Source: Oscillospiraceae bacterium (GTDB lineage Bacteria > Bacillota > Clostridia > Monoglobales > WRAG01). Taken from it: a DNA stretch of 64,000 nt. Below the pieces are notes generated by a model. The model was not told where the DNA came from. It searched no databases and saw nothing but the letters and a program-made list of their open reading frames with translations. Below are positions 1 through 64,000 of the stretch, one piece after another. Each line of letters starts with the position of its first letter. The first letter of the stretch is position 1. The translations under genes were made by a program, and so were the position numbers. The stretch covers positions 19,826 through 83,825 of the forward strand of contig WRAG01000004.1 of the NCBI GenBank assembly GCA_009780345.1. The letters run 5' to 3'.

Positions 1-31
1 TTTATCAGCGCATACCAAAGACGGAGAAGAA

Positions 32-418
32 ATGACAGGAACACAATTTGCGGCGGCAGTTGGTTTGTATAACGCTTACGATATGGGATTCAAAGAGGGC
101 GTTATCTGTATGGAATATATGCTTGAAAAACTTGCGCCGGGACTTCAAGAACTCGCAAACGGAAACAGGGAACTTTTGCAAGATATGTTGACTTATGCCG
201 TGGTTGTGTTTGGTACGGCTAATAAAGCATACGAAAAGGGCGAATCCGACAGGGAGAATGGCGCGGATAAATTAAGTTCCGATGAATTTATTGACGTAAA
301 TCCGAACTTGAAAGATGAATGTTGCGCGGATATGGTTGATATTTTGTTCAGCGCGTACATAAAAGGTTATCGAGGTGTTAAGCCCATAAACAATAGCGAG
401 GGGGATTCGCATGAATGA
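32..418 (+). CDS. Hypothetical MGE protein (paralog of 759..1231)
   Basis: 128-aa ORF with GGAG-like RBS. Shares blocks with the downstream ORF (LAPGLQELANGNRELL.. vs VEPQFAELAGGNKEHY..; ..AYEKGE vs ..FYRKGE). Confidence 0.5.
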   Translation: MTGTQFAAAVGLYNAYDMGFKEGVICMEYMLEKLAPGLQELANGNRELLQDMLTYAVVVFGTANKAYEKGESDRENGADKLSSDEFIDVNPNLKDECCADMVDILFSAYIKGYRGVKPINNSEGDSHE

Positions 419-656
419 TGGGAAAAGGTTAATAGAGCAGTCATATACAATTACATTTGAATCATCAATATTGGCGAACGCTTGCGAGTTCGTGCAAAAT
501 GCGGCTGCCGAAGATATAAACAACCGAAACAAGAATCAAATATGCGACCTGTTGTATGTCGTTCAAAAATTCGCGCATAAATTGTCCGGGGATTTGCGCG
601 AGCTTGATTCTGGTATAACTTGTTTTGTAAAAGCCAGTAAGCCGGAAACGGATTAA
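411..656 (+). CDS. Hypothetical protein
   Basis: 81-aa ORF overlapping the upstream stop by 8 nt (coupled arrangement). No recognisable motif. Confidence 0.4.
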   Translation: MNDGKRLIEQSYTITFESSILANACEFVQNAAAEDINNRNKNQICDLLYVVQKFAHKLSGDLRELDSGITCFVKASKPETD

Positions 657-758
657 CTTTATATTGTGTAGTGTTTTCATTTTGGGAACGGTTGAGGCAC
701 ACCCCTTGACCGCTCCGCTTTTTTCAAAAATACTAATTACGAAAGGATTGATTATTGT

Positions 759-1231
759 ATGAAAAATTTACAGAAATACCTTGCGGAAGTTGAACCGCAA
801 TTTGCGGAACTTGCCGGAGGTAACAAGGAACATTATGAGGCGATGATGACCCTCGCGCGCGATGTACACGGTGATATGACTAACTTCTACAGGAAGGGTG
901 AATTTTGCCGCAAGATTGGTAGGAAGCTCCCGACCCGAAGAAAGATAGGCTGCCGACGATTAAGGAAGTCGCAAAAATGCTCAAAGAAATCGGAGCAGAA
1001 CCAACCAACACAAGCGCGAACAAAGCCGCCAAAGTCATTGTCGGTGTGCTTGAACAATACGCAGGCAAAGGCAAGCAACACAAAGCCGAAGGACGAGCCA
1101 AACAGACAGTCGGACAGTTGACATATTTTTCGGAACTCGACAACCTTGACTTCCCAAAGGATATGAAAATACACTTTATTGAAATGGTTGTCTATCCAGC
1201 TTATGAGTTCGGTTACGAAAAGGCAAGCTAA
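759..1231 (+). pseudogene. Frameshifted paralog of 32..418 (two frames joined near 915-925)
   Basis: The N-terminal part reads sensibly in the 759 frame up to ..FYRKGEFCRKIGRK. The paralog-like C-terminal part (..MVVYPAYEFGYEKAS) is in the -1 frame, open from 923. The rest of the 759 frame is R/K/S-rich nonsense. Confidence 0.4.
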
Positions 1232-1242
1232 TTTGATTATAT

Positions 1243-1278
1243 CGAGAGTCGGTTTGAATTGTTAGATGCCGACTCTCG
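1243..1278 (+). terminator. Hairpin after 759..1231 (weak intrinsic terminator)
   Basis: CGAGAGTCGG..16 nt..CCGACTCTCG perfect 10-bp stem, followed by a poor T tract (ctcctttc). Confidence 0.4.
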
Positions 1279-1342
1279 CTCCTTTCAATAGTGTTTGCGA
1301 AGGTACACCCTAACGGACACGGAGTTTTGAGAGGTTTTTGCA

Positions 1343-1435
1343 TTTGTAAAGGTTGGGAAACGACTTTACGGATGTTTGTAAATGATTGATAGGTTTACAA
1401 ATAAATTACCGATAGCGCCGATTTGGCGCTATCGG
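1343..1435. promoter_or_regulatory. Candidate recombinase binding/res-like region
   Basis: TTTGTAAA at 1343 and 1375 and inverted TTTACAAA at 1394. Perfect 11-bp inverted repeat CCGATAGCGCC-gattt-GGCGCTATCGG (1409-1435) just upstream of the likely TTG start of the resolvase. Confidence 0.35.
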
Positions 1436-2074
1436 GGAAGGGGGTGTTGCAAATTGAAAAACAAAGTATTTGCTTATGCGAGAGTAAGCACGAAGGAACA
1501 AAACCTTGACCGACAGTTGAAAGCGTTTATTGATTTAGGAATTGACGAGCGCGATATAATCGTTGACAAGGAAAGCGGCAAAGACTTCAATCGTCAAAAT
1601 TATTTGGCATTACGAAATAATATGTTGCGAATGGATGACATTCTTTATATTAAATCCCTTGACCGTCTATCTCGCAACAAAGCCGACATAAAGGAAGAAT
1701 TGGAATACTTTAAGGCGCATAATATCCGCTTGAAAGTGCTTGACCTACCGACCACCCTAATGGAACTACCCGAAGGACAAGAGTGGATTTTTGAGATGGT
1801 AAATAATATCTTGATTGAAGTTTTGGGAACAATTGCGGAACAAGAGCGGGTGACTATCAAGCAACGACAAGCTGAGGGGATAGCCGCCGCGAAGTCCAAA
1901 GGTAAACATCTTGGCAGACCTCCCATAGAATACCCAGCAAACTGGCGCGAGGTTTATTTTTATTGGAAAAGCGGAACGATTACAGCAACGGCAGCAATGT
2001 CGATGATGAACTTAACTCGCTCCACATTTTACAAAATGTTAAATCAATATGAAAATGGAAAGGTGAAATTATGA
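1382..2074 (+). CDS. Small serine recombinase (resolvase/invertase family)
   Basis: N-terminal catalytic block VFAYARVSTKEQNLDRQ, then SLDRLSRN and a C-terminal HTH (TATAAMSMMNLTRSTFYK). The likely true start is TTG at 1454, after GGGGG. Confidence 0.9.
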   Translation: MIDRFTNKLPIAPIWRYRGRGCCKLKNKVFAYARVSTKEQNLDRQLKAFIDLGIDERDIIVDKESGKDFNRQNYLALRNNMLRMDDILYIKSLDRLSRNKADIKEELEYFKAHNIRLKVLDLPTTLMELPEGQEWIFEMVNNILIEVLGTIAEQERVTIKQRQAEGIAAAKSKGKHLGRPPIEYPANWREVYFYWKSGTITATAAMSMMNLTRSTFYKMLNQYENGKVKL

Positions 2075-3234
2075 CTGATTTTAGAACTGAAAAATTGAAT
2101 AGCACTCTCAAAACTTTCGGCATTCGTGGTGAAATCGAATCCGTTTCCTATGGTGCGAGGATTAGTAAATATGTGGTTAAAATTGACCCGCAACAAAAGA
2201 TTGAGCCACTGATTAGGCTTGCGGCAAATATAGGTTGTGCATTTGGTTGTCCTAACTCTGTGAGGATTTCAGGGATTGAAGGGGTGGAACACGCAGTAGG
2301 AATCGAAATCCCTAATCCGACAAGTCGGACGATTTATTTGCGAGAATCACTCAAGTCAAAAGAGTTTAAGGAGTCGGAATCTCCGACATCGTTTGTCGTT
2401 GGCGAGAATGTGGAGGGTAAACCTGTTGTTGCAGACGTTGCCAAAATGCCACACTTACTTATTGGCGGCACAGTTGGCGCGGGAAAATCCGTATTTTTGA
2501 ACGGACTGGTAACAAGCATACTATACAAAGCAACGCCGGAGGAAGTTAAATTTTTGATGATTGACCCGAAGCGAATCGAGATGGCGCAATATCGAAATGT
2601 TCCTCATTTACTTGCACCGATTATCACCGATTGCAAAGCGGCAATGTTGGCGTTGTCTTGGATTGCTGACGAGATGGATTTTCGGTATGAATTGTGTGAA
2701 GTTTACGGCGTTCGGGACTTTGGGCGTTACAATGCGAAGATGAAAAAGGAAGGGCTTGACCCGCTCCCGCGAATCGTTGTTGTGATTGACGAATTATCGG
2801 AGCTTATGATGTCATCGGAGAGTCGTTTCAACGGGAATTTGCAAATACGCAACGAACTTGAAATGCTGATTGCTCGAATTGCTCAAAAATCACGCGCCGC
2901 GGGAATCCACCTGATAATCGCAACGCAAAGACCGTCAAAGCAAGTCGCAACAGGCTTGATAAAAGACAATCTGCCGAGCCGAGTTGCGTTCACTGTTGCG
3001 GACGGCGTGGCTTCACGAATAATTCTTGATGAGTTGGGCGCGGAACGCTTGCTTGGACAAGGCGATATGCTATTTAAACCAGTCGGTAGCAGGGTTGAGC
3101 GGCTTCAAGGGGCGTACATTGACGATGACGAGATTGAATATTTGGTTGACCGTATCAGCGAGGGCGTGAAAAGAAACTACAACGCCGACTTGATGGCGAA
3201 ACTTTTCCCAGAGCGCGTAAAAGTGTCGGCATAA
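2071..3234 (+). CDS. FtsK/SpoIIIE-family DNA translocase (MGE transfer/segregation ATPase)
   Basis: Walker A GGTVGAGKS, then MIDPKRIEMAQYRNVPHLL, Walker B VVVIDELSELM and IHLIIATQRPS..LPSRVAF. ATGA overlap with the resolvase gene. Confidence 0.85.
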   Translation: MTDFRTEKLNSTLKTFGIRGEIESVSYGARISKYVVKIDPQQKIEPLIRLAANIGCAFGCPNSVRISGIEGVEHAVGIEIPNPTSRTIYLRESLKSKEFKESESPTSFVVGENVEGKPVVADVAKMPHLLIGGTVGAGKSVFLNGLVTSILYKATPEEVKFLMIDPKRIEMAQYRNVPHLLAPIITDCKAAMLALSWIADEMDFRYELCEVYGVRDFGRYNAKMKKEGLDPLPRIVVVIDELSELMMSSESRFNGNLQIRNELEMLIARIAQKSRAAGIHLIIATQRPSKQVATGLIKDNLPSRVAFTVADGVASRIILDELGAERLLGQGDMLFKPVGSRVERLQGAYIDDDEIEYLVDRISEGVKRNYNADLMAKLFPERVKVSA

Positions 3235-3289
3235 GGTTTGACATTATATAGGAAGTTATGATAAAATTCGCGTTAAAGGAGATGAGTTT

Positions 3290-3430
3290 GTGGCTTTATT
3301 TAACTGTTTAGAATGTGGACAGGAAATGTATGACGATGAAGTTTGTCCAAATTGTGGCGCGTTGTTTGGTGACGATGATTGCGTTGACGAAGTTTTGGAA
3401 TTTTTCGACGATGATGACGATTGGGATTAA
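3290..3430 (+). CDS. Small zinc-ribbon protein (46 aa, below ORF-track cutoff)
   Basis: GTG start 8 nt after AAGGAG. Reads VALFNCLECGQEMYDDEVCPNCG.. (CxxC..CxxC) with an acidic tail DDDDDWD. Preferred over the antisense 64-aa ORF. Confidence 0.45.
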   Translation: MALFNCLECGQEMYDDEVCPNCGALFGDDDCVDEVLEFFDDDDDWD

Positions 3431-3594
3431 CGCTTAGGTTGAATCGTTGCGAAATTCCCGCTCCGTTTGATTGTTTTATCAACCTAATATTCAAAAAGTA
3501 TTGACAAAACGATTATCTTTGATTTTCGTATGTACATAAATAAAATTACAGAACTATAAAGTGTGAACGAATTGTTACAAACTTCAAAAAAAGG

Positions 3595-3623
3595 TTGACA
3601 AAATAAGTCTTTTGTGTTATAAT
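3595..3623 (+). promoter_or_regulatory. Sigma-70-type promoter for the XRE/HExxH/polymerase block
   Basis: TTGACA (3595-3600), 17-nt spacer ending in TGT (extended -10), TATAAT (3618-3623). Confidence 0.55.
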
Positions 3624-3667
3624 AATAGGGTAATGTGGAAAAATATATTTGAGAGGAGTTTTGGGGG

Positions 3668-3970
3668 TTGCACGGCTTACAGTTTATACGAAATCAGTTC
3701 GGCATTTCCTTGAAGGATTTGGCTGAACAATTAGGCATTTCTGCACAGTCAATTAACGCTTGGGAAGCGGAAATAAAACCTATCCCTGCCGCAAGGTTGG
3801 AAAAACTGACGGAAATTTTCGGGCTTGACGGAAAATACTTTGTGCCGGACATCAGCGCAGAGTTGCAGATTTTGGTTCGGATTGACTTGTTGTTTCAGTC
3901 GTTGCCGGACGAATGGCGGGACGAGGCGTTAACGATGATTAGGAAGCGAATGACGGAGGGCGAAAAATGA
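3668..3970 (+). CDS. XRE-family helix-turn-helix regulator
   Basis: ISLKDLAEQLGISAQSINAWEAEIKPIPAARLEKLTEIFG is a typical Cro/C1 HTH. TTG start after GAGAGGAG. Confidence 0.8.
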   Translation: MHGLQFIRNQFGISLKDLAEQLGISAQSINAWEAEIKPIPAARLEKLTEIFGLDGKYFVPDISAELQILVRIDLLFQSLPDEWRDEALTMIRKRMTEGEK

Positions 3971-4677
3971 ACATTGAAAAAAACAAAGCTGATTGGTTGG
4001 AATGCTTTGAAACGAAGAACGCAGAAGTAGCATATAAAATTATTGAAAACTGTCTTATGCCTAATTATAATGAATTATATGGCGAATGGTTTACGAATCG
4101 CAGTCGAGACGACATAGAGTTGTTAGGTAAAGTATTTGAATATGAGGACATTTATTTTACTGATATGACATTCAAGGACGAGGAGTTTCAAAGAGCTTTG
4201 TTGATATGTCAAGACGAGAACAGGAACGATGTTAATTATTCTGACGAGTTGTTTGATTCGTTAAGTGTATCATATGGGGACTGGCGGTTCTATGTTGCAG
4301 ATTTAGATGGTATAGGTGGTTCTGTAAATTATTTCAAGCGAGAAATGCGCGTCAACACGGAGAGTAAAGACGATATTTCATTAATTTTACACGAAATGAT
4401 ACATATTTACGAATTGACATTACAGAACCGCTATCCTATATTTGCGGAGTATTTGATAATCCAATTATACAACAAATTGAAACCGCTGATTGAAAATTTA
4501 GATGAAAAAATAACTCTAAACTCACACCCTTTATTGTCGGGCGATATGTTTAGGGCGGGAAATAATCACGGCACATTGTTCTTATTAAAGAGTCTTGACT
4601 TGGATTTAAGATTGAAGTTGTCGCTGGGAACGGTGTTTGGTTATGACCGAGAAGGATATATGAAAGACGAAGCGTAA
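3967..4677 (+). CDS. HExxH zinc-metallopeptidase-like protein (SprT/ImmA-type candidate)
   Basis: LILHEMIHIYE (HEMIH at nt 4390-4404) resembles the SprT/Spartan LLHEMIHAY motif. 4-nt overlap with the upstream XRE gene, as in regulator/protease pairs. Confidence 0.5.
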   Translation: MNIEKNKADWLECFETKNAEVAYKIIENCLMPNYNELYGEWFTNRSRDDIELLGKVFEYEDIYFTDMTFKDEEFQRALLICQDENRNDVNYSDELFDSLSVSYGDWRFYVADLDGIGGSVNYFKREMRVNTESKDDISLILHEMIHIYELTLQNRYPIFAEYLIIQLYNKLKPLIENLDEKITLNSHPLLSGDMFRAGNNHGTLFLLKSLDLDLRLKLSLGTVFGYDREGYMKDEA

Positions 4678-4690
4678 GGAGGACGAGATT

Positions 4691-5971
4691 TTGGCGAACA
4701 CTGGTGTGACGAATGCGGGAGCGGCGAATTTGGAAAACAAAGAATCGGTTTACATTGTGTCGGTTCAAGCGAAAGATTTATGGATTGCAAATAATTTGCT
4801 TGCCGATGAAGGAAAGTCGAAAATAAAAGGATATATAACAAGGGATAAAAAGGGGACGTTTTACAACAAATATATCGCAACTCTTGACTATTCTTTGGAT
4901 AGGATTCAATTGGAAAGAATATGCAATCAAGACGGTGTTCAATTTTCGTTCCCGAATCAAAAAAGCGAAAAACACAAACTGAAGCATTATTGCGACAAGG
5001 TAATTAGTGTTGATTTTGATTTAACCGTAAAAGATTATAATAAAAGCGGAGATGTTTTTGTCAAATATGGCTACTGTTACAACAAGGCGGATTACAAAAA
5101 AATAGACAAAAACGATTGTATTCATATAGAAAAAGACGAAAACGGAAACGATGCCTTGATAGGAATTAAGTTGAATACCAAAGTTAAAAATCCTCTATCC
5201 CTTGAAGAACTGAAAAGACTTGGTGAATATTTCACGCTCAAAGAAATTCAACCGAAAGAAAAAGAGGGTAAGAAAAAGGAAAAGCCGTATTTCGTATATA
5301 CCACAACGAACAAAGACTCGAAACGCTTGTATAATATCAAAGCCATCAGAGACGGACTTTATACAAAAGGGTTTGTTTGTAACGGAAGGACATATGTTAG
5401 GTGGAAAAGAAGTGCGGGGAAATCCCGTGTAGGAAAATGTCTTTTTATAGACAAGACGCTTTACAAAAAAATTCGCAAATGGGAACTGTGTGGATTAAAA
5501 GTCAAGGAAAATGACAAAATTGATTTAGCAGCTTTTGAGTCATATATTGCATTATCTAATTCCAGTATAATAGATACTTTGCACATTAAAAAGGAAAACA
5601 TTTTAATCATTCCCGAATATGAGAGCATCTTCAAAGAAAAGGTTATTGCCGTAGGCAAGGACAATAAAAAAAGACTTGTTGCGGAAGAAAAAACATTGGA
5701 AATAAAGAATAATATTTGGGATGGACAGAGTTTGATTGACCCATTGTTGATGAAACAATATAAGAAATACGGGAGTGTTTTGTTGAGAAACCGATTTTAT
5801 AAAAGTTGCGCCTTCACTTGTGATATTCAAAAATTCTTCAAGGATAAAGGCATTGCAGATGTCTCGCAACTTAACGGGTTCACATTGGCAACTGAAATCA
5901 AGGATATTAAATACATAACGACTGAAAGCAGTATAAAATATTCAAAGTTTGGAAGTAAAAAAAGTGGTTGA
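4691..5971 (+). CDS. YonO/RdRP-like two-barrel RNA polymerase, N-terminal part (first DPBB)
   Basis: TTG start after AAGGAGGA. Motifs KSRVGKCLF, IWDGQSLI and LLRNRFYKSCAF match my recollection of RdRP-family blocks (aRhGQcFS, sDGhGkIS, QIRxGGxKG). Very AT-rich. Confidence 0.6.
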   Translation: MANTGVTNAGAANLENKESVYIVSVQAKDLWIANNLLADEGKSKIKGYITRDKKGTFYNKYIATLDYSLDRIQLERICNQDGVQFSFPNQKSEKHKLKHYCDKVISVDFDLTVKDYNKSGDVFVKYGYCYNKADYKKIDKNDCIHIEKDENGNDALIGIKLNTKVKNPLSLEELKRLGEYFTLKEIQPKEKEGKKKEKPYFVYTTTNKDSKRLYNIKAIRDGLYTKGFVCNGRTYVRWKRSAGKSRVGKCLFIDKTLYKKIRKWELCGLKVKENDKIDLAAFESYIALSNSSIIDTLHIKKENILIIPEYESIFKEKVIAVGKDNKKRLVAEEKTLEIKNNIWDGQSLIDPLLMKQYKKYGSVLLRNRFYKSCAFTCDIQKFFKDKGIADVSQLNGFTLATEIKDIKYITTESSIKYSKFGSKKSG

Positions 5972-7827
5972 ATAATTTGGACAATAAGTTCGGAATCGTC
6001 AAGCACGATAAACCCGCAAAATACTTCGATGGGCGGTTTGTAAAATTAAATTATCAAATGTTAAATTCACTACAATCATATTACGACTTCAAGAAACCGA
6101 CTGAACAATTAGTGAGAAATGACGGAGATTTGGGCGAGCTTATGTTTCCTACTTGGGAATATTCGTTTGGATTATATCACGACCCAAAAGCTATAAAATA
6201 CCACGTCAATTTGAAAAACGAAATCGAGTATGATGATGTCGATTATGACACCGAAACCAAAAACGATTTGATATTCAAATTACTAAATATAAACGAAAAT
6301 TTCCCATTAAGTAACCTATATCACGAATTAAAGGTTGAGATTGTACGCGCATTTATAAACAGTATTAGAAAAGAAGGTAGGGTGATTGTCGAGGGAACAC
6401 ATGCCACCGTTTGTGCGAATCCTGTTGAAATGCTTTATCACTCTATAATGAAGAAAAACGGAAAAGGTAGTCAGTTTGATGGCACAAGCAAAATCGGCGT
6501 TGGTAATGTTTATTCCGAGCGGTTCAAGTTCGATAAAGTTATATTTGCCGGAAGAAGCCCGTTTATCACAATGGGAAATATATGGTTGCCGACCAATAAG
6601 GATAATTCCGAAATCAAGGAATACATGAACCCGACAGACCAAATATTATATTACAATGCCATAAACGAGAACAGTCAGCAACTAAATAATGGTATGGATA
6701 ATGACGGTGATGCCTGTTTAATTACAAACGACAGAGCGATGTTGGCGTTAGCCGGAAAACATTATGGTAAATTTTTAGTTCCGACAATGGACGAAAAAAG
6801 TATGGCGGCGGAAAACGAAATCTACCACTACACCGATTTAGACAAATCAAAATTGGATTCAAAAACCAAGGATAATTATATCGGCGAAATTGTAAATTTG
6901 AGCCAAGAGCTTAATAGTTGGTTGTGGCACAACCTCAACGAAAATCCCGAATACGACTACACACAACTTTACCTCGATATTTCACGCCTTGCGGTGTTGT
7001 CGGGGGCGGCTATTGATTCAGCCAAGAAAAATTTTGACATTAGTTTTGCGGCGGAAATAAAACGCATACGCAAGAGGAATGACGATTTAATCAAGGAAAC
7101 TAAACCCAAATTCTTCAAACACATTAAAATGCAAAGGAAGAAAAAGGCAGAGTTTTCACCCGATGAAATTGAAAAGTTCGAGGAACTTATTGAAGAATCG
7201 GAAGCTGACATCAAGAGTGGAAAAATATGTGTTCTTGATTATTTTGCCGAAAGCGACGAGGATATAGGCTTGATTAAACGTTTGGATAAATATATAAAGT
7301 TCTGCAACAAGAAAAATCCGTTTGAATATGTAAACACAACTATGGATTATATTGTAAGCATTACAAACAAGTTGAATTATGGATTGTCAAGAAACAACAA
7401 CGAAAATGTGTTACAAGTTAGGGATTTGATTGTTGACGTTGATTCACACAGCGTTGACAATGACGAAAAGAAAATCATTGAAAAAATATGCGAAGAAATT
7501 GAGAACGTTCGCAATGACATTGGGAAATTGTGGGGTATTAAGAAAAACAAGGAACGAGACCGGGCAGAACGGAAATTGCAAATCGAAAACAAGAAGGAAG
7601 AATTGATAACCTTCTGTAATACCCAAAAACTCAACCGCGATATATTGATTGGCTTGCTTGCAAAAATGGACGATAAACAAATATGTAGCAAGGGTAAGAA
7701 ATTGGGATTTTATTTTCAAATTTTACTCAACATTGAAGTCGATGGCATTGATGGCATAAATAAAATGATAGATTTTTTTGATTCACGACTTGCAAAAATG
7801 CCCGATTTTGCCCAAAACAACGCCTAA
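5968..7827 (+). CDS. YonO/RdRP-like two-barrel RNA polymerase, C-terminal part (catalytic DPBB, DNDGD)
   Basis: FVKLNYQMLNSL, GRSPFITMGNI and, ~45 aa later, MDNDGDACLITND (nt 6697-6711), matching RNPxxHPGD...DxDGD..hxWD of RdRP/YonO polymerases. The frame is -1 relative to the upstream ORF and open from 5959. Confidence 0.65.
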   Translation: MNNLDNKFGIVKHDKPAKYFDGRFVKLNYQMLNSLQSYYDFKKPTEQLVRNDGDLGELMFPTWEYSFGLYHDPKAIKYHVNLKNEIEYDDVDYDTETKNDLIFKLLNINENFPLSNLYHELKVEIVRAFINSIRKEGRVIVEGTHATVCANPVEMLYHSIMKKNGKGSQFDGTSKIGVGNVYSERFKFDKVIFAGRSPFITMGNIWLPTNKDNSEIKEYMNPTDQILYYNAINENSQQLNNGMDNDGDACLITNDRAMLALAGKHYGKFLVPTMDEKSMAAENEIYHYTDLDKSKLDSKTKDNYIGEIVNLSQELNSWLWHNLNENPEYDYTQLYLDISRLAVLSGAAIDSAKKNFDISFAAEIKRIRKRNDDLIKETKPKFFKHIKMQRKKKAEFSPDEIEKFEELIEESEADIKSGKICVLDYFAESDEDIGLIKRLDKYIKFCNKKNPFEYVNTTMDYIVSITNKLNYGLSRNNNENVLQVRDLIVDVDSHSVDNDEKKIIEKICEEIENVRNDIGKLWGIKKNKERDRAERKLQIENKKEELITFCNTQKLNRDILIGLLAKMDDKQICSKGKKLGFYFQILLNIEVDGIDGINKMIDFFDSRLAKMPDFAQNNA

Positions 7828-7984
7828 AATTTAAGATTTACACCCCTCAAACGCCATGTTTAAGGCAAAAAAGATTTTCGGTAGTATGGGGAAGAATAAC
7901 ATAAACCGTGTCGTTCGTTCGGCGCGGTTTTTGCGTATGCAGTAAACGCAGTATGCAATTTATTATTACGAAAGGAGACACGAA

Positions 7985-8173
7985 ATGACCCAAGAATCTG
8001 TACGGAATAGGTTATGTAAGTACATTGAAGAAAAAGGCGTGAAGTTAGTTTTTATTTCTCGCAAAGTCGGAGTCCCCGATTACCTTATGGCGAAGTTCAA
8101 GACCGCAAAGCGGGAACTATGGAACGAATCACTCTTGGAGCTGGATAAATTTCTTAGTGCCGAAAATTACTAA
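7985..8173 (+). CDS. Small putative DNA-binding (HTH-like) protein
   Basis: 62 aa with RBS AAGGAGA. The segment KLVFISRKVGVPDYLMAKFKT is HTH-like. Confidence 0.45.
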   Translation: MTQESVRNRLCKYIEEKGVKLVFISRKVGVPDYLMAKFKTAKRELWNESLLELDKFLSAENY

Positions 8174-8275
8174 TTCAACCACAAAAAAAGGGGGGTGCGC
8201 CGCGCGCAGCACCTAAAACGATAGCAGCACAGACCGCCAAGAGCCGAGAGGTTCTATTTTTTTGTACAAATTGGG

Positions 8276-8872
8276 GTGAACAAAATGAAAAACGATATAT
8301 TTGAACGGATAAAAGAAGAAATCACGATTGAGGATATTTTTAATTATTATGGAATCGAGATAAACCGAAATCGCAAAGCGTTGTGTTGTTGGCACGATGA
8401 TAATTCACCGAGTATGTCCGTGAACTTGGTTGCTGGTTTATGGTATTGCCACGTCTGCTGCGAGGGCGGGGACATTTTCTCATTTGTCGCGCTGAAAGAG
8501 AGTTGCACACCGTATCAGGCGGCGCAAATCCTTGACGAGCGGCACGGGTTGGATTTGATAGCCACGACCACAAGACCGACTCGAAAACAAGTTAGCGACC
8601 ACCAAGCGAAAAAGGAAGCGTTGGCGCGATTCAAGGAAGATTTGCGGAGCGTTGAGAACAAGTTGAGCGACTACTTCCTCTTATTCCACCGAGCAACCAT
8701 TGACCCGCCGGACAACTTTGACGAAATGCCGCCGTTATATGAAATAGCATTGAAAGAGAGAAGTTATACCGAATATTTGCTTGACTTTTTAGCGTTTGGC
8801 AATTTCGAGGACCGGGCGCACGGCTACAAGATGGCGAAACAATATTTACAAAGATTGGAGGCGGCAATTTGA
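8276..8872 (+). CDS. CHC2 (DnaG-type) zinc-finger protein, replication initiation partner
   Basis: CCWHDDNSPSMSV..LWYCHVCCEGGDIFSF is the CHC2 primase zinc-finger pattern. The likely start is ATG at 8285. Confidence 0.7.
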   Translation: MNKMKNDIFERIKEEITIEDIFNYYGIEINRNRKALCCWHDDNSPSMSVNLVAGLWYCHVCCEGGDIFSFVALKESCTPYQAAQILDERHGLDLIATTTRPTRKQVSDHQAKKEALARFKEDLRSVENKLSDYFLLFHRATIDPPDNFDEMPPLYEIALKERSYTEYLLDFLAFGNFEDRAHGYKMAKQYLQRLEAAI

Positions 8873-10425
8873 CCCAAGCGGAACAATATGAAAAATTAGT
8901 GGAAATTGACGAAGAATATAAAATTGAAGATGTCGCCGACAAAATGAACGACATTCTTGAAAATGCAACAGCAGATTCAATATTGGAAGAAATTGTTTTT
9001 AAAAGTTTGTATTTATTGGACGGATTCGAGCGTGAGAAGTTCAAAGTTAAATTGCTCAAAAAGGCGGCGGACTTGCGCGTTAAGAAATTGTTTGAACAGC
9101 TTTTGCAGGCATATTGCAAGCAAGAATTTTCTAACGAAACAGACCCCGACTGGTATGAGGACGGAGACATTGATGAGGTTGCTTTTTGCGGAGCGTTTGC
9201 GGAACGGCACAATATCAAATGTATCAATAATCAGTTTTACGATATTAACGGTAGCATTACTGACGGTGATATTGAAAGCAAAATTTACAAAGACATCACG
9301 CCATATGTTAAGCAGGGCGTAAGTAGACAAGTGCGGGCGTTGCTCTTTGCGCTGAAAAATGCGACCTTCGCAGAACAACCAAGAGTTCGTGAGGACGAAA
9401 TCTATTTGGAAAACGGCATACTTCGCACGGACGGGAAATTCGAGAACGACAAAGAATTTTGTTTGAATAGGTTGAATGTGGAATACAACCCGAATGTTGC
9501 GGAGCCTGAAAAGTGGTTGAAGTTCCTTGATGATTTGTTAAGCGCGGACGATATTTTGACACTTCAAGAGTTTTTCGGATATTGTCTTGTGCCGACCACA
9601 AGGGCGCAAAAGGGATTATTCTTGACCGGAAATGGCGGTGAGGGTAAGAGCGTTGTCGGCTCTGTGTTCAAGTCGATTTTCGGAAATGCTATGATTAGTG
9701 GTTCGTTGCAAGATTTAGAAAACAATCGGTTCGCAATGGCAAGTTTAGAAAACAAGTTGTTATTCGTTGACGATGATTTAAGTGTCGAAGCTCTGAAAGA
9801 TACGCGTAACATCAAGAAGATTGTTACGGCGCAGACAACACAGCAGATTGAGCGGAAAGGTGTTCAACAATACGATGCGATGATTTACAGTCGCATACTC
9901 TGTTTTGGAAACGGAATCTTACGGAGCTTGTACGACAATTCGGACGGATTTTTCCGCAGGCAAATTATAATCAAAGTTAAAGATAAGCCCGAAAGAGTTG
10001 ACAATAAATCTATGGTTGATGAGTTGGTTGCCCAGAAAGACGGAATATTCCTGTGGGCGTTCGAGGGTTTGCAACGGCTCATAGACAACAAGTATGAGTT
10101 TACTATTTCCGAGGAAGCGGAACGCAATCTCAAAGAGTCCCGCGAGGAAGCCATAAATATTATTTCATTTATGGACGAAAGTGGTTGTGTTGAACTTGAT
10201 AAAGAGTCCGAAATATCGTCAAAGATTTTATGTCAGCTATACCGTGAATGGTGCGGGGACAATGAGGAAATCGCCTTGAAATCGAAAACGGTTATAGGTC
10301 ACTTGAAAAATTGTGAGGGCAAATATAACATTGAGTACAGCAAGAACATCAGCGGAGGCGTTCGCGGATTCAAGGGTATTCGACAAGTGAAACAAGTTAG
10401 AGATGTGTTTTGTTCGATTGGTTAG
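8869..10425 (+). CDS. P4/D5-family primase-helicase (SF3 NTPase)
   Basis: Walker A LTGNGGEGKS, Walker B LLFVDDD and a downstream QQIERKG..block typical of phage/plasmid primase P4-type C-terminal NTPase. 4-nt overlap with the CHC2 gene. Confidence 0.8.
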   Translation: MTQAEQYEKLVEIDEEYKIEDVADKMNDILENATADSILEEIVFKSLYLLDGFEREKFKVKLLKKAADLRVKKLFEQLLQAYCKQEFSNETDPDWYEDGDIDEVAFCGAFAERHNIKCINNQFYDINGSITDGDIESKIYKDITPYVKQGVSRQVRALLFALKNATFAEQPRVREDEIYLENGILRTDGKFENDKEFCLNRLNVEYNPNVAEPEKWLKFLDDLLSADDILTLQEFFGYCLVPTTRAQKGLFLTGNGGEGKSVVGSVFKSIFGNAMISGSLQDLENNRFAMASLENKLLFVDDDLSVEALKDTRNIKKIVTAQTTQQIERKGVQQYDAMIYSRILCFGNGILRSLYDNSDGFFRRQIIIKVKDKPERVDNKSMVDELVAQKDGIFLWAFEGLQRLIDNKYEFTISEEAERNLKESREEAINIISFMDESGCVELDKESEISSKILCQLYREWCGDNEEIALKSKTVIGHLKNCEGKYNIEYSKNISGGVRGFKGIRQVKQVRDVFCSIG

Positions 10426-10667
10426 GCACTTCACAGGCACATTGTTAGGCACATAAAACCCCATAATATCAAGGGTTAGGCACGAAAGGCACAACTTTTG
10501 TGAAATCCATTCCTATATATAGAACATATATACATTGGCGAAGTTCTTATATATATGATTCCCCATATAGGCGAATTAGAGAATTAAGTGCCTATGTGCC
10601 TAAACGCAGTTATATCAACATTTGTCGTGCCTAACGAAACGCCTAAATAGGCACTTGAAGTGCCTAA
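10422..10667. repeat. Putative origin of replication: TTAGGCAC iterons flanking an AT-rich unwinding region
   Basis: TTAGGCAC or (A)AGGCAC at 10422, 10435, 10445, 10476 and 10487. (TA)-rich block at 10510-10570. Inverted GTGCCTA(A) at 10588, 10596, 10627 and 10660, plus palindrome GCCTAAATAGGC at 10641. Confidence 0.6.
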
Positions 10668-10767
10668 ATCATCATTTTACTTGTTATCGGCGGCGGAAGC
10701 CGTCTTTTATTTTGCGTAATTGCGGATGTGGCGGTTTCGCCACCACCGACAAGAGGAGGAATTAAAA

Positions 10768-11013
10768 TTGAGTAGTCAATATTTCGTGAAAAGTTTTTAT
10801 GCGGCAAGCTACCTGAAGAGTCTTGGATATGAGCCGCAGATTGAAGTTTCACCACAGGGGCAAAGTGTATTTTGGTATGAGAGAACGCCGGGACTGGAAA
10901 ACTTGGTAAAGGAATTTTTCGATAACGAGGAATTGCAAGCGTTTGTTCGCGGGCAACTTGGATTGAAAAAGTTGATGTTTGAGGGCAACAAAACGCCCAC
11001 CGAGGAAACATAG
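10768..11013 (+). CDS. Small protein, member of a 3-copy paralog set (DUF5659-like by recollection)
   Basis: TTG start after AGGAGGA. SFYAASYLKSLGY...VFWYERT parallels LAGFLMLCGF...LVFYFTD (12276) and LAKFLVALDY...VVYSFHD (13283). Confidence 0.5.
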   Translation: MSSQYFVKSFYAASYLKSLGYEPQIEVSPQGQSVFWYERTPGLENLVKEFFDNEELQAFVRGQLGLKKLMFEGNKTPTEET

Positions 11014-11180
11014 GCACATCAAGGATTTGCGGACTTATATAAAATGGTATATTTTGCCGAAGAAAGCCTTGTGTATCAGGAGTTATCGGCAACTTTTCGA
11101 GCATTTCAACGATTTTCAAAAAATAAGGCGGGTGTGGAGCGAAAAGACATTATTTTCCGTTATTATCGGACAAAAAGGAC

Positions 11181-11449
11181 GTGGTTATTATGAAGCCACC
11201 TATAAATGTAACATTACGACAGCATCAATTAGAAGCATATTCGCAAGCATTACAAAATCGCAGGTTTGGGTTACTGCACGAAATGGGAACAGGGAAAACT
11301 CTAACGGCTATTGCCACGGCAGGGACACTACATCAGCAAGGGAAAGTAAACCGAGTGTTGGTTGTATGCCCGCCGCAAGCGGCACTATTGACGAAACAAT
11401 TATAAAAGCCCTGAAACGCAAGCACAATATGGCTGAAAGCGTTTTGTAG
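11181..11449 (+). pseudogene. SNF2-family helicase remnant (N- and C-termini only, internal deletion plus frameshift)
   Basis: LRQHQLEAY..LLHEMGTGKTLTAIA..RVLVVCP (SNF2 motifs I/Ia) stops at 11405. A second frame ends ..SGTIDETIIKALKRKHNMAESVL (SNF2 C-terminal tail). About 350-400 aa of core are missing. Confidence 0.65.
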
Positions 11450-11466
11450 TATTTGAAAGGAGGCAA

Positions 11467-12258
11467 ATGATGTTACATAAAAATGTACTTGCGCTCATAT
11501 TTGAGCAACCACAAATCAAGGGCCGGGGATATTATCTTGACGGCGACGAGTTGCGGCAACGAGCCAAAGACGGCGAGGAAAAAATTATAGCCAATCTCGA
11601 CAAAATGGAAATAATCAATATTTATGTAGACGAGGACGACCCGAATGTTTGCGTAGTTGCTACACAAAGCGAGTCGCACAAGTTATATATTGAAGCCAGC
11701 GGAAAAATCAAAGCTACAGAAATTCCGCCGCCCGCTATATTGAAATGTGCAATATGCAAACAAAAAAAGAAGTATTTTTACTTTTGCGACCACGACTTAA
11801 TTAGTTTTCACGTTCCTGTATGCTATGATTGCCGCCGAGAAATGGCGTTGGAATTTATATCAGGATTCACAAATCCTCGTATGGCTATTCACGCATTTTG
11901 TTGGATTGAGGATATTTCATATATCGGAAGCGTTGTTGCGAACATAACCGCAAAAGAGAAAGACATTAGAACCGTGGCAATGACTTACACGAAAAAAATG
12001 AACCTGAAACAATATGCCAAAAAATGTAATTTCCGCAATAGTGGACTAAAAAGCCAAAGTTGGGAACACGATTGTACGCCGGGAGAGTTTTTCAAACATT
12101 TTGCCGAGAGTGCTATTGATACTTCCGGCAGTCTTGCGGGAGCGTTCGACACTCTCACTTGGGAAGATTTTGACAATGAGGTAACTATCAAACACGATGA
12201 ACAATTCCGCGAATGGGCTTATAATTTTATTGAAAATGCGAAGTTGAATAACGATTAA
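11467..12258 (+). CDS. Hypothetical protein with Cys cluster
   Basis: 263 aa with RBS AAGGAGG. CAICKQKKKYFYFCDHD..VPVCYDC is a possible zinc-binding segment. Confidence 0.5.
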   Translation: MMLHKNVLALIFEQPQIKGRGYYLDGDELRQRAKDGEEKIIANLDKMEIINIYVDEDDPNVCVVATQSESHKLYIEASGKIKATEIPPPAILKCAICKQKKKYFYFCDHDLISFHVPVCYDCRREMALEFISGFTNPRMAIHAFCWIEDISYIGSVVANITAKEKDIRTVAMTYTKKMNLKQYAKKCNFRNSGLKSQSWEHDCTPGEFFKHFAESAIDTSGSLAGAFDTLTWEDFDNEVTIKHDEQFREWAYNFIENAKLNND

Positions 12259-12275
12259 AACGGAGGAAATATATT

Positions 12276-12554
12276 ATGAACGAGAAAAAGACTTGTGTAA
12301 CAGTTTTTAGTCAAAAATTAGCAGGATTTTTAATGTTATGCGGATTTGGGGTTGTTGAAACCAAAGCCCACCGTTTTCAAGAAGGAAAATTGGTATTTTA
12401 TTTTACGGACAGCAACGAGATTCGCCATATTATCGAATGTCATTGTAAGCACAAAGACCATTATGAAATCGGTTACGCTTTTCCAAAAGAAGATATAAAC
12501 GAAACTAAAACAATTTTAGAATTAGATTTGGAGGACATTATTGATGAACAATAA
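12276..12554 (+). CDS. Small protein, paralog set member (DUF5659-like)
   Basis: RBS GGAGGAAA. FSQKLAGFLMLCGF..KLVFYFTDSNEI. Confidence 0.5.
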   Translation: MNEKKTCVTVFSQKLAGFLMLCGFGVVETKAHRFQEGKLVFYFTDSNEIRHIIECHCKHKDHYEIGYAFPKEDINETKTILELDLEDIIDEQ

Positions 12555-13293
12555 CAACATTACATTTAACGTTACGCCCACGCTAAAAAAAGATGTCGCG
12601 GGGTTTGTTGACAAAATCATTAAATCCACGGACGAAAAATTTACTTACGCCGTGGATGTTTCTTTTAGAAAAACTGGAATTAACAGCGAAAACGAAAATA
12701 TTTTTACAATCCACTATGGGATGCTTGGGAAGGATGAATATATAGTGCGGTGCTTGCGGGACGACTTCGGAATTGACTATATAGATACTCTCAATAACGA
12801 TAAAATATATATCAACGACAAAGCGTTCCAAGATGCTTATGAATTGTTGTCGAACTCTCGCAGTCCCGAATTTTCCGATGTTGTGATAGTTGAGGACAAG
12901 ACCATCGTTACAGAAGAAAGCGTTGCGAAAAGTCTTGAAGCAACGGGAATCACAGACCCAGAAATTCTTGAAGAGCTGCGGAAGAAAATGTTGTCCGTCA
13001 ATAATGGTAAAATAAGTGTGATGGTTACTACCAACCCCTACTTTTTAGGTTGGATTTTCAACAATAAGCATAGATTCGATATTGAATTTGTAGTCGAATT
13101 GAGAGACGGCGAAAAAATCCACACAATAGAAGCCGAAGTCAAAACTTTGGAAGAAGCGTTTGAGGAATGGAAATACAGCAAAGATGAGCGCAGCAAATTT
13201 GGATATTTCGGTATTAAACCCAAAGTCGAAGTTTATGAGGACGATGACGATGACGAATACGAAGATGAGGAGGACAATGATTATGACGAATAA
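12541..13293 (+). CDS. Hypothetical protein with poly-acidic C-terminal tail
   Basis: 250 aa ending YEDDDDDEYEDEEDNDYDE. Overlaps its neighbours at both ends. Confidence 0.5.
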   Translation: MMNNNNITFNVTPTLKKDVAGFVDKIIKSTDEKFTYAVDVSFRKTGINSENENIFTIHYGMLGKDEYIVRCLRDDFGIDYIDTLNNDKIYINDKAFQDAYELLSNSRSPEFSDVVIVEDKTIVTEESVAKSLEATGITDPEILEELRKKMLSVNNGKISVMVTTNPYFLGWIFNNKHRFDIEFVVELRDGEKIHTIEAEVKTLEEAFEEWKYSKDERSKFGYFGIKPKVEVYEDDDDDEYEDEEDNDYDE

Positions 13294-13546
13294 TCAAAAT
13301 TACACGACGGGTAATCAGCACTTGGCAAAGTTCTTGGTTGCTCTTGATTATGTTGCCGAAATTCACGAAAACGATGATAAGAGAGTTGTGTATTCTTTTC
13401 ACGATTCGGACGTTTTGCAGCGCGATATTGGAGCTTATAAAAATGCAGTTAAAAAAGTAGACAAAATGTTCCGCGAGTTGCGACCAAAGAAAAATGATGA
13501 AGTTTGGCAATCTTGCCCGCCAAACACGAACGATGACAGCGAATAA
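13283..13546 (+). CDS. Small protein, paralog set member (DUF5659-like)
   Basis: ATG at 13283 after GAGGAGGA, in frame with the track ORF 13160..13546. NQHLAKFLVALDY..RVVYSFHDSD. Confidence 0.45.
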   Translation: MTNNQNYTTGNQHLAKFLVALDYVAEIHENDDKRVVYSFHDSDVLQRDIGAYKNAVKKVDKMFRELRPKKNDEVWQSCPPNTNDDSE

Positions 13547-13586
13547 AAAATTATAGGGTGGCGAACCAACGCCGGAGGAAATAATT

Positions 13587-14030
13587 ATGTTAAGTCAAGA
13601 TTTTTTACAACGGAAAATCATTATCAAAAACACCACACCGTATGAGGTGCATTACGATTCCGCAACGACTGGTAAAGGTGTAATGTTGAAACCTAACGGA
13701 GAAAAGACTATCAAGGTTGAAGAATTTATTAACGAAGTGGATGCAGAAAATTCTTTGTTTTGTGGGGTTGGAGAAGGACATCACGCATACATCGCTACTA
13801 CTGATATGGAAGTGTTGGAAGCGGTGGGATTTGAAAACCAACAAATATTGACCGATGATGTCTTGATTAAGTTGTTCGAGGGGAAAGCGAACACGCTGAA
13901 AGAAAGATTATCTAAAAATATATTAACATATACAGACAAAGCGTTACTTAGAGATTTCATCAAATCTGGCGGAACGAACGAATATGACAAAATTGTGATT
14001 GCCAACGAGTTTGTTGGAGTTAAATTCTAA
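13587..14030 (+). CDS. Hypothetical protein
   Basis: 147 aa. Preceded by the conserved GGTGGCGA..CGCCGGAGG hairpin/RBS motif shared with the next gene. Confidence 0.5.
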   Translation: MLSQDFLQRKIIIKNTTPYEVHYDSATTGKGVMLKPNGEKTIKVEEFINEVDAENSLFCGVGEGHHAYIATTDMEVLEAVGFENQQILTDDVLIKLFEGKANTLKERLSKNILTYTDKALLRDFIKSGGTNEYDKIVIANEFVGVKF

Positions 14031-14080
14031 AAATTAAGATTATATTTTAGGTGGCGACTTAAACGCCGGAGGTATTTATT

Positions 14081-14425
14081 ATGGAACAATATAAGATGAG
14101 CAAGCGCGACACAAGACAAATCGCTAAAATGTTGGAATCGATTATTGGTGAAGTTGAGAACCTTTGTGAAAAATCCTATACATCAAAAGAAGAAGTTGAA
14201 AGCGTGAAAAGTGAAATTTGTTCTGTTTTTCGAGGGGTGCGAGGAATTAGAGACGCCGACTACTATGCGGTGGAGCAAAACAGTAAAAAAGATGAGGGTT
14301 GTTTGTATTGCAGTCCGAGTACAACTGATTGTTCCGCTTGCGGTGCGAAAGTTGAAACAAATTCATTCGACCACTCGCTTGGCGGAATTTTTGGCGAATT
14401 GAAATCGCCCGAAGGAATTTACTAA
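14081..14425 (+). CDS. Hypothetical protein (Cys-containing C-terminus)
   Basis: 114 aa with the same 5' hairpin/RBS motif. Contains CLYCSPSTTDCSAC. Confidence 0.5.
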   Translation: MEQYKMSKRDTRQIAKMLESIIGEVENLCEKSYTSKEEVESVKSEICSVFRGVRGIRDADYYAVEQNSKKDEGCLYCSPSTTDCSACGAKVETNSFDHSLGGIFGELKSPEGIY

Positions 14426-14462
14426 ACATATAGAGTGATTACACGATTAATAGTGTTTTTTG

Positions 14463-14500
14463 GGGATTCGGAGTAAAATCCGAGTCCCTATTTTATTTTT
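14463..14500 (+). terminator. Intrinsic terminator
   Basis: GGGGATTCGG-agtaaaa-TCCGAGTCCC followed by tattttattttt. Confidence 0.6.
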
Positions 14501-14521
14501 GGTAAATTATAGGAGGAAATT

Positions 14522-15274
14522 TTGAAAATACAAGAAAATATCTTAAACATTTTAGCGGAATGTAAAATCGAAGGTAACATTTTATTTTTGCCACCGGAAC
14601 AACTTGACAGGAATACATACGTTGCCGTTAACAAGTGCCTTGAAAATATCGGCGGTAAGTGGAATCAAAAAGAAAAGGGACATATTTTTGATTATGACCC
14701 GACAGAGGCGTTTGACAACCTTTTGTTGACTGGTGAAACGGAAGATATGAAAAAGACGTTTCAATTCTTCCCAACACCAAGGAAGGTTGCGGAAATAGTT
14801 TGCGATATGGCAGAATTATCAACTGCCCAAAACATATTAGAGCCGAGTTGTGGCAAAGGTGATTTGGCTGATGTGATTTACGAGCGCAATCAATCATTGA
14901 TATGCGTTGAAATCAATGAAGATATGAAAAAACTTCTTGACGAAAAAGCTTACGGCGATGTGGTTGTTTATACTGACTTCTTAAAGTTTGAGTCTGACGA
15001 GGCGAAGTCGTTTAACCGCATTGTGATGAACCCGCCGTTTAGCAAACAACAGGACATAGACCATATTTTACACGCTTATAACATATTGCAAGTTGGCGGT
15101 GTTTTAGTTTCAGTTATGAGTGTATCACCGTTTTTCAGAACTAACAAAAAATCCGTTGAGTTTCGTCAATGGTTGGAGCAGAATAATGCCGAAATAGTTG
15201 ATGTCAAAGCCGGGGAGTTTAAGGAGAGCGGGACACTCATACCTACTAAAATTATAAAGGTTGTAAAATCATAA
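14522..15274 (+). CDS. Orphan N6-adenine DNA methyltransferase
   Basis: SAM-binding motif I ILEPSCGKGDL and catalytic motif IV IVMNPPFS. No adjacent restriction gene. Confidence 0.8.
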   Translation: MKIQENILNILAECKIEGNILFLPPEQLDRNTYVAVNKCLENIGGKWNQKEKGHIFDYDPTEAFDNLLLTGETEDMKKTFQFFPTPRKVAEIVCDMAELSTAQNILEPSCGKGDLADVIYERNQSLICVEINEDMKKLLDEKAYGDVVVYTDFLKFESDEAKSFNRIVMNPPFSKQQDIDHILHAYNILQVGGVLVSVMSVSPFFRTNKKSVEFRQWLEQNNAEIVDVKAGEFKESGTLIPTKIIKVVKS

Positions 15275-15342
15275 AAATAAGCACGAATTTGTTTCAAGGG
15301 GTGGGGCGTTGTCCTCACCCTATTTTTATTTTTTGACAGGAG

Positions 15343-16581
15343 ATGAAGAAAATTAGTTTATTCTCATTTTATTTCACAAAAGACTATGCGGCAATCAGCG
15401 CGGACAGCCGACAAAGTGTTTTTGAAAACGGACAATATTTTAAAGTTCACGATAACGCGCAGAAATTATATAAAATTAACGATTTGATTATTGCCGGAGC
15501 AGGACGGTACTATATTATAGACAAGGTGATTGAAGAATTTTCAGCCTTGAACCCAACCGAGCAAACCCCCGAAATTTTGAGGCAGACCGCTCTTTCGATA
15601 TGCGATAGGAAAGCGGAAATTTTGAAGGCTCTCAATATGGACGAATCCATTATTGAACAAGAACTTGAAAGTAACGAAAAATCTTGTGAATTTTGCGTAT
15701 TTACATACGATATGGAGCGGCAGGCGAATGTATATTACAATTTTCATTCAGGCTACGATTTTGAGGTAACGGAGCAAGTTGGAGATGATAGAATTGCGCT
15801 TGCGTGTGCAGGGTACAACAATGTGGAGGCTAACAGGCTTTTCAAGGAATTGCACGACAAACATTCTTCTTATTTGCCGTTACTTTTCAAGAAGGTTTAT
15901 GAAGGTGTGTCCGATGGGACCGTTGGCGGCAAATTAATCTTTATTGAAATGAATAATGGGATTATCACAAATGAGCAAGAAATCAAGTTGACCGACAATA
16001 AGCCAATACGAAGTTTGAACTTGATAAATGAACTTGGCGGCGACAATGTTATTACTTGGATAAATAACAGATTTGAAAATCGTTCCAAAGTTGCGGGCAT
16101 AGATGTTCACGGCAACGGAATTGTATCTTACGACCAAAGCGAAAATGTCCGTTTTAGGGTTCGTCCCGATGATGGCGTGGTTGAAATGTTTGATATGTTC
16201 CTTATTATGCGTTCGGGCAATAACACGATAATTATGAACCCAAATGACGGTATGGCATTTCAGACCAACAACGCTGATCGCTTGCGATTTGATATTACTA
16301 ATGGAATATTAACACTTACAGACGGAACTATTAACAGTTGCAATATTAACGGCGGCAATATCAATGTTGACACCGATATGACAATTGGAAATAACCTCCG
16401 CATATCTGCAAGTACATTTGGACAAGGCATACATTTTGATAATGCTGGTGGCGCAAGAATCGACGTACAAGACCCGTTCACAGGGTGGTTAAACATCTCT
16501 AACGGATTGACCGTGAATGGTCAAACAGTGGCGACTCAACAATGGGTGACACAGCAAATACAAGCCGCATTAGGCGCATAA
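15343..16581 (+). CDS. Proteasome-beta/HslV-like (Ntn-hydrolase) domain fused to fibre-like C-terminal region, paralog 1
   Basis: AISADSR..HDNAQKLYKI..AGAGRY..VSDGTVGGKLIFIEMNNG align with proteasome-beta blocks. The C-terminus has repetitive N/G/T/I-rich segments and ends NGQTVATQQWVTQQIQAAL (tail-fibre-like). Confidence 0.55.
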   Translation: MKKISLFSFYFTKDYAAISADSRQSVFENGQYFKVHDNAQKLYKINDLIIAGAGRYYIIDKVIEEFSALNPTEQTPEILRQTALSICDRKAEILKALNMDESIIEQELESNEKSCEFCVFTYDMERQANVYYNFHSGYDFEVTEQVGDDRIALACAGYNNVEANRLFKELHDKHSSYLPLLFKKVYEGVSDGTVGGKLIFIEMNNGIITNEQEIKLTDNKPIRSLNLINELGGDNVITWINNRFENRSKVAGIDVHGNGIVSYDQSENVRFRVRPDDGVVEMFDMFLIMRSGNNTIIMNPNDGMAFQTNNADRLRFDITNGILTLTDGTINSCNINGGNINVDTDMTIGNNLRISASTFGQGIHFDNAGGARIDVQDPFTGWLNISNGLTVNGQTVATQQWVTQQIQAALGA

Positions 16582-16610
16582 ATATTTTTAGAAATGAGAG
16601 GAAATTTATT

Positions 16611-16868
16611 ATGGAAAATATAAAAGTTAATATTCACGAAGCACAAGCAGGCATAAAAGATGCTAAGTTGACATTGCTGTTTAAAGATAATTTAACCGCA
16701 GGCATTGAATGTGTTTCTGGCGGCGTACCTCTTGAAGAAATAGCGAAGCCTATAAAAGAGTGTTATCCCGGTGGGTGGATTGATATAGACACAGATGATG
16801 GCACAAAAAAATATGAGTTGCTCCGATTTGGAAAGCATTATAATTACTCGCGGAGACGAAATATATAG
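16611..16868 (+). CDS. Hypothetical small protein between the two paralogs
   Basis: ATG at 16611 after GAGAGGAAA, 85 aa, in frame with the track ORF 16542..16868. Confidence 0.4.
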   Translation: MENIKVNIHEAQAGIKDAKLTLLFKDNLTAGIECVSGGVPLEEIAKPIKECYPGGWIDIDTDDGTKKYELLRFGKHYNYSRRRNI

Positions 16869-16892
16869 TTATGATTTTGGAGGTGAAGCCTA

Positions 16893-18200
16893 ATGTCAAC
16901 TTTATTGGGTGAAATTTCCAAAGACAAAATTATTATGGCAAGCGACTCCCGGTTAGCCGTTGAAGAAAATGGTGTTGTTTATGCGGTACACGATGATGCA
17001 AAAAAACTATTTATCATTGATGACAGTTTTGTCTTTTGGGGTTCGGGTAAAATTATGATTATTGATGAGTTAGTCAAAAAAATCAAGCAAAGCGGTTTTC
17101 GGGATGTAAGAAAGATTGCGGCGTTAGCTCAAGATATTATTGATGCTTACAAGAAACTGGGCGGTAAGGCAAGTGACGAAAATGGATTCCTTCAATTCAC
17201 AATCGGTCAGTTCAAAAATGGCGAACCGTATGTGTATCTTAGTGGGGATAAGTATGGTTGGCAAATTATTGAGCAAAAGGGCGAAGATGAGCATATTGGA
17301 TTTGGTGGTGGTTGGGGTGGACACATAACGATTGCCGAGTATTACAAAGATGCCGAGTATTCAAGGAACAATTTTGACGAAGTGGCACAGACCGCTTTTG
17401 ATTTAGCAAGTGATGTTCACAGTGGAGGCACTCTAACTATTGTCACTATGACCAAAGGCGGCATAACCGAAAAACGATTTGATATTGACGATAGCGGAAA
17501 AGATGTCAAGTGGTTGCCTCAAAATGATATTACAAACGGACATTGTCGGGCAAGGGATTTGTTTTTGGGTCCCGACCAAGCAAGTGTTCTGTCAGTCATA
17601 AACGGTATAAGTCAAATTGGCGGAGATGGGTTGAATTTGCGAGGTATAAGGATATTCAGCGAAACAACCAATGCGCTTGTAAATAATTGGACTGGCAACG
17701 GAACTCATTATATGAGTGTCGGTGCGGGAACACCAACTATGCCGAGCGGGATATTTTATAGGCTTGGCACAATCATTAATGGTGTTGCGGCTATGGAGAT
17801 GGCTACAGACGGAACGCTTAGAATACGTGGGGATTTAATCGCTGGTAGGGTATACGCTTCACAACCAACCGCCGACCAGCTCGCAAACGACCCCGCAGGC
17901 ACAATTAGGGGCGTTAATATTATTGGCGGAAGCATTACATCCGATTCTACTGTAAATGTTACTACCAACGCAACAATCGGAAATAGATTGAACATGACAT
18001 CAACAGGATTAGCTGACGGCATTCACTTTACCTCAACAAATGCTTCAATCAGTCTAAACGATGAAAACACAGTAAGAATTGCGCCTTTTTTGAGTACGCA
18101 AAATTTATTTACAGAAGGCTTAGCGGGTTTAGGGTATTCCGGCTTGACAGCGGCGATTACGGATTTGAGAAACAGGATTATTGCGTTAGAGAACGCATAA
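16893..18200 (+). CDS. Proteasome-beta/HslV-like (Ntn-hydrolase) domain fused to fibre-like C-terminal region, paralog 2
   Basis: MS|TLLGEISKDKIIMASDSR (Thr3 as candidate N-terminal nucleophile, Asp17-like), DDAKKLF (Lys33-like), GFGGGWGG and DVHSGGTLTIVTMTKGG. The C-terminal repeats are paralogous to 15343..16581. Confidence 0.6.
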   Translation: MSTLLGEISKDKIIMASDSRLAVEENGVVYAVHDDAKKLFIIDDSFVFWGSGKIMIIDELVKKIKQSGFRDVRKIAALAQDIIDAYKKLGGKASDENGFLQFTIGQFKNGEPYVYLSGDKYGWQIIEQKGEDEHIGFGGGWGGHITIAEYYKDAEYSRNNFDEVAQTAFDLASDVHSGGTLTIVTMTKGGITEKRFDIDDSGKDVKWLPQNDITNGHCRARDLFLGPDQASVLSVINGISQIGGDGLNLRGIRIFSETTNALVNNWTGNGTHYMSVGAGTPTMPSGIFYRLGTIINGVAAMEMATDGTLRIRGDLIAGRVYASQPTADQLANDPAGTIRGVNIIGGSITSDSTVNVTTNATIGNRLNMTSTGLADGIHFTSTNASISLNDENTVRIAPFLSTQNLFTEGLAGLGYSGLTAAITDLRNRIIALENA

Positions 18201-18217
18201 AATATTATTCGACAGTT

Positions 18218-18243
18218 AAGCCCCGATTTTTCGGGGCTTTTTG
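18218..18243 (+). terminator. Intrinsic terminator
   Basis: AAGCCCCGA-tttt-TCGGGGCTT followed by TTTT. Confidence 0.8.
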
Positions 18244-18262
18244 TTGTGAAAGGAATTGAATT

Positions 18263-18466
18263 ATGAGTAAATCAAAGTGGAAAAAAGTCATTGTTTGCGT
18301 TATTATAGCGTTGTTTTTCACGTTTCCGTTACCGTTTTTGTTTGACACTTCTGCAAACTTGATTGATATTTTGGGCGCAATCGTTATGTGGCAAGCTGTA
18401 ATTTTTGTTCCGATAATTGCAATAGGAGCAATAATTCTTTTGATTAAATTGATAACCGAGAATTAA
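18263..18466 (+). CDS. Small membrane protein (2 predicted TM helices)
   Basis: 67 aa with KSKWKK then two hydrophobic stretches. RBS AAAGGAA. Confidence 0.5.
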   Translation: MSKSKWKKVIVCVIIALFFTFPLPFLFDTSANLIDILGAIVMWQAVIFVPIIAIGAIILLIKLITEN

Positions 18467-18468
18467 GT

Positions 18469-18819
18469 TCAACACGGCGGAAGCATAATGTAAACCGTTC
18501 TATTGAACACCATAGCGGCAAGAGAGATTAAAACCGCAAGAACAGCGACACCGAGCGACAACCAAGCCATTTTTCTATGGAATTTTTCATCTTTATCAAC
18601 GGCTTCCTTGTACTCAATATATGCGTTGCCGAGTTCGGTTATTTGATACTTTGATGTATTTCCACCAGTTTCACCGTATGTTACATACCCTATGTTACGA
18701 AGATGCATGAATGGTTTTGCGGTTGTGGGTGAAAATGTGTCAACAAGTTCTTCGTGTCTGGGAGTGTTGTCCCTAATATAACACAACCACTCAAACTCAT
18801 TACAACTTATTTTTTCCAT
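18469..18819 (-). CDS. Hypothetical protein, winged-helix-like N-terminus plus C-terminal TM anchor
   Basis: 116 aa, the only minus-strand gene in the element. C-terminal MAWLSLGVAVLAVLISLAAMVF is hydrophobic. Confidence 0.5.
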   Translation of the reverse strand: MEKISCNEFEWLCYIRDNTPRHEELVDTFSPTTAKPFMHLRNIGYVTYGETGGNTSKYQITELGNAYIEYKEAVDKDEKFHRKMAWLSLGVAVLAVLISLAAMVFNRTVYIMLPPC

Positions 18820-18943
18820 TACGAAACCACTCTCCCTTGAGAGTAATTATACCACACAATCCAACAAATTACAAGAAAAATTTATCCACACGCTCCCGCT
18901 TGGGAGCTTTTTTAATACCTAAATATCGAAAGGAAATGAACAA

Positions 18944-19177
18944 ATGCAAGAAACAAAAATTTTATCATTAGAAGATTATCGCACAGGTGAAACCGCCTTG
19001 TCTGAATACCGAGATTTATTAAACATAGACGATTTATCAAAAATATTTCAAGTACATAAAAACACCATATACAAGCATATCAAAAACGGAGATTTCGGCA
19101 AGCCTATCCAAATTGGACGCGCTTATAAAATTCCAAAAAATTTTATTATCAAGAAAATATTTTGTTCTCCCGCTTGA
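18944..19177 (+). CDS. xis: Excisionase-type HTH (MerR-like/HTH_17) protein
   Basis: LNIDDLSKIFQVHKNTIYKHIKNGDFGKPIQIGRAYKIPK, directly upstream of the integrase. Confidence 0.7.
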   Translation: MQETKILSLEDYRTGETALSEYRDLLNIDDLSKIFQVHKNTIYKHIKNGDFGKPIQIGRAYKIPKNFIIKKIFCSPA

Positions 19178-19256
19178 CAAAAAAATTCACTATGTTACAA
19201 TTTAGTTAAGCTAAATGTGGCATAGGTAATCTATTTTACGAAGGAGTTGATTACTT

Positions 19257-20414
19257 ATGACAGAAGTTAAAGGAATCGTACAGGCTAAGAAGGGCAGACC
19301 CAACTATTACATCGTTTTGTATTACATTGACGAGACCACAGGGCAACCGAAAAGACCGTGGATTCCAACAGATATTCCGGTTGCCGGAAACAACAAGCGT
19401 AAAGCAAACGAAAAATTGAAGGAGGTTTTGGAAGAACACAACCGAAACAAGGTTGATTTGAGTAAAAATGTATTGTTTACGGTATTTATCAAGGAATGGT
19501 TGGAGTTTATGAAGCCGTCAATTGATATAGTCACATATGACGATTATAAACTGAAAATCTATAATCAAATCGTTCCGTTCTTCGAGCCGAAACAATTAAG
19601 AGTCCGGGACATAACGCCGTTACATATTCAACAATACATCAATCACAAACTCAAGTCCGTTTCGCCAAACACGGTGCGTAAGCATTTGTGGAATATATCA
19701 AAATGTCTTGATTCCGCCGTTAAGCAAAATTTGATTGCATTTAACCCCGTAAAAGCCATCGAAATGCCAAAACCCATTAAGTCCAACCGAGCGCAGTTTT
19801 ACAACGAACGGCAAATTGACGAACTTTTGTCCGTTATCAAGGGTGATTCAATCGAGGGAATTGTGTTGTTTGCGACCTTTTACGGTATGCGGAGAAGTGA
19901 GATATGTGGCTTGAAGTGGAACGCTATTGACTTTGAAAACAAGTCGTTTCAAATCAAGCACACAGTTGTTCAAATGGGAACGGCAATGCACAAGAAAGAC
20001 TCCACAAAAAATGACAGTTCTAATTCGTCAATGCCTATGCCCGACATTATCATTGATATGTTGAAGAAGTTGAAATCACGGCAAGCGCAAAATCGGTTGT
20101 TGCAACCCAACGACTATATTGACGAAGGTTATGTGTTTGTGCGAGATACGGGACAACTAATCCCGCCAAACTACATCACAAAGCACTTCAAAAAAGTCTT
20201 GGCGAGAAACAATATGCCTGTTATCAACTTTCACGATTTACGACACAGTTCGGCAAGCTACCTTCACTATTTGGGATTCTCTATGAAGGATATTCAAACT
20301 TGGTTAAGACACGGAGACATCGGGACAACTATGAATATCTACACGCACATAGATATGTCCGCGAAACGGAACATTGCAGACACTCTAAACGAGAGATTCC
20401 GAAAATTCAGTTAG
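19257..20414 (+). CDS. int: Tyrosine site-specific integrase
   Basis: N-terminal SAM-like core-binding region. Catalytic blocks YGMRRSEICGLKW and HDLRHSSASYL..LRHGDIGTTMNIYTH (R..HxxR..Y). Confidence 0.9.
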   Translation: MTEVKGIVQAKKGRPNYYIVLYYIDETTGQPKRPWIPTDIPVAGNNKRKANEKLKEVLEEHNRNKVDLSKNVLFTVFIKEWLEFMKPSIDIVTYDDYKLKIYNQIVPFFEPKQLRVRDITPLHIQQYINHKLKSVSPNTVRKHLWNISKCLDSAVKQNLIAFNPVKAIEMPKPIKSNRAQFYNERQIDELLSVIKGDSIEGIVLFATFYGMRRSEICGLKWNAIDFENKSFQIKHTVVQMGTAMHKKDSTKNDSSNSSMPMPDIIIDMLKKLKSRQAQNRLLQPNDYIDEGYVFVRDTGQLIPPNYITKHFKKVLARNNMPVINFHDLRHSSASYLHYLGFSMKDIQTWLRHGDIGTTMNIYTHIDMSAKRNIADTLNERFRKFS

Positions 20415-20526
20415 TCGATGTTTTTGTAGACGAAATTGTAGACATTACCAGTTATTAGGCGATTTTGAGGACTGCAACAAAAATGCTGACACACCGCAAA
20501 CGCAGATGTATCAGCACTTTCATTCT

Positions 20527-20600
20527 TGGAGGCACCACCCGGATTTGAACCGGGGATAAAGGAGTTGCAGTCCTCTGCCTTACCACTTGGCTATGGCGCC
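20527..20600 (-). tRNA. tRNA-Cys (GCA)
   Basis: Reverse complement is GGCGCCATAGCCAAGTGGTAAGGCAGAGGACTGCAACTCCTTTATCCCCGGTTCAAATCCGGGTGGTGCCTCCA. Cloverleaf with CTGCAAC anticodon loop, U73 discriminator and encoded CCA. Confidence 0.9.
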
Positions 20601-20880
20601 ATTCCTCGCCACTCGTCCTCCTCGTTCGTTTTCGACGGAAAATGCGCCGCCAAAAAGCTCACACCACAGACGGTGGCTCGTCTTTCCCAAAAAATCAGAC
20701 CTTAGAGTCAGACTTCTTGGGAGTCTTACGCGCACGCGCACGTCATTGCTCTTACTCATAGTATGTAGCAATCCCATTCATTGTGCAACATTTTATATTT
20801 TAACAAATAATAATTTAATTGTCAAGAGAAAATTTTTCATTTTTTATTTTTCGGATTTTCCGAATTTCAAGGAGACATAC

Positions 20881-21741
20881 ATGGAATTATGGTTTTTATA
20901 CGCCGCCGGAGCGGCGGTGTTCGCAGCATTAACAACAATTTTAGCAAAAATCGGATTAAAAGACGTAGATTCCCACCTCGCCACCGCAGTTCGAACGGTT
21001 GTAGTGCTTATTTTCGGGTGGTTGATGGTGTTTATCGTCGGCTCGCAGGGCGAAATTTGGCACACAAGCGGAAGAACATGGATTTTTCTTACTTTATCAG
21101 GTTTCGCCGCGGGCGGATCGTGGCTGTGCTATTTTCGCGCGCTTCAGCTTGGAAACGTAAACCAAATTGTTCCCATTAAGAAAAGCAGCACAATTTTAAC
21201 CATGATTTTCGCGTTTATATTTCTTAACGAACCGGCGGGCTGGCTTACGGTTGCCGGCATGGCGCTAATCGGAATCGGAACCTGGCTGATGCTGGATTTG
21301 AAAAAAAGCGATACAAAAGCGACAAGCCTCACTTGGCTTCCGTTCGCAATCCTCGCTGCGGTGTTCGCCGCAATAACCGCAATCTTAGGCAATATCGGAA
21401 TCGCCGAAATAGAGGCGAATTTGGGCACGGCGATACGAACCATGGCTGTTCTGCCTATGAGTTTGCTAATGTTCGGAATCGCGGGAGATAAAAAATCGAA
21501 AATAAGCCGCAAAAATTGGGTATTTTTAATATTATCCGGCATCGCAACCGGCGCGAGCTGGCTGTTTTTCTACCGCGCCCTTCAAATCGGAAACGCAATC
21601 CACGTCGTGCCTGTCGATAAATTAAGCATTATAATTACCATGCTGTTCGCGCGTTTGTTCTTAGGCGAACGTTTTTCGGCGCGAAGCCTTATAGGGCTTG
21701 CGCTTTTGACGGCGGGAACTTTGATTCCAATATTTTTATAA
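20881..21741 (+). CDS. EamA/DMT-family transporter
   Basis: ATG at 20881 after AAGGAGA. About 10 TM segments in two EamA-like halves (..FYRALQLGNV.., ..FYRALQIGNA..). The track ORF's upstream extension runs over the tRNA and is rejected. Confidence 0.8.
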   Translation: MELWFLYAAGAAVFAALTTILAKIGLKDVDSHLATAVRTVVVLIFGWLMVFIVGSQGEIWHTSGRTWIFLTLSGFAAGGSWLCYFRALQLGNVNQIVPIKKSSTILTMIFAFIFLNEPAGWLTVAGMALIGIGTWLMLDLKKSDTKATSLTWLPFAILAAVFAAITAILGNIGIAEIEANLGTAIRTMAVLPMSLLMFGIAGDKKSKISRKNWVFLILSGIATGASWLFFYRALQIGNAIHVVPVDKLSIIITMLFARLFLGERFSARSLIGLALLTAGTLIPIFL

Positions 21742-23172
21742 AGCATTATCCCGCCCGAACATTTTACTTAGCTCCGCGTAAAATCCGCTGTCAATCTGCG
21801 AAAGTGAACCGTCAAGTATACGAAACCGCCAATTGTTGACGATTGTGCCCGGCGTATTGGTGCGCGTGTCCCCGCCGTAACCCAGTAAATCTTGAATCGG
21901 AACGATAACAAGCGACGCGCGGCTCATGTACAACGCACGAATCCACGCACGATTTATCGCCGAATTCGGTCCGCCAACCGTCCAATCATCGTTGAAACCG
22001 AGATAAAACAACGCTTTTTCACGATCATGCGCTTCAAGTTCCAACATCCACGCAAGCAACGTCGTATTATCATGAGTTCCGGTGTAAGCGATGATATTTT
22101 CGTCAAAATTGTGCGGCAAATGCCGACCGTCGCCGTGAAATCCGAATTGCAAAACGCGCATACCGCGAAATCCCGTTTGTTGCAGCAGCTTTTCCACATC
22201 TTCGGTAATATCGCCCAAATCTTCAGCAATGATAGGCAAATTCTCGCCTAAATTTTTCTCAAACGCGTTAAAAATCTCAATTCCCGGACCTTTTACCCAC
22301 TTGCCTAATCGCGCGTCGGCGGACTCGAACGGAATCCGCCAATAGCTTTCGAATCCGCGAAAATGATCAAGCCGAACGACGTCATATCTCTCAAGCGCCG
22401 CCCTCATGCGGTCTGTCCACCATTTATAGCCGTCTTTCTTCATAAGCTCCCAATTATAAACCGGGTTCCCCCACCGCTGTCCAAGCGGATTAAAATAGTC
22501 GGGCGGCGCGCCGCCAACGGCGGAGAATGAAGCGGGCTTGCCCGCGCCGACGGCGTCCATATCAAACAATTCAGGATTGCTCCAAACTTCAACCGAATCT
22601 TCCGACACGTAAATCGGCATATCGCCTATCATTGAAATCCCAAGCTTGTTGGCGTAACTTTTCAATCCGCGCCACTGCAAATCAAACAACCATTGTACAA
22701 ACTTGTAAAAATCAGCGTCTTCACAGAATTTATCCGCCATATATTGCGCGTAATCATCCAACCAAAACGGACGAAACTCCAAATACGGCTGGTCCTCCAG
22801 CCGCTCGTAAGCTTTCCGAAGAAGTTTCCACTGTTTTTCATAAACAAGCTCGTAATTCACGTAATAATCAACCATTCCGTCCATACGCGCAAGCAAGTCG
22901 TCATCGGTGATAAGCCCCATCTCGAAAAGTCCGCGCGGATCAATCAGCATTGGCTCCCCCGCGAACGCCGATATACACTTGTACGGCGAGAAGCATTCGC
23001 CCGTATGCTCCACAGGCAATATTTGCCACGCGGAAAACCCGGATTTCTTTAGAAAACCCACAAATTCCATCGCCTCTTTACCAAGTGTCCCGATACCAAA
23101 AGGGCCGTGCAGCATGGTTACAGGCAACAGAACGCCTGCCGAACGTATATCTCTCAAACTTATCACCTCCAT
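21736..23172 (-). CDS. malQ: 4-alpha-glucanotransferase (amylomaltase, GH77)
   Basis: GVLLPVTMLHGPFGIGTLG..WQILPV.., ..IGDMPIYV.. and RLDHFRGF are typical MalQ blocks. Confidence 0.9.
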   Translation of the reverse strand: MEVISLRDIRSAGVLLPVTMLHGPFGIGTLGKEAMEFVGFLKKSGFSAWQILPVEHTGECFSPYKCISAFAGEPMLIDPRGLFEMGLITDDDLLARMDGMVDYYVNYELVYEKQWKLLRKAYERLEDQPYLEFRPFWLDDYAQYMADKFCEDADFYKFVQWLFDLQWRGLKSYANKLGISMIGDMPIYVSEDSVEVWSNPELFDMDAVGAGKPASFSAVGGAPPDYFNPLGQRWGNPVYNWELMKKDGYKWWTDRMRAALERYDVVRLDHFRGFESYWRIPFESADARLGKWVKGPGIEIFNAFEKNLGENLPIIAEDLGDITEDVEKLLQQTGFRGMRVLQFGFHGDGRHLPHNFDENIIAYTGTHDNTTLLAWMLELEAHDREKALFYLGFNDDWTVGGPNSAINRAWIRALYMSRASLVIVPIQDLLGYGGDTRTNTPGTIVNNWRFRILDGSLSQIDSGFYAELSKMFGRDNAL

Positions 23173-23311
23173 GTAATTCTATTCGTAAATAATAACATTA
23201 TTTATGCTATTTCGCAAGATTTTTCTTGACTTTTCTTGTCCGTTGTGATACGATTATCGGAAATGATATAAAAGTTGATGTTAAATTAATATGTGAAGAG
23301 GAGAAGTTTTT

Positions 23312-24295
23312 ATGAAAAAGACTATTTCTATTATTGCGATTATTGCGATCTTGTCACTTGCGCTGACCGGCTGCGGCGGTGGCGGAAGCAACGCCGGCGA
23401 CGATTATCTTATTGGTTTGGTGCAAATCAGCGCGCACCCCGCGTTAGACGCCGCGCGTGAAGGTTTTGTAAACCAATTGGCTGAACTTGGCTTCGTTGAA
23501 GGCGAAAATGTTCGCTTCAGAGAATTCAACGCGCAAGGCGATATGGGAACTTTGGCGTCAATCGCGACTCAAATCGTCGGCGAAAATCCCAATTTGATTT
23601 TGAGTATCGCAACGCCGACAACTCAAGCTCTTGCAAACGCGACCGAAACAATCCCGATTGTTATCACCGCTGTTACAGACCCGCTTTTGGCAGGCGTTAT
23701 CGATTCTTTCGAAAGACCGGGAACTAACGTAACAGGTACATCTGACTTAACTCCTGTTAAAAATCAATTCGAGTTGCTTGTACAGCTTCTTCCCGAAGCT
23801 CAAACGGTTGGAATCATGTATAACGCCGGCGAGGTTAATTCGGTAATTCAAGCAGACATGGCGGCGGAAGCCGCGCGCGCGCTTGGCTTGACTTATATAA
23901 GACAAACGGTTACCGGAACGGCTGACGTTGCCCAGGTTGCGGAAGCGCTTGTTGGCAGAGTTGACGTTATCTACACTCCTACTTGTAACACTATGGCGCA
24001 AACATACGCAACCGTTGTTATGGCCGCTGACGCTGCCGGAATCCCTGTAATCGTTGGCGAAAGCAGCGGCGTTGACGAAGGCGCGCTTGCAACCACAGGT
24101 ATCGACTATTATCAACTAGGAAGACAAACGGCAGTTATGGCGGCTCAAATTTTAAGAGGCGAAGTAAGCCCTGAAACAATGCCGATTCAATGGCAGGAGA
24201 GAAACGAAGTTACTATTAATATTTCAGCCGCCGAGCGGCTTGGAATCACAATTCCGGAAGATATTTTAGCCGGCGCAACAGTAGTTACAGACTAA
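23312..24295 (+). CDS. ABC transporter substrate-binding lipoprotein (COG2984-type)
   Basis: Lipobox LALTGC. The architecture resembles the uncharacterised ABC_sub_bind family. First gene of a 3-gene importer. Confidence 0.75.
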   Translation: MKKTISIIAIIAILSLALTGCGGGGSNAGDDYLIGLVQISAHPALDAAREGFVNQLAELGFVEGENVRFREFNAQGDMGTLASIATQIVGENPNLILSIATPTTQALANATETIPIVITAVTDPLLAGVIDSFERPGTNVTGTSDLTPVKNQFELLVQLLPEAQTVGIMYNAGEVNSVIQADMAAEAARALGLTYIRQTVTGTADVAQVAEALVGRVDVIYTPTCNTMAQTYATVVMAADAAGIPVIVGESSGVDEGALATTGIDYYQLGRQTAVMAAQILRGEVSPETMPIQWQERNEVTINISAAERLGITIPEDILAGATVVTD

Positions 24296-24370
24296 TTTTA
24301 GTAAATAATAACACATAAGCAAGAGCCTGCCTCCTTCACGGACGCAGGCTCTAAAAAAGGATGAAGTATT

Positions 24371-25357
24371 ATGAATTTAGGCGCAATTCTGCAAGCGATA
24401 AATTTGGGCTTGCTTTGGAGCATAATGGCTATCGGAGTTTTTATAACTTTCCGTATCTTAAACTTTGCCGATCTTACGGTTGAGGGCAGTTTTGTTTTAG
24501 GCGCGGCGGTTGTCGCGCGGCTTATCACGCTGAACCTTGACCCGGCACTGGCGGCGTGGATTCCATTAATCGCAACTTTGGCGGCGGTTTTAATCGGCGT
24601 ACTTGCCGGACTTATAACAGGATTTTTACATACGGTTCTGAAAATTCCGCCGCTTCTTTCGGGAATTTTGACCATGACCGGTCTGTTTTCCATCAATCTG
24701 CGCATAATGGGCATGGCGAACATCAACCTTGGAAGAGGGATTACAACGCTTATGGACCAAGCCGCCGGCGGCTTGAGCAATGTTACAACCGGAATCACCG
24801 GATTGTTCGGCGGCTCAGCCGTCGATGTCGTCTCACGCGACGCTTCAATTGCCGTAGGGCTGGTTTTCGTAATCATCGTTATCATGGCATTGAAATTGTT
24901 TTTTAACACCGAAATCGGCTATGTTATCCGCGCGACGGGTGACAACGAAGCCATGGTTAAAGCGCAAGGCGTCAGCACAAACCGCACAAAAATGCTCGGC
25001 TTGGCGCTCGGAAACGGTTGCGTCGCTCTATCCGGCGCGTTGGTGGCGCAAACACAAGGATTCGCCGACGTTAACATGGGAATGGGAACGATCGTCACCG
25101 GTCTTGCCGCAGTCATAATCGGCGAAGTTATTTTCAGAGACAAAAACAGTCACCGCGTGTTTATCGCAGTAGTGTTCGGCGCGATATTATTCTTTATTAT
25201 CCGAGCGTTTGTGCTTAGTATTCCATGGATGAACGCGAACGATTTCCGCGGAATTACAGCGATAGTAATCGCGATTGCTCTTGCGATTCCGATGTTTAGA
25301 GAGAAGTTTAATTTTCGCCTCAAGAAAGCCGCCTTCGGCAGTAAGGAGGTCGAATAA
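24371..25357 (+). CDS. ABC transporter permease (COG4120-type)
   Basis: 328 aa, polytopic membrane protein, between the binding protein and the ATPase. Confidence 0.8.
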   Translation: MNLGAILQAINLGLLWSIMAIGVFITFRILNFADLTVEGSFVLGAAVVARLITLNLDPALAAWIPLIATLAAVLIGVLAGLITGFLHTVLKIPPLLSGILTMTGLFSINLRIMGMANINLGRGITTLMDQAAGGLSNVTTGITGLFGGSAVDVVSRDASIAVGLVFVIIVIMALKLFFNTEIGYVIRATGDNEAMVKAQGVSTNRTKMLGLALGNGCVALSGALVAQTQGFADVNMGMGTIVTGLAAVIIGEVIFRDKNSHRVFIAVVFGAILFFIIRAFVLSIPWMNANDFRGITAIVIAIALAIPMFREKFNFRLKKAAFGSKEVE

Positions 25358-25358
25358 T

Positions 25359-26153
25359 ATGTTGGTTTGCAAAGATATTCAAAAAACATTTGACGCCGGT
25401 TCGGCAACCGAGAAGAAAGCGTTACAAGGCGTTAGTTTCGAGATGAAAGAGAACGATTTCGTAACCATAATCGGCGGAAACGGCGCAGGAAAATCGACCA
25501 TTCTAAACGCCATCGCCGGCGTATTTCCGGTGGAATCCGGAAATATCCTAATAGACGATAACGACGTAACCCGAATGCCGGAATTTAGCCGCGCGAAATA
25601 TATCGGACGCGTATTTCAAGACCCTCGAATGGGTACCGTTCCGAACATGACGATTGAAGAAAACCTCGCAATCGCGGTTCGCCGCGGGAAAAGGCGAACT
25701 CTGCGTTGGGGAATTACCAAAAACGAGCGCGAAGTATTCTGCGAGTATTTGCAGACTCTCGGACTCGGGCTTGAAAATCGACTAAAAGCGAAAGTCAGCA
25801 CCCTCTCCGGCGGGCAAAGGCAGGCTCTCACACTTTTGATGGCAACAATTCAGAAGCCGCTTATCCTACTACTGGACGAGCACACCGCCGCGCTTGACCC
25901 GAAAACCGCAAAATCCGTGCTAGAGCTTACCGACCGGATTGTAAGCGAAAACAAACTGACTACAATGATGGTAACCCACAATATGCGCGACGCACTAAAG
26001 TGCGGCAACCGTTTGATGATGATGCACGAAGGAAATATTATTTTAGACGTGCAAGGCGACGAAAAAGCAGGATTAACGGTTCCCGACTTGCTGAAAATGT
26101 TTGAACAAGCAAGCGGCGAGGCAATCGCAAACGATAGAATGTTGTTAAGTTAG
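25359..26153 (+). CDS. ABC transporter ATP-binding protein
   Basis: True start MLVCKDIQK at 25359. Walker A GGNGAGKST, signature LSGGQRQ, Walker B LLLLDEHTAALD. Confidence 0.85.
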   Translation: MLVCKDIQKTFDAGSATEKKALQGVSFEMKENDFVTIIGGNGAGKSTILNAIAGVFPVESGNILIDDNDVTRMPEFSRAKYIGRVFQDPRMGTVPNMTIEENLAIAVRRGKRRTLRWGITKNEREVFCEYLQTLGLGLENRLKAKVSTLSGGQRQALTLLMATIQKPLILLLDEHTAALDPKTAKSVLELTDRIVSENKLTTMMVTHNMRDALKCGNRLMMMHEGNIILDVQGDEKAGLTVPDLLKMFEQASGEAIANDRMLLS

Positions 26154-26180
26154 AAAAAACCGCCGAAAGGCGGTTTTTTA
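26154..26180 (+). terminator. Intrinsic terminator
   Basis: AAAAAACCGCC-gaaa-GGCGGTTTTTT. Confidence 0.85.
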
Positions 26181-26186
26181 GTTTTT

Positions 26187-26440
26187 GCGCTGACAAGCGC
26201 ATATGCGCGGCTGTTTCCGCATAGGTTTGCGCCCTACGGGCGCGGGGGTTAAGGCGCCACTCGCCTTAGACCAATATGTCGTCTGCGACGGAGGGCTTTT
26301 TTCTTCAGAGACCGTCTCTAAGGGCGTTTGCGCTTGTCAGCGCAGGACGACAAGGACCTGGTCCTTGCCGCGCCTGCGCGCCCATGCGCAAAATGGTCTA
26401 ATGCGCAACGCACCTTAAGCGCCGCGCCCACAGGGCGCAA
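26187..26440. repeat. R1 GC-rich hairpin-array repeat, mosaic copy A
   Basis: Bounded by GCGCTGACAAGCGC (26187) and its inverse GCGCTTGTCAGCGC (26330). Also contains GCGCCctacGGGCGC, GCAAGGACcaGGTCCTTG-type and GCGCCcacaGGGCGC hairpins shared with the other R1 loci. Confidence 0.7.
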
Positions 26441-26470
26441 AAAAAGCCGCTCTCTCGAGCGGCTTTTTCT
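26439..26470. terminator. Bidirectional intrinsic terminator (serves adhE)
   Basis: AAAAAAAGCCGCTC-tctc-GAGCGGCTTTTTC. Confidence 0.8.
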
Positions 26471-26481
26471 TATTTTCCTAC

Positions 26482-29079
26482 TTATTTCCCGTGATACGCT
26501 TTCAAATACATCTCACGCATCTCTTCCATCAACGGATACCTCGGATTCGCGCCCGTACATTGATCGTCAAACGCCTGCTCAACCATAGAATCAAGCTGCT
26601 TCATAAAATCTTTTTCCGAAATTCCGTAATCCTTAATCGATTTCTTGATTCCAACTTTCGCTTTCAAGTCGTCAATCTTCGCGATAAGTTTCGCAACCTT
26701 ATCTTCGTCCGTTCGTCCGCCGATTCCGATAAACGACGCAACTTCAGCATATCTCTCAATCGCTTTCGGATATTTATACTGCGAAAATGTTCCCATTTTC
26801 TTCGGATTCTCGGTCGCGTTAAATTTGATAACTTCATTAATCAGCAAAGCATTCGCAACACCGTGCGGCAACTCGAACGCAGCGCCAAGTTTGTGCGCCA
26901 TAGAGTGACAAATTCCCAAAAACGCGTTCGCGAACGCCATTCCGGCAATCGTTGACGCATTCGCCATTTTCTCGCGCGCTTCCTCATTTTTGCCATCCTT
27001 GTAGGCAACCGGCAGATATTTGAAAACACTCTTAATCGCCGTTAACGCAAGTCCGTCAGTGTAATCAGTCGCAAGCATTGACGCGTAAGCCTCCAACGCG
27101 TGCGTAAGCGCGTCAACACCCGACGCGGCAGTCAACCCTTGCGGCATATCCATCATAAAATCAGTATCCACAATCGCAATCGTCGGCAACAATTCATAAT
27201 CCGCAAGCGGATATTTTATACCGGTTTTCTCGTCGGTGATAACCGCAAACGGCGTAACCTCCGAGCCCGTTCCGGCAGTCGTCGGAATCGCGACAAACTT
27301 CGCTTTCGTTCCCATTTTCGGGAACGGCGAAATCCGCTTGCGAATATCCATAAACCGCATCGCCAAATCGAAGAAATCAGCCTCCGGATGCTCGTAAAGC
27401 GTCCACATAATTTTCGCCGCGTCCATCGGGCTTCCGCCGCCAAACGCGATTACGCAATCCGGCTCAAAGTCGCGCATAGCTTTCGCGCCCTCTTTCGCCG
27501 TTGCCAAAGTCGGGTCGGGAAGCACGTTAAAGAACGTCGTATGCTGAATCCCCATCTCGTCAAGCTTATCGGTCAGCGGTTTAACGTAATTGTTCTTATA
27601 CAAAAATTCGTCGGTAACGACAAATACTTTTTTCGTCTTGTAAACATCTTTCAACTCAGCAATCGCAATAGGAAGAGAGCCTTTTTTGAAGTAAACTTTC
27701 TCCGGCGTTCTGAACCACAACATATTCTCTCTCCTCTCAGCAACAGTTTTTATATTCAACAAGTGGCAAATTCCAACGTTTTCCGAAACCGAGTTTCCGC
27801 CCCACGTTCCGCAGCCAAGCGTCAACGACGGCGCAAGTTTAAAGTTATACAAATCGCCGATTCCGCCGTGCGACGACGGAGTGTTGATAACGATTCGGCA
27901 AGCTTTCATCATCTCTTCGAATCTTGTCAAGTCCTCTTTCTCGTTCATGTTGATATGAATTGCCGCCGTATGTCCGTAACCGCCGTCTTTTATAAGCTTG
28001 TCAGCTTTCGCAAGCGCGTCGTCGTAAGTTTCGTACTTATACATCGCCAAAATCGGAGACAATTTCTCATGCGCGAATTCTTCTTTCACATCAACGCTTT
28101 CAACCTCGCCGATCAAGATTTTTGTATCCTTGTCAACTTTTATCTTCGCCATTTCCGCGATTTGCGCCGCGGTTTGCCCAACTATGTTCGCGTTCAACTT
28201 ACCATCAATCATCATAGTTTTGCGAACTTTGTCAGTTTCAGCCGCAGTTAAAATATGACATCCGCGTAAAGCGAATTCCGCCTTCACCGCGTCATATATT
28301 TTCGCGTCAACAATCACCGACTGCTCAGACGCGCAAATCATACCATTGTCAAAAGTTTTCGAAACAATCACCGAGTTAACCGCGGTTTGAATATCCGCAG
28401 ATTTGTGAATCAACGCCGGAACATTCCCCGCGCTAACGCCGATTGCCGGCTTCCCTGACGAATAAGCGGCGCGAACCATCGCGTGCCCGCCGGTTGCAAG
28501 AATCAAATCAGCTTGCTTCATAACTTCGTTTGTAAGTTCCAATGACGGAATATCAATCCAACCGATAATCCCCTCCGGCGCGCCTGCGGCAACCGCCGCT
28601 TCAAGCACAACCCTCGCCGCCTCGGCGGTACATTTCTTCGCCCGCGGATGCGGCGCGAGAATGATACCGTTTCGCGTTTTTAGAGCCATCAAAGTTTTGA
28701 AAATCGCGGTTGAAGTCGGATTCGTGGTCGGAATAACCGCCGCGATAACTCCAACAGGCTCAGCATATCTGCGAACACCGAAAGCCGAATCTTCCTCGAT
28801 AACTCCGCAAGTTTTAGCGTCTTTATACTTGTTATAAATATACTCGGACGCATAATGATTTTTGATAACCTTATCTTCGGTAACGCCCATTCCCGTTTCC
28901 TCTCGCGCCATTTTGGCAAGCGGAATTCGATTGTGGTTCGCCGCCAACGCAGCGGATTTAAAGATTTCGTCAACTTTTTCTTGTGAAAATTTCGAAAACA
29001 CCTCTTGCGCCGAACGGATTTCCTCCATCTTCGCAAGCAATTGCTTCACATTTTCAACTTTTTTAACTGTCTTCTTCAT
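26482..29079 (-). CDS. adhE: Bifunctional acetaldehyde-CoA/alcohol dehydrogenase
   Basis: 865 aa with an N-terminal aldehyde dehydrogenase half and a C-terminal iron-type ADH half (..GGGSPMDAAK.., ..HSMAHKLG..). Confidence 0.95.
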   Translation of the reverse strand: MKKTVKKVENVKQLLAKMEEIRSAQEVFSKFSQEKVDEIFKSAALAANHNRIPLAKMAREETGMGVTEDKVIKNHYASEYIYNKYKDAKTCGVIEEDSAFGVRRYAEPVGVIAAVIPTTNPTSTAIFKTLMALKTRNGIILAPHPRAKKCTAEAARVVLEAAVAAGAPEGIIGWIDIPSLELTNEVMKQADLILATGGHAMVRAAYSSGKPAIGVSAGNVPALIHKSADIQTAVNSVIVSKTFDNGMICASEQSVIVDAKIYDAVKAEFALRGCHILTAAETDKVRKTMMIDGKLNANIVGQTAAQIAEMAKIKVDKDTKILIGEVESVDVKEEFAHEKLSPILAMYKYETYDDALAKADKLIKDGGYGHTAAIHINMNEKEDLTRFEEMMKACRIVINTPSSHGGIGDLYNFKLAPSLTLGCGTWGGNSVSENVGICHLLNIKTVAERRENMLWFRTPEKVYFKKGSLPIAIAELKDVYKTKKVFVVTDEFLYKNNYVKPLTDKLDEMGIQHTTFFNVLPDPTLATAKEGAKAMRDFEPDCVIAFGGGSPMDAAKIMWTLYEHPEADFFDLAMRFMDIRKRISPFPKMGTKAKFVAIPTTAGTGSEVTPFAVITDEKTGIKYPLADYELLPTIAIVDTDFMMDMPQGLTAASGVDALTHALEAYASMLATDYTDGLALTAIKSVFKYLPVAYKDGKNEEAREKMANASTIAGMAFANAFLGICHSMAHKLGAAFELPHGVANALLINEVIKFNATENPKKMGTFSQYKYPKAIERYAEVASFIGIGGRTDEDKVAKLIAKIDDLKAKVGIKKSIKDYGISEKDFMKQLDSMVEQAFDDQCTGANPRYPLMEEMREMYLKAYHGK

Positions 29080-29302
29080 ACATTCCTCCTAAATCTATCG
29101 CAAATTTAGCGCATTTAATCATATTGGTTACATTTTACCACTTTTTTCGATTTTTTGCAAACAATTTTATCAAAAATGTTTACCAAAAATTTACCGTTTT
29201 AATAATTTACACTTTGTTAAACATTTTATACTTGTAATTATCTCACTAATTTAGTATAATATTATTATATGCTCGTTTGCAAGTTAAGGGAGGTTTTAAA
29301 CT

Positions 29303-30004
29303 ATGCTGCCATTCTTTTTTTACGGACCTGTTGAAATTATGATTTGGGTTGTCGCTCTTGTAATCGCACTTGCCGCACAAGCCGGAGTTTCCGGCGCATA
29401 TAAGAAATATAAACAAGTTTCGTCGTCCCGTGGTTTAACCGGCGCCGAAGTTGCGCGCAAAATGGTGCAAGGTCTCGGCGTCGAAGTGGTTATGAACAAC
29501 GGCGGCGAACTTTCCGACCATTTCGACCCGCGCAAGAAAACGATCAGACTTTCACCCGACGTTTATAACGGAACAAACGTTGCCGCGATCGGAATCGCCG
29601 CGCACGAAGCGGGGCACGCGCTGCAATACGACCAAGGCTATGCGCCGATAAAGCTTCGCAACGGAATACTGCCAATCGCGCAAATCGGCTCAATGGCGGC
29701 GATTCCGCTTGTTTTCCTCGGATTATTTCTCGGCGGCGATTATGGCAATGTTACGTGGCTGATTGATTTGGGAATCGCCCTTTTCATCGGTGTTTTGGCG
29801 TTTCAGCTTATCACATTGCCGGTGGAATTCAATGCTTCCCGCCGCGCAATCGCCGCGCTTGATCATAACGTATATCTAACGCCCGAAGAATCGGCGGGCG
29901 CGAAAAAAGTTCTTCGCACGGCGGCAATGACGTATGTCGCGGCGGTTGCCGTGTCGGCGTTGCAGCTTTTGCGGCTGATATTGATTTCCCGACGAAGAAG
30001 GTAA
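29303..30004 (+). CDS. Membrane zinc metallopeptidase (YugP-like)
   Basis: HEAGHALQ motif with flanking TM helices, about 230 aa. Confidence 0.8.
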   Translation: MLPFFFYGPVEIMIWVVALVIALAAQAGVSGAYKKYKQVSSSRGLTGAEVARKMVQGLGVEVVMNNGGELSDHFDPRKKTIRLSPDVYNGTNVAAIGIAAHEAGHALQYDQGYAPIKLRNGILPIAQIGSMAAIPLVFLGLFLGGDYGNVTWLIDLGIALFIGVLAFQLITLPVEFNASRRAIAALDHNVYLTPEESAGAKKVLRTAAMTYVAAVAVSALQLLRLILISRRRR

Positions 30005-30022
30005 CGGGCAAAAAAGGCTTAC

Positions 30023-30053
30023 AAAAAAGCCCGAACATAAGTTCGGGCTTTTT
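30023..30053 (+). terminator. Intrinsic terminator
   Basis: AAAAAAGCCCGAAC-ataa-GTTCGGGCTTTTT. Confidence 0.85.
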
Positions 30054-30058
30054 ATAGG

Positions 30059-30135
30059 TGGTAGCGGCGACCGGGATCGAACCAGTGACAACTCGGGTAT
30101 GAACCGAGTGCTCTAGCCAACTGAGCTACGCCGCC
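30059..30135 (-). tRNA. tRNA-Met (CAT), elongator type
   Basis: Reverse complement is GGCGGCGTAGCTCAGTTGGCTAGAGCACTCGGTTCATACCCGAGTTGTCACTGGTTCGATCCCGGTCGCCGCTACCA. Lacks the initiator features (1:72 mismatch, GGG/CCC anticodon stem). Confidence 0.85.
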
Positions 30136-30229
30136 TTACAAAAGAACAAATGCAATTTTACCATAGTTTTCGCAACTTGTCAATCAATTTCATGAAAATA
30201 TTTTAAGTTTTTTTAACGGCGGTGAAATA

Positions 30230-30592
30230 ATGAAATTTACAAGTCTAGATTTAGATTTTTCTATATGCAAAATTAAAGACACTTCCGACGTCGACTTTTC
30301 TCTACCTTTCGTTTTCCTATCCAAAACGGACGATGAAATTTCGTTAGTATGCGAATCGGCGCACGTTCCCACAAACGCAATCGCGATTGAGCCTAACTGG
30401 AAAGGGTTTCGCATAGACGGAAGTTTAGATTTCACCTTAGTCGGAGTAATCGCTAACATAACCAAAGTGTTGGCAGACGCCGAAATCAGCGTGTTTGTCG
30501 TTTCGACTTACAACACCGACTATATATTCCTAAAATCCAACGATTTCGACAGAGGTTTGGATTTAGTAACGAAAACCACAAAAAATGGTTGA
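30230..30592 (+). CDS. ACT-domain protein
   Basis: 120 aa. GFRIDGSLDFTLVGVIANITKVLADAEISVFVVSTYNTDYIF is a typical ACT_7-like C-terminal half. Confidence 0.7.
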   Translation: MKFTSLDLDFSICKIKDTSDVDFSLPFVFLSKTDDEISLVCESAHVPTNAIAIEPNWKGFRIDGSLDFTLVGVIANITKVLADAEISVFVVSTYNTDYIFLKSNDFDRGLDLVTKTTKNG

Positions 30593-30619
30593 TTGCGACG
30601 CAATCAACCATTTTTTTGC

Positions 30620-30829
30620 CTAATCAAAGAAAAATAAATCCTCAAACCTTTTATCCAAAGCGATACATAGGATAAGCGCCAACTTCGCCGTCGGGCAAAA
30701 TTGCCCCGTTTCGATAGAACTGATCGTGTTTCGCGACACGCCGACCATGTCCGCCAAAGCCGCTTGCGAGAGGTCTTTTTCCGCCCTCGCAACTTTCAGC
30801 TTGTTTTTTAATACGATTTCGTCTTTCAT
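30620..30829 (-). CDS. XRE-family HTH transcriptional regulator
   Basis: LKVARAEKDLSQAALADMVGVSRNTISSIETGQFCPT. Confidence 0.85.
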   Translation of the reverse strand: MKDEIVLKNKLKVARAEKDLSQAALADMVGVSRNTISSIETGQFCPTAKLALILCIALDKRFEDLFFFD

Positions 30830-30830
30830 A

Positions 30831-31193
30831 TCAGCTCCACCACCCTTGAATAGTTCCTATATCTCTCACAAATAGAACGACGAAGACAGCTCCCGAAACG
30901 CCGAAAAATATAGCGGCAATCAAGTACCTCTTCTGATTCAAAACGCGATATTTAGCAAGAAATTCCCCAAACCAAGAAGCGAGAATTACCGCCGACAAAG
31001 CGTATACAGCAAGCATTTGCCCGGAAATTAAAGACAGGAGAAGTAAAGCGAAGCCCACTACTTCGACACCGAAATAGTTACCTTTCTTTGTCCCTTGGGT
31101 TATTGCGTATTCAACGCCCTCGTCCTGCCGCGCCTGCCTGCTTTTTTCCAAGATTTCCTCTTTGCGGTTGCCATTTTCGATTGAATTATTCAT
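30831..31193 (-). CDS. Small membrane protein (paralog pair upstream of the XRE gene)
   Basis: EEILEKSRQARQDEGVEYA then 3 TM helices. Paralog of 31194..31520. Confidence 0.55.
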   Translation of the reverse strand: MNNSIENGNRKEEILEKSRQARQDEGVEYAITQGTKKGNYFGVEVVGFALLLLSLISGQMLAVYALSAVILASWFGEFLAKYRVLNQKRYLIAAIFFGVSGAVFVVLFVRDIGTIQGWWS

Positions 31194-31520
31194 TTATGTC
31201 CTCCCTCCCCACGTAAGAGAAACAACTTCATATACCGCGTATACAGCAAACGCTGCCATGCCAACCGCCAACAATATAAACCATTTGCTTTTTGTGAAAC
31301 GATATTGTTCGATAGACACGCCTACCCCAAACATCATCATTACCGCGCCTTGACTAAACATCAAAGCCATATCGCCGATATAGACCGCGTAAGTTGCGAT
31401 TAGGTTGGTCATTATAAGGAACAGTATGTACCCAAGCTTCGTACCTTTGGTTTGCGCGTGCTCTGCGCCTTCGTCTTTCTTTGCTTTCCTGCTTTTTTCC
31501 AAAATTTCATTTTTTTTCAT
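31194..31520 (-). CDS. Small membrane protein (paralog)
   Basis: Start MKKNEILEKSRKAKKDEGAEHA at 31520, 8 nt after GGAGG. 3 TM helices. Confidence 0.55.
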   Translation of the reverse strand: MKKNEILEKSRKAKKDEGAEHAQTKGTKLGYILFLIMTNLIATYAVYIGDMALMFSQGAVMMMFGVGVSIEQYRFTKSKWFILLAVGMAAFAVYAVYEVVSLTWGGRT

Positions 31521-31662
31521 AATAAATACCTCCAAGTATTGTTGTTTATTTGACAAGTTTTATTGTCAAACAAATTATAACACACGCCAAGTGAACTTGT
31601 CAAGTATTTTATTGAAAAAATTTATAAAAAAATGCTTGTGGTTATAACCACAAGCATTTTCA

Positions 31663-34600
31663 CTAAATATTTTTGACCTTCAACGTCACAATTTCAAATC
31701 CGTGCGTATCAATGGTTACGCTGTTATCCTTAACTTTCAACTGCTTCACTTCATTCTCCATCATATCGCACAAAGCCGCTTCCTTCACGTCAAAACCAAA
31801 TTTTATCGTCGCTTTCGTCTTCCTATTTCTTGTTTCGTATAGGCGAATAACAACATCATCACTATCCTCCGCTTTTTTCACCGTTTCGGCGATAATATTA
31901 TCGCAATCCACCGACAAAAACGAATACTCGCTCGGCAGTGTTCCGTTCTGCTTATTAACCGGAATCGCCGTCATCGCTTGATTCAAATCATACGAAAGTT
32001 TGATCGTGTCCGCTTGCGCAAAATCGCCGTCGTGCGGATAAAGCGAGTATGTAAAGCTATGCGACCCTTGATCCGCTTCCGGATCGGGCCATGTCGGCGC
32101 ACGGAGCAATGATAGGCGCATAACATTCCCCTTGATATCATATCCGTATTTGCAATCGTTCATCAAACTCACGCCATACCCGCCGTCCGAGAGATCGGCG
32201 AACTTGTGCGCGCACACTTCAAACTGCGCAACATCCCAGCTTGTATTGTTGTGCGTCGTACGCTCGACAGTCCCAAACTGGATATCATACGTCGCCTTGT
32301 CCGAGTTAATATCAACCGGAAACGCCGCTTTCAACAACATATGCCGCTCCCGCCAGTCAACATCCGTGTCGAAGTCGATTTTCGGAATATCGTTATACAG
32401 ATATATCTTCTGCTCGATAATTGATTTATTAAACTTGCGTTTAATCGCGAATCCCGCGCGCGCGCCCTCGTCGATAGGTGAAACATCAACCACATCGTTC
32501 GCTTCCCACATTTTTTCGGGGAAATAATCGCTGATATCCCACGCGTCCCACTGGTTCCGCGGATAATCCTCGAAGCATTGCAACACATTCGCCCTCTGAC
32601 CGCTCGCCACAACCTCGCGCTTATTCTTCTTGTCGTAAATGCTTGCAATATTGAAGTTTTTGTCAAACTTCACCTTGAAAAATTTGTTCTCCAACGTATG
32701 ATCGCCGATTTTCACGCTTGATTCCAAAACATCGCCGGAAACAACCTTATATCCCTTCGCCGGCACGTTTTCAACGTAAACTTTCTTGCCGTTAACGTCC
32801 ACAACACTGCTGTTCACAAACGAGTGCGGATTAAACACCGCAACGCCTTCGTCTGTTTTGATATTCTTCGCAATATTTTTATACTTTTCGCCGCAAATCT
32901 TATCCGCCGTTTGTTGAATCGCGGCGTATTCGACATCACTAACGTCGTAAACTTCCTTAATCGACGAGCCGGGAATTATATCATGAAACTGGTTAAGCAA
33001 AATTATCTCCCAACCATCGTTGATTTGCTCCTGTGGATATTTTGTATTATTCAAAACCATATCCATCGCACATAACCACTCGATTCCCTGATACAAAAAC
33101 TCACACTTACGGTTGTTTCGCTTGTTTTTCGCAAGGGTCGTATACGTTCCCCGGTGTAACTCAAGATAAAGCTCGCCAACCCACTTCGGAAGCCGCGGAT
33201 TGTTTTTAAGTTTCTTATACAATCGGTTCAAAAAGTTCGTCGCGCTGTCAATCTTCGCCGCGGGATAGCCGGCAATGCCATTCTCCTGTCGGCGTATAGA
33301 TTCAACCATTTCAACTGTCGGCCCGCCGCCGCCGTCGCCGTAACCGTAGGTATTAATTACCTCATTCGTCAAATCCTTATTTTGAAATCTATCCCACGTT
33401 CCCGCCGTATAACCCGGCGTCGAATCGCCAACATACGTTGAAAAAGTGAAAGGTTTTTCGTCCAAAAATTTATCCTGCCCCGTTATAAAGTATGTGAAAA
33501 TCTCGGTTCCGTCAATCCCGCGCCACATAAACACGTCATTCGGCATTTGATTCATCTCGTTCCACGATATCTTAGACGTCACGAACTTGTCAACGCCGGA
33601 TTTCTGCAATATCTGCGGCAAAGCCGCGGCATATCCAAAAACGTCAGGCAGCCACAGAACTTTGCAATCCACGCCGAACTCTTGTTGAAAAAATCGCTTG
33701 CCGAATAAAATCTGACGCACCAAACTTTCGCCGCTCGACAGGTTGCAGTCCGCCTCAACCCACATCGCGCCCTCAACTTCCCAACGCCCCGCGCGAATCA
33801 TCTCTTTTATCTGCTCGTAAAGCTCGGGCGCATCCTCCTTGACCATTTTATACAAAAGCGCCTGCGACGACATAAACTTAAATTCGGGAAACCGCTTCAT
33901 CAAGCTGATTATCGTCGAAAACGAACGCAAAACTTTCTCTCTTGTCTGACGCACCGTCCACTGCCACGCAATATCTATATGAGTATGTCCGATACATATC
34001 GTCGCAACGTCCGAACCACCGCAATGCTTCGGATAAAACTCTTTTTCGAGATATTTTATGGTGTCGCGAACCGATTTTTTATACTCCTCCGACCCCGGAT
34101 TCCTAAAATCAAGAAAATTAATCGCATCATTAAGACACGCAACCATTCGCATATGCTGCTTCTCATGCGGATCCATAAATTTCATCGCCTCAGACGGCAC
34201 CTTCAAGTGATAATACAGTTTCTCGGTCTCAGTATCAACATGTATAAGTTTCGCCTTAAAATCCAGCTTATCCGAGTGCATACCAACATACGCGTACAGA
34301 TGAACTTTGCAATCTCCGTCCACCACCAAAGTTGTATGGTTCGTATCTAACCCCTGCGTAATTTTGCCGTCAATATACGCGATAAATTGAGGGTTTGTTC
34401 CGTCCCACTCCCCCTCTTTCCCTGTAATGATAGACAACTCAACCCTGCCGCCCTTCCAGCTTTTCGGCACGCTAACTTCGCCGTAAAACCACGCGTGCGT
34501 GTCCGGCGTTCCGCCCCACCTATCTGTCTCCGAAATAAACGCCCGCCAAGTTTTATCAACAGTCGGAACCTTGTTATCGGTTTTGTATCCGCACTCTTGG

Positions 34601-34761
34601 AATTTAAACGCAACCTCAAGCGAGTCGGTCACTATATTTTCCTTTAACACGGTAATAATTTTCCCCACTCGCTCGTCAAGGAAATTGCGTCTTACATCAA
34701 AAAAATTATTTTTCGTCGTTAACTTTCTAAATTCATTCGCCATAAAGTCAAGCTCCTCCAT
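31663..34761 (-). CDS. Alpha-mannosidase (GH38)
   Basis: CIGHTHIDIAWQWTVRQTREK, WLPDVFGY and HRGTYTT are GH38 blocks. The true start is probably MANEF at 34743 (GGAGGAG upstream). Confidence 0.85.
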   Translation of the reverse strand: MEELDFMANEFRKLTTKNNFFDVRRNFLDERVGKIITVLKENIVTDSLEVAFKFQECGYKTDNKVPTVDKTWRAFISETDRWGGTPDTHAWFYGEVSVPKSWKGGRVELSIITGKEGEWDGTNPQFIAYIDGKITQGLDTNHTTLVVDGDCKVHLYAYVGMHSDKLDFKAKLIHVDTETEKLYYHLKVPSEAMKFMDPHEKQHMRMVACLNDAINFLDFRNPGSEEYKKSVRDTIKYLEKEFYPKHCGGSDVATICIGHTHIDIAWQWTVRQTREKVLRSFSTIISLMKRFPEFKFMSSQALLYKMVKEDAPELYEQIKEMIRAGRWEVEGAMWVEADCNLSSGESLVRQILFGKRFFQQEFGVDCKVLWLPDVFGYAAALPQILQKSGVDKFVTSKISWNEMNQMPNDVFMWRGIDGTEIFTYFITGQDKFLDEKPFTFSTYVGDSTPGYTAGTWDRFQNKDLTNEVINTYGYGDGGGGPTVEMVESIRRQENGIAGYPAAKIDSATNFLNRLYKKLKNNPRLPKWVGELYLELHRGTYTTLAKNKRNNRKCEFLYQGIEWLCAMDMVLNNTKYPQEQINDGWEIILLNQFHDIIPGSSIKEVYDVSDVEYAAIQQTADKICGEKYKNIAKNIKTDEGVAVFNPHSFVNSSVVDVNGKKVYVENVPAKGYKVVSGDVLESSVKIGDHTLENKFFKVKFDKNFNIASIYDKKNKREVVASGQRANVLQCFEDYPRNQWDAWDISDYFPEKMWEANDVVDVSPIDEGARAGFAIKRKFNKSIIEQKIYLYNDIPKIDFDTDVDWRERHMLLKAAFPVDINSDKATYDIQFGTVERTTHNNTSWDVAQFEVCAHKFADLSDGGYGVSLMNDCKYGYDIKGNVMRLSLLRAPTWPDPEADQGSHSFTYSLYPHDGDFAQADTIKLSYDLNQAMTAIPVNKQNGTLPSEYSFLSVDCDNIIAETVKKAEDSDDVVIRLYETRNRKTKATIKFGFDVKEAALCDMMENEVKQLKVKDNSVTIDTHGFEIVTLKVKNI

Positions 34762-34800
34762 TTTGTCGGTTTAAATACCGTATAATACCGCTCCGCCTGC

Positions 34801-35955
34801 CTACCAAATCAAGAAATCCGAGCCTTTCAACTTCAGAATCGCCTCAACAAAGTAAAAATCGCCGTAAATCAAATTAAGGTGGTGATTTTGCCCGCTATAC
34901 GCGCTCGTTCCCATTTGAAGAATACTATCATAATCCTCGTCCCAGTTGCAGAATTTCTCCTCCAACGCTTTCAGTATATTAACCGCCGCGTCCATGTAAA
35001 TACTTCGCTCAAATTCAGGAACCGCTTTCGCAATTTCAATCAATCCGCAAGCGGCAATCGCGCCGGCGGTAGAATCGTATATAATCGGCTCTTTCGGCGA
35101 ACGAAAATCGCATTTCGGCAAATAATCGTCGCAAACGCAGCTTATAAAATAGTGCGCCACTCGCTTCGCCGCATTCAAATACGCCTCTTTCCCGGTATGA
35201 ATGTAGCTCAACACAAATCCATACAAAGCCCACGATTGCCCGCGGCTCCACGACGAGCCGGTCGCGTAACCCTGACCGTACAACTCGTCAATCATACCGC
35301 CGTTTACTTCGTCATGCACCACGATATGCCGAACCGAGCCATCCGGTCTGATATGCGTATCCATTGTCGTATCCGCGTGCGCCTCGGCGATGTAGGTAAA
35401 CCGCGGGTCACCAATCTCTTTCGACGCCCAATATAATAAAGGAAGGTTCATCATACAGTCGATAATCGACCAACCGATATTGCTGTCATATTTCCCTTCG
35501 CCGTGAACGCCGCCTCCGCCGTTCCATGCCCGTATATAATTCCCGCGCAAGTTAAACCGCGAAAACAATATGCTCGCCGCCGTAAGATTTCTAACTTTCG
35601 ACATCTCATCGCCGGTCAACCGATAGTTCGCGCCGCTCGCGATATGCCACATAAACCCAACGTCATGGATTAGATTCTCATATTGCGCAAACGCCTCGTC
35701 CAAAGACGCCTCGGCGATTTCGGCAACTTCCTTATATATAGGATTCTTCGTCCCCTCATACATCAACCACATCAAACCGGGCCAAAACCCGTTTGTCCAC
35801 ATTGTGATTTTTTCCTCGCTGCTCCAATCGTCATGAACGCCGTCAAATGTGCTGTTTGGAATCTTATTTTTCGACCGCGGCGCAACCGCCGCCATCTTTT
35901 TCTCAATCTTTTGCCATATCGAATTCGCCCATTCTGTATAATTTTGCATACTCAT
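34801..35955 (-). CDS. GH88-type unsaturated glucuronyl hydrolase
   Basis: WTNGFWPGLMWLMYEGT and SWSRGQSWALYGF resemble UGL/GH88 signature blocks. Confidence 0.75.
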   Translation of the reverse strand: MSMQNYTEWANSIWQKIEKKMAAVAPRSKNKIPNSTFDGVHDDWSSEEKITMWTNGFWPGLMWLMYEGTKNPIYKEVAEIAEASLDEAFAQYENLIHDVGFMWHIASGANYRLTGDEMSKVRNLTAASILFSRFNLRGNYIRAWNGGGGVHGEGKYDSNIGWSIIDCMMNLPLLYWASKEIGDPRFTYIAEAHADTTMDTHIRPDGSVRHIVVHDEVNGGMIDELYGQGYATGSSWSRGQSWALYGFVLSYIHTGKEAYLNAAKRVAHYFISCVCDDYLPKCDFRSPKEPIIYDSTAGAIAACGLIEIAKAVPEFERSIYMDAAVNILKALEEKFCNWDEDYDSILQMGTSAYSGQNHHLNLIYGDFYFVEAILKLKGSDFLIW

Positions 35956-36018
35956 CCACCTTACGTATTATTTTACAAGCATTGTATCATAAATATTTCG
36001 CCGTTGTCAAATATAATT

Positions 36019-36522
36019 CTACATTATATATGTAACTTTCGCTTCCTCGAAAAATCCCCTCGCCTCCGGCTCCTCGTCGGGATAGCCAATCGCGATAATG
36101 CAAAACGGAATTTTCTCCTCCGCGATACTGAGCAACTCGCAAAAATGCGCCTTTCTATCCTCAATCGGATAAATTCCGCACCAGCACGTTCCAAGCCCCA
36201 TCGCGGCGGCTTCCAACAAAATATTCTGCGTCGCCGCGCCGCAATCCTGCGGAAAAAATTCCGCCGAAAACTCATCCTTCGGCGTCGCAACCACAACGAT
36301 TGCCGCCGTCGCGGTCTCGCACATCTTCGCATACGGATGAATTCGCGCGATTTCGTCAAGAACGGAACGCTTAGTGACGGCGACAAACTCCCACGGACGC
36401 GCGTTGCACGCCGACGGCGCAAGCATCGCCGCTTCCAGCATCTGATTAAGCTGTTCTTTCGTCACAAGCTTATCAACTTTGAATTTCCGAATACTTCGGC
36501 GGTTTTTGATGGCTTCCTGCAT
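36019..36522 (-). CDS. Nitroreductase-family protein
   Basis: IKNRRSIRKF..MLEAAMLAPSACNARPWEFV. Confidence 0.85.
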   Translation of the reverse strand: MQEAIKNRRSIRKFKVDKLVTKEQLNQMLEAAMLAPSACNARPWEFVAVTKRSVLDEIARIHPYAKMCETATAAIVVVATPKDEFSAEFFPQDCGAATQNILLEAAAMGLGTCWCGIYPIEDRKAHFCELLSIAEEKIPFCIIAIGYPDEEPEARGFFEEAKVTYIM

Positions 36523-36541
36523 TGCGATTCCTCCTTTTTTT

Positions 36542-37112
36542 TGCGCCTGCGGCGCATGGTTTTAGGGCGTTGCCCTAAAAACCCTCTTCGCCGTTGTAGC
36601 GGCAGGCGTTGCGCGGGCGCGCGCGGCGCGGCAAGGACCAGTCCTTGCCAATCCAGCAAACTTTTGCGCGCCAAAAGTTTGAACAAAAGCGCCGCCCTCC
36701 CCGTCGCGACCCTCCCCGACAAAAAGCGTCGGGCGGGTGCCCCGCTGACGGAACCGCGGGCGAAAATTAGTGCAATCAACGCACCCTAATCAAAAAACAT
36801 CTCGCGCTTTTAGGCGCGGCACGAATTTTCATTCAAGACTGCGGCTTTTGCCGCCGTAGGCACTTGGCTGACACGTAGATGTTCGCACATCTCATATAGC
36901 GGCGCGCTTTTAATAGCGCCATAGCGCGTTTGCGCCGCAAGTTTGATAAAACTTTTTAAAGTTTTTCGGGGATTGATAAGGGTGTTCGACAACACCCTTA
37001 TCGCTCTGCGGCAGCTGCCGCACCGCCCGCGCCCGCAGGCGCAAAAATAGGTTTTTAGGGCAAAGCCCTAAAAACCATGCGGCCACAGCCGCACATATGC
37101 GCTTGTCAGCGC
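36542..37112. repeat. R1 GC-rich hairpin-array repeat, copy B (inverted partial unit plus full unit)
   Basis: Core 36841-37112 aligns with 55463-55714 and with the reverse complement of 58097-58330. Modules include GCGGCttttGCCGC, GATAAGGGTGTTcgacAACACCCTTATC, TTAGGGcaaaGCCCTAA, GCGGCcacaGCCGC and GCGCTtgtcAGCGC. Confidence 0.8.
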
Positions 37113-38206
37113 AAGACAGCCCGCTCCCACTCCTCCGCGTGAGAAATCAAATCATTCCTCGCCGCGCTATGCCCGTTCTTAATATAAAATCCCGAAACCG
37201 CGTTCGCAATAACAAGCGAATCCCGCAAACTCAAACCATAATACACCGCCAAAGTAAATCCGGCGTTAAAATTATCTCCGCCACCGGTCGAAATCTTCGG
37301 ATTTTTAATAAAATACGTCTCCACCGTCGCCGCGCCGGACTTGTCAAACGCCGTGCTTCCATTATGAAAATGCACGCATACGACATCCAACCCCGTTACG
37401 CTAAGCATATCGCTTTCCTCAATTTTCTCCGGCGCGTCCGAGTCTGTAAGCGCGTTAAAAACCTGCCGATACTCGTTATAATTCAAATTAAGAATAACTT
37501 TACAATGTTTCGAAACATCACGCAAAACGTCTATAACCTCACAAATATCTTCGCTCTTTCGACGCGCGGTATCGCACAAATCAACCGACACAACCGCATC
37601 CGAAATCCCACGAACATTCGGCAAAACCTCATTCGCAAGCCCGCGCCAAATATCGGTCGAATTTATCATATCACTCCAATTAAACATGCCGATAATCCCC
37701 GCGTCCGAATACATTTCCATAAGTTTATCAACGCCAATTAGCTCCTTAACCCGCTCCCACGTGATCTCATTGAGCGAATTCGCGTTAACAAGCATAATCT
37801 TGCCGTCATTAAACTCCAACGCCGTCGTCTCACCCGGATTCGCTATACTGTGAAGCGTAACATTCTCCATATCCGCAAACAATTTATCAGGAACCGGATA
37901 CCCAACCGCGCCGATTAAATCAACATTCGCGCCCAGTTTCGCTAAGGTCGATGAAAATATCGGCGCGTTGCCGCCCAACTTTCGAACTGTCGTATCAATT
38001 CCGACAGAGCAGCTTTTTCCCGCCCGCGCTTTTATATGCTCGGAAAACACTTCCATATCATTAAAATATTCAGCCCCGTCATCTAATTTCTTTTGAATAG
38101 GACGCACAAGTGTGTCAACAAATCCGTCAAACCCCGCAACAACTTTAGGCGAACAGCCCTCGCTGCGTGTCAAAAATTCATTAACCGCATCTTTTATGTA
38201 AGACAT
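37106..38206 (-). CDS. PfkB/ribokinase-family carbohydrate kinase
   Basis: 366 aa with C-terminal STGGGDNFNAGF (GxGDxF-type motif). The last 2 codons and the stop lie inside the terminal R1 hairpin. Confidence 0.7.
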   Translation of the reverse strand: MSYIKDAVNEFLTRSEGCSPKVVAGFDGFVDTLVRPIQKKLDDGAEYFNDMEVFSEHIKARAGKSCSVGIDTTVRKLGGNAPIFSSTLAKLGANVDLIGAVGYPVPDKLFADMENVTLHSIANPGETTALEFNDGKIMLVNANSLNEITWERVKELIGVDKLMEMYSDAGIIGMFNWSDMINSTDIWRGLANEVLPNVRGISDAVVSVDLCDTARRKSEDICEVIDVLRDVSKHCKVILNLNYNEYRQVFNALTDSDAPEKIEESDMLSVTGLDVVCVHFHNGSTAFDKSGAATVETYFIKNPKISTGGGDNFNAGFTLAVYYGLSLRDSLVIANAVSGFYIKNGHSAARNDLISHAEEWERAVLR

Positions 38207-38297
38207 AGCAAAATATCCCCTCTCTTTTCTCTTTACTACACTTTAGTATATTACCAAATTTCCCATCCGGATGTCAAGTAAAACATATCGCAAAAAT

Positions 38298-38326
38298 ATT
38301 GACTTTTTCCAAGTCACATGGTATGA
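38298..38326 (+). promoter_or_regulatory. Promoter of rnpB
   Basis: TTGACT (38298-38303), 17 nt ending TGG, TATGAT (38321-38326), about 10 nt before the RNA 5' end. Confidence 0.55.
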
Positions 38327-38336
38327 TGTCATAACA

Positions 38337-38811
38337 TTCAGTAAGCCGGACGGTCGCGTGCATATGCGGCAACGCTTTGCATGAGGAAAGTCCGAGCTCC
38401 ATAGGGCAGGGTGCCGGATAACACCCGGCGGAGGCGACTCCAGAGACAGTGCAACAGAAATAAACCGCCCTAGGAGTGTTCAGTTATGAGTAACCGGAGA
38501 CCGGTCGGCGCACAAAAACCATGCGAAAACCAACAATCGAGCCGCCAGGCGAGCAAACTGGTCCCTGAATACTAATAACTGAACACTCCTAGGGTAAGGA
38601 TGGAAAGGCGAGGTAAGAGCTCACCTACCCTTCGGCGACGAAGGGTGACATGTAAACCTCACTCGGAGCAACATCCGAACGTGGAAATACGCCTGCCCGG
38701 CGTTCCACAAAGTCGATGGCATGAGGCGTGTAGTAATATACGCCCTTAGATAGATGACCGTTAATTGCTCTTCGGGACAATGATACAGAACTCGGCTTAC
38801 GGCTTACTGAA
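38337..38811 (+). ncRNA. rnpB: RNase P RNA, type A, with greatly expanded P12
   Basis: GAGGAAAGTCCGAGCTCC (P4 5' strand), CAGTGCAACAGAAATAAACCGCC..GTAAGGATGGAAAGGCGAGGTAAGAGCTCACC, ACAGAACTCGGCTTAC (P4 3' strand), and P1 pairing TTCAGTAAGCCG/CGGCTTACTGAA. Confidence 0.85.
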
Positions 38812-38923
38812 ATTTAAATTAAAAATTTTTACAAAAATCAAGGAATAAAGATTTTGAGAAACACAAAATCTTCATGAGAGTTGTTAACAAAATTAAAATT
38901 TTGACAACTCTCGAAAAAAGTTC

Positions 38924-38952
38924 TTGACAAATTTTTCACATTATGCTATATT
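38924..38952 (+). promoter_or_regulatory. Promoter of rpmG-secE-nusG
   Basis: TTGACA (38924-38929), 17 nt ending TGC (extended -10), TATATT (38947-38952). Confidence 0.6.
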
Positions 38953-39138
38953 AATGTGTACCCTCGTTTTGAGGGATTTATTCGCGGCGCAAAAATACTT
39001 GCTTGCAAGGTAATTTTTGCAACGACAGCCGAGTGTATACTCCGCGATTTGTCGCGGAATGTGCCTAAAAGGCACAAGCGCAGAATTTGTTCTGCGGTAT
39101 GGCACTCGTCATTTGTAAATTGGATAGGAGTTGAAAAT

Positions 39139-39288
39139 ATGAGAACAAAAATTACTTTAGCGTGCGGCGAGTGCAAGCAACGCAACTATGACACAATGAA
39201 AAACAAGAAAAATTCACCGGACAGGCTTGAAATGAACAAGTATTGCAGGTTCTGTCAAAAGCACACCGCTCACAAAGAAACGAAGTAG
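39139..39288 (+). CDS. rpmG: 50S ribosomal protein L33
   Basis: [49 protein letters not shown], with RBS GGAG. Confidence 0.9.
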
Positions 39289-39419
39289 GTCAAAAGTGTC
39301 CGAATGGACATGAGGGTCCGGGAAACATCCCGGCCGCCGGCTCGGCGGACTCTAATGACGGACTTCATGTTTTTATAGTGGTTCTGTCAAAAGCACACCG
39401 CTCACAAAGAAACGAAGTA
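39248..39419 (+). repeat. Perfect 40-bp direct duplication of the rpmG 3' end flanking an R2 element
   Basis: GGTTCTGTCAAAAGCACACCGCTCACAAAGAAACGAAGTA occurs at 39248-39287 and at 39380-39419. The first copy is followed by G (TAG stop) and the second by A (TAA). Confidence 0.9.
39293..39367 (+). repeat. R2 structured element, copy 1
   Basis: AAAGTGTCCGAATGGACATGAGGGTCCGGGAAACATCCCGGCCGCCGGCTCGGCGGACTCTAATGACGGACTTCA. Confidence 0.8.
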
Positions 39420-39470
39420 AGCGGTATATCTGTATACATTTGCGCATTAATGTAAAGGAGATTCATTAAT

Positions 39471-39680
39471 ATGGAAAAGGTAAAACGTAATCCGATAACA
39501 GGAATCGGGCGATGGTTTCGCTCAACTATGAGCGAGCTTAAAAAGGTTGTTTGGCCAAGTTTTTCTAAAGTGCGGCAAAACACGCTTATAGTTTTAGTCT
39601 ACATCCTTATCGTAGGCGCTATTATTTGGGCGCTTGATTATGCGTTCGGCTGGATAATGAGACTTGTGCTCGGTAATTAG
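39471..39680 (+). CDS. secE: Preprotein translocase subunit SecE
   Basis: 69 aa. ..ELKKVVWPS..TLIVLVYILIVGAIIWALD with a single TM helix. Canonical position before nusG. Confidence 0.85.
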   Translation: MEKVKRNPITGIGRWFRSTMSELKKVVWPSFSKVRQNTLIVLVYILIVGAIIWALDYAFGWIMRLVLGN

Positions 39681-39722
39681 CTCTCGTTTAGTACGGAATG
39701 AAGTAGTTTTAAGGAGACATAT

Positions 39723-40244
39723 ATGGCTGATAAGGCAAAATGGTATGTTGTGCATACCTATTCGGGATACGAAGACAAGGTTAAAGCTAATCTTGAGAAA
39801 ATTATAGAAAACCGCAATATGCAAGATGTTATTGTGGATATTCGCGTACCTAAAGAAGAGGTCACCGAGAAAAAAGACGACAAAGTGCGCACGGTTATGC
39901 GTAAAACTTTTCCGGGTTATGTAGTTATTAAGATGGAAATGACCGACGTAAGTTGGTTTGTCGTTCGAAATTGCCGCGGCGTTACCGGATTTGTCGGTCC
40001 CGGCGCGAAACCGGTCCCTCTTACCTCCGCCGAAATTGATAATATGGGAATCGAGAGGAAAGTTGTCGTTCTCGATTACGAAGTCGGCGATAACATTCGG
40101 GTCAGATATGGCGCGTTTGAAGGTTTCTTCGGAGTAATCGAAGAAATCAACACTGAAAAGAACAAGGTTTCAACCAAAATTTCAATGTTTGGTCGAGATA
40201 CAACTATCGACCTAGAGTGTGACCAAGTCGAAGTAGTGAAATAA
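39723..40244 (+). CDS. nusG: Transcription termination/antitermination factor NusG
   Basis: KWYVVHTYSGYEDKVKANLE.., ..FPGYVVIKM.. and a C-terminal KOW domain. Confidence 0.95.
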   Translation: MADKAKWYVVHTYSGYEDKVKANLEKIIENRNMQDVIVDIRVPKEEVTEKKDDKVRTVMRKTFPGYVVIKMEMTDVSWFVVRNCRGVTGFVGPGAKPVPLTSAEIDNMGIERKVVVLDYEVGDNIRVRYGAFEGFFGVIEEINTEKNKVSTKISMFGRDTTIDLECDQVEVVK

Positions 40245-40347
40245 ATTTGTGTGAAATTACGCGCCTAGCGTCCGAACGAACTTCTAGAGTATATTGATAC
40301 ACGTCGGCGTCCGCTCGAACACTATGCACGCAATTTGACACAAATTT
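40243..40347. repeat. R3 hairpin element, copy a
   Basis: Ends are AAATTTGTGTGAAATTACGCG ... CACGCAATTTGACACAAATTT (inverted). Starts inside the nusG stop codon. Confidence 0.7.
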
Positions 40348-40385
40348 CAATAATTATTAAGCAATTTATGACTGCAAATTTTTAT

Positions 40386-40499
40386 ATTTGCGTCAAATTG
40401 CGTGAGATTTCGCCTAAAACGCTCAGAAGTGTATATAAAGATATCCGACTGGGCGTTTTAGGTGAAATGTCGCGTGATTTCACGCAAATCCTAAACTGG
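40386..40499. repeat. R3 hairpin element, copy b
   Basis: ATTTGCGTCAAATTGCGTGAGATTTCGCCTAAAACGC ... GCGTTTTAGGTGAAATGTCGCGTGATTTCACGCAAAT. Ends 12 nt before the rplK start. Confidence 0.7.
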
Positions 40500-40511
40500 G
40501 AGGTGAAACTA

Positions 40512-40937
40512 ATGGCGCAAAAAGTTATGGGTTATATAAAGCTACAAATTGACGCGGGCAAAGCATCGCCGGCACCGCCGGTTGGTCCTGCATTGGGTCA
40601 GCATGGTGTTAATATCATGGATTTTTGTAAGCAATTTAACGAGAAAACGCAAAAAGACAGCGGGCTTGTAATTCCTGTTGTTATCACTGTTTATCAAGAC
40701 AGATCGTTCTCATTTATAACAAAAACTCCACCCGCCGCTGTTCTTTTGAAGAAAGCATGCAAAATTGACAAAGGAAGCGGAGTTCCGCAAAAAGACAAAG
40801 TGGCACAAGTAACGCAAGATGATCTACGAGCAATCGCAGAGCAAAAAATGGTTGATTTGAACGCGGCAAGCGTTGAAGCGGCAATGAGAATGGTTGCCGG
40901 AACTGCCAGAAGTATGGGAATTACTGTGGCTGAATAA
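40512..40937 (+). CDS. rplK: 50S ribosomal protein L11
   Basis: [46 protein letters not shown] at 40512 after GGGAGGTG. The upstream part of the track ORF is repeat DNA. Confidence 0.95.
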
Positions 40938-41011
40938 TTACTTGGGAGGGGACGCACGCGTCTTTTATCGCGCACAAAATCCCCGCTTGCACCAATCGGA
41001 GGTATTTAAAA

Positions 41012-41698
41012 ATGGGTAAAAAATATGTAGACAGTTTAAAACTTATCGACAGAGATAAGCAATACGATCCGGCGGAAGCGCTTAACTTAGCTTGCAAAAC
41101 CGCCAAAGCGAAGTTTGACGAAACAATCGAACTTCACGTTAAATTGGGAGTTGACTCTCGTCACGCTGACCAGCAGGTCCGCGGCGCGGTTGTTCTTCCC
41201 AACGGAACCGGTAAAGTTGCGCGTGTGTTAGTGTTCGCGAAAGACGCGAAAGCTGACGAAGCAACTGCGGCGGGCGCTGATTTTGTTGGCGCGGAAGACT
41301 TGGTTCAAAAAATTCAAACCGAGAATTGGTTCGACTTTGACGTGGTTGTCGCAACTCCCGACATGATGGGACTTGTCGGACGAATCGGTAAAACGCTTGG
41401 TCCGAAAGGCTTAATGCCTAACCCGAAAGCGGGAACGGTTACACCTGACGTTACCAAAGCGATTTCTGAAATCAAATCAGGTAAAATCGAATACCGTTTG
41501 GATAAAAGCAACATCATCCACTGTCCAATCGGCAAAGCGTCGTTCGGCGCTGACAAGCTTGCGGAAAACTTTAACGCGCTTATGGGCGCGATCATTAAAG
41601 CGAAACCGTCGGCGGCGAAAGGAACTTACCTTAAAAGCGTTTCGGTTGCAAGCACCATGGGCCCCGGCGTTAAGGTGAACTCGTCCAAGCTTGTATAA
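41012..41698 (+). CDS. rplA: 50S ribosomal protein L1
   Basis: 228 aa. ..[31 protein letters not shown]... Confidence 0.95.
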
Positions 41699-41771
41699 AG
41701 TGCCCGAATGGGCATGAGGGTCCGGGAAACGTCCCGGTCGCCGGCACGGCGGACCCTAATGACGGACCTCA
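41697..41771 (+). repeat. R2 structured element, copy 2
   Basis: AAAGTGCCCGAATGGGCATGAGGGTCCGGGAAACGTCCCGGTCGCCGGCACGGCGGACCCTAATGACGGACCTCA. Begins within the rplA stop codon. Confidence 0.8.
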
Positions 41772-41798
41772 AATTTGATAGAAATTAATTTAAATATT

Positions 41799-41923
41799 CC
41801 ATAGACAGCAGGTTTTGAGGAAATATCCTCAAGTAATCCCCGCCGAGGAGAAACAATATCGAATATTACGCTCTTTTTTGCGTTTATATACGAATGTCCT
41901 CCTGTCTATGGAGGACATTTTTG
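41799..41923 (+). promoter_or_regulatory. rplJ leader: terminator/antiterminator attenuator (L10-leader-like)
   Basis: Terminator ATGTCCTCC-tgtctat-GGAGGACAT followed by TTTTT (41894-41922). The alternative pairing CCATAGACAGCAGG (41799) with CCTCCTGTCTATGG (41898) overlaps the terminator's 5' arm. Confidence 0.5.
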
Positions 41924-41924
41924 T

Positions 41925-42086
41925 AGGGTTATTGGCACTAATAAGAAGCATTAGATTTTTGAGTGAATTTTTCGTTAGGTAAGGCAAAAATTCGCAGACT
42001 GTAATTTGTTTACCGCAAGAATTTTTAACGAAACCTGGCGGAAAATTCGCCAAAAAAATGATATTTCGTTTAGTGCCAATAACCCT
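41925..42086. repeat. 162-bp insertion bounded by a perfect 17-bp inverted repeat in the rplJ leader
   Basis: AGGGTTATTGGCACTAA (41925-41941) and TTAGTGCCAATAACCCT (42070-42086). Confidence 0.7.
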
Positions 42087-42109
42087 GTAATGAAAGGAGG
42101 AAATTAGAT

Positions 42110-42883
42110 ATGCCAAGTAATAAGGTTTTGGATCAAAAAAAGGAAGTTGTATCTTCCATAGTTGAAACTTTCAAATCATCTGCGGCGGGCGTATTGATTG
42201 ACTATCGCGGGCTTAACGTTGCCGAAGATACCGAGCTTCGTAACAAATTCCGTGAAGCGGGCGTTACTTACACCGTTATCAAAAATACCCTAACTCGTTT
42301 CGCGGCGAAAGAAGTCGGTTTCGACGAACTTGACGGGATCCTGCACGGTCCGACATCGCTTGCGACAAGCGAATCTGACGTAATCGCGCCGGCGAAAATT
42401 ATCGCTGAATTCGCGAAAGACCACCCTGTGGTTGAAATCAAAGCCGGATTTGTTGAAGGAAAAATCGTAAGCATCGACGAAGTTAAGGCGCTTGCGGCAA
42501 TCCCGGGCAAAGAAGTGTTGCTTGCGAAAATGTTGGGAAGTCTTATGGGACCGCTTACAGGTCTTGCTGTTGCGCTTAATGCCGTTGTTGAAAAAGACGG
42601 TAAACCTAGCGCAGAGGAACCCCCTGCGGCAGAAGTTGCAGCAGAAGCTCCCGCTGAGGCAGTTGTAGAAGAAGCGGCAGCGCCTGAGGCTGTAACCGAA
42701 GAAGCTCCTGCGGAAGCAGTAGCAGAAGAAGCGGCACCTGTTGAAGAGGTTGCTGCTGAACCGGCGGCTGAGGAAGCTCCCGCTGAAGCGGCAGCAGAAG
42801 AGCCTGCGGCTGAAGCTGACGTTGACGAAGTGAACGAAGAAAAATCGGACGCGCCTGCGGAAGATGTAGACGCAACTGAATAA
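42110..42883 (+). CDS. rplJ: 50S ribosomal protein L10 with ~90-aa Ala/Glu/Pro-rich C-terminal extension
   Basis: The N-terminal ~165 aa are typical L10 (..VLIDYRGLNVAEDTELR..). The tail from ~42605 is EEPPAAEVAAEAPAEAVVEEAAAPEA... Confidence 0.9.
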   Translation: MPSNKVLDQKKEVVSSIVETFKSSAAGVLIDYRGLNVAEDTELRNKFREAGVTYTVIKNTLTRFAAKEVGFDELDGILHGPTSLATSESDVIAPAKIIAEFAKDHPVVEIKAGFVEGKIVSIDEVKALAAIPGKEVLLAKMLGSLMGPLTGLAVALNAVVEKDGKPSAEEPPAAEVAAEAPAEAVVEEAAAPEAVTEEAPAEAVAEEAAPVEEVAAEPAAEEAPAEAAAEEPAAEADVDEVNEEKSDAPAEDVDATE

Positions 42884-42924
42884 TTAAAATTTAAAATTAA
42901 TGAAAATTAGGAGGATTAAAAACA

Positions 42925-43296
42925 ATGGCTGATATTCAAAAATTGTTAGACGACGTTAAAGCGTTGACTATAATGGAACTTGCTGAGTTTGTTAAGTTAG
43001 TAGAGGAAGAGTTTGGCGTATCCGCGGCACCTATGGCGGTTGCGGTTGCAGGTGCTCCTGCGGCAGGCGGCGCAGCTGAGGAAAAGAGCGAATTCGACGT
43101 AATTCTTGCATCTCCGGGCGCGGAAAAAATTAAAGTTATCAAAGTTGTTAGAGAAATCACAGGTTTGGGACTTGCTGAAGCTAAGGCGTTGGTTGACGGC
43201 GCGCCGAAACCGCTTAAAGAGGGAATCGGTAAAGAAGACGCTGAGGGCTACAAAGCTAAACTTGAAGAAGTTGGCGCTACTGTTGAATTGAAGTAA
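42925..43296 (+). CDS. rplL: 50S ribosomal protein L7/L12
   Basis: ..[44 protein letters not shown]... Confidence 0.95.
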
Positions 43297-43329
43297 TAAG
43301 TGCCCACTAATACGAAAGGGTGAACTAAC

Positions 43330-43518
43330 ATGGCAAAATGTGAAATTTGCGGAAAAGGCGTTATGTTCGGAAATAACGTCAGTCACTCTCACCGCAGGAG
43401 TAACAGACCTTTTAAACCTAACATCAAACGGGTTCGCGCGGTTGTCAAAGGCACACCAAAGCGCGTATACGCTTGCACTCGTTGCTTGCGTTCAAATAAG
43501 GTCGAAAGAAGCGTGTAA
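43330..43518 (+). CDS. rpmB: 50S ribosomal protein L28
   Basis: MAKCEICGKGVMFGNNVSHSHRRSNRPFKPNIKRVRAV... Confidence 0.9.
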   Translation: MAKCEICGKGVMFGNNVSHSHRRSNRPFKPNIKRVRAVVKGTPKRVYACTRCLRSNKVERSV

Positions 43519-43521
43519 AAC

Positions 43522-43550
43522 AAAAAAGAGCCAATTGGCTCTTTTTTTTT
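43522..43550 (+). terminator. Intrinsic terminator
   Basis: AAAAAAGAGCCAATTGGCTCTTTTTTTTT. Confidence 0.85.
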
Positions 43551-43575
43551 GAAAAATTTTGCCGAAAAATAAATC

Positions 43576-43606
43576 TTGACATATATATATATATATATAG
43601 TATAAT
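43576..43606 (+). promoter_or_regulatory. Promoter with an (AT)n tract as spacer
   Basis: TTGACA (43576-43581), 19-nt spacer made of (AT)9.5 (43581-43599), TATAAT (43601-43606). Confidence 0.5.
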
Positions 43607-43661
43607 GGGCTTTGTAGCAGGTTTTAACCAAAATTAATAGGAGAGAGAGTGGTTTATTAAA

Positions 43662-44576
43662 ATGAAAATGAGAATCCTGGCAAGTCTACTGGCAATGTTG
43701 ATGGTGTTTGCGTTATTACCAAGTACGGCAATAACAACGAGCCCAATTCGGGTTATGCTTGATCTGGCCTATTTAGAATTTGATGTTCCGCCGATGATTG
43801 TAAACGATCGAACTATGGTTCCATTTCGCGCGATATTCGAAGCGTTGGGGATGGAAGTTTATTGGGATGATGAAAACAGAGTTGCAAGCGGAGAAATCCC
43901 CGGCGCAAACATTCACGATGGACCTCTTTTGAGGATAGATATTCCTCTTGGCTATGGCCACGCTTTCGTAAATCACGGAGTAGTCATGCTTGACGCTCCC
44001 GCGATTGTTTATAACGGCAGAACAATGGTTCCTGTAAGGTTTATCGCCGAAGCGACAGGAGCAAACGTTGAATGGGGCGAAGTCACAAGAACTGTTTATA
44101 TCAGTTCGTCTTCCGATACCGTTCAAAATGTTAGTACAAATGAAACCTCCGTAGGAGGAAGTGTTTTAGGGCGTTGGGTTGGAACTGATATACGTATGGG
44201 GCAACGCTATTATGATATCGATGTAACAATTCACAGTATTACAAGTACTATTATTCATTTTAGCGGAATAATATCAACAATTGAGGGGAGCAATACAGTC
44301 CCTGCTACTCATCCGGGATTTATCCGACACGATTGGCATTTTAATTTTAACAACGTACACCGCGATTTGTTGTTTAGAAGCAGCGGCGAGAATTTCGGCT
44401 TGAATCAGGACAACCGAACTCAAACAATAATAGTTCCGGGGGCGGTATTTGGAACCGGTATCGTAAATCTTCCGCGTCAAGTCTTTTTGACGGTAAATCT
44501 TAACAATGATACGGTAGGCGTTTCATGGCAGCAAGGAAATTTTATAATGGGACCTGAGCCACTACAAAGACCATAA
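43662..44576 (+). CDS. Secreted protein with copper-amine-oxidase-N-terminal-like (stalk) repeats
   Basis: Signal peptide. Two repeats: VNDRTMVPFRAIFEALGMEVYWD and YNGRTMVPVRFIAEATGANVEWG. Confidence 0.7.
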   Translation: MKMRILASLLAMLMVFALLPSTAITTSPIRVMLDLAYLEFDVPPMIVNDRTMVPFRAIFEALGMEVYWDDENRVASGEIPGANIHDGPLLRIDIPLGYGHAFVNHGVVMLDAPAIVYNGRTMVPVRFIAEATGANVEWGEVTRTVYISSSSDTVQNVSTNETSVGGSVLGRWVGTDIRMGQRYYDIDVTIHSITSTIIHFSGIISTIEGSNTVPATHPGFIRHDWHFNFNNVHRDLLFRSSGENFGLNQDNRTQTIIVPGAVFGTGIVNLPRQVFLTVNLNNDTVGVSWQQGNFIMGPEPLQRP

Positions 44577-44608
44577 AACGATGGTTTTGTAATACTGAAT
44601 CAAAATAC

Positions 44609-44645
44609 AAAAACCCCGTAAAACTTACGTTTTACGGGATTTTTA
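44609..44645 (+). terminator. Intrinsic terminator
   Basis: AAAAACCCCGTAAAAC-ttac-GTTTTACGGGATTTTT. Confidence 0.85.
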
Positions 44646-44764
44646 TATGTATCCGCGTCATGCTTCACTACTCTTTATTTTGAAAACCGCTCTTAAAATG
44701 TTGCCAACAAACTTCGGAACCCTTAAAACGACAACTTTCATAGTCCTTCCTCCTTATTAAATTT

Positions 44765-44953
44765 TCAACGCCGTCTACCGCATCTGCATACCAAAAATAT
44801 TCCGCCCACGATCAATGAAAGCCCCACCATTACAAACATCGCGAATATCGGTATAATATACGCAAGCAGCATACCCAACCCCACCGCGGCAATCACGTAT
44901 CCCGGGTTAAGTCTTTCCCTGCATCCTCTTCTTCTCCCAAACACATCTACCAC
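44765..44953 (-). CDS. Possible small membrane protein
   Basis: 62 aa with two hydrophobic helices flanked by Arg clusters. No clear RBS seen. Confidence 0.3.
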   Translation of the reverse strand: MVDVFGRRRGCRERLNPGYVIAAVGLGMLLAYIIPIFAMFVMVGLSLIVGGIFLVCRCGRRR

Positions 44954-45038
44954 CCTTTATTTATACTTTGTATAACTAATATATTCCGACGAATGAAATT
45001 TGTTCCGTTTGCGCATAATATTTACATAAATTATCATA

Positions 45039-45198
45039 GGGAGTGCCTTTAAAATGTTAACCATCATCTTTCCGGCTCATTTTCCGCCCAATTGCGTTAA
45101 AAATTTTTGCAATACACAAAGTATTACTGCAAATTTTTGCCTTGTTGAGCAAAAAATGCGCTCGAAAATCTGATGATTTCCATTTTAAAGACACCCCC
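45039..45198. repeat. Inverted-repeat-bounded ~160-bp element upstream of the oxidoreductase gene
   Basis: GGGAGTGCCTTTAAAATG..CATCATC (left) versus GATGAT..CATTTTAAAGACACCCCC (right). GTGCCTTTAAAAT recurs at ~63580. Confidence 0.5.
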
Positions 45199-45261
45199 TG
45201 TTGTTAACATAATATATTCGGCAAGTTAACATAATTTTCGAAATATTTCAAGGAGGTTTTT

Positions 45262-46275
45262 ATGTCAACTGAAAAGTTAAAATTGGCGGTGATCGGAACG
45301 GGGTTTGCGTGGGACAGGCTTCACTATCCCGCGCTTCGTGAACTTTCGGACAAATACGAAATCACGGCGGTGTGCAATAAAACCATCGACAAGGCACAAT
45401 CCTTCGCGCAAGGTATCAACCTGCCGCCCGACAGGGTTTACAGCAATTACAGCGAGATGTTGCGGCGAGACGATATTGACGTGGTGGATGTTTTGGTTCC
45501 CATTTCGGAAAATTTCGAGGTCGCGCGGGACGTTCTGCTCGCCGGCAAGAACCTAATCGCCGAAAAACCGTTCGCAGCAACGCTTGATGGCGCGAACGAA
45601 CTGCTCGAAATCAAGAATCGCAACAACCTAAAGGTGATGGTTGCCGAAAACTATCGTTACGACGATGGAAACCGGATCATCAAGGACATCATTTCAAGCG
45701 GCAAAATCGGCGAGGTGACTCACTTTACGCTTGATAAAAGCACCGATTTCCCAACCGAGATGTTAGGCGACACATTTTCAGCAAAAGAATGGCGGCAGCA
45801 TCCGAATTTCAATGGCGGAATCTTCTTGGATAGCGGCGTTCACGACGTCGCGCTTATGCGGTTCCTCTTCGGCGACGTTGCGTGCGTTTACGCCGTCGGG
45901 CGCCCGCAAGACGAGGATTTCTGCCCGTACAGCGTAATAAGCACACTTCTGACTTTCAAAAATAGCGTTACGGGAAGCTATACCTTCCGTTCAACCGCAA
46001 AGGCGTTGGTTGAACCGCCCATCGGACTTCGGATTTTCGGAACGCTTGGCGAAATTTACTTGGAAAGCAAGGAGTGCGGCGTTGTAAACGTGCGCTATAA
46101 AGACGGACGGAGCGAAGACTTGAATTACACGCCGGAGCGAGGGTATTATAACGAATTGCTGAACTTTTACGATGGCAATATCGTTTCGACGCCGGAGAAG
46201 GAGATTGGGGATATTGCGTTGGTGTTTGATATTTTGAAATCTATGGAGAGTAGCGAGGTGATACATCATGGCTAA
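45262..46275 (+). CDS. Gfo/Idh/MocA-family oxidoreductase
   Basis: N-terminal Rossmann fold LKLAVIGTGFAW.. and ..AEKPFA.. motif. 337 aa. Confidence 0.85.
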   Translation: MSTEKLKLAVIGTGFAWDRLHYPALRELSDKYEITAVCNKTIDKAQSFAQGINLPPDRVYSNYSEMLRRDDIDVVDVLVPISENFEVARDVLLAGKNLIAEKPFAATLDGANELLEIKNRNNLKVMVAENYRYDDGNRIIKDIISSGKIGEVTHFTLDKSTDFPTEMLGDTFSAKEWRQHPNFNGGIFLDSGVHDVALMRFLFGDVACVYAVGRPQDEDFCPYSVISTLLTFKNSVTGSYTFRSTAKALVEPPIGLRIFGTLGEIYLESKECGVVNVRYKDGRSEDLNYTPERGYYNELLNFYDGNIVSTPEKEIGDIALVFDILKSMESSEVIHHG

Positions 46276-46423
46276 GGCGGGAATGAGGCGGCCTGATCCA
46301 AAAGAGCCGCACGGCACGGAAAGTAACAAAAAGATGAACGTTCCGAAGAACGATGTCTGCCCTGTTGCCGAATTGCAAGGTAAGGCAAAGTCGGGGAAGA
46401 GTAAAGCAAAATCGCGCCCATAA
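46268..46423 (+). CDS. Possible small basic protein (51 aa, below track cutoff)
   Basis: ATG overlaps the upstream stop (catcATGgcTAA). Reads MAKAGMRRPDPKEPHGTESNKK... and ends in the terminator stem. Confidence 0.3.
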   Translation: MAKAGMRRPDPKEPHGTESNKKMNVPKNDVCPVAELQGKAKSGKSKAKSRP

Positions 46424-46436
46424 GGGCGCGATTTTT
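46407..46436 (+). terminator. Intrinsic terminator
   Basis: AAAATCGCGCCC-ataa-GGGCGCGATTTTTT. Confidence 0.85.
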
Positions 46437-46565
46437 TCGTTGAAACAACGCGTTTTACAGAATTTCTTTACACGTTTTTTACAAAACCAAAAAAAAGTTT
46501 GACATTTTAGGGAAATAAAGGTATAATATCCAAAGAAATATACGAAACAATGGATAAAACTACAA

Positions 46566-47324
46566 TTGGAGTTGTATCTTATTATGACTGAATGGTTTGC
46601 AAATTTGTCACATCATTTTTATCGAAATTTTATATATGACAACCGTTGGGAATGGTTGTTAGATGGTTTATGGGTTACGGTGCGGGTTTCAATTGCCGGT
46701 ATCATTTTGGGAATTATTTTAGGTTGCATTGTCGCGGCGATGAGATTGTCGAAAGTAAATATTTTCGGCAAGTATTTCGGTCTCGGGGGTATAGATAAAG
46801 TTATTAATAAAATTTTACGGATAATTTCTTATTTATACCTTGATATTGTCCGCGGAACGCCGTCGGTAACACAGATTTTCATTTGGTATTTTGTGTTTTT
46901 TGCGCCCACCAATGTTCCTCGAATCATCGTTGCCATTATTGCCATCGGTTTTAATAGCGGAGCGTATGTTGCCGAAATTATGCGGGCAGGCGTTTTGTCC
47001 ATTGATAAGGGACAAACAGAGGCAGGGCGGTCATTGGGACTAACTTCGTTTAGCACAATGGGGTTTATCGTAATGCCACAAGCGGTAAAAAATGTTTTAC
47101 CCGCATTGGTAAACGAGTTTATCGTACTTATAAAAGAAACTGCGATTATCAGTTTTATTGCCGTTCAAGATTTAAACAGAGCTGCTGTTGTTATAAGAGG
47201 GCGAACTTTTCACGCATGGATGCCGATAATAGCGGCGGCGGTTATATACTATATCATCATTAAAATACTTACAATATTTTTAAGAAGGTTAGAGAAAAAA
47301 ATCAGACAATCGGACGCGAGGTGA
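46566..47324 (+). CDS. Amino-acid ABC transporter permease (His/Glu/Gln/Arg family)
   Basis: [42 protein letters not shown] (EAA loop region). Confidence 0.85.
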
Positions 47325-47331
47325 GGCACCC

Positions 47332-48069
47332 ATGATTAAAGTAAAAAACTTACATAAACGGTTTGGGAAACTTGAGGTGCTTTGCGGTATCGATGTGCAT
47401 ATCGAACAAGGCGAAAAGGTCGTTGTCGTCGGGCCGTCGGGTTCGGGGAAGAGCACATTTTTGCGATGTTTGAACCTGCTTGAAACGCCCACCGCCGGCG
47501 AAATATGGATTGAGGACGACTGCATTTTTTCGGATGAAATCAAGCATAACAAGACCAACGTAAACTTGATTCGTCAGAATATGGGAATGGTTTTTCAGCA
47601 GTTTAATCTGTTTCCACACTTGACGGTAATGCAAAATATCACGCTTGCGCCGATTAAGCTTAAAAAACGCTCGAAAAGCGAAGCGTATCAGCTTGGTTTG
47701 TCATTGCTTGAGCGGGTTGGACTGCTTGATAAGGAAAACTCCTATCCCGCGCAACTCTCGGGCGGACAGAAGCAAAGAATCGCTATCGCTCGCGCGCTTG
47801 CCATGGAACCGTCGATAATGTTGTTTGACGAGCCGACGTCGGCGCTTGACCCGGAGATGGTCGGGGAAGTTTTGGAGGTTATGAAAGGTTTGGCGAACGA
47901 TGGAATGACCATGGTTGTCGTAACGCACGAGATGGGATTCGCGAAAGAAGTCGGGTCGCGGGTTTTGTTTATGGATCAAGGGATCATCGTTGAGCAAAAC
48001 ACGCCGGAAGAGCTGTTTTCTAATCCGCAGAACGAGCGAACGCAAGCATTTTTGAGTAAAATTTTGTAG
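47332..48069 (+). CDS. Amino-acid ABC transporter ATP-binding protein
   Basis: Walker [10 protein letters not shown], signature LSGGQKQR, Walker [12 protein letters not shown]. GlnQ-like length. Confidence 0.9.
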
Positions 48070-48075
48070 CGGACA

Positions 48076-48126
48076 AATCGCCCGAATGGGCACCGCCGGC
48101 TCGGCGGACTCTAATGACGGACATCA
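48076..48126 (+). repeat. R2 structured element, copy 3 (internally deleted)
   Basis: AATCGCCCGAATGGGCACCGCCGGCTCGGCGGACTCTAATGACGGACATCA, 7 nt after the ATPase stop. Lacks the CCGGGAaacaTCCCGG hairpin. Confidence 0.7.
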
Positions 48127-48257
48127 CAGCGAACGAAGTGCACTATTTAAAATGTCATATTCTGCACAAAGTTGGACTATACTGTAATGCGATGTATAAT
48201 GCGATGAGTTGAAAAAATTAAAATTAATATATTTTCTTAGGAAAGGAAATGGTAGCA

Positions 48258-48520
48258 TGAACAAAGCGGTAAAATGGATTATTTGGTTAATAGTAATTGC
48301 GTTGGTAGTGTGGGGATTATGGGCTTGGCTCGGCGGCAACGGCGAAGAACCTTATGATCCTGACGAAAACGGTGAAACAACTACGGTAGTTACTCCGGGT
48401 GAAAATGGCGATAACGATGATAACGGAGATGACGACGGCGAGACTAACGACGAAGATGATGACGACAATGGTGATGATGACAACGGCGAAGATGACGACG
48501 ATAACGGAGACGACGATTAA
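48258..48520 (+). CDS. Membrane-anchored protein with poly-acidic D/N/G/E tail
   Basis: ATG at 48258 after AGGAAAGGAAA. One TM helix (WIIWLIVIALVVWGLWAWL), then ..GDNDDNGDDDGETNDEDDDDNGDDDNGEDDDDNGDDD. Confidence 0.45.
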
Positions 48521-48549
48521 TTTTTGATTTGAAAGGATATGGTTAACAT

Positions 48550-49428
48550 ATGAAAAAGGCTATTATTTGGATATTGGTAATTGCAATTATTGCGGTTGGT
48601 GTATGGGCAATATTTTTCCGCAACGGAGATGACAACGGTTACGAAAATGGCGAAGAAAACGGCACGGTTACAGGAATGCATACGAACGACCCGCTTTATG
48701 GCTTAGTTTTCAACATTACTCCTGTAGATTTTGACGGCGAAACGGCTAATGACGGATTTTTGACTATGGGAACTAACGCGGACTTCGCTCCGTTTGAGTT
48801 TGCGTCAAATTCTCCGTGGTCTGTTGACAGAGTTGACGGCATCGACGTAAGAATCGCGGGTTTAATCGCTGAAGCGTTAGGATTAGAGCTTAGAGTTTCT
48901 GACATGGATTTCGGCGCGATTATACCGGCTGTTCAGGCCGGAACTGTTGACATCGGTATCGCGGGAATGACTATAACTGCAGAACGCGCGGAAAACGTAA
49001 ACTTTACTACGGCTTACTACACCGCTTCTCAAGTTATCATCGCGCGCGAAGACAATGAAATCGAAAGCGCGGCGGATTTAGTAGGTTTGAGAGTTGGCGT
49101 TGTTGTAAATTACACCGGTGATATTATTGTTTCTGATATGGACGGCGTAACTGAAATTATTCGTTCTAATTCAGGCGTTGAATCTGTGCTAGAGCTTGTT
49201 AACGGTAGAGTTGACGCTGTTGTAATCGACAGAGCGCCTGCGGAAGCAATGATTGCGCAACATCAAGGTCTTGTGACCATCGAAGATTCTAGCGCTTTTG
49301 AAAGCGAGAATTATGGAATGGCTATCAGACTTGATAATCTTGAGCTTCTTAACGCTGTTAACGCTGTTCTAAGACAAATGATTGACAACGGATATATTGA
49401 CGCGATTTCTGCGGCGTATATGATGTAA
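48550..49428 (+). CDS. Amino-acid ABC transporter substrate-binding protein (family 3), TM-anchored
   Basis: N-terminal TM anchor then an SBP_bac_3-like domain (..GTNADFAPFEF.., ..DIGIAGMTITAERAENVNFT..). Confidence 0.8.
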   Translation: MKKAIIWILVIAIIAVGVWAIFFRNGDDNGYENGEENGTVTGMHTNDPLYGLVFNITPVDFDGETANDGFLTMGTNADFAPFEFASNSPWSVDRVDGIDVRIAGLIAEALGLELRVSDMDFGAIIPAVQAGTVDIGIAGMTITAERAENVNFTTAYYTASQVIIAREDNEIESAADLVGLRVGVVVNYTGDIIVSDMDGVTEIIRSNSGVESVLELVNGRVDAVVIDRAPAEAMIAQHQGLVTIEDSSAFESENYGMAIRLDNLELLNAVNAVLRQMIDNGYIDAISAAYMM

Positions 49429-49445
49429 AACAAAAAATAATAACT

Positions 49446-49486
49446 ATAAAAAAGTAAACTCCGGCTAAACCGGGGTTTACTTTTTT
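49446..49486. terminator. Bidirectional intrinsic terminator
   Basis: AACTATAAAAAAGTAAACTCCGG-ctaa-ACCGGGGTTTACTTTTTTATAGTT. Confidence 0.85.
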
Positions 49487-49626
49487 ATAGTTATTTTGCT
49501 ACCGCGTTACACTATAAATTTTTACATAAATTTTACAAAACTATGATGTTTAACTTTACATTAATCTGTTAAATTAAACTTATACTTATTAAAAGCAAAT
49601 ATTTAGGCAGATGGAGGATGATTTAA

Positions 49627-50478
49627 TTGAAAAAGTTACTAAGCTTAGGGATAATAATGGCGATTTTGGCAATAGTTGTATTTGCAGGTTGTGGCGGAAA
49701 TGGAAACGACTCAGACGAAACAGGCGCGATGAGAGGTTTAATCAACGTTGTTACTCGTGAGGACGGAAGCGGAACACGTACCGCATTCGTAGATATGCTG
49801 GGCATTGACGACATTTGGAGTGAGGCAAATGTGCAAAATGGAACATCGGCGGTTATCAATACTGTTGCGAGTTCAAATATTTCTATCGGTTATTCGTCGT
49901 TAGGCTCTATTGAAGGAAATAGTGCTGTTCGCACAATAACTATTGACGGAGTTGCTCCGACGGCCGCAACAATCAGAAGCGGCGCTTATCCGATTTCTCG
50001 TGATTTCAGAATAGTTACAACCGACGTAAACGATGTCACTCAAGATTTTATTGATTTTATTTTTTCTGCAAATGGTCAGGCAATCGTTGACGATTCTTAT
50101 ATAGCTGTTGACGAAAACGCTCCTACATTTGACGGCGGAAATGTTTCGGGAACCATCGTTGTCGGCGGCTCAACTTCCGTCGCTCCGCTTTTAATGAATC
50201 TTGCGAGAGCTTATATGGAGCTTAACGAAAACGTTAGAATTGAAGTTCAGCCACTTGGTTCAACCGCCGGCATTAACGGCGCGATTGAAGGCACTTTCGA
50301 TATCGGTTTAACCAGCCGCCCTATGACGGCGACAGAGTTGGCAAAAGCAACCGAAACAATAATTGCCGTTGATGGTATTGCGGTTATCGTGCCTGGCTCT
50401 AACCCTATTACAGGGTTGACGAAAGCGCAGGTTGCCGACATATTCACAGGCGTAGTTGAACGTTGGGAAGAATTATAA
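49627..50478 (+). CDS. pstS: Phosphate ABC transporter substrate-binding lipoprotein
   Basis: Lipobox VFAGC. REDGSGTRTAF and VGGSTSVAPL blocks. TTG start. Confidence 0.8.
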   Translation: MKKLLSLGIIMAILAIVVFAGCGGNGNDSDETGAMRGLINVVTREDGSGTRTAFVDMLGIDDIWSEANVQNGTSAVINTVASSNISIGYSSLGSIEGNSAVRTITIDGVAPTAATIRSGAYPISRDFRIVTTDVNDVTQDFIDFIFSANGQAIVDDSYIAVDENAPTFDGGNVSGTIVVGGSTSVAPLLMNLARAYMELNENVRIEVQPLGSTAGINGAIEGTFDIGLTSRPMTATELAKATETIIAVDGIAVIVPGSNPITGLTKAQVADIFTGVVERWEEL

Positions 50479-50481
50479 ACA

Positions 50482-51339
50482 ATGAAAAATTTTAAAGAAA
50501 ACTTAATGCGTATAGTGTTTTTCATATCAGCGTTAGCGTCGGTTGCGGCGGTGGCGTTGATATGTTTGTTTTTATTTGCGAACGGATTTCCGGCAATGCG
50601 TGAAATTGGGTTTGTCAACTTTTTGTTAGGACAAGTTTGGGCGCCGGGAAGGGGATATTACGGCATATTGCCGTTTATTCTCGGAAGCATTTATGTAACG
50701 GCAGGCGCAATAGTTGTCGGCGTTCCGATTGGAATTATTTCCGCTGTATTTATGTCGCGATTTTGTCCGAAAAGGACGTATAAGCTTATTAAGCCCGCAA
50801 TTAATCTTTTGGCGGGAATTCCGTCGGTTGTTTATGGATTTTTCGGACTTGTTGTGCTTGTTCCGCTGATAATGGGGCTTCCGTTTGAAATGCGGTCGGG
50901 GCAAACGATGTTAGCCGCATCGCTTTTACTCGGAATTATGATTCTTCCGACGGTTATTGCGGTTTCGGAGTCCGCGCTTCGCTCTGTACCTGAATCGTAT
51001 TACGAGGGTGCATTAGCATTAGGCGCGTCGCACGAGCGAAGCGTATACTTTTGCGTTCTTCCGGCGGCCAGAAGCGGAATTTTCGCCGCCGTGATTTTAG
51101 GAATCGGACGCGCAATCGGCGAAACGATGGCGGTTATTATGGTCGCGGGAAACCAACCGAGAATGCCCGCCGGACTTCTTTCGGGAGTCAGAACAATGAC
51201 AGCGAATATTGGATTAGAAATGAGTTACGCGGGAGGATTGCACCGCGACGCGTTGATTGCGACCGGCGTTGTGTTGTTCGTATTCATATTAATTATAAAT
51301 TGGTCTTTTTCAATGCTTAAAAGGAGTATGGAACAATGA
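50482..51339 (+). CDS. pstC: Phosphate ABC transporter permease PstC
   Basis: ..ESYYEGALALGASHERSVYFCVLPAARSGI.. (EAA loop). 6 TM helices. Confidence 0.85.
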   Translation: MKNFKENLMRIVFFISALASVAAVALICLFLFANGFPAMREIGFVNFLLGQVWAPGRGYYGILPFILGSIYVTAGAIVVGVPIGIISAVFMSRFCPKRTYKLIKPAINLLAGIPSVVYGFFGLVVLVPLIMGLPFEMRSGQTMLAASLLLGIMILPTVIAVSESALRSVPESYYEGALALGASHERSVYFCVLPAARSGIFAAVILGIGRAIGETMAVIMVAGNQPRMPAGLLSGVRTMTANIGLEMSYAGGLHRDALIATGVVLFVFILIINWSFSMLKRSMEQ

Positions 51340-52196
51340 GAAACAAAACTACAAGAAAACCTATCGATATCGTGTTTCGCTGCATCACTTACTTTGCTAT
51401 ATCCATGACATTATTCGCGCTGATTTATATTATCGGATATATTTTGTTCAGCGGACTTCCGCATTTGCGTCCAAGTTTGTTTTCATTCAACCCGCCGCTT
51501 GATTCTATTTCCATTACACCGCCGATAATATCAACGATAATTTTGATTTTCTCTGCTTTGATTATTGCGGTTCCGCTTGGGATATTCGCGGCGATTTATC
51601 TTGTAGAATACGCGAAAAGAGATAATAAAGTTGTGAAAATAATTCGACTGACAACCGAAACTTTGGCGGGAATTCCGTCGATTGTATATGGATTGTTCGG
51701 TTGGCTGTTTTTAGTAATCTTTTTAGGGTGGTCGCAATCGCTCCTCGCAGGCGCGATAACCGTTTCAATTATGGTTCTTCCGCTTATTATACGAACGACC
51801 GAGGAAGCGTTGAAATCGGTTTCGGACAGTTTTCGCGAAGGTTCGTTCGGGCTTGGCGCGGGACGGCTTAGAACGGTGTTTCGCATTGTTTTGCCGAGCG
51901 CGATTCCCGGCATACTTGCGGGAGTTATTCTTGCGATCGGCAGAATCGCGGGCGAAACTGCGGCGTTGCTTCTTACCGCCGGTGGTTCGCCGGCGTCAAC
52001 AATTTTTCCTACAAGTATTTTCGATTCGGTTCGCCCGTTATCGGTTCATATGTACTTGTTGGTTATGGAGCCTGCGCCGGGCTATTTTGACGAATCGCGT
52101 AACGCGGCTTACGCGACGGCGGTTGTGTTGCTTATTACGGTTGTTGGTATAAACGCGCTGTCTGCATTCGTTGCGAAACGATTAGCGAAAGGGTAA
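51336..52196 (+). CDS. pstA: Phosphate ABC transporter permease PstA
   Basis: ..DSFREGSFGLGAGRLRTVFRIVLPSAIPGI... 4-nt overlap with pstC. Confidence 0.85.
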   Translation: MRNKTTRKPIDIVFRCITYFAISMTLFALIYIIGYILFSGLPHLRPSLFSFNPPLDSISITPPIISTIILIFSALIIAVPLGIFAAIYLVEYAKRDNKVVKIIRLTTETLAGIPSIVYGLFGWLFLVIFLGWSQSLLAGAITVSIMVLPLIIRTTEEALKSVSDSFREGSFGLGAGRLRTVFRIVLPSAIPGILAGVILAIGRIAGETAALLLTAGGSPASTIFPTSIFDSVRPLSVHMYLLVMEPAPGYFDESRNAAYATAVVLLITVVGINALSAFVAKRLAKG

Positions 52197-52214
52197 CTTT
52201 AATTTTTGCATATT

Positions 52215-52252
52215 AAAAACCGAGAATGGCAGTTGCCGATTCTCGGTTTTTT
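52215..52252. terminator. Bidirectional intrinsic terminator
   Basis: AAAAACCGAGAATGGCAgtTGCCGATTCTCGGTTTTTT. Confidence 0.85.
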
Positions 52253-52275
52253 AATTAATATTTCAAATTCATATT

Positions 52276-53493
52276 TTATTTTTGTCCTGCCAGGTAGGCA
52301 GTTGAGAATGCGATTTGCAGGTTAAAGCCGCCGGTGTAGGCATCGACGTCTATCACTTCGCCGCAGAAGTAGAGTCCTTCGATAAGTTTTGACTGCATTG
52401 TGGACGGGTCGATTTCCTTTGTCGAAACACCGCCGGAGGTTATAATTGCCTCGTCAATCGGGCGGAAGCCTTTGATTGTAACGGTTAGTGATTTTAGGAG
52501 GCTAGCTAGCGTGCCGCGTTGCTCTCTCGTCACCGAATGGGTTTTCAGCTCGGGCGGAATGTTTGACAGTTTGATAATTACGTCGATTAGGCGTTGCGGC
52601 AGTAGGTCGACGAGGCAATTTTTGAAATCCTTGTTTTGATATTTCAAAAAATCGCGCTGGATTCGTAAGTCCAGTTGTTCGTGCGTTAATGCGGGTTTTA
52701 GGTCAATGTGGAGTTTGAATCCGTCGATATTGCCACGCGCGTGAGCGCTTGCGGACAGAACAACCGGCCCAGACACTCCGAAGTGAGTGAAAATCATCTC
52801 GCCAAAGTCGGTGTATGCCGTTTTTCCGGCTTTATCAGTGAGTGTGATCGCGATGTTTTTCAGTGATAATCCCATCAGTTCCGGCACCCATTTTTCGGTC
52901 GTTTCGAGCGGCACAAGCGACGGTTTCGGCGGCACGATTGTGTGTCCGACTGCGCGGGCGAACCTGTATCCATCGCCGGTGGAGCCGGTTTGCGGGTATG
53001 ATAATCCTCCGGTGGCGATTATCACTTTGTCGGCGTTGAATATTTCACCGTTTGCGAGTTTCGCGCCGGAGATTTTGCCGGTTTGCGTTAGAATGTCGCT
53101 GACTACGGCGGTTTTGAACTCTACATTTCCGTTTGCGCAGAATTTTCGCAGCGCGTTTACGATGTCGGCGGATTTATCGGATGTCGGGAAAACTCGCTCG
53201 CCGCGTTCGACTTTCAGCGGAACTCTTAATTCTTCGAAAAACCGTATGGTGGCGGCGTTTGTAAAGGTATAGAACGCGCTGTACAAAAACGTGCCATTTT
53301 GCGGCACGTTTCGAATCAGGGTTTCGACATCGTCGCAAGCGTTGGTGACGTTGCACCGACCCTTGCCTGTGATTGCCAACTTTTTCCCCAATGTTTTATT
53401 TTTCTCGATTAGGATAACTTTGTTTCCGTTGCTTGCGGCAACTCCGGCGGCCATCATGCCCGCCGCGCCGCCGCCGATTATGATTGTTTTCAT
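52276..53493 (-). CDS. HI0933/BaiN-like NAD(P)/FAD-dependent flavoprotein
   Basis: Start MKTIIIGGGAAGMMAAG at 53493 (GGAGA RBS). ..ITGKGRCNVTN.. and C-terminal ..YFCGEVIDVDAYTGGFNLQ... Confidence 0.8.
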   Translation of the reverse strand: MKTIIIGGGAAGMMAAGVAASNGNKVILIEKNKTLGKKLAITGKGRCNVTNACDDVETLIRNVPQNGTFLYSAFYTFTNAATIRFFEELRVPLKVERGERVFPTSDKSADIVNALRKFCANGNVEFKTAVVSDILTQTGKISGAKLANGEIFNADKVIIATGGLSYPQTGSTGDGYRFARAVGHTIVPPKPSLVPLETTEKWVPELMGLSLKNIAITLTDKAGKTAYTDFGEMIFTHFGVSGPVVLSASAHARGNIDGFKLHIDLKPALTHEQLDLRIQRDFLKYQNKDFKNCLVDLLPQRLIDVIIKLSNIPPELKTHSVTREQRGTLASLLKSLTVTIKGFRPIDEAIITSGGVSTKEIDPSTMQSKLIEGLYFCGEVIDVDAYTGGFNLQIAFSTAYLAGQK

Positions 53494-53787
53494 GAAAATT
53501 TCTCCGAAATGCTTGACAAGGTTGGGGGGAATGGTGTATAATAAAGACATAAGAAGGCAGGACCGAAATCGGTTAGTCCAAGATATAGCTAAATAGCCGC
53601 TACAACCGGGATGTTGGGGGCGGCTATTTTCTTATGATTAAAACGAGTATTAAAAGTATCGTTAAGTAAAATATGTACTCTCCCATAAGAACCACCTCCT
53701 TCCTAAGAAGTTCAAACGGTGGACTAACCTATCCCTACCCTGCCTTAAACTCTATTCTACATTATTCTCCTTGGTTCGTCAATGATT

Positions 53788-55185
53788 TTACACGTAATGT
53801 GTCCCATTCTCCATATCCACTAAATCTTGGTCGATTTTATATTTTTGCGCGCGGCGATATTCGAAAAACTTCACCGCAACTTGATCGAACAGCGCGTATG
53901 ATAAAACATCCTCGTCCTGCTCGATATATTCTTTGATTTGCTCGCGCATTGCGTCAAGTTCGGGCGCGATTAAGTCCGCAGGGCGGCAGGTTATAACTTC
54001 CTCGTCGCCGATTATTTTCTTGCGCAACTCGTCTGAAATTTGCACCGGCGTTTTGCCGTATTCGCCTTTTACCAGTCCTTTCGTCTCTTTCGAACACATT
54101 TTGTAGCGCTCGCCCATTACGACGTTGAGCATCGCTTGCGTTCCTACGATTTGGCTTGTCGGCGTGACAAGCGGCGGGAAGCCGAGATCTTCTTTCACGC
54201 GCGGCACTTCTTTGAGCACTTCTTCGTACTTATCTTCGCAGTTTTGCTGCTTCAACTGTGAAATTAGGTTGGACAACATTCCGCCGGGGACTTGGTAGAG
54301 TAACGTGTTGATATCCACCGCAAGAGATTTTGTGTCCAAAACGCCACTCGCTAAATATTTATCCCTAATCGGGCGGAAGTAGTCGGCGCACTCGTTTAAC
54401 GCCGCCAAGTCGAGTCCTGTGTCGTACTCGGTTCCTTGCAACGTCGCAACGATGGTTTCGGTCGGCGGTTGCGAGGTTCCCATTGAAAACGGAGACAGCG
54501 CGCAGTCAACGATGTCAACGCCCGCCTCGATTGCTTTCAAGTAGGTCATTGACGCGAGCCCGCTTGTGTAATGCGTATGCAAATCTATCGGGATTTTTAC
54601 GTTTTCTTTGATTCCTTTCACCAAATCGTAGGCGATGTAAGGCGTCAAAAGCCCTGCCATATCTTTGATACAGATGGAATCAGCGCCCATGTCTTCGAGC
54701 TGTTTCGCGAGCGTTACGAACGATTCGATGTCGTGAGCCGGGCTGATGGTATAGCAGACTGTGCCTTGGACGTGTCCGCGTTCCTTTTTCGCCGCGTTGA
54801 TGGCGGTTTGGAGGTTGCGAACGTCGTTTAGCGCGTCGAAAATTCGGATTATATCGATTCCGTTGGCGATGGATTTTTGCACGAAATATTCCACCACATC
54901 ATCGGCGTAATTTTTGTATCCCAATATATTTTGCCCGCGGAAAAGCATCTGAAGCTTGGTGTTTTTCGCCTCCGCGCGGATTTTGCGTAATCGCTCCCAC
55001 GGATCTTCGTTTAGGAATCGCAAACAAGCGTCAAAAGTCGCGCCACCCCACGCTTCAAGCGCGTGATAGCCGATTTTATCGAGTTTTGAAACGATGGGAA
55101 GCATTTCTTCGGTTGTCATGCGCGTCGCGATTAGACATTGGTGCGCGTCGCGTAAGATGGTTTCCATAATTTTAACTTTTGCCAT
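53788..55185 (-). CDS. Pyruvate/oxaloacetate carboxyltransferase (transcarboxylase 5S / OadA-like, no biotinyl domain)
   Basis: Start MAKVKIMETILRDAHQCLIATRM at 55185 after AGGAGGAA. LRDAHQS-type motif and TIM-barrel blocks. The track N-terminal extension runs into repeat DNA. Confidence 0.85.
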   Translation of the reverse strand: MAKVKIMETILRDAHQCLIATRMTTEEMLPIVSKLDKIGYHALEAWGGATFDACLRFLNEDPWERLRKIRAEAKNTKLQMLFRGQNILGYKNYADDVVEYFVQKSIANGIDIIRIFDALNDVRNLQTAINAAKKERGHVQGTVCYTISPAHDIESFVTLAKQLEDMGADSICIKDMAGLLTPYIAYDLVKGIKENVKIPIDLHTHYTSGLASMTYLKAIEAGVDIVDCALSPFSMGTSQPPTETIVATLQGTEYDTGLDLAALNECADYFRPIRDKYLASGVLDTKSLAVDINTLLYQVPGGMLSNLISQLKQQNCEDKYEEVLKEVPRVKEDLGFPPLVTPTSQIVGTQAMLNVVMGERYKMCSKETKGLVKGEYGKTPVQISDELRKKIIGDEEVITCRPADLIAPELDAMREQIKEYIEQDEDVLSYALFDQVAVKFFEYRRAQKYKIDQDLVDMENGTHYV

Positions 55186-55199
55186 AATTTCCTCCTTTT

Positions 55200-55714
55200 G
55201 CGCCCTGCAGCGAGGGGGCTTTTGCCGCTGCGGCGGCAGGCATTGCGCGAGCGAGCGCAGGCTTTTTCGGGTCCGTCCCGAAGGCTTATGACCTGCCGGT
55301 CGGGCATTAAGGACTCTGCCCTTAATAATCCCGGTCACCTATGGACGCAAACGCAAACTACGCGATTTGCGCCAAAGCCGGCGACGATAAAAGCATTAGT
55401 TAGCTAACCGCTTACGCGGAAAAAGTGCTGAGATATAACGCCGTTTCAGTCAAGCATGCGGCTTTTGCCGCTGTAGGTATTAAACTGAGAGGATATTGTT
55501 CGCAGTCCTTATATAGCGGCACGCTTTTAATAGCGCCATAGCGCGTTTGCGCCGCAAGTTTTTGATAAAACTTTTTCTAAAAAGTTTTTCGGGGCTTGAC
55601 AAGGGCTACGACTAGTCCTTGTCGCTATGCGGCAGTAACCGCAAAAGGTTTTTAGGGCAAAGTCCTAAATAAAAACCATGCGCCCGAAGGGCGCAAATAT
55701 GCGCTTGTAAGCGC
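55200..55714. repeat. R1 GC-rich hairpin-array repeat, copy C (inside the carboxyltransferase operon)
   Basis: 55440-55714 aligns nearly base-for-base with 36820-37112. The terminal hairpin GCGCTTGTAAGCGC is 5 nt from the BCCP stop. Confidence 0.8.
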
Positions 55715-55718
55715 GCAA

Positions 55719-56090
55719 CTATCCTATCGATACCAATATATCGCCGTTGTTTACTGCACTACCGGCGGAAACGTTGATGCTTGCGACGGTTCCCGCGCTT
55801 GGCGCCATAATTTCGTTTTCCATTTTCATCGCTTCTAGTATGCAAAGCACGTCGCCCGCCGCGACAGTATCGCCAACGTTGACGTTTACCGATATGATAT
55901 TGCCCGGCATTGGCGCGGTAACGCTTGCTGCGCCTGCGGGCGGCGCGGCAGTTTGCGCGGCAGCGGGTTTCGGAGCCGCCGATGGCGCGGGCGCGGGTGG
56001 AGCGGCACTTGCCGCAGGCGCCGTTGTGCCTACCTCTTCTACTTCTACCTCGTATGTGTTGCCGTTTACGGTTATTTTATATTTCTTCAT
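55719..56090 (-). CDS. Biotin carboxyl carrier protein (1.3S-type)
   Basis: Ala/Pro linker and biotinylation motif CILEAMKMENEI. Confidence 0.85.
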   Translation of the reverse strand: MKKYKITVNGNTYEVEVEEVGTTAPAASAAPPAPAPSAAPKPAAAQTAAPPAGAASVTAPMPGNIISVNVNVGDTVAAGDVLCILEAMKMENEIMAPSAGTVASINVSAGSAVNNGDILVSIG

Positions 56091-56102
56091 TATGTAAACC
56101 TC

Positions 56103-56285
56103 CTAGAATCGTGAATTCATTATATCCGCGCGACCTGCTTTGCTCCATGCGGGGGTGGTATCATGGATTCGCTTGTATGAGTTGATTTTCAAGTTATATG
56201 CCGACGTGTTCATATTTGCCGCAATTGCAGCGGTAAGAACGGCGATTAGTTCGGTGTCGTTCGGTTTTTTCGCGTCTGTTTTCAT
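56103..56285 (-). CDS. Small OadG-like subunit (tentative)
   Basis: 60 aa with ..ELIAVLTAAIAANM..; position between the 12S and BCCP genes. Confidence 0.45.
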   Translation of the reverse strand: MKTDAKKPNDTELIAVLTAAIAANMNTSAYNLKINSYKRIHDTTPAWSKAGRADIMNSRF

Positions 56286-56305
56286 GTTATATACGCCTCC
56301 TTATG

Positions 56306-56516
56306 AATTTGTGTCAAATTGCGTAATATTTCGTAGAAAGCGTGATGGAGCGTGTATAACAGATACCCGACATCGCGTTTTCGGTGGGCGGTCAACTGCA
56401 TCAAATCACACTTCGTCCAAATACGACTCGTGTTCTTTGGCAGTTTTCACAGGGGAGTTATTAGCGAAATCAAGATTTCAATAACTCTCCCAAGATTGCG
56501 TGATTTCACGCAAATT
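56306..56516. repeat. R3 hairpin element, copy c
   Basis: AATTTGTGTCAAATTGCGTAATATTTCG ... AGATTGCGTGATTTCACGCAAATT. The right end overlaps the stop codon of the 12S gene by 2 nt. Confidence 0.7.
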
Positions 56517-58056
56517 ATAGGGGAATGTTGCCGTGTTTTTTGCTCGGTCGGGTTTCGCGCTTGCTTGCAAGCATTTCAAGGACGGAGATGATTCTTGGGC
56601 GAGTTTCGGATGGCTCAATTACATCGTCAACGTAGCCGCGCGCCGCGGCGACGTAAGGATTTGCGAACTTTTCACGATATTCCTTGATTTTTTCGTTTCG
56701 CGCCGCGATTGGATCATCACTTGCGGCGATGTCCTTGCGGAATATGATATTTGCCGCGCCGTCGGGACCCATAACCGCGATCTCAGCCGTCGGCCACGCG
56801 AACACCATGTCGGCGCCGAGATGCTTGCTGTTCATCGCGATATACGCGCCGCCGTAAGCTTTGCGGACGATTACGTTGATTTTCGGCACGCTTGCCTCGG
56901 AGAACGCGAAAAGCAGTTTCGCGCCGTGGCGGATGATTCCGCTGTGCTCCTGCGCGACGCCGGGGAGGTAGCCCGGAACGTCGGTGAGGGTTACAATCGG
57001 GATGTTGAAGCAGTCGCAGAAACGCACGAACCGCGCGGCTTTGTCGCTTGAGTCCACATCCAACGAACCCGCGACGAACTTCGGTTGATTAGCGATAATT
57101 CCGATCGTCGCGCCGTTCATTCGCGCGAAGCCGACGACGATGTTTTGCGCGAAGTGTTTATGCACTTCGAAAAACTCTCCGCCGTCAACGATTTCGGTGA
57201 TGATGTCAACTGTATTGTACGGCTTGTTCGCACCTTCCGGGATGACTTCTTCAAGTTTCGTCGATGTACGGTTCAAATCGTCGGCACACTCGTAATATGG
57301 CGCGCTTTCGAGATTGTTTGACGGCAGGTAGGCGATCAACTGCTTTACCTGCGCGAAGCAGTCGTCCTCGCTTTGGCATCTGAAATGCGCAACGCCGGAC
57401 TTGCCGCTGTGCGGCTCCGCGCCGCCAAGTTCGTTAAATCCAACGTCCTCGCCTGTTACCGCCTTGATAACCGACGGGCCGGTGATAAACATTTGGCTGG
57501 TGTTGTCCACCATAAACACGAAGTCGCAAATTGCGGGCGAGTAAACCGCGCCGCCCGCGCAGGGGCCGAGGATTACCGAGATTTGCGGGATTACGCCGGA
57601 CGATTGTGTGTTACGGCGGAAGATTTCGCCGAAGCCTTTGAGGGCGTCGAGCCCTTCTTGAATCCGCGCGCCGCCCGAATCGTTGATTCCCACAATCGGT
57701 GCGCCCATTTTAAGCGCCATATCCATAACTTTGCAGATTTTCGCCGCGTGCATTTCGCCTAAGCTTCCGCCGATTACTGTGAAATCTTGCGCGTAAACGT
57801 AAATAAGCCGTCCGTCGACGGTTCCGTAGCCTGTGACGACGCCCTCGCCGGGGATTTTCGACTTTTCCATGCCGAACTCGCTGCAACGATGCGTTACATA
57901 CGCGTCAATTTCGATGAAACTTCCCTCGTCAAGCAGCATTTCGATTCGTTCGCGGGCGGTTTTCTTGCCCGAGTCGTGCTGTTTCTTTATTTTATCTTCG
58001 CCGCCACCAAGTTCGATCGCGCGGCGTTTTTCGCGTAGTTCCGTGATTTTGTTCAT
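56515..58056 (-). CDS. Methylmalonyl-CoA carboxyltransferase 12S / MmdA-type acyl-CoA carboxylase beta subunit
   Basis: Start MNKITELREKRRAIELGGGEDKI at 58056 after AAGGAGG. ..GRLIYVYAQDFTVIGGSLGE.. and ..IGIIANQP... Confidence 0.9.
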   Translation of the reverse strand: MNKITELREKRRAIELGGGEDKIKKQHDSGKKTARERIEMLLDEGSFIEIDAYVTHRCSEFGMEKSKIPGEGVVTGYGTVDGRLIYVYAQDFTVIGGSLGEMHAAKICKVMDMALKMGAPIVGINDSGGARIQEGLDALKGFGEIFRRNTQSSGVIPQISVILGPCAGGAVYSPAICDFVFMVDNTSQMFITGPSVIKAVTGEDVGFNELGGAEPHSGKSGVAHFRCQSEDDCFAQVKQLIAYLPSNNLESAPYYECADDLNRTSTKLEEVIPEGANKPYNTVDIITEIVDGGEFFEVHKHFAQNIVVGFARMNGATIGIIANQPKFVAGSLDVDSSDKAARFVRFCDCFNIPIVTLTDVPGYLPGVAQEHSGIIRHGAKLLFAFSEASVPKINVIVRKAYGGAYIAMNSKHLGADMVFAWPTAEIAVMGPDGAANIIFRKDIAASDDPIAARNEKIKEYREKFANPYVAAARGYVDDVIEPSETRPRIISVLEMLASKRETRPSKKHGNIPL

Positions 58057-58075
58057 GTGGTTTACCTCCTTTTGC

Positions 58076-58554
58076 CGCGGTGCGGCGGGGTGTCTTGCGC
58101 TGACAAGCGCATATGTGCGGCGGCTGCCGCATAGCGACAAGGGCTAATCGTAGCCCTTGTCAAGCCCCGAAAATTTTTTCACAAAAAATTTAGTAAAACT
58201 TGCGGCGCAAACGCGCTATTGCGCTATCAAAAACGCGCCGCGAAAATAGTGCATACAATTTGCCTCTCAGTTTAATGCCTACGGCGGCAAAAGCCGCATG
58301 CTCGACTGAAAACAGTGCTATATCTCGCTAGTCTTTCCGCGTATGCGGTTCGCAAACTTTGGTCGCCCTCATGCCAGACGAGCACACACGCGCCTTTTGC
58401 GTGGGTCGGCGGCATAGTGGCGACGGTTTGATAAAACTTTGCCGTCAAAGTTTTTTGGGGATTGACAAGGGTTTCAATAAACCCTTGTCGTCCTGCCCTG
58501 ACAAGGGCAAATGCTACAGAGCCTCGCTCTGATAAAGCCTGCCGCCTTAGCGGC
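58076..58554. repeat. R1 GC-rich hairpin-array repeat, copy D (inverted unit plus short forward unit)
   Basis: 58097-58330 is the reverse complement of the B/C core. 58420-58500 is a forward partial unit with GACAAGGGTTTcaatAAACCCTTGTC. Confidence 0.8.
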
Positions 58555-58555
58555 A

Positions 58556-58960
58556 CTAATAACAATTCGGTTCAAAATAATCAATCAGATCCAACACAAA
58601 CTTGTCCGATTTTACATCATATTCAAACTTCAACATTTCTAGAATCTCTTTATTTTCGGTGTCACTTGAGTATACCAAATGAATGCCGCGTCTGTCAATA
58701 AAATTTAGGATTCCGTTTCCGATAACGAAGTTGAACTCCTTATCGTTTAAGGCTTTCGTACTATCTTTCCATACTATTTTTTCGATTTCGGCGGTTTTGT
58801 CGGGGTGGAATTTTAATACCACGATAGCGGATAGTTCGTCATCGTCGTAACCCTTGAGCAGCAGCGAGTACGGCTCAAGAACGACGTCGCTTTGCCACTG
58901 TTTTAGGCTTTGCTTTAGCCCAGCCCGCTCGTTTGGTTCGGCTGGTGTTAGTTTTATCAC
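58556..58960 (-). CDS. Hypothetical protein
   Basis: 134-aa ORF with no motif recognised. The annotated start overlaps the upstream gene by 86 nt, so the true start may be further in. Confidence 0.4.
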   Translation of the reverse strand: MIKLTPAEPNERAGLKQSLKQWQSDVVLEPYSLLLKGYDDDELSAIVVLKFHPDKTAEIEKIVWKDSTKALNDKEFNFVIGNGILNFIDRRGIHLVYSSDTENKEILEMLKFEYDVKSDKFVLDLIDYFEPNCY

Positions 58961-59675
58961 GTTTTATTCCGCCTTTTTTGAGAAGATTTACTTCCGATTC
59001 GCTTAACTGCCGCCATTTTCCCAGCGCGATTTTGCCGACGGCAACGCCGCCCTCCTGCGTTCGGCGCAGCTTGTTGACGCTTAGCCCGACAGCCTCGAAC
59101 ATGTTACGAACCTGCCGATTTTTGCCTTCGTGAATGGTGATTTCGATTTTAGTTCCGTATTGCGTCGCGCCTTTGATTTCAACCTTTGCGGGGCTTGTAC
59201 GTTGTCCCTCCAACTCAATTCCGTTTCGCAAACTTTCGATGATTTCCATCGTTACGTTGCCCGAAACGTGGGCGATATAGGTTTTTTCAACGTTATGCTT
59301 CGGGTGGGTGAGTGTATAGGTGAAATCGCCGTCGTTGGTCATGAAAAGTAGGCCCTCGGTATCATAATCAAGCCGACCGACGGGATAAATCCTGTGCGGA
59401 ATGTCGGAAACGAGATCCATCACCGTTTTGCGGCCGCGATCGTCGGACACTGTGGTGATGTAGCCGACAGGCTTGTTTAGGACGATATAAATTTTCTTAT
59501 TCGTCGAATACACCGGCTTGCCGTCAACTTCGACTTCGGGAGCGTCAGGGTTGATTTGCACGCCCATTTCTGTGACGACTTCGCCGTTGACTCTGACTCT
59601 TCCACGTTTTATCATTTCTTCAGCATGTCGGCGTGAAGCGACGCCGGCGTGGGCTAAGTATTTTTGCAATCTCAT
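58875..59675 (-). CDS. Pseudouridine synthase (RsuA/RluB family) with S4 domain
   Basis: MRLQKYLAHAGVASRRHAEEMIKRGRVRVNG (S4) and ..VGRLDYDTEGLL.. (catalytic Asp). Basic tail. Confidence 0.85.
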   Translation of the reverse strand: MRLQKYLAHAGVASRRHAEEMIKRGRVRVNGEVVTEMGVQINPDAPEVEVDGKPVYSTNKKIYIVLNKPVGYITTVSDDRGRKTVMDLVSDIPHRIYPVGRLDYDTEGLLFMTNDGDFTYTLTHPKHNVEKTYIAHVSGNVTMEIIESLRNGIELEGQRTSPAKVEIKGATQYGTKIEITIHEGKNRQVRNMFEAVGLSVNKLRRTQEGGVAVGKIALGKWRQLSESEVNLLKKGGIKRDKTNTSRTKRAGWAKAKPKTVAKRRRS

Positions 59676-59686
59676 AAGTTATACCA

Positions 59687-59799
59687 CTTTCCATATGCTT
59701 GAATCAATTTACGCACACTTCCGACTTTTCCCTCCCTTGCGTGTACACGACACGCGGCGGTCAGTCCAAAATCGAAATTGCACGCAAATTGATTCAAGC
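59687..59799. repeat. R3-related hairpin element, copy d (divergent ends)
   Basis: GCTTGAATCAATTTACGCACACTTCCG ... CGAAATTGCACGCAAATTGATTCAAGC, just upstream of the pseudouridine synthase RBS. Confidence 0.6.
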
Positions 59800-59925
59800 T
59801 AAAAATTTTATATAAAGATATTTTACCACAAACTTCCTGCTTGGTCAATTAAATTCTTGACATTTAGGCTGTTTTATGGCAAAATTTAAGTGTCGTAAGT
59901 TTGACAAGTTAGCTGTTTTTTCGTT

Positions 59926-60219
59926 GTGGATATTTTTGTATGCTTTATTTTCCGCTTTTATCGCATATTATTACGCAGTTTTCGGAAATTCGCACCGATA
60001 CATGGTGCTTATGCTTATATCAATGGTTTAGTGTTGCTAACTTCTGTGCTTTTTTCCGCGCCGTATAATATCTTGCTTGGGGTTGTTGCTTTCAATCCGC
60101 TGCAATTGCTGATAAGCGCGATCGGGTTTGCTTTGATTAACTTTTTTGTGTCTACGTTTGGGTACGTTGTTACCGTTAGTGTTTATCGGAGATTAGCGAA
60201 GAATCAAATTCATATGTGA
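59926..60219 (+). CDS. Possible small membrane protein
   Basis: 97 aa with a GTG start and 3 hydrophobic segments. 4-nt overlap with the next gene. Confidence 0.3.
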   Translation: MDIFVCFIFRFYRILLRSFRKFAPIHGAYAYINGLVLLTSVLFSAPYNILLGVVAFNPLQLLISAIGFALINFFVSTFGYVVTVSVYRRLAKNQIHM

Positions 60220-61454
60220 GGAGGATTGCTATGCACACTTGGGAAAGAGAGATAATTCGTGAGTTGGCGAAGGAGAGGTTGGAAATCAGCCGGCTTCCTA
60301 TAATGGAGGAGCGCGCTAAGCTTTGGACGAAGCACAATGACTTGCAGGGCGAGCGTCCTATGATATTTTTCGAGCCGTGGACGATTGCGGACGTGGGATT
60401 TTTCTATAACCATATCAAATGCGAAACGCCTATGGCTGCAAGGCTTGAACGGTTGCTCGGCGGAGGTTTGGTGAACCATAAAATGATTGACGACGACCGC
60501 GTGGTGACTTCCGATTTCGTGTGTAAGTTCGACGTGTCGCTGTTGCCGTTTAATATGCCGATTAAGAAGGAGCAATCGACTGACGGGCTTGGGTTTCATA
60601 TTGTCGAGCAGATAAAAAGTTTGGAAGATACGAGCATTATCGCGCCGTCGAACATAAAAATTGATTTGGAGAGTTCGAAAGAATGGTTTGACTTCGTTCA
60701 AGACGCGATTGGCGATATTTTGCAGGTTCGGCACGGTATGGACGCGCTATACGCGCCGCTTACGAACGAGATTGTTCATCGTATGGGAATGGAAAATATG
60801 TATATGGAAATGTATGATAACCCTGACGGGTTTCATTATATGATGGATAGTTTGTCGAACGATTATGTTGCGTATTTTAGGCGGTTAGAGGCGGCGGGGG
60901 CGATTGTCGCGAACAACAAAAACGACTATCTCGCGCAGGGGAGTTGGGGGTTTTGCAGCGACTTGCCGAATGTTGCGAATACTGCTTCCGAGTGTTGGGG
61001 ATATATGGATTCGCAGGAGACTGTGTCCATTTCGCCGGATATGTTTCATGAGTTTTTCTTTCCTTATTATAAAAAGGTGGCTGACAATTTCGGATTGCTC
61101 TCTTACGGCTGCTGCGAGGCGGTTCACTCATTTTGGGATAAATCTTTGTCTAAGTTTGAGAACCTACGCAAGATTTCGATTTCGCCGTGGTGCGACGAGC
61201 GATTTATGGGCGAGAAGCTTGCGGGAAGTAATGTTATTTATCAGCGGAAGCCGAGCCCGAACTTTATCGGCGTTGACGTTGAGTTGAACGAGGACGGATT
61301 CAGAGAGCATATTCGCGCGACACTTAACGCGGCGAAGGGTTGTAAGTTGGAGATATCTTTTCGTGATGTTTATAATTTGAGCGGTAGGCTTAATAAGCCG
61401 CGGCGCGCGGTGGAGATTACGCGTGAGGAGATAGAGAATAACTGGCAGGTGTAA
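60216..61454 (+). CDS. Hypothetical protein (family not recognised)
   Basis: 412-aa ORF with normal composition and followed by a strong terminator. The start may be the internal MHTWERE. Confidence 0.5.
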   Translation: MRRIAMHTWEREIIRELAKERLEISRLPIMEERAKLWTKHNDLQGERPMIFFEPWTIADVGFFYNHIKCETPMAARLERLLGGGLVNHKMIDDDRVVTSDFVCKFDVSLLPFNMPIKKEQSTDGLGFHIVEQIKSLEDTSIIAPSNIKIDLESSKEWFDFVQDAIGDILQVRHGMDALYAPLTNEIVHRMGMENMYMEMYDNPDGFHYMMDSLSNDYVAYFRRLEAAGAIVANNKNDYLAQGSWGFCSDLPNVANTASECWGYMDSQETVSISPDMFHEFFFPYYKKVADNFGLLSYGCCEAVHSFWDKSLSKFENLRKISISPWCDERFMGEKLAGSNVIYQRKPSPNFIGVDVELNEDGFREHIRATLNAAKGCKLEISFRDVYNLSGRLNKPRRAVEITREEIENNWQV

Positions 61455-61465
61455 AAAATTAAAAT

Positions 61466-61497
61466 AAAAAAATGCCGCTCGAACGAGCGGCATTTTT
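61466..61497 (+). terminator. Intrinsic terminator
   Basis: AAAAAAATGCCGCTCG-aac-GAGCGGCATTTTT. Confidence 0.85.
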
Positions 61498-61510
61498 AGT
61501 ATGTATTTTG

Positions 61511-61639
61511 AAATTTGCGTCAAATTGCGTAAGATTTCGTCGAAACAAGAGGTGAAAAACCGCAGGCGTACATCAAGTACGTTGAGGATTTTTTGTCCTC
61601 GCAGTTTCGGCGAAAGATTGCGTGATTTGACGCAAATTT
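61511..61639. repeat. R3 hairpin element, copy e
   Basis: AAATTTGCGTCAAATTGCGTAAGATTTCGTCGAAAC ... GTTTCGGCGAAAGATTGCGTGATTTGACGCAAATTT. Ends 1 nt from the permease stop codon. Confidence 0.75.
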
Positions 61640-61640
61640 T

Positions 61641-62531
61641 TTAGCCTTTTACTGAGCCGATCATTACGCCTTTTGCGAAATATTTCTGCAAGAACGGATA
61701 TAGGCACAGGATTGGCACCGTTGCGATTATTATCATCGCGTATTGTATGGTCATTTGGATTTCCATAACATTAGCACCGTGTATATCTCCCGCCATCATA
61801 TCATCTGTCATTTGATTCAAAATAAGAATATTGCGTAATACAAGTTGCAACGGGAATAGGTTTTCATTTCTTATAAACAAGGCAGCGTGCAACCACGAAT
61901 TCCAATGAAATACGCCGTAGAACAGAACCATTACCGCAATTACCGCTTTTGAAAGCGGCAGTACAATTTTAAATAATATGGTCATGTGACCGGCTCCGTC
62001 TAACTCCGCCGATTCGGACAAACTTTCCGGAATTGCGGCGAATGACGTTCTCATTATTATAAGATTAAATGTACTTATCGCAGTCGGCAAGATAAGCGCC
62101 CAAAGTGAATCCAAAAGCCCGATTGCGTTAACAACAAGGAATAACGGAATAAATCCGCCTTGGAATATCATAGTTACAACGATTAACTTGCTAAAAGTCT
62201 TGTTCCAAAACACATCTTTGCGAGATAAAACATACGCGCCCACAGAAGTGAGCAAAATGTTTAAAGTAACACCGCCAACCAATATAATAAGAGTGTTTCT
62301 GTAACCTACCATTAATTGAGGATCACTAAAAACCCGCCCATAAGCAGCTAGATTAATGTTTCCAACGGGCCATAACAAGATACCTCTATGCCGAGCCAAA
62401 TCTCCGGCGCTTGAAAGCGACGACGCAAGCACATAAATAAGCGGATAAAGTGTCACCACTATCAAAAAAAGCATGAAAAGTATGTTAAAACCGTCAAAAA
62501 TCCGTTCACCGAAAGTCTTTCTCTGTATCAA
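61641..62531 (-). CDS. CUT1-family sugar ABC transporter permease (LplC-like)
   Basis: 296 aa with 6 TM helices. ..ESAELDGAGHMTILFKIVLPLSKAV.. (EAA loop). Confidence 0.85.
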   Translation of the reverse strand: MIQRKTFGERIFDGFNILFMLFLIVVTLYPLIYVLASSLSSAGDLARHRGILLWPVGNINLAAYGRVFSDPQLMVGYRNTLIILVGGVTLNILLTSVGAYVLSRKDVFWNKTFSKLIVVTMIFQGGFIPLFLVVNAIGLLDSLWALILPTAISTFNLIIMRTSFAAIPESLSESAELDGAGHMTILFKIVLPLSKAVIAVMVLFYGVFHWNSWLHAALFIRNENLFPLQLVLRNILILNQMTDDMMAGDIHGANVMEIQMTIQYAMIIIATVPILCLYPFLQKYFAKGVMIGSVKG

Positions 62532-62551
62532 GTCTTTTTCCCCCTATCGAT

Positions 62552-63532
62552 TTACCACAAGCTCGTCTCGCCAACTTTTCTACATATAAAGTTTGCTACT
62601 ATTATAATTGCAAAGTTAATAACGGAGTTAAACATAGCTATTGCACTTGTATAACCGGTGTGTTCTCTCGTAATACCCCAGTCAGTATTACCAAAATTCC
62701 TGTTAAACATATGAGTCGGGATAACTTCCGAAACGTGGAAGTTAAGCTGATTCTGCAACAGCAGGATTTCTTCAAATCCAACCGTCATTACTTGTCCGAC
62801 TCTTAAAATCAACATAATCGTGATGGTCGGTAATATTCCAGGCAATGTTACATGCCATAATTTTCTCATTCTTGACGCTCCGTCGATTTCCGCCGCCTCG
62901 TAAAGAGTCGGGTCAATTCCGGTAAGCGCAGCCAAATATACAATCGAACCCCAACCTATTGTTCTCCATATATTTGTTGTCACAAATATCGGAAGGAACA
63001 TACTAGGATTGTTTAACATATATTGTGGTTCAGTTCGGGTTATAAACGCCCACGCTTGGCTTATAATACCTCCGCTACCAGCGCTTACAAAAGTTATTAC
63101 CATTCCCGCCACAACAACAAGAGATATAAAGTGAGGCAAATATGTAATCGTTTGCGTAACGCGTGAGAATTTTTTGGATTTTAGCTCGTTTATCAGTAGC
63201 GCGAGAATAATTGGAGCCGGGAACCCTGCGATTATTGTCCACAAACTTATCCGTATGGTGTTTCCAAGAATCATCCCAAACCAAGGATGATTGAAAAACG
63301 CTCGAAAATTAGCGAACCCTACCCACGGAGCAGTCCACATATCGGTAATAATTCGCGTATCTCTGAACGCGGTTTGAAGTCCAACCATAGGACCATAATG
63401 AAATATAATATAATACACCAAAACAGGAAGCATCATTAAATATAGGGTATAATTCTTTGTCGCGTCCCGTTTTATCCTATATCCAAGGCTCAATTTTTTA
63501 TATTGAATTCCTAAATTTTTCTTGTTTGCCAT
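62552..63532 (-). CDS. CUT1-family sugar ABC transporter permease (LplB-like)
   Basis: ..YEAAEIDGASRMRKLWHVTLPGILPT... The N-terminus is typical of LplB-type permeases. Confidence 0.85.
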   Translation of the reverse strand: MANKKNLGIQYKKLSLGYRIKRDATKNYTLYLMMLPVLVYYIIFHYGPMVGLQTAFRDTRIITDMWTAPWVGFANFRAFFNHPWFGMILGNTIRISLWTIIAGFPAPIILALLINELKSKKFSRVTQTITYLPHFISLVVVAGMVITFVSAGSGGIISQAWAFITRTEPQYMLNNPSMFLPIFVTTNIWRTIGWGSIVYLAALTGIDPTLYEAAEIDGASRMRKLWHVTLPGILPTITIMLILRVGQVMTVGFEEILLLQNQLNFHVSEVIPTHMFNRNFGNTDWGITREHTGYTSAIAMFNSVINFAIIIVANFICRKVGETSLW

Positions 63533-63746
63533 TATTCAATCAGTCCTGTTCAATTTGTTGTTAGTTATACCTGAGATGTGCCTTTAAAATTTACATTCTG
63601 ACCGGGCGGAAGAATGATATCTCCCGCCCGGCAAATTAAATTACAATTTTAAAAATTTGTTCTAAACTATTAAAACACAAATTGCGTGTTGAAATGGACA
63701 TCGGTAAGAAAAAATCTTTACAGTCAAGATTTTTCTGCGTATCCCA

Positions 63747-64000
63747 TTACTGCGCCATGTATCTGTTGAACGCCGCTTGTTGGATTTCAACCATTTCGTT
63801 AGCACCTAGGTTTATAAGCATTTCAACGAAATCTTCAAACTCGCTAAGCGGTCTGTGACCTGCAATAAATCTCATTACTTCGATGCTTGCGTGCTCGTTT
63901 ACAAGGTTACGAATAGTGATGAAACGTGCTTCTTCTTCAGCAGTTCTCATAAGGTGAGGAAGAAGGTGATCTGCGCTTCCTGATTGAGACCAAACTCTTC
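63747..64000 (-). CDS. Extracellular solute-binding protein, C-terminal part (gene continues beyond window)
   Basis: The frame is open from the window edge to the stop at 63747. The position upstream of the two permeases fits an LplA-type binding protein. Confidence 0.5.
   Translation of the reverse strand, partial: RVWSQSGSADHLLPHLMRTAEEEARFITIRNLVNEHASIEVMRFIAGHRPLSEFEDFVEMLINLGANEMVEIQQAAFNRYMAQ

Follow-up and report, generated by a model that had tools for sequence, protein, structure and literature searches.

The window analysed here, the whole 64,000-nt stretch of contig WRAG01000004.1, contains two adjacent ORFs of 426 and 619 residues, termed ORF1 and ORF2, which lie where the original prediction placed them and have the lengths it gave (Table 1). 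ORF1 begins with a TTG codon, preceded at a distance of 8 nt by a GGAGG Shine-Dalgarno sequence. The region is indeed AT-rich, with a GC content of 0.34-0.36 compared to 0.45-0.47 in the flanking genes. Six motifs had been quoted as signatures of a polymerase, and all of them (6/6) are found at the positions assigned to them: KSRVGKCLF (residues 244-252), IWDGQSLI (residues 342-349) and LLRNRFYKSCAF (residues 364-375) of ORF1, in addition to FVKLNYQMLNSL (residues 24-35), GRSPFITMGNI (residues 195-205) and MDNDGDACLITND (residues 243-255) of ORF2, the last of which includes DNDGD at exactly nt 6697-6711.

Table 1. Features of the polymerase gene and the island that carries it; coordinates are those of the window.
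Feature	Position	Strand	Remarks
Island part in window	1-20570		starts at attL (L007 5547-5591), ~4 kb before the window
Resolvase	1382-2074
FtsK/SpoIIIE	2071-3234
XRE-type HTH regulator	3668-3970	+	100 aa; 4-nt overlap with HExxH gene start
HExxH protein, SprT-like family	3967-4677	+	236 aa; HEMIH at 4390-4404
ORF1	4691-5971	+	426 aa; polymerase N-terminal part with beta-like barrel
ORF1 key residues	D344 5720-5722; R366 5786-5788; K371 5801-5803	+
A7 homopolymer	5957-5963	+	site of -1 frame break
ORF2	5968-7827	+	619 aa; TTG start
ORF2 key residues	R196-S-P198 6553-6561; D244-N-D246-G-D248 6697-6711	+	D244-N-D246-G-D248 catalytic
HTH-like ORF	7985-8173	+	62 aa; immediately downstream of polymerase
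Zn-ribbon primase	8276-8872
D5/DUF5906 primase-helicase	8869-10425
DNA methyltransferase	14522-15274
Excisionase-like	18944-19177
Tyrosine integrase	19257-20414
attR	20526-20570		same 45-bp sequence as L007 5547-5591, in direct repeat
tRNA-Cys	20527-20600	-	3' part is attR

The motifs go beyond chance resemblance, because D344, R366 and K371 of ORF1 and R196, P198, D244, D246 and D248 of ORF2 are invariant in 61 aligned family members. All eight residues listed as invariant in two-barrel RNA polymerases (PMC2919709) are thereby present. In the beta-like barrel of QDE-1, an Asp and two basic residues (D709, R738 and K743) hold these positions (PMC2919709); their counterparts in ORF1 are D344, R366 and K371, with the same spacing of five between Arg and Lys. 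The beta-prime-like barrel contributes the DxDxD metal-binding triad, represented by D244-N-D246-G-D248 of ORF2, which aligns with FDNDGDK of the YonO type. Moreover, an invariant R-x-P precedes the triad by ~45 residues (R962/P964 in QDE-1; PMC2919709), and R196 and P198 of ORF2 lie 48 residues before D244. The window protein keeps all family-invariant columns (47 + 39). It also diverges more than any other of the 61 aligned sequences, and its ORF2 part retains 70% of the positions conserved in at least 90% of the family, compared to 80-82% in the nearest sisters. Such low retention could reflect either relaxed constraint, as in a pseudogene, or a deep lineage; as a test of pseudogene decay it is suggestive, and confounded by the deep position of the lineage.

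Sequence searches of Pfam, NCBIfam and the PDB with the window ORFs and with the 1045-aa protein obtained by repairing the frame (see below) returned nothing, so that the link to the family came from PHROGs, from BLAST against phage proteins, and from profile-profile and structure comparisons. A Pfam RdRP (PF05183) assignment holds for homologues and not for the window proteins themselves: the two ORFs and the repaired protein have no match at E <= 10, whereas the homologues P0004 and P0009 score 25 bits, above the gathering threshold of 23.8 bits, and phage TR-TP1 scores 69 bits. YonO of the SPbeta type also falls below this threshold. By the indirect routes, ORF1 matches phrog_8308 at 2e-39, and a BLASTP comparison with a YonO orthologue (93.7% identical to SPBc2 yonO) is colinear with both ORFs. 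The profile-profile comparison with YonO suggested in the original prediction bears out the relationship, as hhalign aligns the family to YonO-type proteins with 99.8% probability over ~610 colinear columns that cover both halves (E 4-7e-28, about 5e-28). AlphaFold (AF2) models of the two ORFs have pLDDT values of 85 and 81, and a Foldseek search against solved structures matched both halves to RDR2 and QDE-1 only, at a probability of 1.00, with Rpb1/A' subunits trailing weakly behind. The best viral structural match is a 1048-aa phage "RdRP" (1e-22). For both halves, the matches to QDE-1 and RDR2 are at the level of the overall fold. Altogether, sequence, profile and structure comparisons back the assignment to YonO/RdRP-like two-barrel polymerases.

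The original prediction overlooked, however, that ORF1 and ORF2 are parted by a -1 frameshift within an A7 run, not by an intergenic boundary. ORF2 lies in the -1 frame relative to ORF1 and its frame is open from position 5959, and ORF1 ends at the TGA at 5969-5971. With A8 in place of A7, the two ORFs become a single ORF of 1045 residues (...KFGSKKKWLNNLDNKFGIVKHDK...), which has no further stop and aligns to its relatives without gaps across the junction. This reading includes a Trp, conserved in at least 90% of the family, that sits just before the supposed TTG start of ORF2. All relatives retrieved (160/160) run through residues 405-445 in a single frame, and 119 of the best 120 protein matches are 784-1037 aa long, the sole exception being the 619-aa cluster of ORF2 itself. 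The sister gene from the same samples is likewise one unbroken ORF of 1061 aa. As sequenced, the two barrels are not on one polypeptide, being separated by the frame break at 5957-5963; judged from these alignments, the underlying gene is single-chain in design. A split between the barrels as an architecture of the enzyme is not supported, since a one-nucleotide homopolymer frameshift after which the frame continues marks the break, and neither the closest sister nor any relative (0/160) is broken there; the natural split is most likely a simple frameshift.

The A7 allele is seen in three assemblies (L006, L007 and L008), made by different pipelines and one of them with three other differences from the window, which may partly share raw data and are thus incompletely independent. 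In addition, 18 other homopolymer runs of the window lie inside intact ORFs. Both observations argue that the frameshift is real, and the continuous 1045-codon frame together with the full set of family-invariant columns indicates that it is recent or tolerated. We are confident that positions 4691-7827 hold one gene with a real frameshift in its A-run, and that it encodes, over ~1045 aa in a continuous reading, a single-chain RNA polymerase of the YonO family with two double-psi beta-barrels. The family is a common one that had been described before, so that what is unusual here is confined to the setting and the frameshift.

The frameshift could act in three ways. It may be a recent inactivating mutation of the polymerase gene; -1 slippage on the A-run, of the ribosome or in transcription, may rescue the gene at a low level; or re-initiation at the UUG overlapping the UGA stop may yield two chains. 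Of these, we place recent inactivation slightly ahead of the other two.

A programmed recoding or phase-variable switch, by which full-length enzyme would arise only after a -1 slip, RNA polymerase stutter or replication slippage to A8, would gate expression of the island polymerase, and we regard it as unlikely. Lys-AAA runs are known slippery sequences, and the productive shift window is just 10 nt (5959 to the stop at 5969), centred on the A7 that is the sole allele in the three assemblies of a gene otherwise intact. A hairpin is also predicted directly 3' of the run. However, this hairpin leaves no spacer and is only modestly better than shuffled sequences (z = -2.4), and the junction codons in the ORF1 frame, AGU AAA AAA AGU, do not form a canonical X XXY YYZ heptamer. 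A7 runs occur at three more places in ORF1, and a random indel in one of these runs is expected in such an AT-rich, Lys-rich gene. No A8, A9 or A6 variant or close relative was found (A8 and A9 by exact-pattern and protein scans of metagenome_contigs and a protein scan of viral_contigs; A8 and A6 in the protein collection and in scans of both contig sets), and with the break absent from every one of the 160 relatives, nothing shows selection for it.

A functional two-subunit enzyme, with ORF1 and ORF2 translated separately by termination-reinitiation at TTGA and assembling like cellular beta and beta-prime, seems improbable. The break does fall between the barrels in a low-confidence segment, where pLDDT drops below 60 at the very end of ORF1 and in residues 1-8 of ORF2, and the catalytic and family-invariant residues of both halves are all intact. 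TTG starts are also common in the region, and 4-nt start/stop overlaps occur elsewhere in the island, for instance TTGA at 8869-8872. By contrast, the TTG in question is the Leu codon of a conserved W-L-x-x-L motif, so that starting there would lose the conserved Trp, and the Shine-Dalgarno sequence is poor, merely a GGAAG 12 nt upstream. The same arrangement is absent from the 160 loci, from the 119 near-full-length proteins among the best 120 matches and from the sister gene; with no relative split at the junction, there is no evidence of selection for a two-gene arrangement. Those interruptions that do occur in family genes resemble introns, and they presumably restore a single chain. An error of sequencing or assembly, with a true A8 run and an intact gene, is very improbable: homopolymers are classic sites of indel errors and repairing the frame gives a perfect fit to the family, but the recurrence of A7 across pipelines (with raw data possibly shared in part), the 18 long homopolymers inside intact ORFs and the absence of the 1045-aa fusion from a collection of 5.8 billion proteins speak against it.

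Returning to the single frameshifted gene, its immediate neighbours appear to travel with it. The upstream HExxH gene shares the AT-rich block with the polymerase, and a homologue of it precedes the intact sister polymerase. The 62-aa ORF downstream is 32% identical (E 2e-11) to a 65-aa ORF downstream of the sister polymerase, and ORFs of similar size come after the polymerase in L091 and L092. Based on gene order and similarity, the SprT-like HExxH gene, the polymerase and the 62-aa HTH ORF are a conserved AT-rich three-gene module, which was found through HExxH homologues, not through a survey of polymerase neighbours. The same module, with a 1061-aa polymerase, is carried by an SPbeta-like phage of the same community (L178), from which kind of phage the island probably acquired it. 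The HExxH protein itself has no match in Pfam, NCBIfam, PADLOC or the PDB; its homologues carry PF10263 (SprT-like), and an ImmA-type identity (Peptidase_M78, PF06114) was rejected on this ground. Of the XRE/HExxH switch proposed upstream of the polymerase, the XRE-type HTH regulator is real, whereas the HExxH partner is SprT-like and not the ImmA/IrrE M78 protease of known repressor-protease switches.

The module resides in an island of 24,525 bp bounded by 45-bp att repeats at tRNA-Cys, and the GC content climbs from 0.40 to 0.46 at attR. Pfam and PHROGs searches recognised no capsid, portal, terminase or tail genes in the island. The claim that the element lacks visible virion genes holds for the island as delimited by its att repeats, yet the island lies in tandem with a real prophage, the integrase of which is 63% identical to its own. 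Phage satellites are defined here by an integrase, regulators and a replication module, no virion structural genes, a size of about 7-25 kb and att repeats; the island has the gene content of such PICI or P4-like elements, namely an integrase, an excisionase, XRE regulators and a primase with a D5 helicase, between att sites and without virion genes. Packaging-hijack genes (terS, capsid-size redirection) were not recognised among its genes, many of which have no assignment. The tandem prophage with its related integrase might serve as helper, for which the evidence is circumstantial. A PADLOC defence scan of the unassigned ORFs matched the methyltransferase alone, and a 435-aa ORF considered as a tail-spike relative of the neighbouring prophage was rejected for lack of similarity. 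In 80 genome relatives, a distant integrase was the only one of 26 island proteins to occur within 10 kb of the polymerase.

No simpler relatives of cellular RNA polymerases are known than the YonO-type enzymes. [quoted passage not shown] 2017, PMC5467207), and loss of processive DNA-dependent synthesis upon triad mutation was shown for SPbeta YonO only (PMC5467207). By analogy, the island polymerase would transcribe genes of the element that encodes it without relying on the host polymerase, its likely target being the co-oriented gene string downstream; that it would be DNA- rather than RNA-dependent is inferred from YonO alone. How YonO-type enzymes find promoters is still unknown (PMC5467207), and the 62-aa HTH protein, which may act together with the polymerase, offers a concrete candidate for the specificity factor that is missing. 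The locus leaves knowledge of the family unchanged and adds three points of modest weight: SprT-like HExxH and ~62-aa HTH proteins travel with the polymerase in a three-gene module; this module can ride a small integrative island without detected virion genes, not just large SPbeta-like phages; and the break exactly between the barrels makes the allele a ready-made construct for asking whether the barrels work as separate chains. A bolder reading, which we consider improbable, is that of a virion-less satellite-like island with its own YonO-type module, whose polymerase is gated at A7 by -1 slippage or is a naturally split two-chain enzyme. If true, single-chain and multisubunit two-barrel polymerases would have a natural intermediate here, and the island would be the first element of satellite type to bring its own autonomous transcription machinery.

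Compared to the ImmR/ImmA switches of ICEs and phages, the window similarly has an XRE HTH gene followed by an overlapping HExxH gene, but here the HExxH protein is SprT-like instead of Peptidase_M78 and travels with the polymerase instead of the XRE gene. The virion RNA polymerase gp66 of crAss-like phage phi14:2 is also a two-barrel phage enzyme of the RdRP-like branch; however, it is much larger, is packaged in the virion and is matched only faintly in structure (probability 0.47, E 0.13). QDE-1 and RDR2 (PDB 2J7N, 5FSW, 7Y7S, 7EU0 and 7W82) are the best and sole significant solved-structure matches for both halves and share the eight invariant active-site residues at similar spacing, despite an identity of 10-14%, a TM-score of just 0.3-0.46 normalised to the query and the missing Pfam RdRP match of the window protein.

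YonO of B. subtilis SPbeta shows colinear homology across both barrels (hhalign 99.8%) and shares the D-N-D-G-D, R-S-P, R-x4-K-G and D-G motifs and their order; it too is encoded by a temperate mobile element of Firmicutes and is followed by a small gene of DNA-binding type. By contrast, the window protein is only ~25-32% identical to YonO in the alignable blocks, is ~200 aa longer (1045 vs 835-839 aa), has an additional region at the N-terminus and differs in its C-terminal tail, is encoded by a frameshifted gene, and belongs to a 24.5-kb island without detected virion genes instead of a ~130-kb phage with a late operon. An apparent "YonO" on pCP13 plasmids in the literature turned out to be the name of an author.

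The gene's own family is that of the "RNA-dependent RNA polymerases" (~920-1060 aa) of gut-Clostridia phages, exemplified by P0002, P0003, the 1061-aa ORF of L178, MT835469 and BFVD A0A8S5SZT9. These relatives are single ORFs, the closest of them in SPbeta-like neighbourhoods with YomN, YomW, YonV_C and an SPP1-type portal, and at 80 genome loci they stand apart from the other genes of the island. Nevertheless, they share 31-50% identity with the window protein over nearly the full length, and the module of HExxH gene, polymerase and small ORF is common to L178 and the window.

Both ORFs and all of the motifs quoted for them lie where the original prediction had placed them, including the DNDGD motif of ORF2 (nt 6697-6711). 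ORF1 matches the 847-position profile phrog_8308 of PHROGs over profile positions 3-330 (2e-39), and tblastn against annotated phages matched YonO-sized proteins of SPbeta-like phages; the matched proteins of Psychrobacillus phage Perkons and Thomasclavelia phage TR-TP1 are annotated 'RNA-dependent RNA polymerase'. Pairwise alignment against a YonO-type reference, the SPbetaL8 protein, which shares 93.7% identity with SPBc2 yonO, is colinear, pairing its residues 121-320 with residues 214-420 of ORF1, KLTYQMLQTL with KLNYQMLNSL of ORF2, and RSP...FDNDGDKALIISD with RSP...MDNDGDACLITND of ORF2. Profile-profile comparison of the family alignments with the YonO-type alignment gave a probability of 99.8% (E 4-7e-28), with ~610 aligned columns that extend over both halves. 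Some family members pass the gathering score of PF05183 (Pfam RdRP), which neither the window protein nor SPbeta-type YonO reaches.

Coordinates of the polymerase ORFs, their neighbours and the island end
Feature	Locus	Coordinates	Strand	Remarks
HExxH protein	window	3967-4677		SprT-like family
HExxH protein	L178 (second element, same samples)	10001-10618		SprT-like family
HExxH protein	L174 (HExxH homologue locus)	4001-4621		SprT-like family
ORF1	window	4691-5971	+	426 aa; TTG start, GGAGG 8 nt upstream
ORF2	window	5968-7827	+	619 aa; putative TTG start
Small HTH-like ORF, ~60-65 aa	window	7985-8173		after polymerase
Small HTH-like ORF, ~60-65 aa	L178	14764-14961		after polymerase
Small HTH-like ORF, ~60-65 aa	L091 (relative)	13108-13296		after polymerase
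Small HTH-like ORF, ~60-65 aa	L092 (relative)	13182-13364		after polymerase
Tyrosine integrase	window	19257-20414		adjoins tRNA-Cys
tRNA-Cys	window	20527-20600	minus	GC rises to host level here

Eight residues are invariant in all two-barrel polymerases, namely D709, R738, K743, R962, P964, D1007, D1009 and D1011 of the eukaryotic RdRP QDE-1 (Ruprich-Robert and Thuriaux, PMC2919709). They correspond to D344, R366 and K371 of ORF1 and R196, P198, D244, D246 and D248 of ORF2, all of which are unvarying across 61 aligned sequences. The AlphaFold2 models of ORF1 (pLDDT 85.4, pTM 0.80) and ORF2 (pLDDT 81.0, pTM 0.79) are confident. Among solved structures, plant RDR2 is the only significant match of the ORF1 model, and QDE-1 and RDR2 are the only ones of the ORF2 model (probability 1.00, E down to 1e-6), followed by a weak tail composed almost entirely of the largest subunits of multisubunit polymerases. 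The best match in the viral structure library is a 1048-aa phage 'RdRP' (1e-22), and the polymerase of crAss-like phi14:2 is matched faintly. Altogether, the PHROGs, annotated-phage, alignment, profile, invariant-residue and fold-level structural evidence lends good support to the predicted two-barrel, YonO/RdRP-like polymerase. The window ORFs had no match in direct searches of Pfam, NCBIfam and PDB sequences.

The frame of ORF2 is -1 relative to that of ORF1. The junction, AGT AAA AAA AGT GGT TGA, contains an A7 run (5957-5963), and the frame of ORF2 opens only at 5959. Addition of one A yields a 1045-aa ORF reading ...IKYSKFGSKKKWLNNLDNKFGIVKHDK..., which aligns ungapped with ...IKYLKFSTWDEWLNNLYPNFGVVKHDK... 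of the closest relative in the annotated collection. At least 90% of family members keep a Trp that lies upstream of the putative TTG start of ORF2; the TTG itself just encodes the Leu that comes next in this conserved Trp motif. The two nearest relatives in the phage collection have unbroken ORFs of 956 and 966 aa, and 119 of the best 120 of at least 1915 matches in the protein collection are 784-1037 aa long, the exception being the 619-aa cluster of ORF2 itself. Moreover, one single-frame tblastn segment covers residues 405-445 in 160/160 fetched loci (80 genomes and 80 viral contigs), and the sister gene on L178 is one 1061-aa ORF reading ...KFGSLEKWIENIDHTFGIVKHDKP... across the junction; the break is absent from all of these. 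Because the relatives are unbroken here, sequence comparison identifies the split as a lineage-specific frameshift arising from a 1-nt change in a homopolymer. The frame break in A7 and the continuity of the relatives speak against an evolved two-gene architecture, and the 'split between the two barrels' of the original prediction is not supported as an architectural feature.

The A7 run is found in an 85.5-kb ENA contig that matches the window without differences, in a JGI contig with three other differences from it and in the Logan assembly of SRR5215140, and the NCBI annotation of the Oscillospiraceae bacterium MAG has two proteins at the polymerase gene. Eighteen other long homopolymers of the window, including three A7 runs of ORF1, lie within intact ORFs, and neither a fused protein nor an A8 allele was present in the collections searched. 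Random error is an unlikely source of A7, though raw data may be common to the assemblies carrying it. No further stop codon interrupts the gene, which retains every family-invariant residue, indicating that the frameshift either arose recently or is tolerated. Of the 61 aligned sequences, the window protein diverges most, and it keeps 70% of the conserved positions in its ORF2 part, compared to 80-82% in its nearest sisters, a weak hint of relaxed constraint that is confounded by its deep phylogenetic position. The frameshift may represent recent inactivation, slippage rescue or a two-chain enzyme. Slippage on the A7 run may rescue the full-length polymerase, given a predicted hairpin directly 3' of it (z = -2.4), but the heptamer is non-canonical in the ORF1 frame. 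Re-initiation producing ORF2 as a separate chain is conceivable; 4-nt overlaps, another TTGA among them, are used elsewhere in the island, and in the models the break sits within an inter-barrel linker of low confidence.

The HExxH protein, which is no ImmA-type protease, has ~157 homologues of ~200-230 aa, several of which carry the Pfam SprT-like domain PF10263. On L178, the order is resolvase, HExxH homologue, intact polymerase, 65-aa ORF and YonV_C-family protein, with the HExxH homologue (33% identity to that of the window) directly upstream of the polymerase. The 62-aa ORF of the window shares 32% identity with the 65-aa ORF (E 2e-11) and 16-19% with the copies in L091 and L092. An ORF of ~60 aa likewise comes after the polymerase at P0002 and at P0003, two phage-type relatives, of which P0002 lies within a clear SPbeta-like prophage (YomN, YomW, SPP1-type portal, large serine recombinase). 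By these gene neighbourhoods, the HExxH protein, polymerase and small HTH ORF constitute a mobile module. The HExxH gene, ORF1 and ORF2 form an AT-rich block (GC 0.34-0.36, against 0.45-0.47 in bordering genes), a base composition of its own that fits acquisition from an SPbeta-like phage, from which the island probably took the three genes. Members of the SprT-like family are also encountered beside small serine resolvases and genes of the SPbeta family (YonV_C).

An island of 24,525 bp is delimited by a 45-bp repeat, in direct orientation, of the 3' end of the tRNA, at window 20526-20570 and at 5547-5591 (attL) of L007, the ENA-contig stretch reaching upstream of the window; host genes past tRNA-Cys encode an EamA transporter and a 4-alpha-glucanotransferase. 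Directly left of attL lies a prophage end (L007 1-5591, att copy included) with a Peptidase_G2 tail-spike-like protein, Dp1 holin, excisionase and integrase, so that prophage and island are integrated in tandem at tRNA-Cys. Their integrases are 63% and their excisionases 54% identical (island right end, window 18944-20570), and the two elements may form a helper/satellite pair. The island encodes a Gp49/HTH pair, resolvase, FtsK/SpoIIIE, XRE regulator, HExxH protein, polymerase, 62-aa ORF, Zn-ribbon primase, D5/DUF5906 primase-helicase, DNA methyltransferase and several unknown ORFs. As predicted, no virion genes are visible: Pfam and PHROGs detected no capsid, portal, terminase or tail families, though many island ORFs have no match.

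At the island left end, the Gp49 (HigB-like) and HTH pair (L007 6057-7373, minus strand) adjoins another small HExxH protein (184 aa, IIHEIMHY). Start/stop overlaps of 4 nt (TTGA/ATGA) occur at 2071-2074, 3967-3970, 5968-5971 and 8869-8872; among the gene pairs so linked are the Zn-ribbon primase and the D5-type helicase, two parts that many phage primases combine in a single polypeptide (PHROG 864, 1064-position profile). The N-terminal part of a 435-aa ORF (16893-18200) weakly matches the proteasome beta / Ntn-hydrolase fold (NCBIfam TIGR03634, E 3e-5, far below cut-off). The C-terminal half of this ORF is rich in repeats and closes with a short coiled coil, and the ORF has no similarity to the neighbouring prophage tail spike; a 67-aa two-TM protein (18263-18466) follows.

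YonO of SPbeta, a DNA-dependent RNA polymerase that is processive and requires its aspartate triad, transcribes the phage late operon (PMC5467207). By analogy, an intact version of the window polymerase would transcribe genes of the element without need of the host enzyme, with the co-oriented genes from 7985 to ~18200 as candidate targets, and the small HTH protein may be a specificity factor or DNA-binding partner of this polymerase clade.

In relatives, an interruption of 280-1050+ nt often splits the polymerase gene precisely between the codons matching D244 and D246 of ORF2, as in 22/80 IMG/VR loci (L093-L168) and 5/80 genome loci (L020, L048, L076, L079, L085), sometimes with a second break ~64 residues further on. 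Rfam scores group I introns at 96, 75 and 59 bits in L076 and at 72 bits at the second site of L098; at gathering threshold it had no match for the ~1-kb insert in the catalytic triad. In several SPbeta relatives (Goe11, Goe14, phi3T, SPR), annotation similarly divides the gene into yonO_1 / hypothetical / yonO_2. Several IMG/VR relatives have tRNA gene clusters and matches to the Rfam 'drum' sRNA (68 bits; L095 12431-12542, L098 12832-12943) a few kb past the polymerase gene in the downstream direction.

Species-representative genomes from gut Clostridia hold 243 matches to the family, and IMG/VR has 407, on contigs reaching 165 kb. The family has reportedly been recognised since Iyer et al. 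in 2003. The window enzyme is correctly identified as a member of a known and abundant family, whose caudoviral and transposon relatives are already recorded in reviews (PMC2919709, PMC7824862); mildly new are the island setting and the conserved three-gene module.

Follow-up and report, generated by a model that had tools for sequence, protein, structure and literature searches.

Single-chain two-barrel polymerases and A-run recoding

YonO of the B. subtilis prophage SPbeta and the 'YonO-like' proteins are single-chain polymerases (PMC5467207; PMC2919709), and in discussions of how multi-subunit RNA polymerases arose, YonO-like proteins serve as models for the single-chain ancestor (PMC5467207). 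Further invariant residues of two-barrel RNA polymerases include an R-x-P near the catalytic Asp triad and, in the first barrel, two Lys and one Asp (PMC2919709).

Transcriptional slippage brings about a partial rescue of 'pseudogenes' that are frameshifted at A/T runs (Baranov et al., 2005, PMC1088944). The run at productive slippage sites is typically 9 nt and sometimes 8, IS elements show productive slippage on A-runs of 8–9, and it is typically at a length of about 9 nt that slippage-prone runs show signs of being selected against (PMC1088944). The ribosomal −1 sites of the dnaX and IS type combine the heptamer A_AAA_AAG with stimulators (Sharma et al., 2014, PMC4066793). Without stimulation, motifs of the A_AAA type frameshift at about 0.15% (PMC4066793); single-tRNA slips on A-AAA occur at 0.3–1%, and in E. 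coli C-AAA-AAA shifts ribosomes −1 efficiently (PMC1851650).

A polymerase gene in two reading frames

The window, by which we mean the whole stretch of 64,000 nucleotides that was analysed, comes from an Oscillospiraceae genome and contains two overlapping ORFs currently annotated as hypothetical proteins (MCL2837759/60). The features of the locus are as follows:

4691–5971, plus strand: ORF1, N-terminal 426 aa of the polymerase; TTG start; C-terminal end ...IKYSKFGSKKSG followed by the stop
5956–5958, plus strand: TAA stop in the ORF2 frame, closing that frame upstream
5957–5963, plus strand: A7 homopolymer, the frameshift site, within GGAAGTAAAAAAAGTGGTTGA
5965–5967, plus strand: TGG codon of the conserved Trp426, in the ORF2 frame upstream of the proposed TTG start
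5968–7827, plus strand: ORF2, C-terminal 619 aa of the polymerase; TTG start; N-terminal start NNLDNKFGIVKHD
5969–5971, plus strand: TGA stop of ORF1, overlapping the TTG of ORF2 (5968–5970) as TTGA

The original prediction took the two ORFs for the two halves of a single RdRP-family polymerase, and homology, motifs and predicted fold agree with this. Together they form one gene, which encodes a single-chain two-barrel RNA polymerase of the YonO-like, cellular-RdRP type. ORF1 is the first beta-rich (barrel) module, with an invariant basic cluster (R237/K239/R240/R246/K249) and D344. ORF2 is the second barrel and carries R622-x-P624 (6553–6561), the catalytic Asp triad D670/D672/D674 (GMDNDGDA, 6697–6711), which is invariant in 30 sequences, and the motif IGEIVNLSQ (6880–6906). 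The basic cluster, D344 and R622-x-P624 are candidates for the further invariant residues known from Rpb1/Rpb2.

The fused protein has 1915 homology matches, the best with E values down to 5e-204 and covering 76–97% of the fusion. Some close homologs bear a precomputed PF05183 assignment or the name RNA-dependent RNA polymerase, and ORF1 matches PHROG 8308 at 2e-39 (positions 3–330 of 847). ORF1, ORF2 and the fusion have no relevant Pfam match at E ≤ 1, and a family profile run against PDB sequences found nothing relevant. The AlphaFold model of the fused protein (pLDDT 77.6, pTM 0.74) was compared with the PDB by Foldseek: the top 19 matches are all RDR2 or QDE-1 (E 3e-15 to 2e-10), with about 870–970 aligned columns and probability 1.0.

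The protein thus resembles the eukaryotic cellular RdRPs (QDE-1, RDR2; Pfam PF05183) in its modelled fold and in its DbDGD-type motif (DNDGD), but it is only 10–13% identical to them, bacterial and element-borne. With YonO it shares a size of about 100 kDa, an origin in a mobile element or prophage of Firmicutes, the catalytic Asp triad and a kinship to cellular RdRPs only via the two-barrel core. A direct match to an SPbeta-like Bacillus phage is weak (23% identity, residues 223–779). YonO is a single chain, whereas the window copy is frameshifted into two ORFs; the element that carries it is only about 24.6 kb long with no structural phage genes recognised in it, and the window protein has very low identity to the Bacillus homolog. 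Its template is probably DNA, as judged by analogy with YonO.

Separately, about one-fifth of the viral homologs carry inserts exactly inside the catalytic and IGEIVNLSQ motifs, at least one of which is a group I intron. This side observation may interest specialists more than the frameshift itself.

The break and its reconstruction

The coordinates of the A7 run and the opening of the −1 frame at 5959 were confirmed on the sequence. ORF2 is in the −1 frame relative to ORF1, the two frames overlap by 13 nt at the run, and the upstream TAA confines any frame change to 5959–5968. The last three codons of ORF1 (AGT GGT TGA) are an out-of-frame reading, its TGA arising from the Leu-Asn codons TTG AAT. 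As foreseen for an added A or a −1 shift, where about 1040 aa had been expected, one extra A yields a single product of 1045 aa reading ...SKFGSKKKWLNNLDNKFGIV... across the junction.

It had also been claimed that the break cuts a conserved, normally contiguous block, and the homolog alignment has invariant residues on both sides: T410, T411, S414, K416, K419 and F420 upstream, and F434, G435, V437 and K438 downstream. W426, at least 90% conserved, is absent both from ORF1 and from TTG-initiated ORF2. The fusion made by one added A gives KFGS-KKK-WL, the same three residues that homologs carry between KFGS and WL, and its junction aligns with theirs without a gap. Judged on the sequence, it is this gap-free alignment, and not the A7 run itself, that exceeds chance: the plus strand of the window has 23 A7 runs, and 13 further sense-strand A7 runs lie inside its intact ORFs, three of them in ORF1. 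A8 is found in no ORF of the window. The run that bears the lesion is the longest homopolymer of the gene, and its ancestral state would have been A8, read AAA AAA AAG (Lys-Lys-Lys).

Relatives read through the junction position in one frame. Single proteins of 784–1037 aa make up 119 of the 120 top matches to the fusion, and with ORF2 as query all 119 non-self matches are 858–1029 aa long. In the DNA, one frame runs through the junction in 160 of 160 related loci and in all seven annotated phage records. None of the 80 loci in a second sample is broken there; this sample was ranked on the N-terminal half only and is therefore not biased against downstream breaks. A clade with stand-alone halves was not found among these relatives (about 240 loci and about 240 proteins). 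The homologs are consistently one gene, not the two separate genes that the original prediction had named as a refutation. In-frame stops in the tblastn matches of some relatives were rejected as lesions, all of them being upstream of the true start codons. An intron was likewise rejected as the cause of the split, there being no extra sequence between the halves and only a tRNA found by Rfam in 1–21000.

Because the relatives are read in one frame and the Trp426 codon stands in the ORF2 frame upstream of its TTG, the split is a one-base deletion in a formerly continuous gene. The lesion lies inside 5957–5964, and several assemblies carry it in their DNA. In the databases searched, nothing falls between 44% and 99.9% identity that would let the A-run be compared inside the lineage. 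A metagenome scan with the fused protein returned one distant relative only, at 38% identity; viral contigs gave no match to the junction DNA with an A-run of variable length.

Genomic context

The polymerase gene lies within an element of about 24.6 kb integrated at tRNA-Cys, the right end of which is in the window:

19257–20414, plus strand: tyrosine integrase at the right end of the element (Pfam PF00589, PHROG 1)
20526–20570, no strand assigned: right-hand att repeat, 45 bp, overlapping the 3' part of tRNA-Cys (20527–20600, minus strand)

A perfect left copy of the repeat lies 24,569 bp leftward, outside the window (locus L254, 1267–1311), and the two repeats bound the element. A JGI contig of 24,597 bp was considered as the excised circular element (att-to-att unit 24,569 bp) and rejected; there the integrase precedes chromosomal EamA and glucanotransferase genes. 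A helicase N-terminal remnant of 74 aa is found at 11181–11402; it was also sought in related loci, the flanks of which are too short to show it. A candidate homopolymer frameshift at 47295 proved to be a normal ABC permease gene beside an ATPase gene, and no second homopolymer-associated frameshift was found in the 64 kb window.

A probable recent homopolymer deletion

The original prediction listed four explanations without choosing among them, and the evidence favours a recent inactivating indel. We consider it likely that a one-base deletion (A8 to A7) struck a once-continuous polymerase gene, that it is recent and inactivating or at best leaky, and that no evolved recoding signal is involved. 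Loss of one A from the codons AAA AAA AAG would have broken the frame, and normal decoding would now give a 426-aa N-terminal fragment ending ...SKKSG. ORF2 would probably be poorly translated. At most a small full-length fraction would be expected, from unprogrammed insertion of an A during transcription or from a −1 slip of tRNA-Lys on U-AAA-AAA / A-AAA, and E. coli measurements suggest a yield on the order of 1% or less. Given poor ORF2 translation and so little full-length enzyme, the polymerase gene would be inactivated or strongly down-regulated.

Both halves are otherwise fully open and every invariant catalytic residue is intact, from which we infer that the mutation is recent. For the same reason, and given that the 45-bp att repeats are perfect, the loss of function is presumptive. 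There are hints of decay in the helicase remnant, in the non-conservative I306N in ORF1 (one of only three SNPs relative to locus L001) and in deviations at highly conserved columns, which affect 18.5% of such columns in the window protein versus at most 11.2% in homologs, an excess confounded by the long, isolated branch of the lineage.

A split enzyme or a recoding site

Some observations speak against this deletion reading: lesions of two lineages in the same loop could mean that the split is tolerated, and the TTGA overlap is in the same style as the coupled gene pairs of the element (e.g., 8869–8872), where 4-nt overlaps, TTGA included, are in real use. A tolerated or functional split would have both ORFs made, ORF2 by termination-reinitiation at TTGA, with the first-barrel half and its catalytic second-barrel partner assembling non-covalently into an active polymerase as separate chains, rather like beta and beta-prime. 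The break does part the basic-cluster module from the module with R-x-P and DxDxD, and both halves are open. In another lineage (L165–172), a −1 frameshift occurs at an A-run in the same loop; the event is of the same type as in the window and in this respect also favours the deletion reading, with A5 and the frameshift in L165 versus A6 in its relative L174, which itself has an in-frame TAA in that loop. Independent lesions of two lineages thus lie within about 12 residues of one loop, and the homology end-points of short family members form a small cluster at q416–430. However, the clustering of lesions is ascertainment-biased, having been found by seeking proteins that end near the junction, and the second split lineage amounts to one clone without evolutionary depth: it was recovered from at least six samples, its copies are about 100% identical and dN/dS gives no signal. 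No diverged clade shares the split. The break falls in a confidently modelled helix-turn-helix (pLDDT about 85–91) and not in a flexible linker, and the conserved Trp426 is missing from both chains. The TTG of ORF1 (4691) has a strong Shine-Dalgarno sequence (AAGGAGG, 8 nt before it); no GGAGG-type sequence precedes the TTG of ORF2 (5968), unlike most genes of the element. An active split enzyme is improbable. The missing Shine-Dalgarno sequence, the lost Trp and the unsplit relatives argue against an enzyme that evolved as two subunits, another of the listed explanations.

Programmed recoding, which the original prediction named first, would make the A7 run an evolved site of A insertion by the host RNA polymerase, or of a ribosomal −1 shift on U-AAA-AAA, yielding a set fraction of full-length polymerase beside the 426-aa product. 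The geometry is right, with the run inside the 13-nt overlap and a shifted product that aligns perfectly. The form N-AAA-AAA has the E. coli precedent of C-AAA-AAA (PMC1851650), IS elements exploit A-runs of 8–9 (PMC1088944), and the second lineage is likewise −1 shifted at an A-run in the same loop, its run being only A5. The resemblance to dnaX and IS-type sites extends to a Lys-codon A-run in an ORF overlap and to the −1 direction, but the window motif is out of register: the 0 frame reads AGU AAA AAA AGU, giving U_AAA_AAA, so that only the A_AAA tetramer is cognate and the ORF1 frame has no X_XXZ_ZZN heptamer. Stimulators of the described kind are also lacking. Instead of a hairpin or pseudoknot at 5–9 nt, the downstream fold begins 1 nt past the run and is not significant (−21.7 kcal/mol, z = −1.68, 10 of 200 shuffles as good); the upstream sequence forms no hairpin (z = −0.06), and about 10 nt before the run no Shine-Dalgarno-like element is present, the sole purine-rich stretch, GGAAG, ending 1 nt short of it. 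Comparison with relatives points the same way, since none of the 160 related loci, and none of the 80 in the second sample, keeps the motif and two-ORF layout at the junction, and the in-frame A-runs at the junction position in L067 (A7) and L107 are read straight through.

There is also a likeness to slippage-rescued 'pseudogenes', in that a one-base A-run indel sits in an otherwise intact ORF that one A added to the mRNA would restore. The documented runs are about 9, sometimes 8, nt long, whereas the window run is only 7, below the length selected for or against slippage, so only trace rescue is expected; the other sense A7 runs in intact ORFs, including those in ORF1, weigh against a special role for this one. 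An evolved recoding site is accordingly quite improbable, without comparative or signal-level support.

Sequencing error and phase variation

A sequencing or assembly error, with a true genome of A8 and one intact gene, had been listed as a further explanation. Homopolymers are classic error sites and the fused reading is perfect, but four assemblies, drawn from several samples, agree on A7: the window, a JGI contig of another sample that differs by three SNPs, an ENA MEGAHIT contig and a Logan contig of run SRR10512952. Of the numbered loci, L001, L254 and L255 show the identical A7. This agreement makes a sequencing error unlikely, as does the lack of other homopolymer-associated frameshifts in the 64 kb, and we give the error explanation very little probability.

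Runs of seven to eight A are short for high-frequency switching. Reversible phase variation, in which replication slippage between A8 (on) and A7 (off) would toggle the element polymerase in the population, suits a lesion in the longest homopolymer of a gene with an inferred A8 ancestor and otherwise intact sequence and att sites, but is highly improbable with A7 in all four assemblies and no full-length 1045-aa variant among the top matches from 5.8 billion clustered proteins.

Implications

The original prediction thus stands in gene identity, in the break and in the restoration of the frame; its recoding, two-subunit and sequencing-error alternatives are disfavoured. For annotation, MCL2837759/60 should become one frameshifted YonO-like RNA polymerase gene. 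If the deletion reading is right, the event is an ordinary one: a deletion in a homopolymer has recently knocked out, or turned down, a gene of a mobile element. It is doubtful, though conceivable, that the loop between the barrel modules (fusion residues ~415–435) is a permissive break point and the locus a natural experiment in which a two-chain polymerase mirrors beta and beta-prime; if so, the frameshift of L165–172 and the stop of L174 would be further examples. Were the split enzyme active, a viable inter-barrel break would bear on the origin of the division between beta and beta-prime.

Identity of the polymerase

The window polymerase belongs to the "YonO-like" branch of two-barrel RNA polymerases, whose founding member serves prophage SPbeta as a single-chain, DNA-dependent enzyme for late-gene transcription (PMC5467207, PMC2919709). 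Its gene is divided into an N-terminal (ORF1) and a C-terminal (ORF2) half:

4691..5971 (+), ORF1, 426 aa, with the C-terminus ...IKYSKFGSKKSG*
5956-5958 (+), TAA in the ORF2 (-1) frame, which is open from 5959, just downstream
5957-5963 (+), run of seven A's (A7)
5965-5967 (+), TGG codon of W426, in the ORF2 frame and upstream of the ORF2 TTG
5968..7827 (+), ORF2, 619 aa, with a TTG start overlapping the ORF1 TGA as TTGA

Insertion of one A in A7 yields a 1045-aa product (the fusion, which supplies the residue numbers used here) reading ...SKFGSKKKWLNNLDNKFGIV... Searched against 5.8 billion clustered proteins, the fusion had 1915 matches; the best 120 of these, ORF2 itself excepted, are single proteins of 784-1037 aa with 35-44% identity, covering 76-97% of the fusion. 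Several homologs carry Pfam PF05183 (RdRP), one bears the name 'RNA-dependent RNA polymerase [Caudoviricetes]', and ORF1 alone matches positions 3-330 of PHROG 8308 (847 positions). A Pfam search with the window protein gave no match, and the family profile found nothing among solved structures by sequence. The top Foldseek matches of the AlphaFold model (pLDDT 77.6, pTM 0.74) are exclusively cellular RdRPs, namely Arabidopsis and maize RDR2 and Neurospora and Thielavia QDE-1 (E 3e-15 to 2e-10, ~870-970 aligned columns). Every sequence of the alignment shares the Asp triad D670/D672/D674 (GMDNDGDA), R622-x-P624 and a basic cluster at 237-249.

A one-base frameshift in a conserved block

The split is real: the longest homopolymer of a gene that normally encodes a single chain has probably lost one base recently. 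The layout described in the original prediction (ORF ends, A7 and a -1 frame open from 5959) was confirmed on the window sequence, and the single protein of ~1040 aa that it expected from an extra A is gap-free against homologs. In an alignment of 30 sequences, the fusion has KFGS-KKK-WLNNLD where the consensus is KFGS-LEQ-WLxxLE, with exactly three residues separating the conserved KFGS from WL. The break cuts a conserved block, as had been proposed: T410, T411, S414, K416, K419 and F420 are invariant upstream of the junction, and F434, G435, V437 and K438 downstream. W426, conserved in at least 90%, is contained in neither annotated ORF because its codon precedes the ORF2 TTG. The simplest history would be the loss of one A from an ancestral AAA AAA AAG (A8). 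A comparable event is found in a related subfamily, in which locus L174 has an in-frame GAC GAA AAA AGC (A6) and the L165 clone has GACGAAAAAGCG (A5), shifted -1.

The comparison of fused and split homologs called for by the original prediction covered 160 related loci of viral and genome collections and found the junction crossed in one frame in every one. These samples were ranked by a full-length query, which penalizes broken genes; the fetch was therefore repeated with the N-terminal half, and 62 of 80 loci were uninterrupted and none was broken at residues 415-435. All seven annotated phage records read through the junction in one frame. A few relatives read through in-frame A-runs there, such as L067 (TTA AAA AAA TGG) and L107 (KKK). 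The non-self top matches of ORF2 are all 858-1029 aa (119/119), and there is therefore no clade of stand-alone C-terminal halves.

Alternative explanations

A functional two-chain enzyme, programmed recoding, phase variation and a sequencing error are each very improbable. A two-chain enzyme would fit the use of 4-nt overlaps, including TTGA at 8869-8872, by genuine gene pairs in the element; however, GGAGG-type Shine-Dalgarno sequences precede those starts and most element genes, whereas the ORF2 TTG has none, and relatives cross the junction in one frame. Although the first barrel module and the catalytic module lie on opposite sides of the break, the break itself falls in a turn, modelled with confidence (pLDDT ~85-91), that joins helices 416-420 and 423-429, and not in a linker. 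Other lineages also carry independent lesions in the same loop:

L165 ~4895-4915, -1 frameshift at the A5 run, four residues before the conserved Trp, in L165/L166/L167/L170/L171/L172
L174 1840-1880, in-frame TAA six residues past the Trp, the A-run itself being an in-frame A6
L164, N-terminal remnant
L163 and L173, tiny contigs losing homology at residues ~420 and ~431

The L165-172 clone, from a different subfamily, occurs in at least six samples on contigs of up to 0.2-1 Mb. Three independent lesions lie within ~12 residues of one loop, in small numbers and with biased ascertainment, and the homology end-points of 41 short family members include a small cluster at residues 416-430. These cases were picked by searching for proteins that stop close to the junction, and all of them lack evolutionary depth; the clustering is an unexplained hint, not evidence for an evolved split.

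Recoding by slippage or a -1 frameshift would act on the ORF1 codons AGU AAA AAA AGU, where the heptamer is U_AAA_AAA and not X_XXZ_ZZN, and the only fully cognate slip is a single-tRNA slip on A_AAA. The downstream 100 nt fold no more stably than 10 of 200 shuffles (z = -1.68) and their hairpin begins only 1 nt past A7, the upstream 84 nt show no structure (z = -0.06), and the sole purine-rich stretch, GGAAG, adjoins the run instead of lying ~10 nt upstream. Coding sequence of the window commonly includes such runs: besides this A7, intact ORFs contain 13 others on the sense strand, three within ORF1, and no ORF contains A8. Selection against slippage-prone runs is typically visible from ~9 nt, occasionally 8 (PMC1088944). 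As published guides to the leak to be expected, Z_ZZN tetramers without a stimulator give ~0.15% frameshifting against a background of ~0.11% (PMC4066793), and A-AAA single-tRNA slips 0.3-1% (PMC1851650). A leak above 1% could nevertheless occur, because -1 shifting at C-AAA-AAA was efficient under overexpression in E. coli (PMC1851650).

A homopolymer error, also raised originally, is disfavoured by four assemblies: the window, JGI contig L001 (sample 3300010369; 99.983% identity over 17.8 kb), an 85.6-kb ENA MEGAHIT contig and a Logan contig of run SRR10512952. Since all share A7 and no other homopolymer-frameshift-like gene pair was seen in the 64-kb window, an assembly error is unlikely.

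The element and possible signs of decay

The polymerase gene lies in a 24,569-bp (~24.6 kb) element, at whose two ends the 3' end of tRNA-Cys is repeated directly as perfect 45-bp copies:

L254 1267-1311 (unstranded), left att repeat, 24,569 bp left of the right copy and 4.0 kb before the window begins
11181-11402 (+), helicase-like ORF of 74 aa, inside a longer ORF of another frame (10979-11449)
19257-20414 (+), tyrosine integrase; chromosomal genes lie beyond the element
20526-20570 (unstranded), right att repeat, overlapping tRNA-Cys 20527-20600 (-)

Other products are a serine resolvase, an FtsK-like protein, an HTH regulator, a primase zinc-ribbon protein, a DUF5906 primase/helicase and a DNA methyltransferase. 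A second tyrosine integrase (L254 17-1183) just beyond the left repeat suggests tandem elements at one tRNA-Cys site. Contig L258 (Logan SRR5215140, 23,631 bp) stops 141 nt after the integrase stop, within the att repeat, as expected of a graph branch at att, and excised or empty-site forms may thus coexist in that sample. Gene calls conflict between a 151-aa ORF at 10664-11119 (-) in one assembly and an 81-aa gene at 10720-11013 (+) in another, the latter being more credible because of a Pfam DUF5659 match (3e-8).

The 74-aa ORF is probably a helicase gene remnant, because its similarity to ResIII/SNF2/DEAD helicase domains is confined to their first ~64 positions (motif I region); this suggests that the element has lost sequence. 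Over the shared 17.8 kb, the window differs from L001 only at three SNPs (5607, 13507 and 13516), and that at 5607 (window T, L001 A) causes the non-conservative change I306N in ORF1; all 30 aligned sequences have V, L or I in this column. Of the columns conserved at 90% or more, 18.5% deviate in the window protein (homologs: mean 3.5%, maximum 11.2%), a figure confounded by its long isolated branch.

Inserts in the catalytic motifs of relatives

The sample fetched with the N-terminal half contains 18 interrupted loci among its 80 viral homologs, and almost all of the 18 have 0.3-1.4 kb inserts placed exactly within the DxDxD codons (670-672) and/or IGEIVNLSQ (734/735):

L175, L176, L182, L186, L197, L198, L204, L208, L210-L212, L216, L223, L224, L234, L249, loci with inserts
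L175 5812-6124 and 6303-7679, and L182 7020-7389, example inserts

The L182 insert at 734/735 is a group I intron by Rfam (71.8 bits); the catalytic-site inserts had no Rfam match at the gathering threshold. The first catalytic Asp is also the end of six short proteins from other lineages (P0132, P0142, P0148, P0165, P0181 and P0186).

Conclusion

Among the explanations first offered, a recent inactivating indel is favoured by the continuous homologs, the gap-free fusion and the shared A7. Such a deletion would have inactivated the polymerase gene or reduced it to trace expression via unprogrammed slippage. The finding is an ordinary one, and its chief value is the correction of the annotation.

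Follow-up and report, generated by a model that had tools for sequence, protein, structure and literature searches.

REP elements and the BIMEs (PUs) of Enterobacteria and Pseudomonas are short, G+C-rich extragenic hairpins arranged in mosaics with conserved linkers. They occupy operons and the gaps between co-directional genes, facing either way, show compensatory variation of their stems, form lineage-specific families and persist for long times with a conservation at least that of the neighbouring genes. BIMEs, which combine one to three alternating REP types, bind gyrase and IHF, and REPIN doublets mobilised by RAYT fall into the same class for the present comparison. RAYTs cleave the 5' GTAG tag and are usually encoded by single-copy genes. 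To our knowledge, nearly all work on extragenic palindromic repeats has dealt with Proteobacteria. Modular intergenic repeats of a Firmicute are found in BOX of Streptococcus pneumoniae (boxA-boxB(n)-boxC), which has three module types of 45-60 nt each, defined A and C ends and a variable number of internal modules, adopts a stable secondary structure and is co-transcribed with neighbouring genes; BOX is not known to encode a transposase.

The 5'-foot tetranucleotide GTAG, or CGTC/TGTC, is conserved in REP hairpins, and the tagged REP superfamilies surveyed included no Firmicutes (PMC3733652), while group 1 RAYTs have been reported in Clostridia (PMC5581495). Efa-1, Sta-1 and ERIC exemplify intergenic stem-loop repeat families with multiple copies and predicted folding of either strand; low-GC Firmicutes, Clostridium species among them, are reported to carry such families (Cozzuto et al. 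2008, PMC2267715).

We analysed a 64-kb stretch of DNA (the window) from an Oscillospiraceae MAG, in which four GC-rich intergenic stretches, R1 to R4, belong to one repeat family composed of strings of short hairpins. These are probably lineage-specific, non-coding extragenic palindromic mosaic repeats of an uncultured Oscillospiraceae bacterium from higher-termite guts, and the functional and anatomical counterpart of REP/BIME, with which they share the traits named first above, from the clustered G+C-rich hairpins to the long persistence. The family is previously undescribed, yet REP/BIME-like, and does not amount to a new kind of biology. Unlike REPs, it has neither a 5' GTAG nor a general CGTC tag, and no RAYT was found in ~280 kb searched with approximate queries; it is right to say that the family resembles REPs, but too strong to say that it is one, because the GTAG tag is absent. 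Unlike BIMEs, its units contain at least 10 hairpin species in a semi-fixed order over 220-290 bp. Inverted partial copies are present, but the modules are many hairpins in one order and not alternating REPs, and arrays of up to ~700 bp in a low-GC Firmicute host are likewise unlike REP/BIME. BOX, likewise a modular, structured intergenic repeat of a Firmicute, is set apart by its description from R arrays with their many 14-28-nt G+C-rich hairpins, and the families of PMC2267715 are one stem-loop or an adjacent pair, whereas R arrays consist of 9-17 reshuffled hairpins. Together with the co-resident families described below, it shows that the REP/BIME way of life reaches into uncultured gut Clostridia.

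Four hairpin arrays in the spacers of the window

R1 to R4 are GC-rich islands (51-57% GC) among AT-rich spacers and take up 2.9% of the window, with perfect hairpins accounting for 36-55% of their bases; none of the four is assigned to a strand. Every hairpin listed in the sequence-only reading was found at its place, but the arrays are wider than the core recognised there, filling the spacers and containing at least two more conserved units, B and C, besides unit A. The density is four arrays in 44 kb of chromosomal sequence, any copy number per genome being an extrapolation. The arrays are not assembly artefacts, since R3 was recovered in an independent JGI assembly with 100% identity over 1790 bp.

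The reported locus, R2 (36540-37125), extends from the ketohexokinase stop codon (37106-37108) to the ribosome-binding site of the nitroreductase gene (gene start 36522), both genes being on the minus strand. It comprises an inverted partial copy of the end modules (36540-36590) plus units B and A, with 16-17 perfect hairpins, a GC content of 0.56 and a fold z-score of -7.2 as RNA and -8.5 as DNA. R3 (55196-55718) is located within the methylmalonyl-CoA carboxyltransferase operon, between the genes for the biotin carrier (55719-56090, minus strand) and the 5S subunit (53788-55185, minus strand), and contains unit C (~55283-55443) and a unit A on the plus strand (55444-55714) that is antisense to the operon. 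R4 (58072-58555), directly upstream of the 12S carboxyltransferase gene (start 58056, minus strand), carries a unit A in sense orientation that is devoid of the M6-M7 block (58085-58358, minus strand) and a second, partial copy with M3 and M4 (58426-58531, plus strand). All three take up everything between stop codon and ribosome-binding site. Since arrays are situated inside central-metabolism operons, they may affect the expression of propionate-pathway genes.

R1 (26181-26440) is located between the convergent genes for an ABC ATPase (25275-26153, plus strand) and AdhE (26482-29079, minus strand), whose intrinsic terminators bracket it (26154-26179 and 26441-26468). It is itself approximately palindromic, with a self-inverted match at 26226-26441, and has 55% of its bases within perfect hairpins and a GC content of 0.57. 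A unit of ~270-400 bp had been ascribed to all four loci; it is shared by R2, R3 and R4 (E 1e-36 to 1e-59), but is missing from R1. R2 and R3 (36827-37105 and 55444-55707) are 74% identical over 290 nt (E 3e-47), and the inverted matches of R4 with R3 and R2 amount to 82% over 248 nt (E 2e-59) and 77% over 203 nt (E 2e-36), respectively. R1 shares only 40-70-nt modules with these arrays, all of the outer types (the terminal hairpin twice, and the GNCAAGG, GCGCCC and AAGGCGC hairpins), and its left part runs collinear with the outer modules in arrays located elsewhere.

Hairpin modules and conserved units

The family draws on at least 10 types of short, mostly G+C-rich hairpins, whose order is semi-fixed. 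Stems measure 5-12 bp and loops 3-4 nt, linkers between the modules are recurrent (CATATG, CATAG and GGGATT), and the modules build units of 220-290 bp and, with 9-17 hairpins strung together, arrays as long as ~700 bp. In 37 arrays we counted 375 perfect hairpins of 13-32 nt, all of them extragenic and together covering 43.6% of the array bases, compared to 11.0 +/- 1.1% in shuffled sequence. Loops had been described as mostly 4 nt long; this is the most frequent length (178/375), but 3-nt loops are also common (117/375).

The core, unit A (36826-37113 in R2, plus strand), is a fixed series of hairpins from M1 to M8: M1 (GCGGCttttGCCGC, 36841-36854), M2 (36899-36937), M3 (36948-36965), M4 (GATAAGGGTGTTcgacAACACCCTTATC, 36975-37002), M5 (37007-37022), an extra GCGCC hairpin (37029-37042), M6 (37050-37076), M7 (TGCGGCcacaGCCGCA, 37078-37093) and the terminal hairpin M8 (TGCGCTtgtcAGCGCA, 37098-37113, plus strand), which is usually preceded by YGTCY on its outer side. 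Further copies of M8 are at 26186-26201, 26329-26344, 55701-55714 and 58096-58111, and the terminal 18-mer GCGCTKACAAGCGCATAT occurs five times in the window at up to two mismatches, compared to 0.01 expected. At R2, the loop of M8 holds the stop codon of ketohexokinase, so that the last ~6 codons of this gene are array sequence. M4 recurs at 55598-55623 (with one G-T), at 58464-58489 and, as GACAAGGGCTAcgatTAGCCCTTGTC, at 58136-58161 on the minus strand; it is the hairpin used below for the covariation test. Unit B (36600-36822, plus strand) is a conserved block of 220 nt found in at least 13 arrays (nhmmer E 3.5e-68) and includes the hairpins GGCAAGGAccagTCCTTGCC (36630-36649) and CAAACTTTTGcgcgcCAAAAGTTTG (36657-36681). 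An iterated nhmmer search with the whole core was dropped in favour of anchor-based extraction of the copies, since palindromic modules match in both orientations and the resulting model was promiscuous.

Two other interpretations of the arrays were rejected. A protein-coding reading does not fit because indels of 1, 2 and 4 nt distinguish the copies, which occur in both orientations. A CRISPR array does not fit either, given that neighbouring hairpins are unlike each other and entire units reappear, in either orientation, at unlinked loci.

Pairing is maintained while the stems vary

It had been proposed that the stems differ between copies and stay paired through compensatory change, and this was confirmed for M4, the GAYAAGGG hairpin. 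In 19 copies chosen regardless of pairing, 99.1% of the cells pair, both sides change in 7 of 12 pairs, none of 500 shuffles reaches the observed level and slid controls are 34-57% paired. For two hairpins of unit B, the pairs 33/50, 34/49, 62/80 and 63/79 have both sides changed in 2-6 of 13 copies. The A/T-rich M3 hairpin was left out of the count because its variants pair in different registers in the MAFFT alignment; inspection by eye does show compensatory C-G/T-A variants. M7 adds few independent events, since its variation consists mostly of two allele classes (GCGGC-4-GCCGC and GCGCCC-3-GGGCGC).

The covariation in the array stems is real. Much of it reflects recombination that reshuffles a limited number of hairpin alleles among the copies and therefore does not represent many independent double mutations; a two-base compensatory swap between orthologous copies, for instance, corresponds to alleles found elsewhere in the family. 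G-U makes up ~3% of the M4 cells, and mismatches show no asymmetry between G-T and A-C relative to the sense strand (16 versus 12). An apparent asymmetry relative to the orientation of the element (20 G-T versus 7 A-C) disappeared once inherited mismatches were counted once. Near-perfect pairing with very few G-U, in both orientations, argues for a constraint or a copying process acting on the DNA palindrome, and points away from selection on one transcribed RNA strand. The earlier view that compensatory change keeps the stems paired is supported, but has to be qualified by the shuffling of alleles and by the poor fit of selection on one RNA strand.

Palindromes kept symmetric on both strands could also be clustered sites at which a dimeric protein (gyrase, a regulator or a nucleoid-associated protein) binds double-stranded DNA, much as BIMEs bind gyrase and IHF. 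This reading would account for recurrent flanking motifs such as GGGATT, which precedes the GAYAAGG hairpin in all three units. We consider it highly unlikely, as stems that vary freely while remaining paired are the signature of a hairpin and not of a base-specific site, and the more than 10 unrelated hairpin sequences would require many proteins.

Possible roles of the arrays in transcripts

Arrays occur in either orientation in the spacers of housekeeping genes and therefore are co-transcribed with the operons. A promoter-like site (TTGACA-18-TATACT with a TG extension, 58669-58698, minus strand), recognised only by its match to 11 of 12 consensus positions, precedes R4 within the AT-rich section of the spacer; should it be genuine, the 12S gene would have R4 as its transcribed 5' leader. 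Just past the stop codon of the biotin-carrier gene, M7 followed by a T-run (TGCGCCCttcGGGCGCA TGGTTTTTAT, 55679-55695, minus strand) resembles a terminator, and an equivalent site lies past the ketohexokinase stop codon (37076-37095, minus strand). Over 19 arrays, such terminator-like sites are equally frequent on the two strands, with 18 in sense and 22 in antisense direction, or about one per array per strand, and most array hairpins have no T-run. Compared to expectation, they are modestly enriched in R2 (6 found versus 2.3) and not enriched in the region of R3 and R4 (5 versus 8.1).

These positions raise the question of whether the arrays are structured RNAs, either cis-acting or independently transcribed (leaders, attenuators or sRNAs), with hairpins selected at the RNA level. 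Besides the promoter-like site, the fact that the arrays occupy 5' leaders and intercistronic spacers and leave no space for a promoter before the ribosome-binding site would agree with such a role, as would the covariation, the thermodynamic stability (fold z-scores of -7 to -8.5) and a hairpin, ACCCGCGCG...TGCGTGGGT, in which the same G-T is kept in 7 copies. We nevertheless regard it as quite improbable. The units are equally sense and antisense to transcription (2 sense and 4-5 antisense for unit A; 6-8 sense and 6 antisense for unit B), there is no excess of G-U on the transcribed strand, and no conserved promoter was found inside the units. Moreover, only local hairpins were predicted for unit B (RNAalifold, 13 copies) and for the arrays in general, which are beads on a string devoid of any predicted long-range or multi-helix fold; the downstream genes are functionally unrelated, and Rfam holds no match. 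Under the REP/BIME-like reading, the arrays in transcripts may serve as orientation-independent hairpin barriers, causing partial termination or protecting from exonucleases, and such barriers would punctuate expression within operons.

Distribution of the family

The sequence-only reading had regarded the repeats as a dispersed family and suggested looking for further copies. A scan of metagenomes with the 18-mer revealed 42 additional arrays on 21 contigs, all of them in three JGI sample series, of which one was traced to a higher-termite gut metagenome. Many arrays are located at contig ends, as expected for repeats that break assemblies, and the breaking of metagenome assemblies is a practical consequence. 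Their sizes cluster at 500-700 bp, and about 20 of 22 fill the spacer between co-directional genes, with housekeeping genes such as gyrA, mreB, pgk and spoVA as neighbours.

A search of 185,579 reference genomes, a set that does not include this organism, detected no members, and neither did searches of viral contigs, plasmids, phages and Rfam, in line with the earlier view of a REP/BIME-type mosaic not matching a catalogued repeat. The 26 matches of the 18-mer in reference genomes were dismissed as chance, their flanks being without similarity, and the viral scan gave 0 matches. None of the Rfam covariance models reached its gathering score on the arrays (best E 0.2-2.5, at bit scores well short of the threshold). 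Looking up exact proteins to find strain variants of R2 and R3 yielded the same strain alone, and BLAST of the R loci against the operons of the closest relatives gave no similarity. The array positions are empty in Ructibacterium gallinarum, with spacers of 32-47 bp, and in relatives at 80% identity, with spacers of 44-90 bp.

Module swaps and probable exchange between copies

Strains whose genes are 88-92% identical have parts of same-site arrays swapped for other modules of the family, the swaps occurring at hairpin edges. The array parts retained at orthologous sites are 94.4% and 97.7% identical, which is above the identity of the flanking genes. Copies with and without the M6-M7 block differ exactly between two similar hairpins, and a junction between gene and array shows the microhomology GGCGT. 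Paralogous copies within one genome have diverged by 18-26% and therefore give no sign of recent bursts. No copy could be recognised as a clean insertion, with its ends defined and an empty counterpart site, and the arrays have no constant termini: at 33 aligned M8 termini, the flanks run on into more family modules or genes, the ends vary, and no target-site duplication is visible.

The last observation bears on whether the arrays are MITEs, that is, non-autonomous elements of ~570-630 bp with M8-M7-M6 as terminal inverted repeats and a DDE transposase encoded elsewhere. Several arrays do have inverted M8-M7-M6 at both ends (e.g. 7167-7735 on contig L064), and both the inverted partial copy at the left end of R2 and the clustering of sizes would be explained. 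The variable ends without target-site duplication make this very unlikely, however, as do an outermost module that varies, with family hairpins (GCGCCnnnnGGCGC, AAGGCGC...) often outside M8, orthologous sites that differ by internal module swaps and not by presence or absence of the whole element, and contigs that carry no multi-copy transposase gene.

The hairpins could alternatively be made and held perfect by processes at the level of replication alone, i.e. template switching or fold-back synthesis, slippage between similar hairpins and gene conversion among copies, so that the arrays would be self-perpetuating by-products in the spacers of this clade with neither a dedicated transposase nor a selected function. 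The almost purely Watson-Crick pairing with few G-U, the gain and loss of modules exactly between similar hairpins, the swaps at hairpin edges, the GGCGT microhomology and the lack of detected tags, fixed ends or transposase all speak for this, as does the presence of different hairpin families in the same spacers of sister lineages. Left unexplained are the recurrence of the same 220-290-bp units in dozens of unlinked spacers in both orientations and the conservation of retained segments above that of their coding flanks; in addition, the canonical GTAG REP doublets described below show that a REP-type system exists in this genome group. On balance, we think this explanation unlikely. Doubtful to a similar degree is that the arrays constitute a distinct element class and more than one further REP family: ordered cassettes of at least 10 different hairpins that would homogenise themselves as a population and stay above the conservation of surrounding genes. 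A novel hairpin-specific enzyme would spread or rearrange them, with the GNYAAGG...CCTTRNC hairpin located at unit junctions as the site of exchange, and orientation-independent punctuation of operon transcripts would be their service to the host.

As to how REP/BIME-like repeats of this kind spread, we infer that the copies persist as a population that trades segments by recombination or gene conversion, with modules being gained and lost by slippage between similar hairpins. Exchange, or selection on the DNA palindrome of both strands, may keep the stems Watson-Crick perfect and the retained segments above the conservation of neighbouring genes. The original dispersal would most likely have proceeded via single-stranded DNA hairpins and a Y1 (HUH) transposase of the RAYT/IS200 type.

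Tags, transposases and co-resident GTAG REPs

A search for a transposase of the RAYT/IS200 type had been set as a check beforehand. No Y1 transposase-like ORF was detected in ~280 kb of this genome group, using the HUH/Y motif and phmmer with approximate IS608 TnpA and E. coli RAYT queries; the negative result is weak, both because the queries were approximate and because RAYTs are usually single-copy. Pfam assigned only housekeeping families, among the matches listed, to 109 ORFs of the contigs. At 748 hairpin sides, GTAG was never found within 6 nt 5' of the hairpin, and a YGTC tag was found at 33, essentially at M8 alone.

The script that scored the tags does pick up genuine GTAG REPs at other places of these contigs. 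The GTAG REPs had come to light when the spacers in the operons of the closest relatives were read by eye. Neither GTAG doublets nor the CCTCAGTC family are present in the 64-kb window. The contigs L064 and L068, which also carry R arrays, contain a GTAG-tagged inverted doublet (9803-9871) and a single GTAG REP (9679), respectively. In the sister lineages L030-L032, GTAG REP doublets occupy the very spacers held by R3 and R4. These doublets are simple, tagged 23-nt hairpins in inverted pairs, in contrast to the untagged R family, but share with it the genomes and the types of spacer in which they are found. At least three hairpin-repeat families are co-resident in this termite-gut Oscillospiraceae genome group, one of them an unusually elaborate multi-hairpin mosaic. 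Tagged REP doublets beside an untagged mosaic offer a natural comparison for the origin of such repeats, the upkeep of their palindromes and their exchange, to which the sister lineages with other families at the same spacers add. Some copies of unit B contain a decayed GTAG-GGGCGA-like hairpin (at 8034 on contig L066).

Hairpin arrays R1 to R4 and their placement

The sequence-only reading had described a dispersed family of GC-rich hairpin arrays at four loci, here called R1 to R4 and bounded at 26181-26440, 36540-37125, 55196-55718 and 58072-58555, and all hairpins that it listed were found in place. Local alignments between the loci revealed that the four arrays are real and related: R2 (36827-37105) aligned to R3 (55444-55707) over 290 nt with 74% identity (E 3e-47), R3 to inverted R4 over 248 nt with 82% identity (E 2e-59), and R2 to inverted R4 over 203 nt with 77% identity (E 2e-36). 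R1 matched R2/R4 over 40-44 nt with about 90% identity (E 8e-9); the common unit claimed for all four loci is present in R2, R3 and R4, but R1 has no more than modules in common with them. The terminal motif GCGCTKACAAGCGCATAT was found in five copies in the window, allowing at most 2 mismatches, compared to 0.01 expected. The GC content of the arrays is 0.51-0.57 compared to 0.25-0.46 in the other spacers of the window, perfect hairpins hold 36-55% of their bases, and folding of the R2 core gave z-scores of -7.2 (RNA) and -8.5 (DNA) against shuffles. The window matches ENA contig k141_1937692, and a separate JGI assembly contains R3 with 100% identity across 1790 bp, which rules out an assembly artefact as the source of the arrays. 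Rfam gave no match on the arrays, its matches in the window being RNase P, two tRNAs and the L10 leader only, and the family, unrecognised in the sequence-only reading, is indeed without any catalogued match.

Each array occupies a whole spacer, both between genes and within an operon. R2 extends from the ketohexokinase stop codon, which lies within the loop of the terminal hairpin of the array, to a few bases short of the nitroreductase ribosome-binding site, and the last ~6 ketohexokinase codons are array sequence. R3 is located within the methylmalonyl-CoA carboxyltransferase operon, with the biotin-carrier gene on one side and the 5S gene on the other. R4 lies immediately upstream of the 12S gene and downstream of a strong promoter-like site (58698-58669); should this site be genuine, R4 would be a 5' leader. 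R1 is found between two convergent genes with their terminators on either side.

Host and distribution

The host is an Oscillospiraceae bacterium, whose nearest named relative by 12S protein is Ructibacterium gallinarum (80% identical). An 18-mer scan of 185,579 reference genomes gave 26 matches, all of them due to chance, and no match to the family was found in viral contigs, plasmids and phages. The 18-mer scan of JGI metagenomes yielded 42 loci, 21 of which were true relatives, all from the sample series Ga0123352, Ga0123355 and Ga0136643. The last series is part of metagenome 3300010369, a data set cited in a gut-compartment metagenome paper on the higher termites Labiotermes labralis and Embiratermes neotenicus (PMC7800795). 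Iterated BLAST marked 42 arrays on the contigs of the relatives, many of them at contig ends, and the array total, including the four arrays of the window, is ~15.8 kb. Since these contigs encode housekeeping and sporulation genes, e.g. gyrA, mreB, pgk and spoVA, they are chromosomal.

Anatomy of the arrays

A census of all arrays no shorter than 100 bp (37 regions, 15.2 kb; perfect stems of at least 5 bp, loops of 3-8 nt) gave 375 perfect hairpins, mostly with loops of 4 nt (n=178) or 3 nt (n=117), covering 43.6% of the bases compared to 11.0 +/- 1.1% in dinucleotide shuffles. The core, unit A, spans 270-290 bp (36826-37113 in R2) and consists of hairpins M1 to M8 in this order. At least 13 arrays share the conserved unit B (220 bp, 36600-36822), unit C (about 55283-55443) was found again in many arrays, and additional modules located outside units A to C are GCGCCnnnnGGCGC, AAGGCGCgttGCGCCTT and a 'GATTGGYTGAAACCTAC' unit. 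In each of units A, B and C, an A/T-rich hairpin is followed by GGGATT-like bases and then by a GNYAAGG...CCTTRNC hairpin, which makes the three units distant relatives. RNAalifold predicted local hairpins only and no long-range helices.

Four arrays (L043, L067, L068 and L071; e.g. L068 about 6060-6140) contain an ~80-nt sub-element (…CGACTCGCTTACGCTCACTGGATAATTCGACTACAGCTTGCATAATACGCAAGCTAAGTCTCA…) that is missing at the same position in others; the imperfect AGTCTTTCC-like direct repeats on both sides of it may be the mark of a small insertion.

Covariation and orientation

For the GAYAAGGG hairpin (M4), 19 copies were gathered via an anchor sequence upstream of it, and their pairing played no part in the selection. 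As the sequence-only reading had proposed, the stems stay paired while varying, with standard pairs in 99.1% of 216 cells and changes on both sides in 7 of the 12 pairs (27 cells). In none of 500 shuffles did the pairing, the number of double-change cells or the covariation score reach the observed value, and sliding the partner by 1-3 columns lowered the pairing to 34-57%. Two hairpins of unit B behaved likewise: one of their pairs occurs as GC in six copies, UA in five and AU in one, and at two adjacent pairs the copies divide 7:6.

Compared to the genes on either side, units are found in both orientations: unit A is sense in 2 cases and antisense in 4-5, and unit B is sense in 6-8 and antisense in 6. 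On the sense strand, G-T and A-C are equally common among single-mismatch hairpins (16 vs 12). G-U accounts for only ~3% of M4 cells, and each strand has roughly one terminator-like hairpin per array. Taken together, these results disfavour selection on one transcribed strand, and we favour a constraint or copying process that acts on the palindrome in both strands. A mismatch asymmetry by element orientation (20 vs 7) was rejected as it reflects inherited copies of one hairpin.

Turnover between copies and strains

Five core copies contain the M6-M7 block and four lack it; the boundary falls exactly between M5 and M7, two similar hairpins, which is what slippage or unequal exchange would produce. 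Four contig pairs are orthologous, with gene identities of 88-92%, and comparisons of such pairs showed mosaic turnover between strains. In the pair L056/L068, identity is 94.4% over the first ~360 nt of the array and the remainder consists of other family modules; the arrays differ by a 50-nt deletion, an ~80-nt insertion and a two-base compensatory swap in one hairpin, both alleles of which are known elsewhere in the family. Between L065 and L036, the gene-adjacent 130 nt are 97.7% identical, compared to 88% for the gene, and homology stops precisely at the base of a GCAAGG hairpin. The arrays of L071 and L072 are wholly different from the stop codon on. Copies within one genome are 18-26% diverged, unlike the retained orthologous segments. 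These comparisons suggest that the copies are old, that retained segments are constrained or homogenised, and that exchange between members of the family rebuilds the arrays.

Relation to REP-type repeats

In R. gallinarum and other 80%-identity relatives, the spacers at the R4 and R3 positions measure 32-47 bp and 44-90 bp. Relatives of 89-90% identity carry other hairpin repeats at these positions, including canonical GTAG-tagged REPs in inverted doublets, e.g. GTAGGGGCGGCgttttGCCGCCC with its inverted partner. In these termite-gut Oscillospiraceae contigs, the tagged hairpins (GTAGGGGCGGCAttcTGCCGCCC) form inverted REPIN-like doublets in L064 (9803-9871), L030 (4218-4294) and L032 (1237-1421) and occur as one copy in L068 (9679-9701); L064 and L068 also carry R-family arrays, as do the contigs with a third family (CCTCAGTC...GACAGCTCC...GGAGCC; L051 and L068). 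Several hairpin-repeat families are thus present in this genome group, and one of these belongs to the classical REPIN type. To our knowledge, tagged REPs have so far been undescribed in Firmicutes. In a more distant relative (L033, 12S protein 80% identical), an ~135-nt hairpin-containing unit, repeated ~2.5x in tandem downstream of the 5S gene (15155-15560), is another lineage-specific hairpin repeat.

Firmicutes are absent from the list of a tagged-REP survey (PMC3733652), Group 1 RAYTs, the transposases of REPs, were reported for Clostridia (PMC5581495), and low-GC Firmicutes are known to have stem-loop repeat families of one or two hairpins (PMC2267715). The R family differs from the classical REP superfamily in that none of 748 hairpin sides carries a 5' GTAG; a YGTC tag was found within the family on M8 only. 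It differs also from MITEs: the M8-M7-M6 series is inverted at both ends in some arrays, but 33 aligned M8 termini showed neither a constant end nor a target duplication. No Y1 transposase-like ORF was detected in ~280 kb, a weak negative as the query sequences were approximate. The REP/BIME-like interpretation of the sequence-only reading is supported, and a lineage-specific REP/BIME-like mosaic family is the best-supported assignment. Dispersal could proceed via single-stranded hairpins by a Y1 transposase, gene conversion would homogenise the copies, and the arrays may act at the RNA level as hairpin barriers. What stands out is that many different hairpins are strung in conserved order and co-reside with tagged REP doublets.

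Other features of the window

The first ~20 kb (1-20600) have a lower GC content (35-43%), encode a serine recombinase (1382-2074), an FtsK/SpoIIIE protein (2071-3234) and a primase-like protein (8276-10425), and end next to a tRNA-Cys (20527-20600, minus strand). The region, which contains no R-family array, looks like an integrated mobile element, and its genes are also found on JGI contig Ga0136643_10002307 (L029).

A second hairpin-rich family, unrelated to R, is present in spacers of the ribosomal-protein region (39293-39372, 41697-41776 and 48093-48126; 89-97% identical), with one copy directly before the L10 leader. The first copy lies between exact 40-nt direct repeats (39248-39287 and 39380-39419), which may reflect either a partial tandem duplication of 132 bp or a target duplication of unusual length. 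Following the L10 leader, a 257-aa ORF (42110-42883) includes degenerate 57-nt repeats (42613-42828) encoding an Ala/Glu/Pro-rich stretch. The RNase P RNA (38338-38814; class A, 273 bits) measures 477 nt compared to a 367-position model, and its internal 38-nt inverted repeat (38468-38505/38557-38594) suggests a long inserted helix. The motif ATTTGCGTCAAATTGCGTnAGATTTCG lies upstream of genes at 40386-40438, 56307-56359 and 61513-61565, once as an inverted pair (61604-61639) and in one case within the carboxyltransferase operon, and may be an operator for one regulator.
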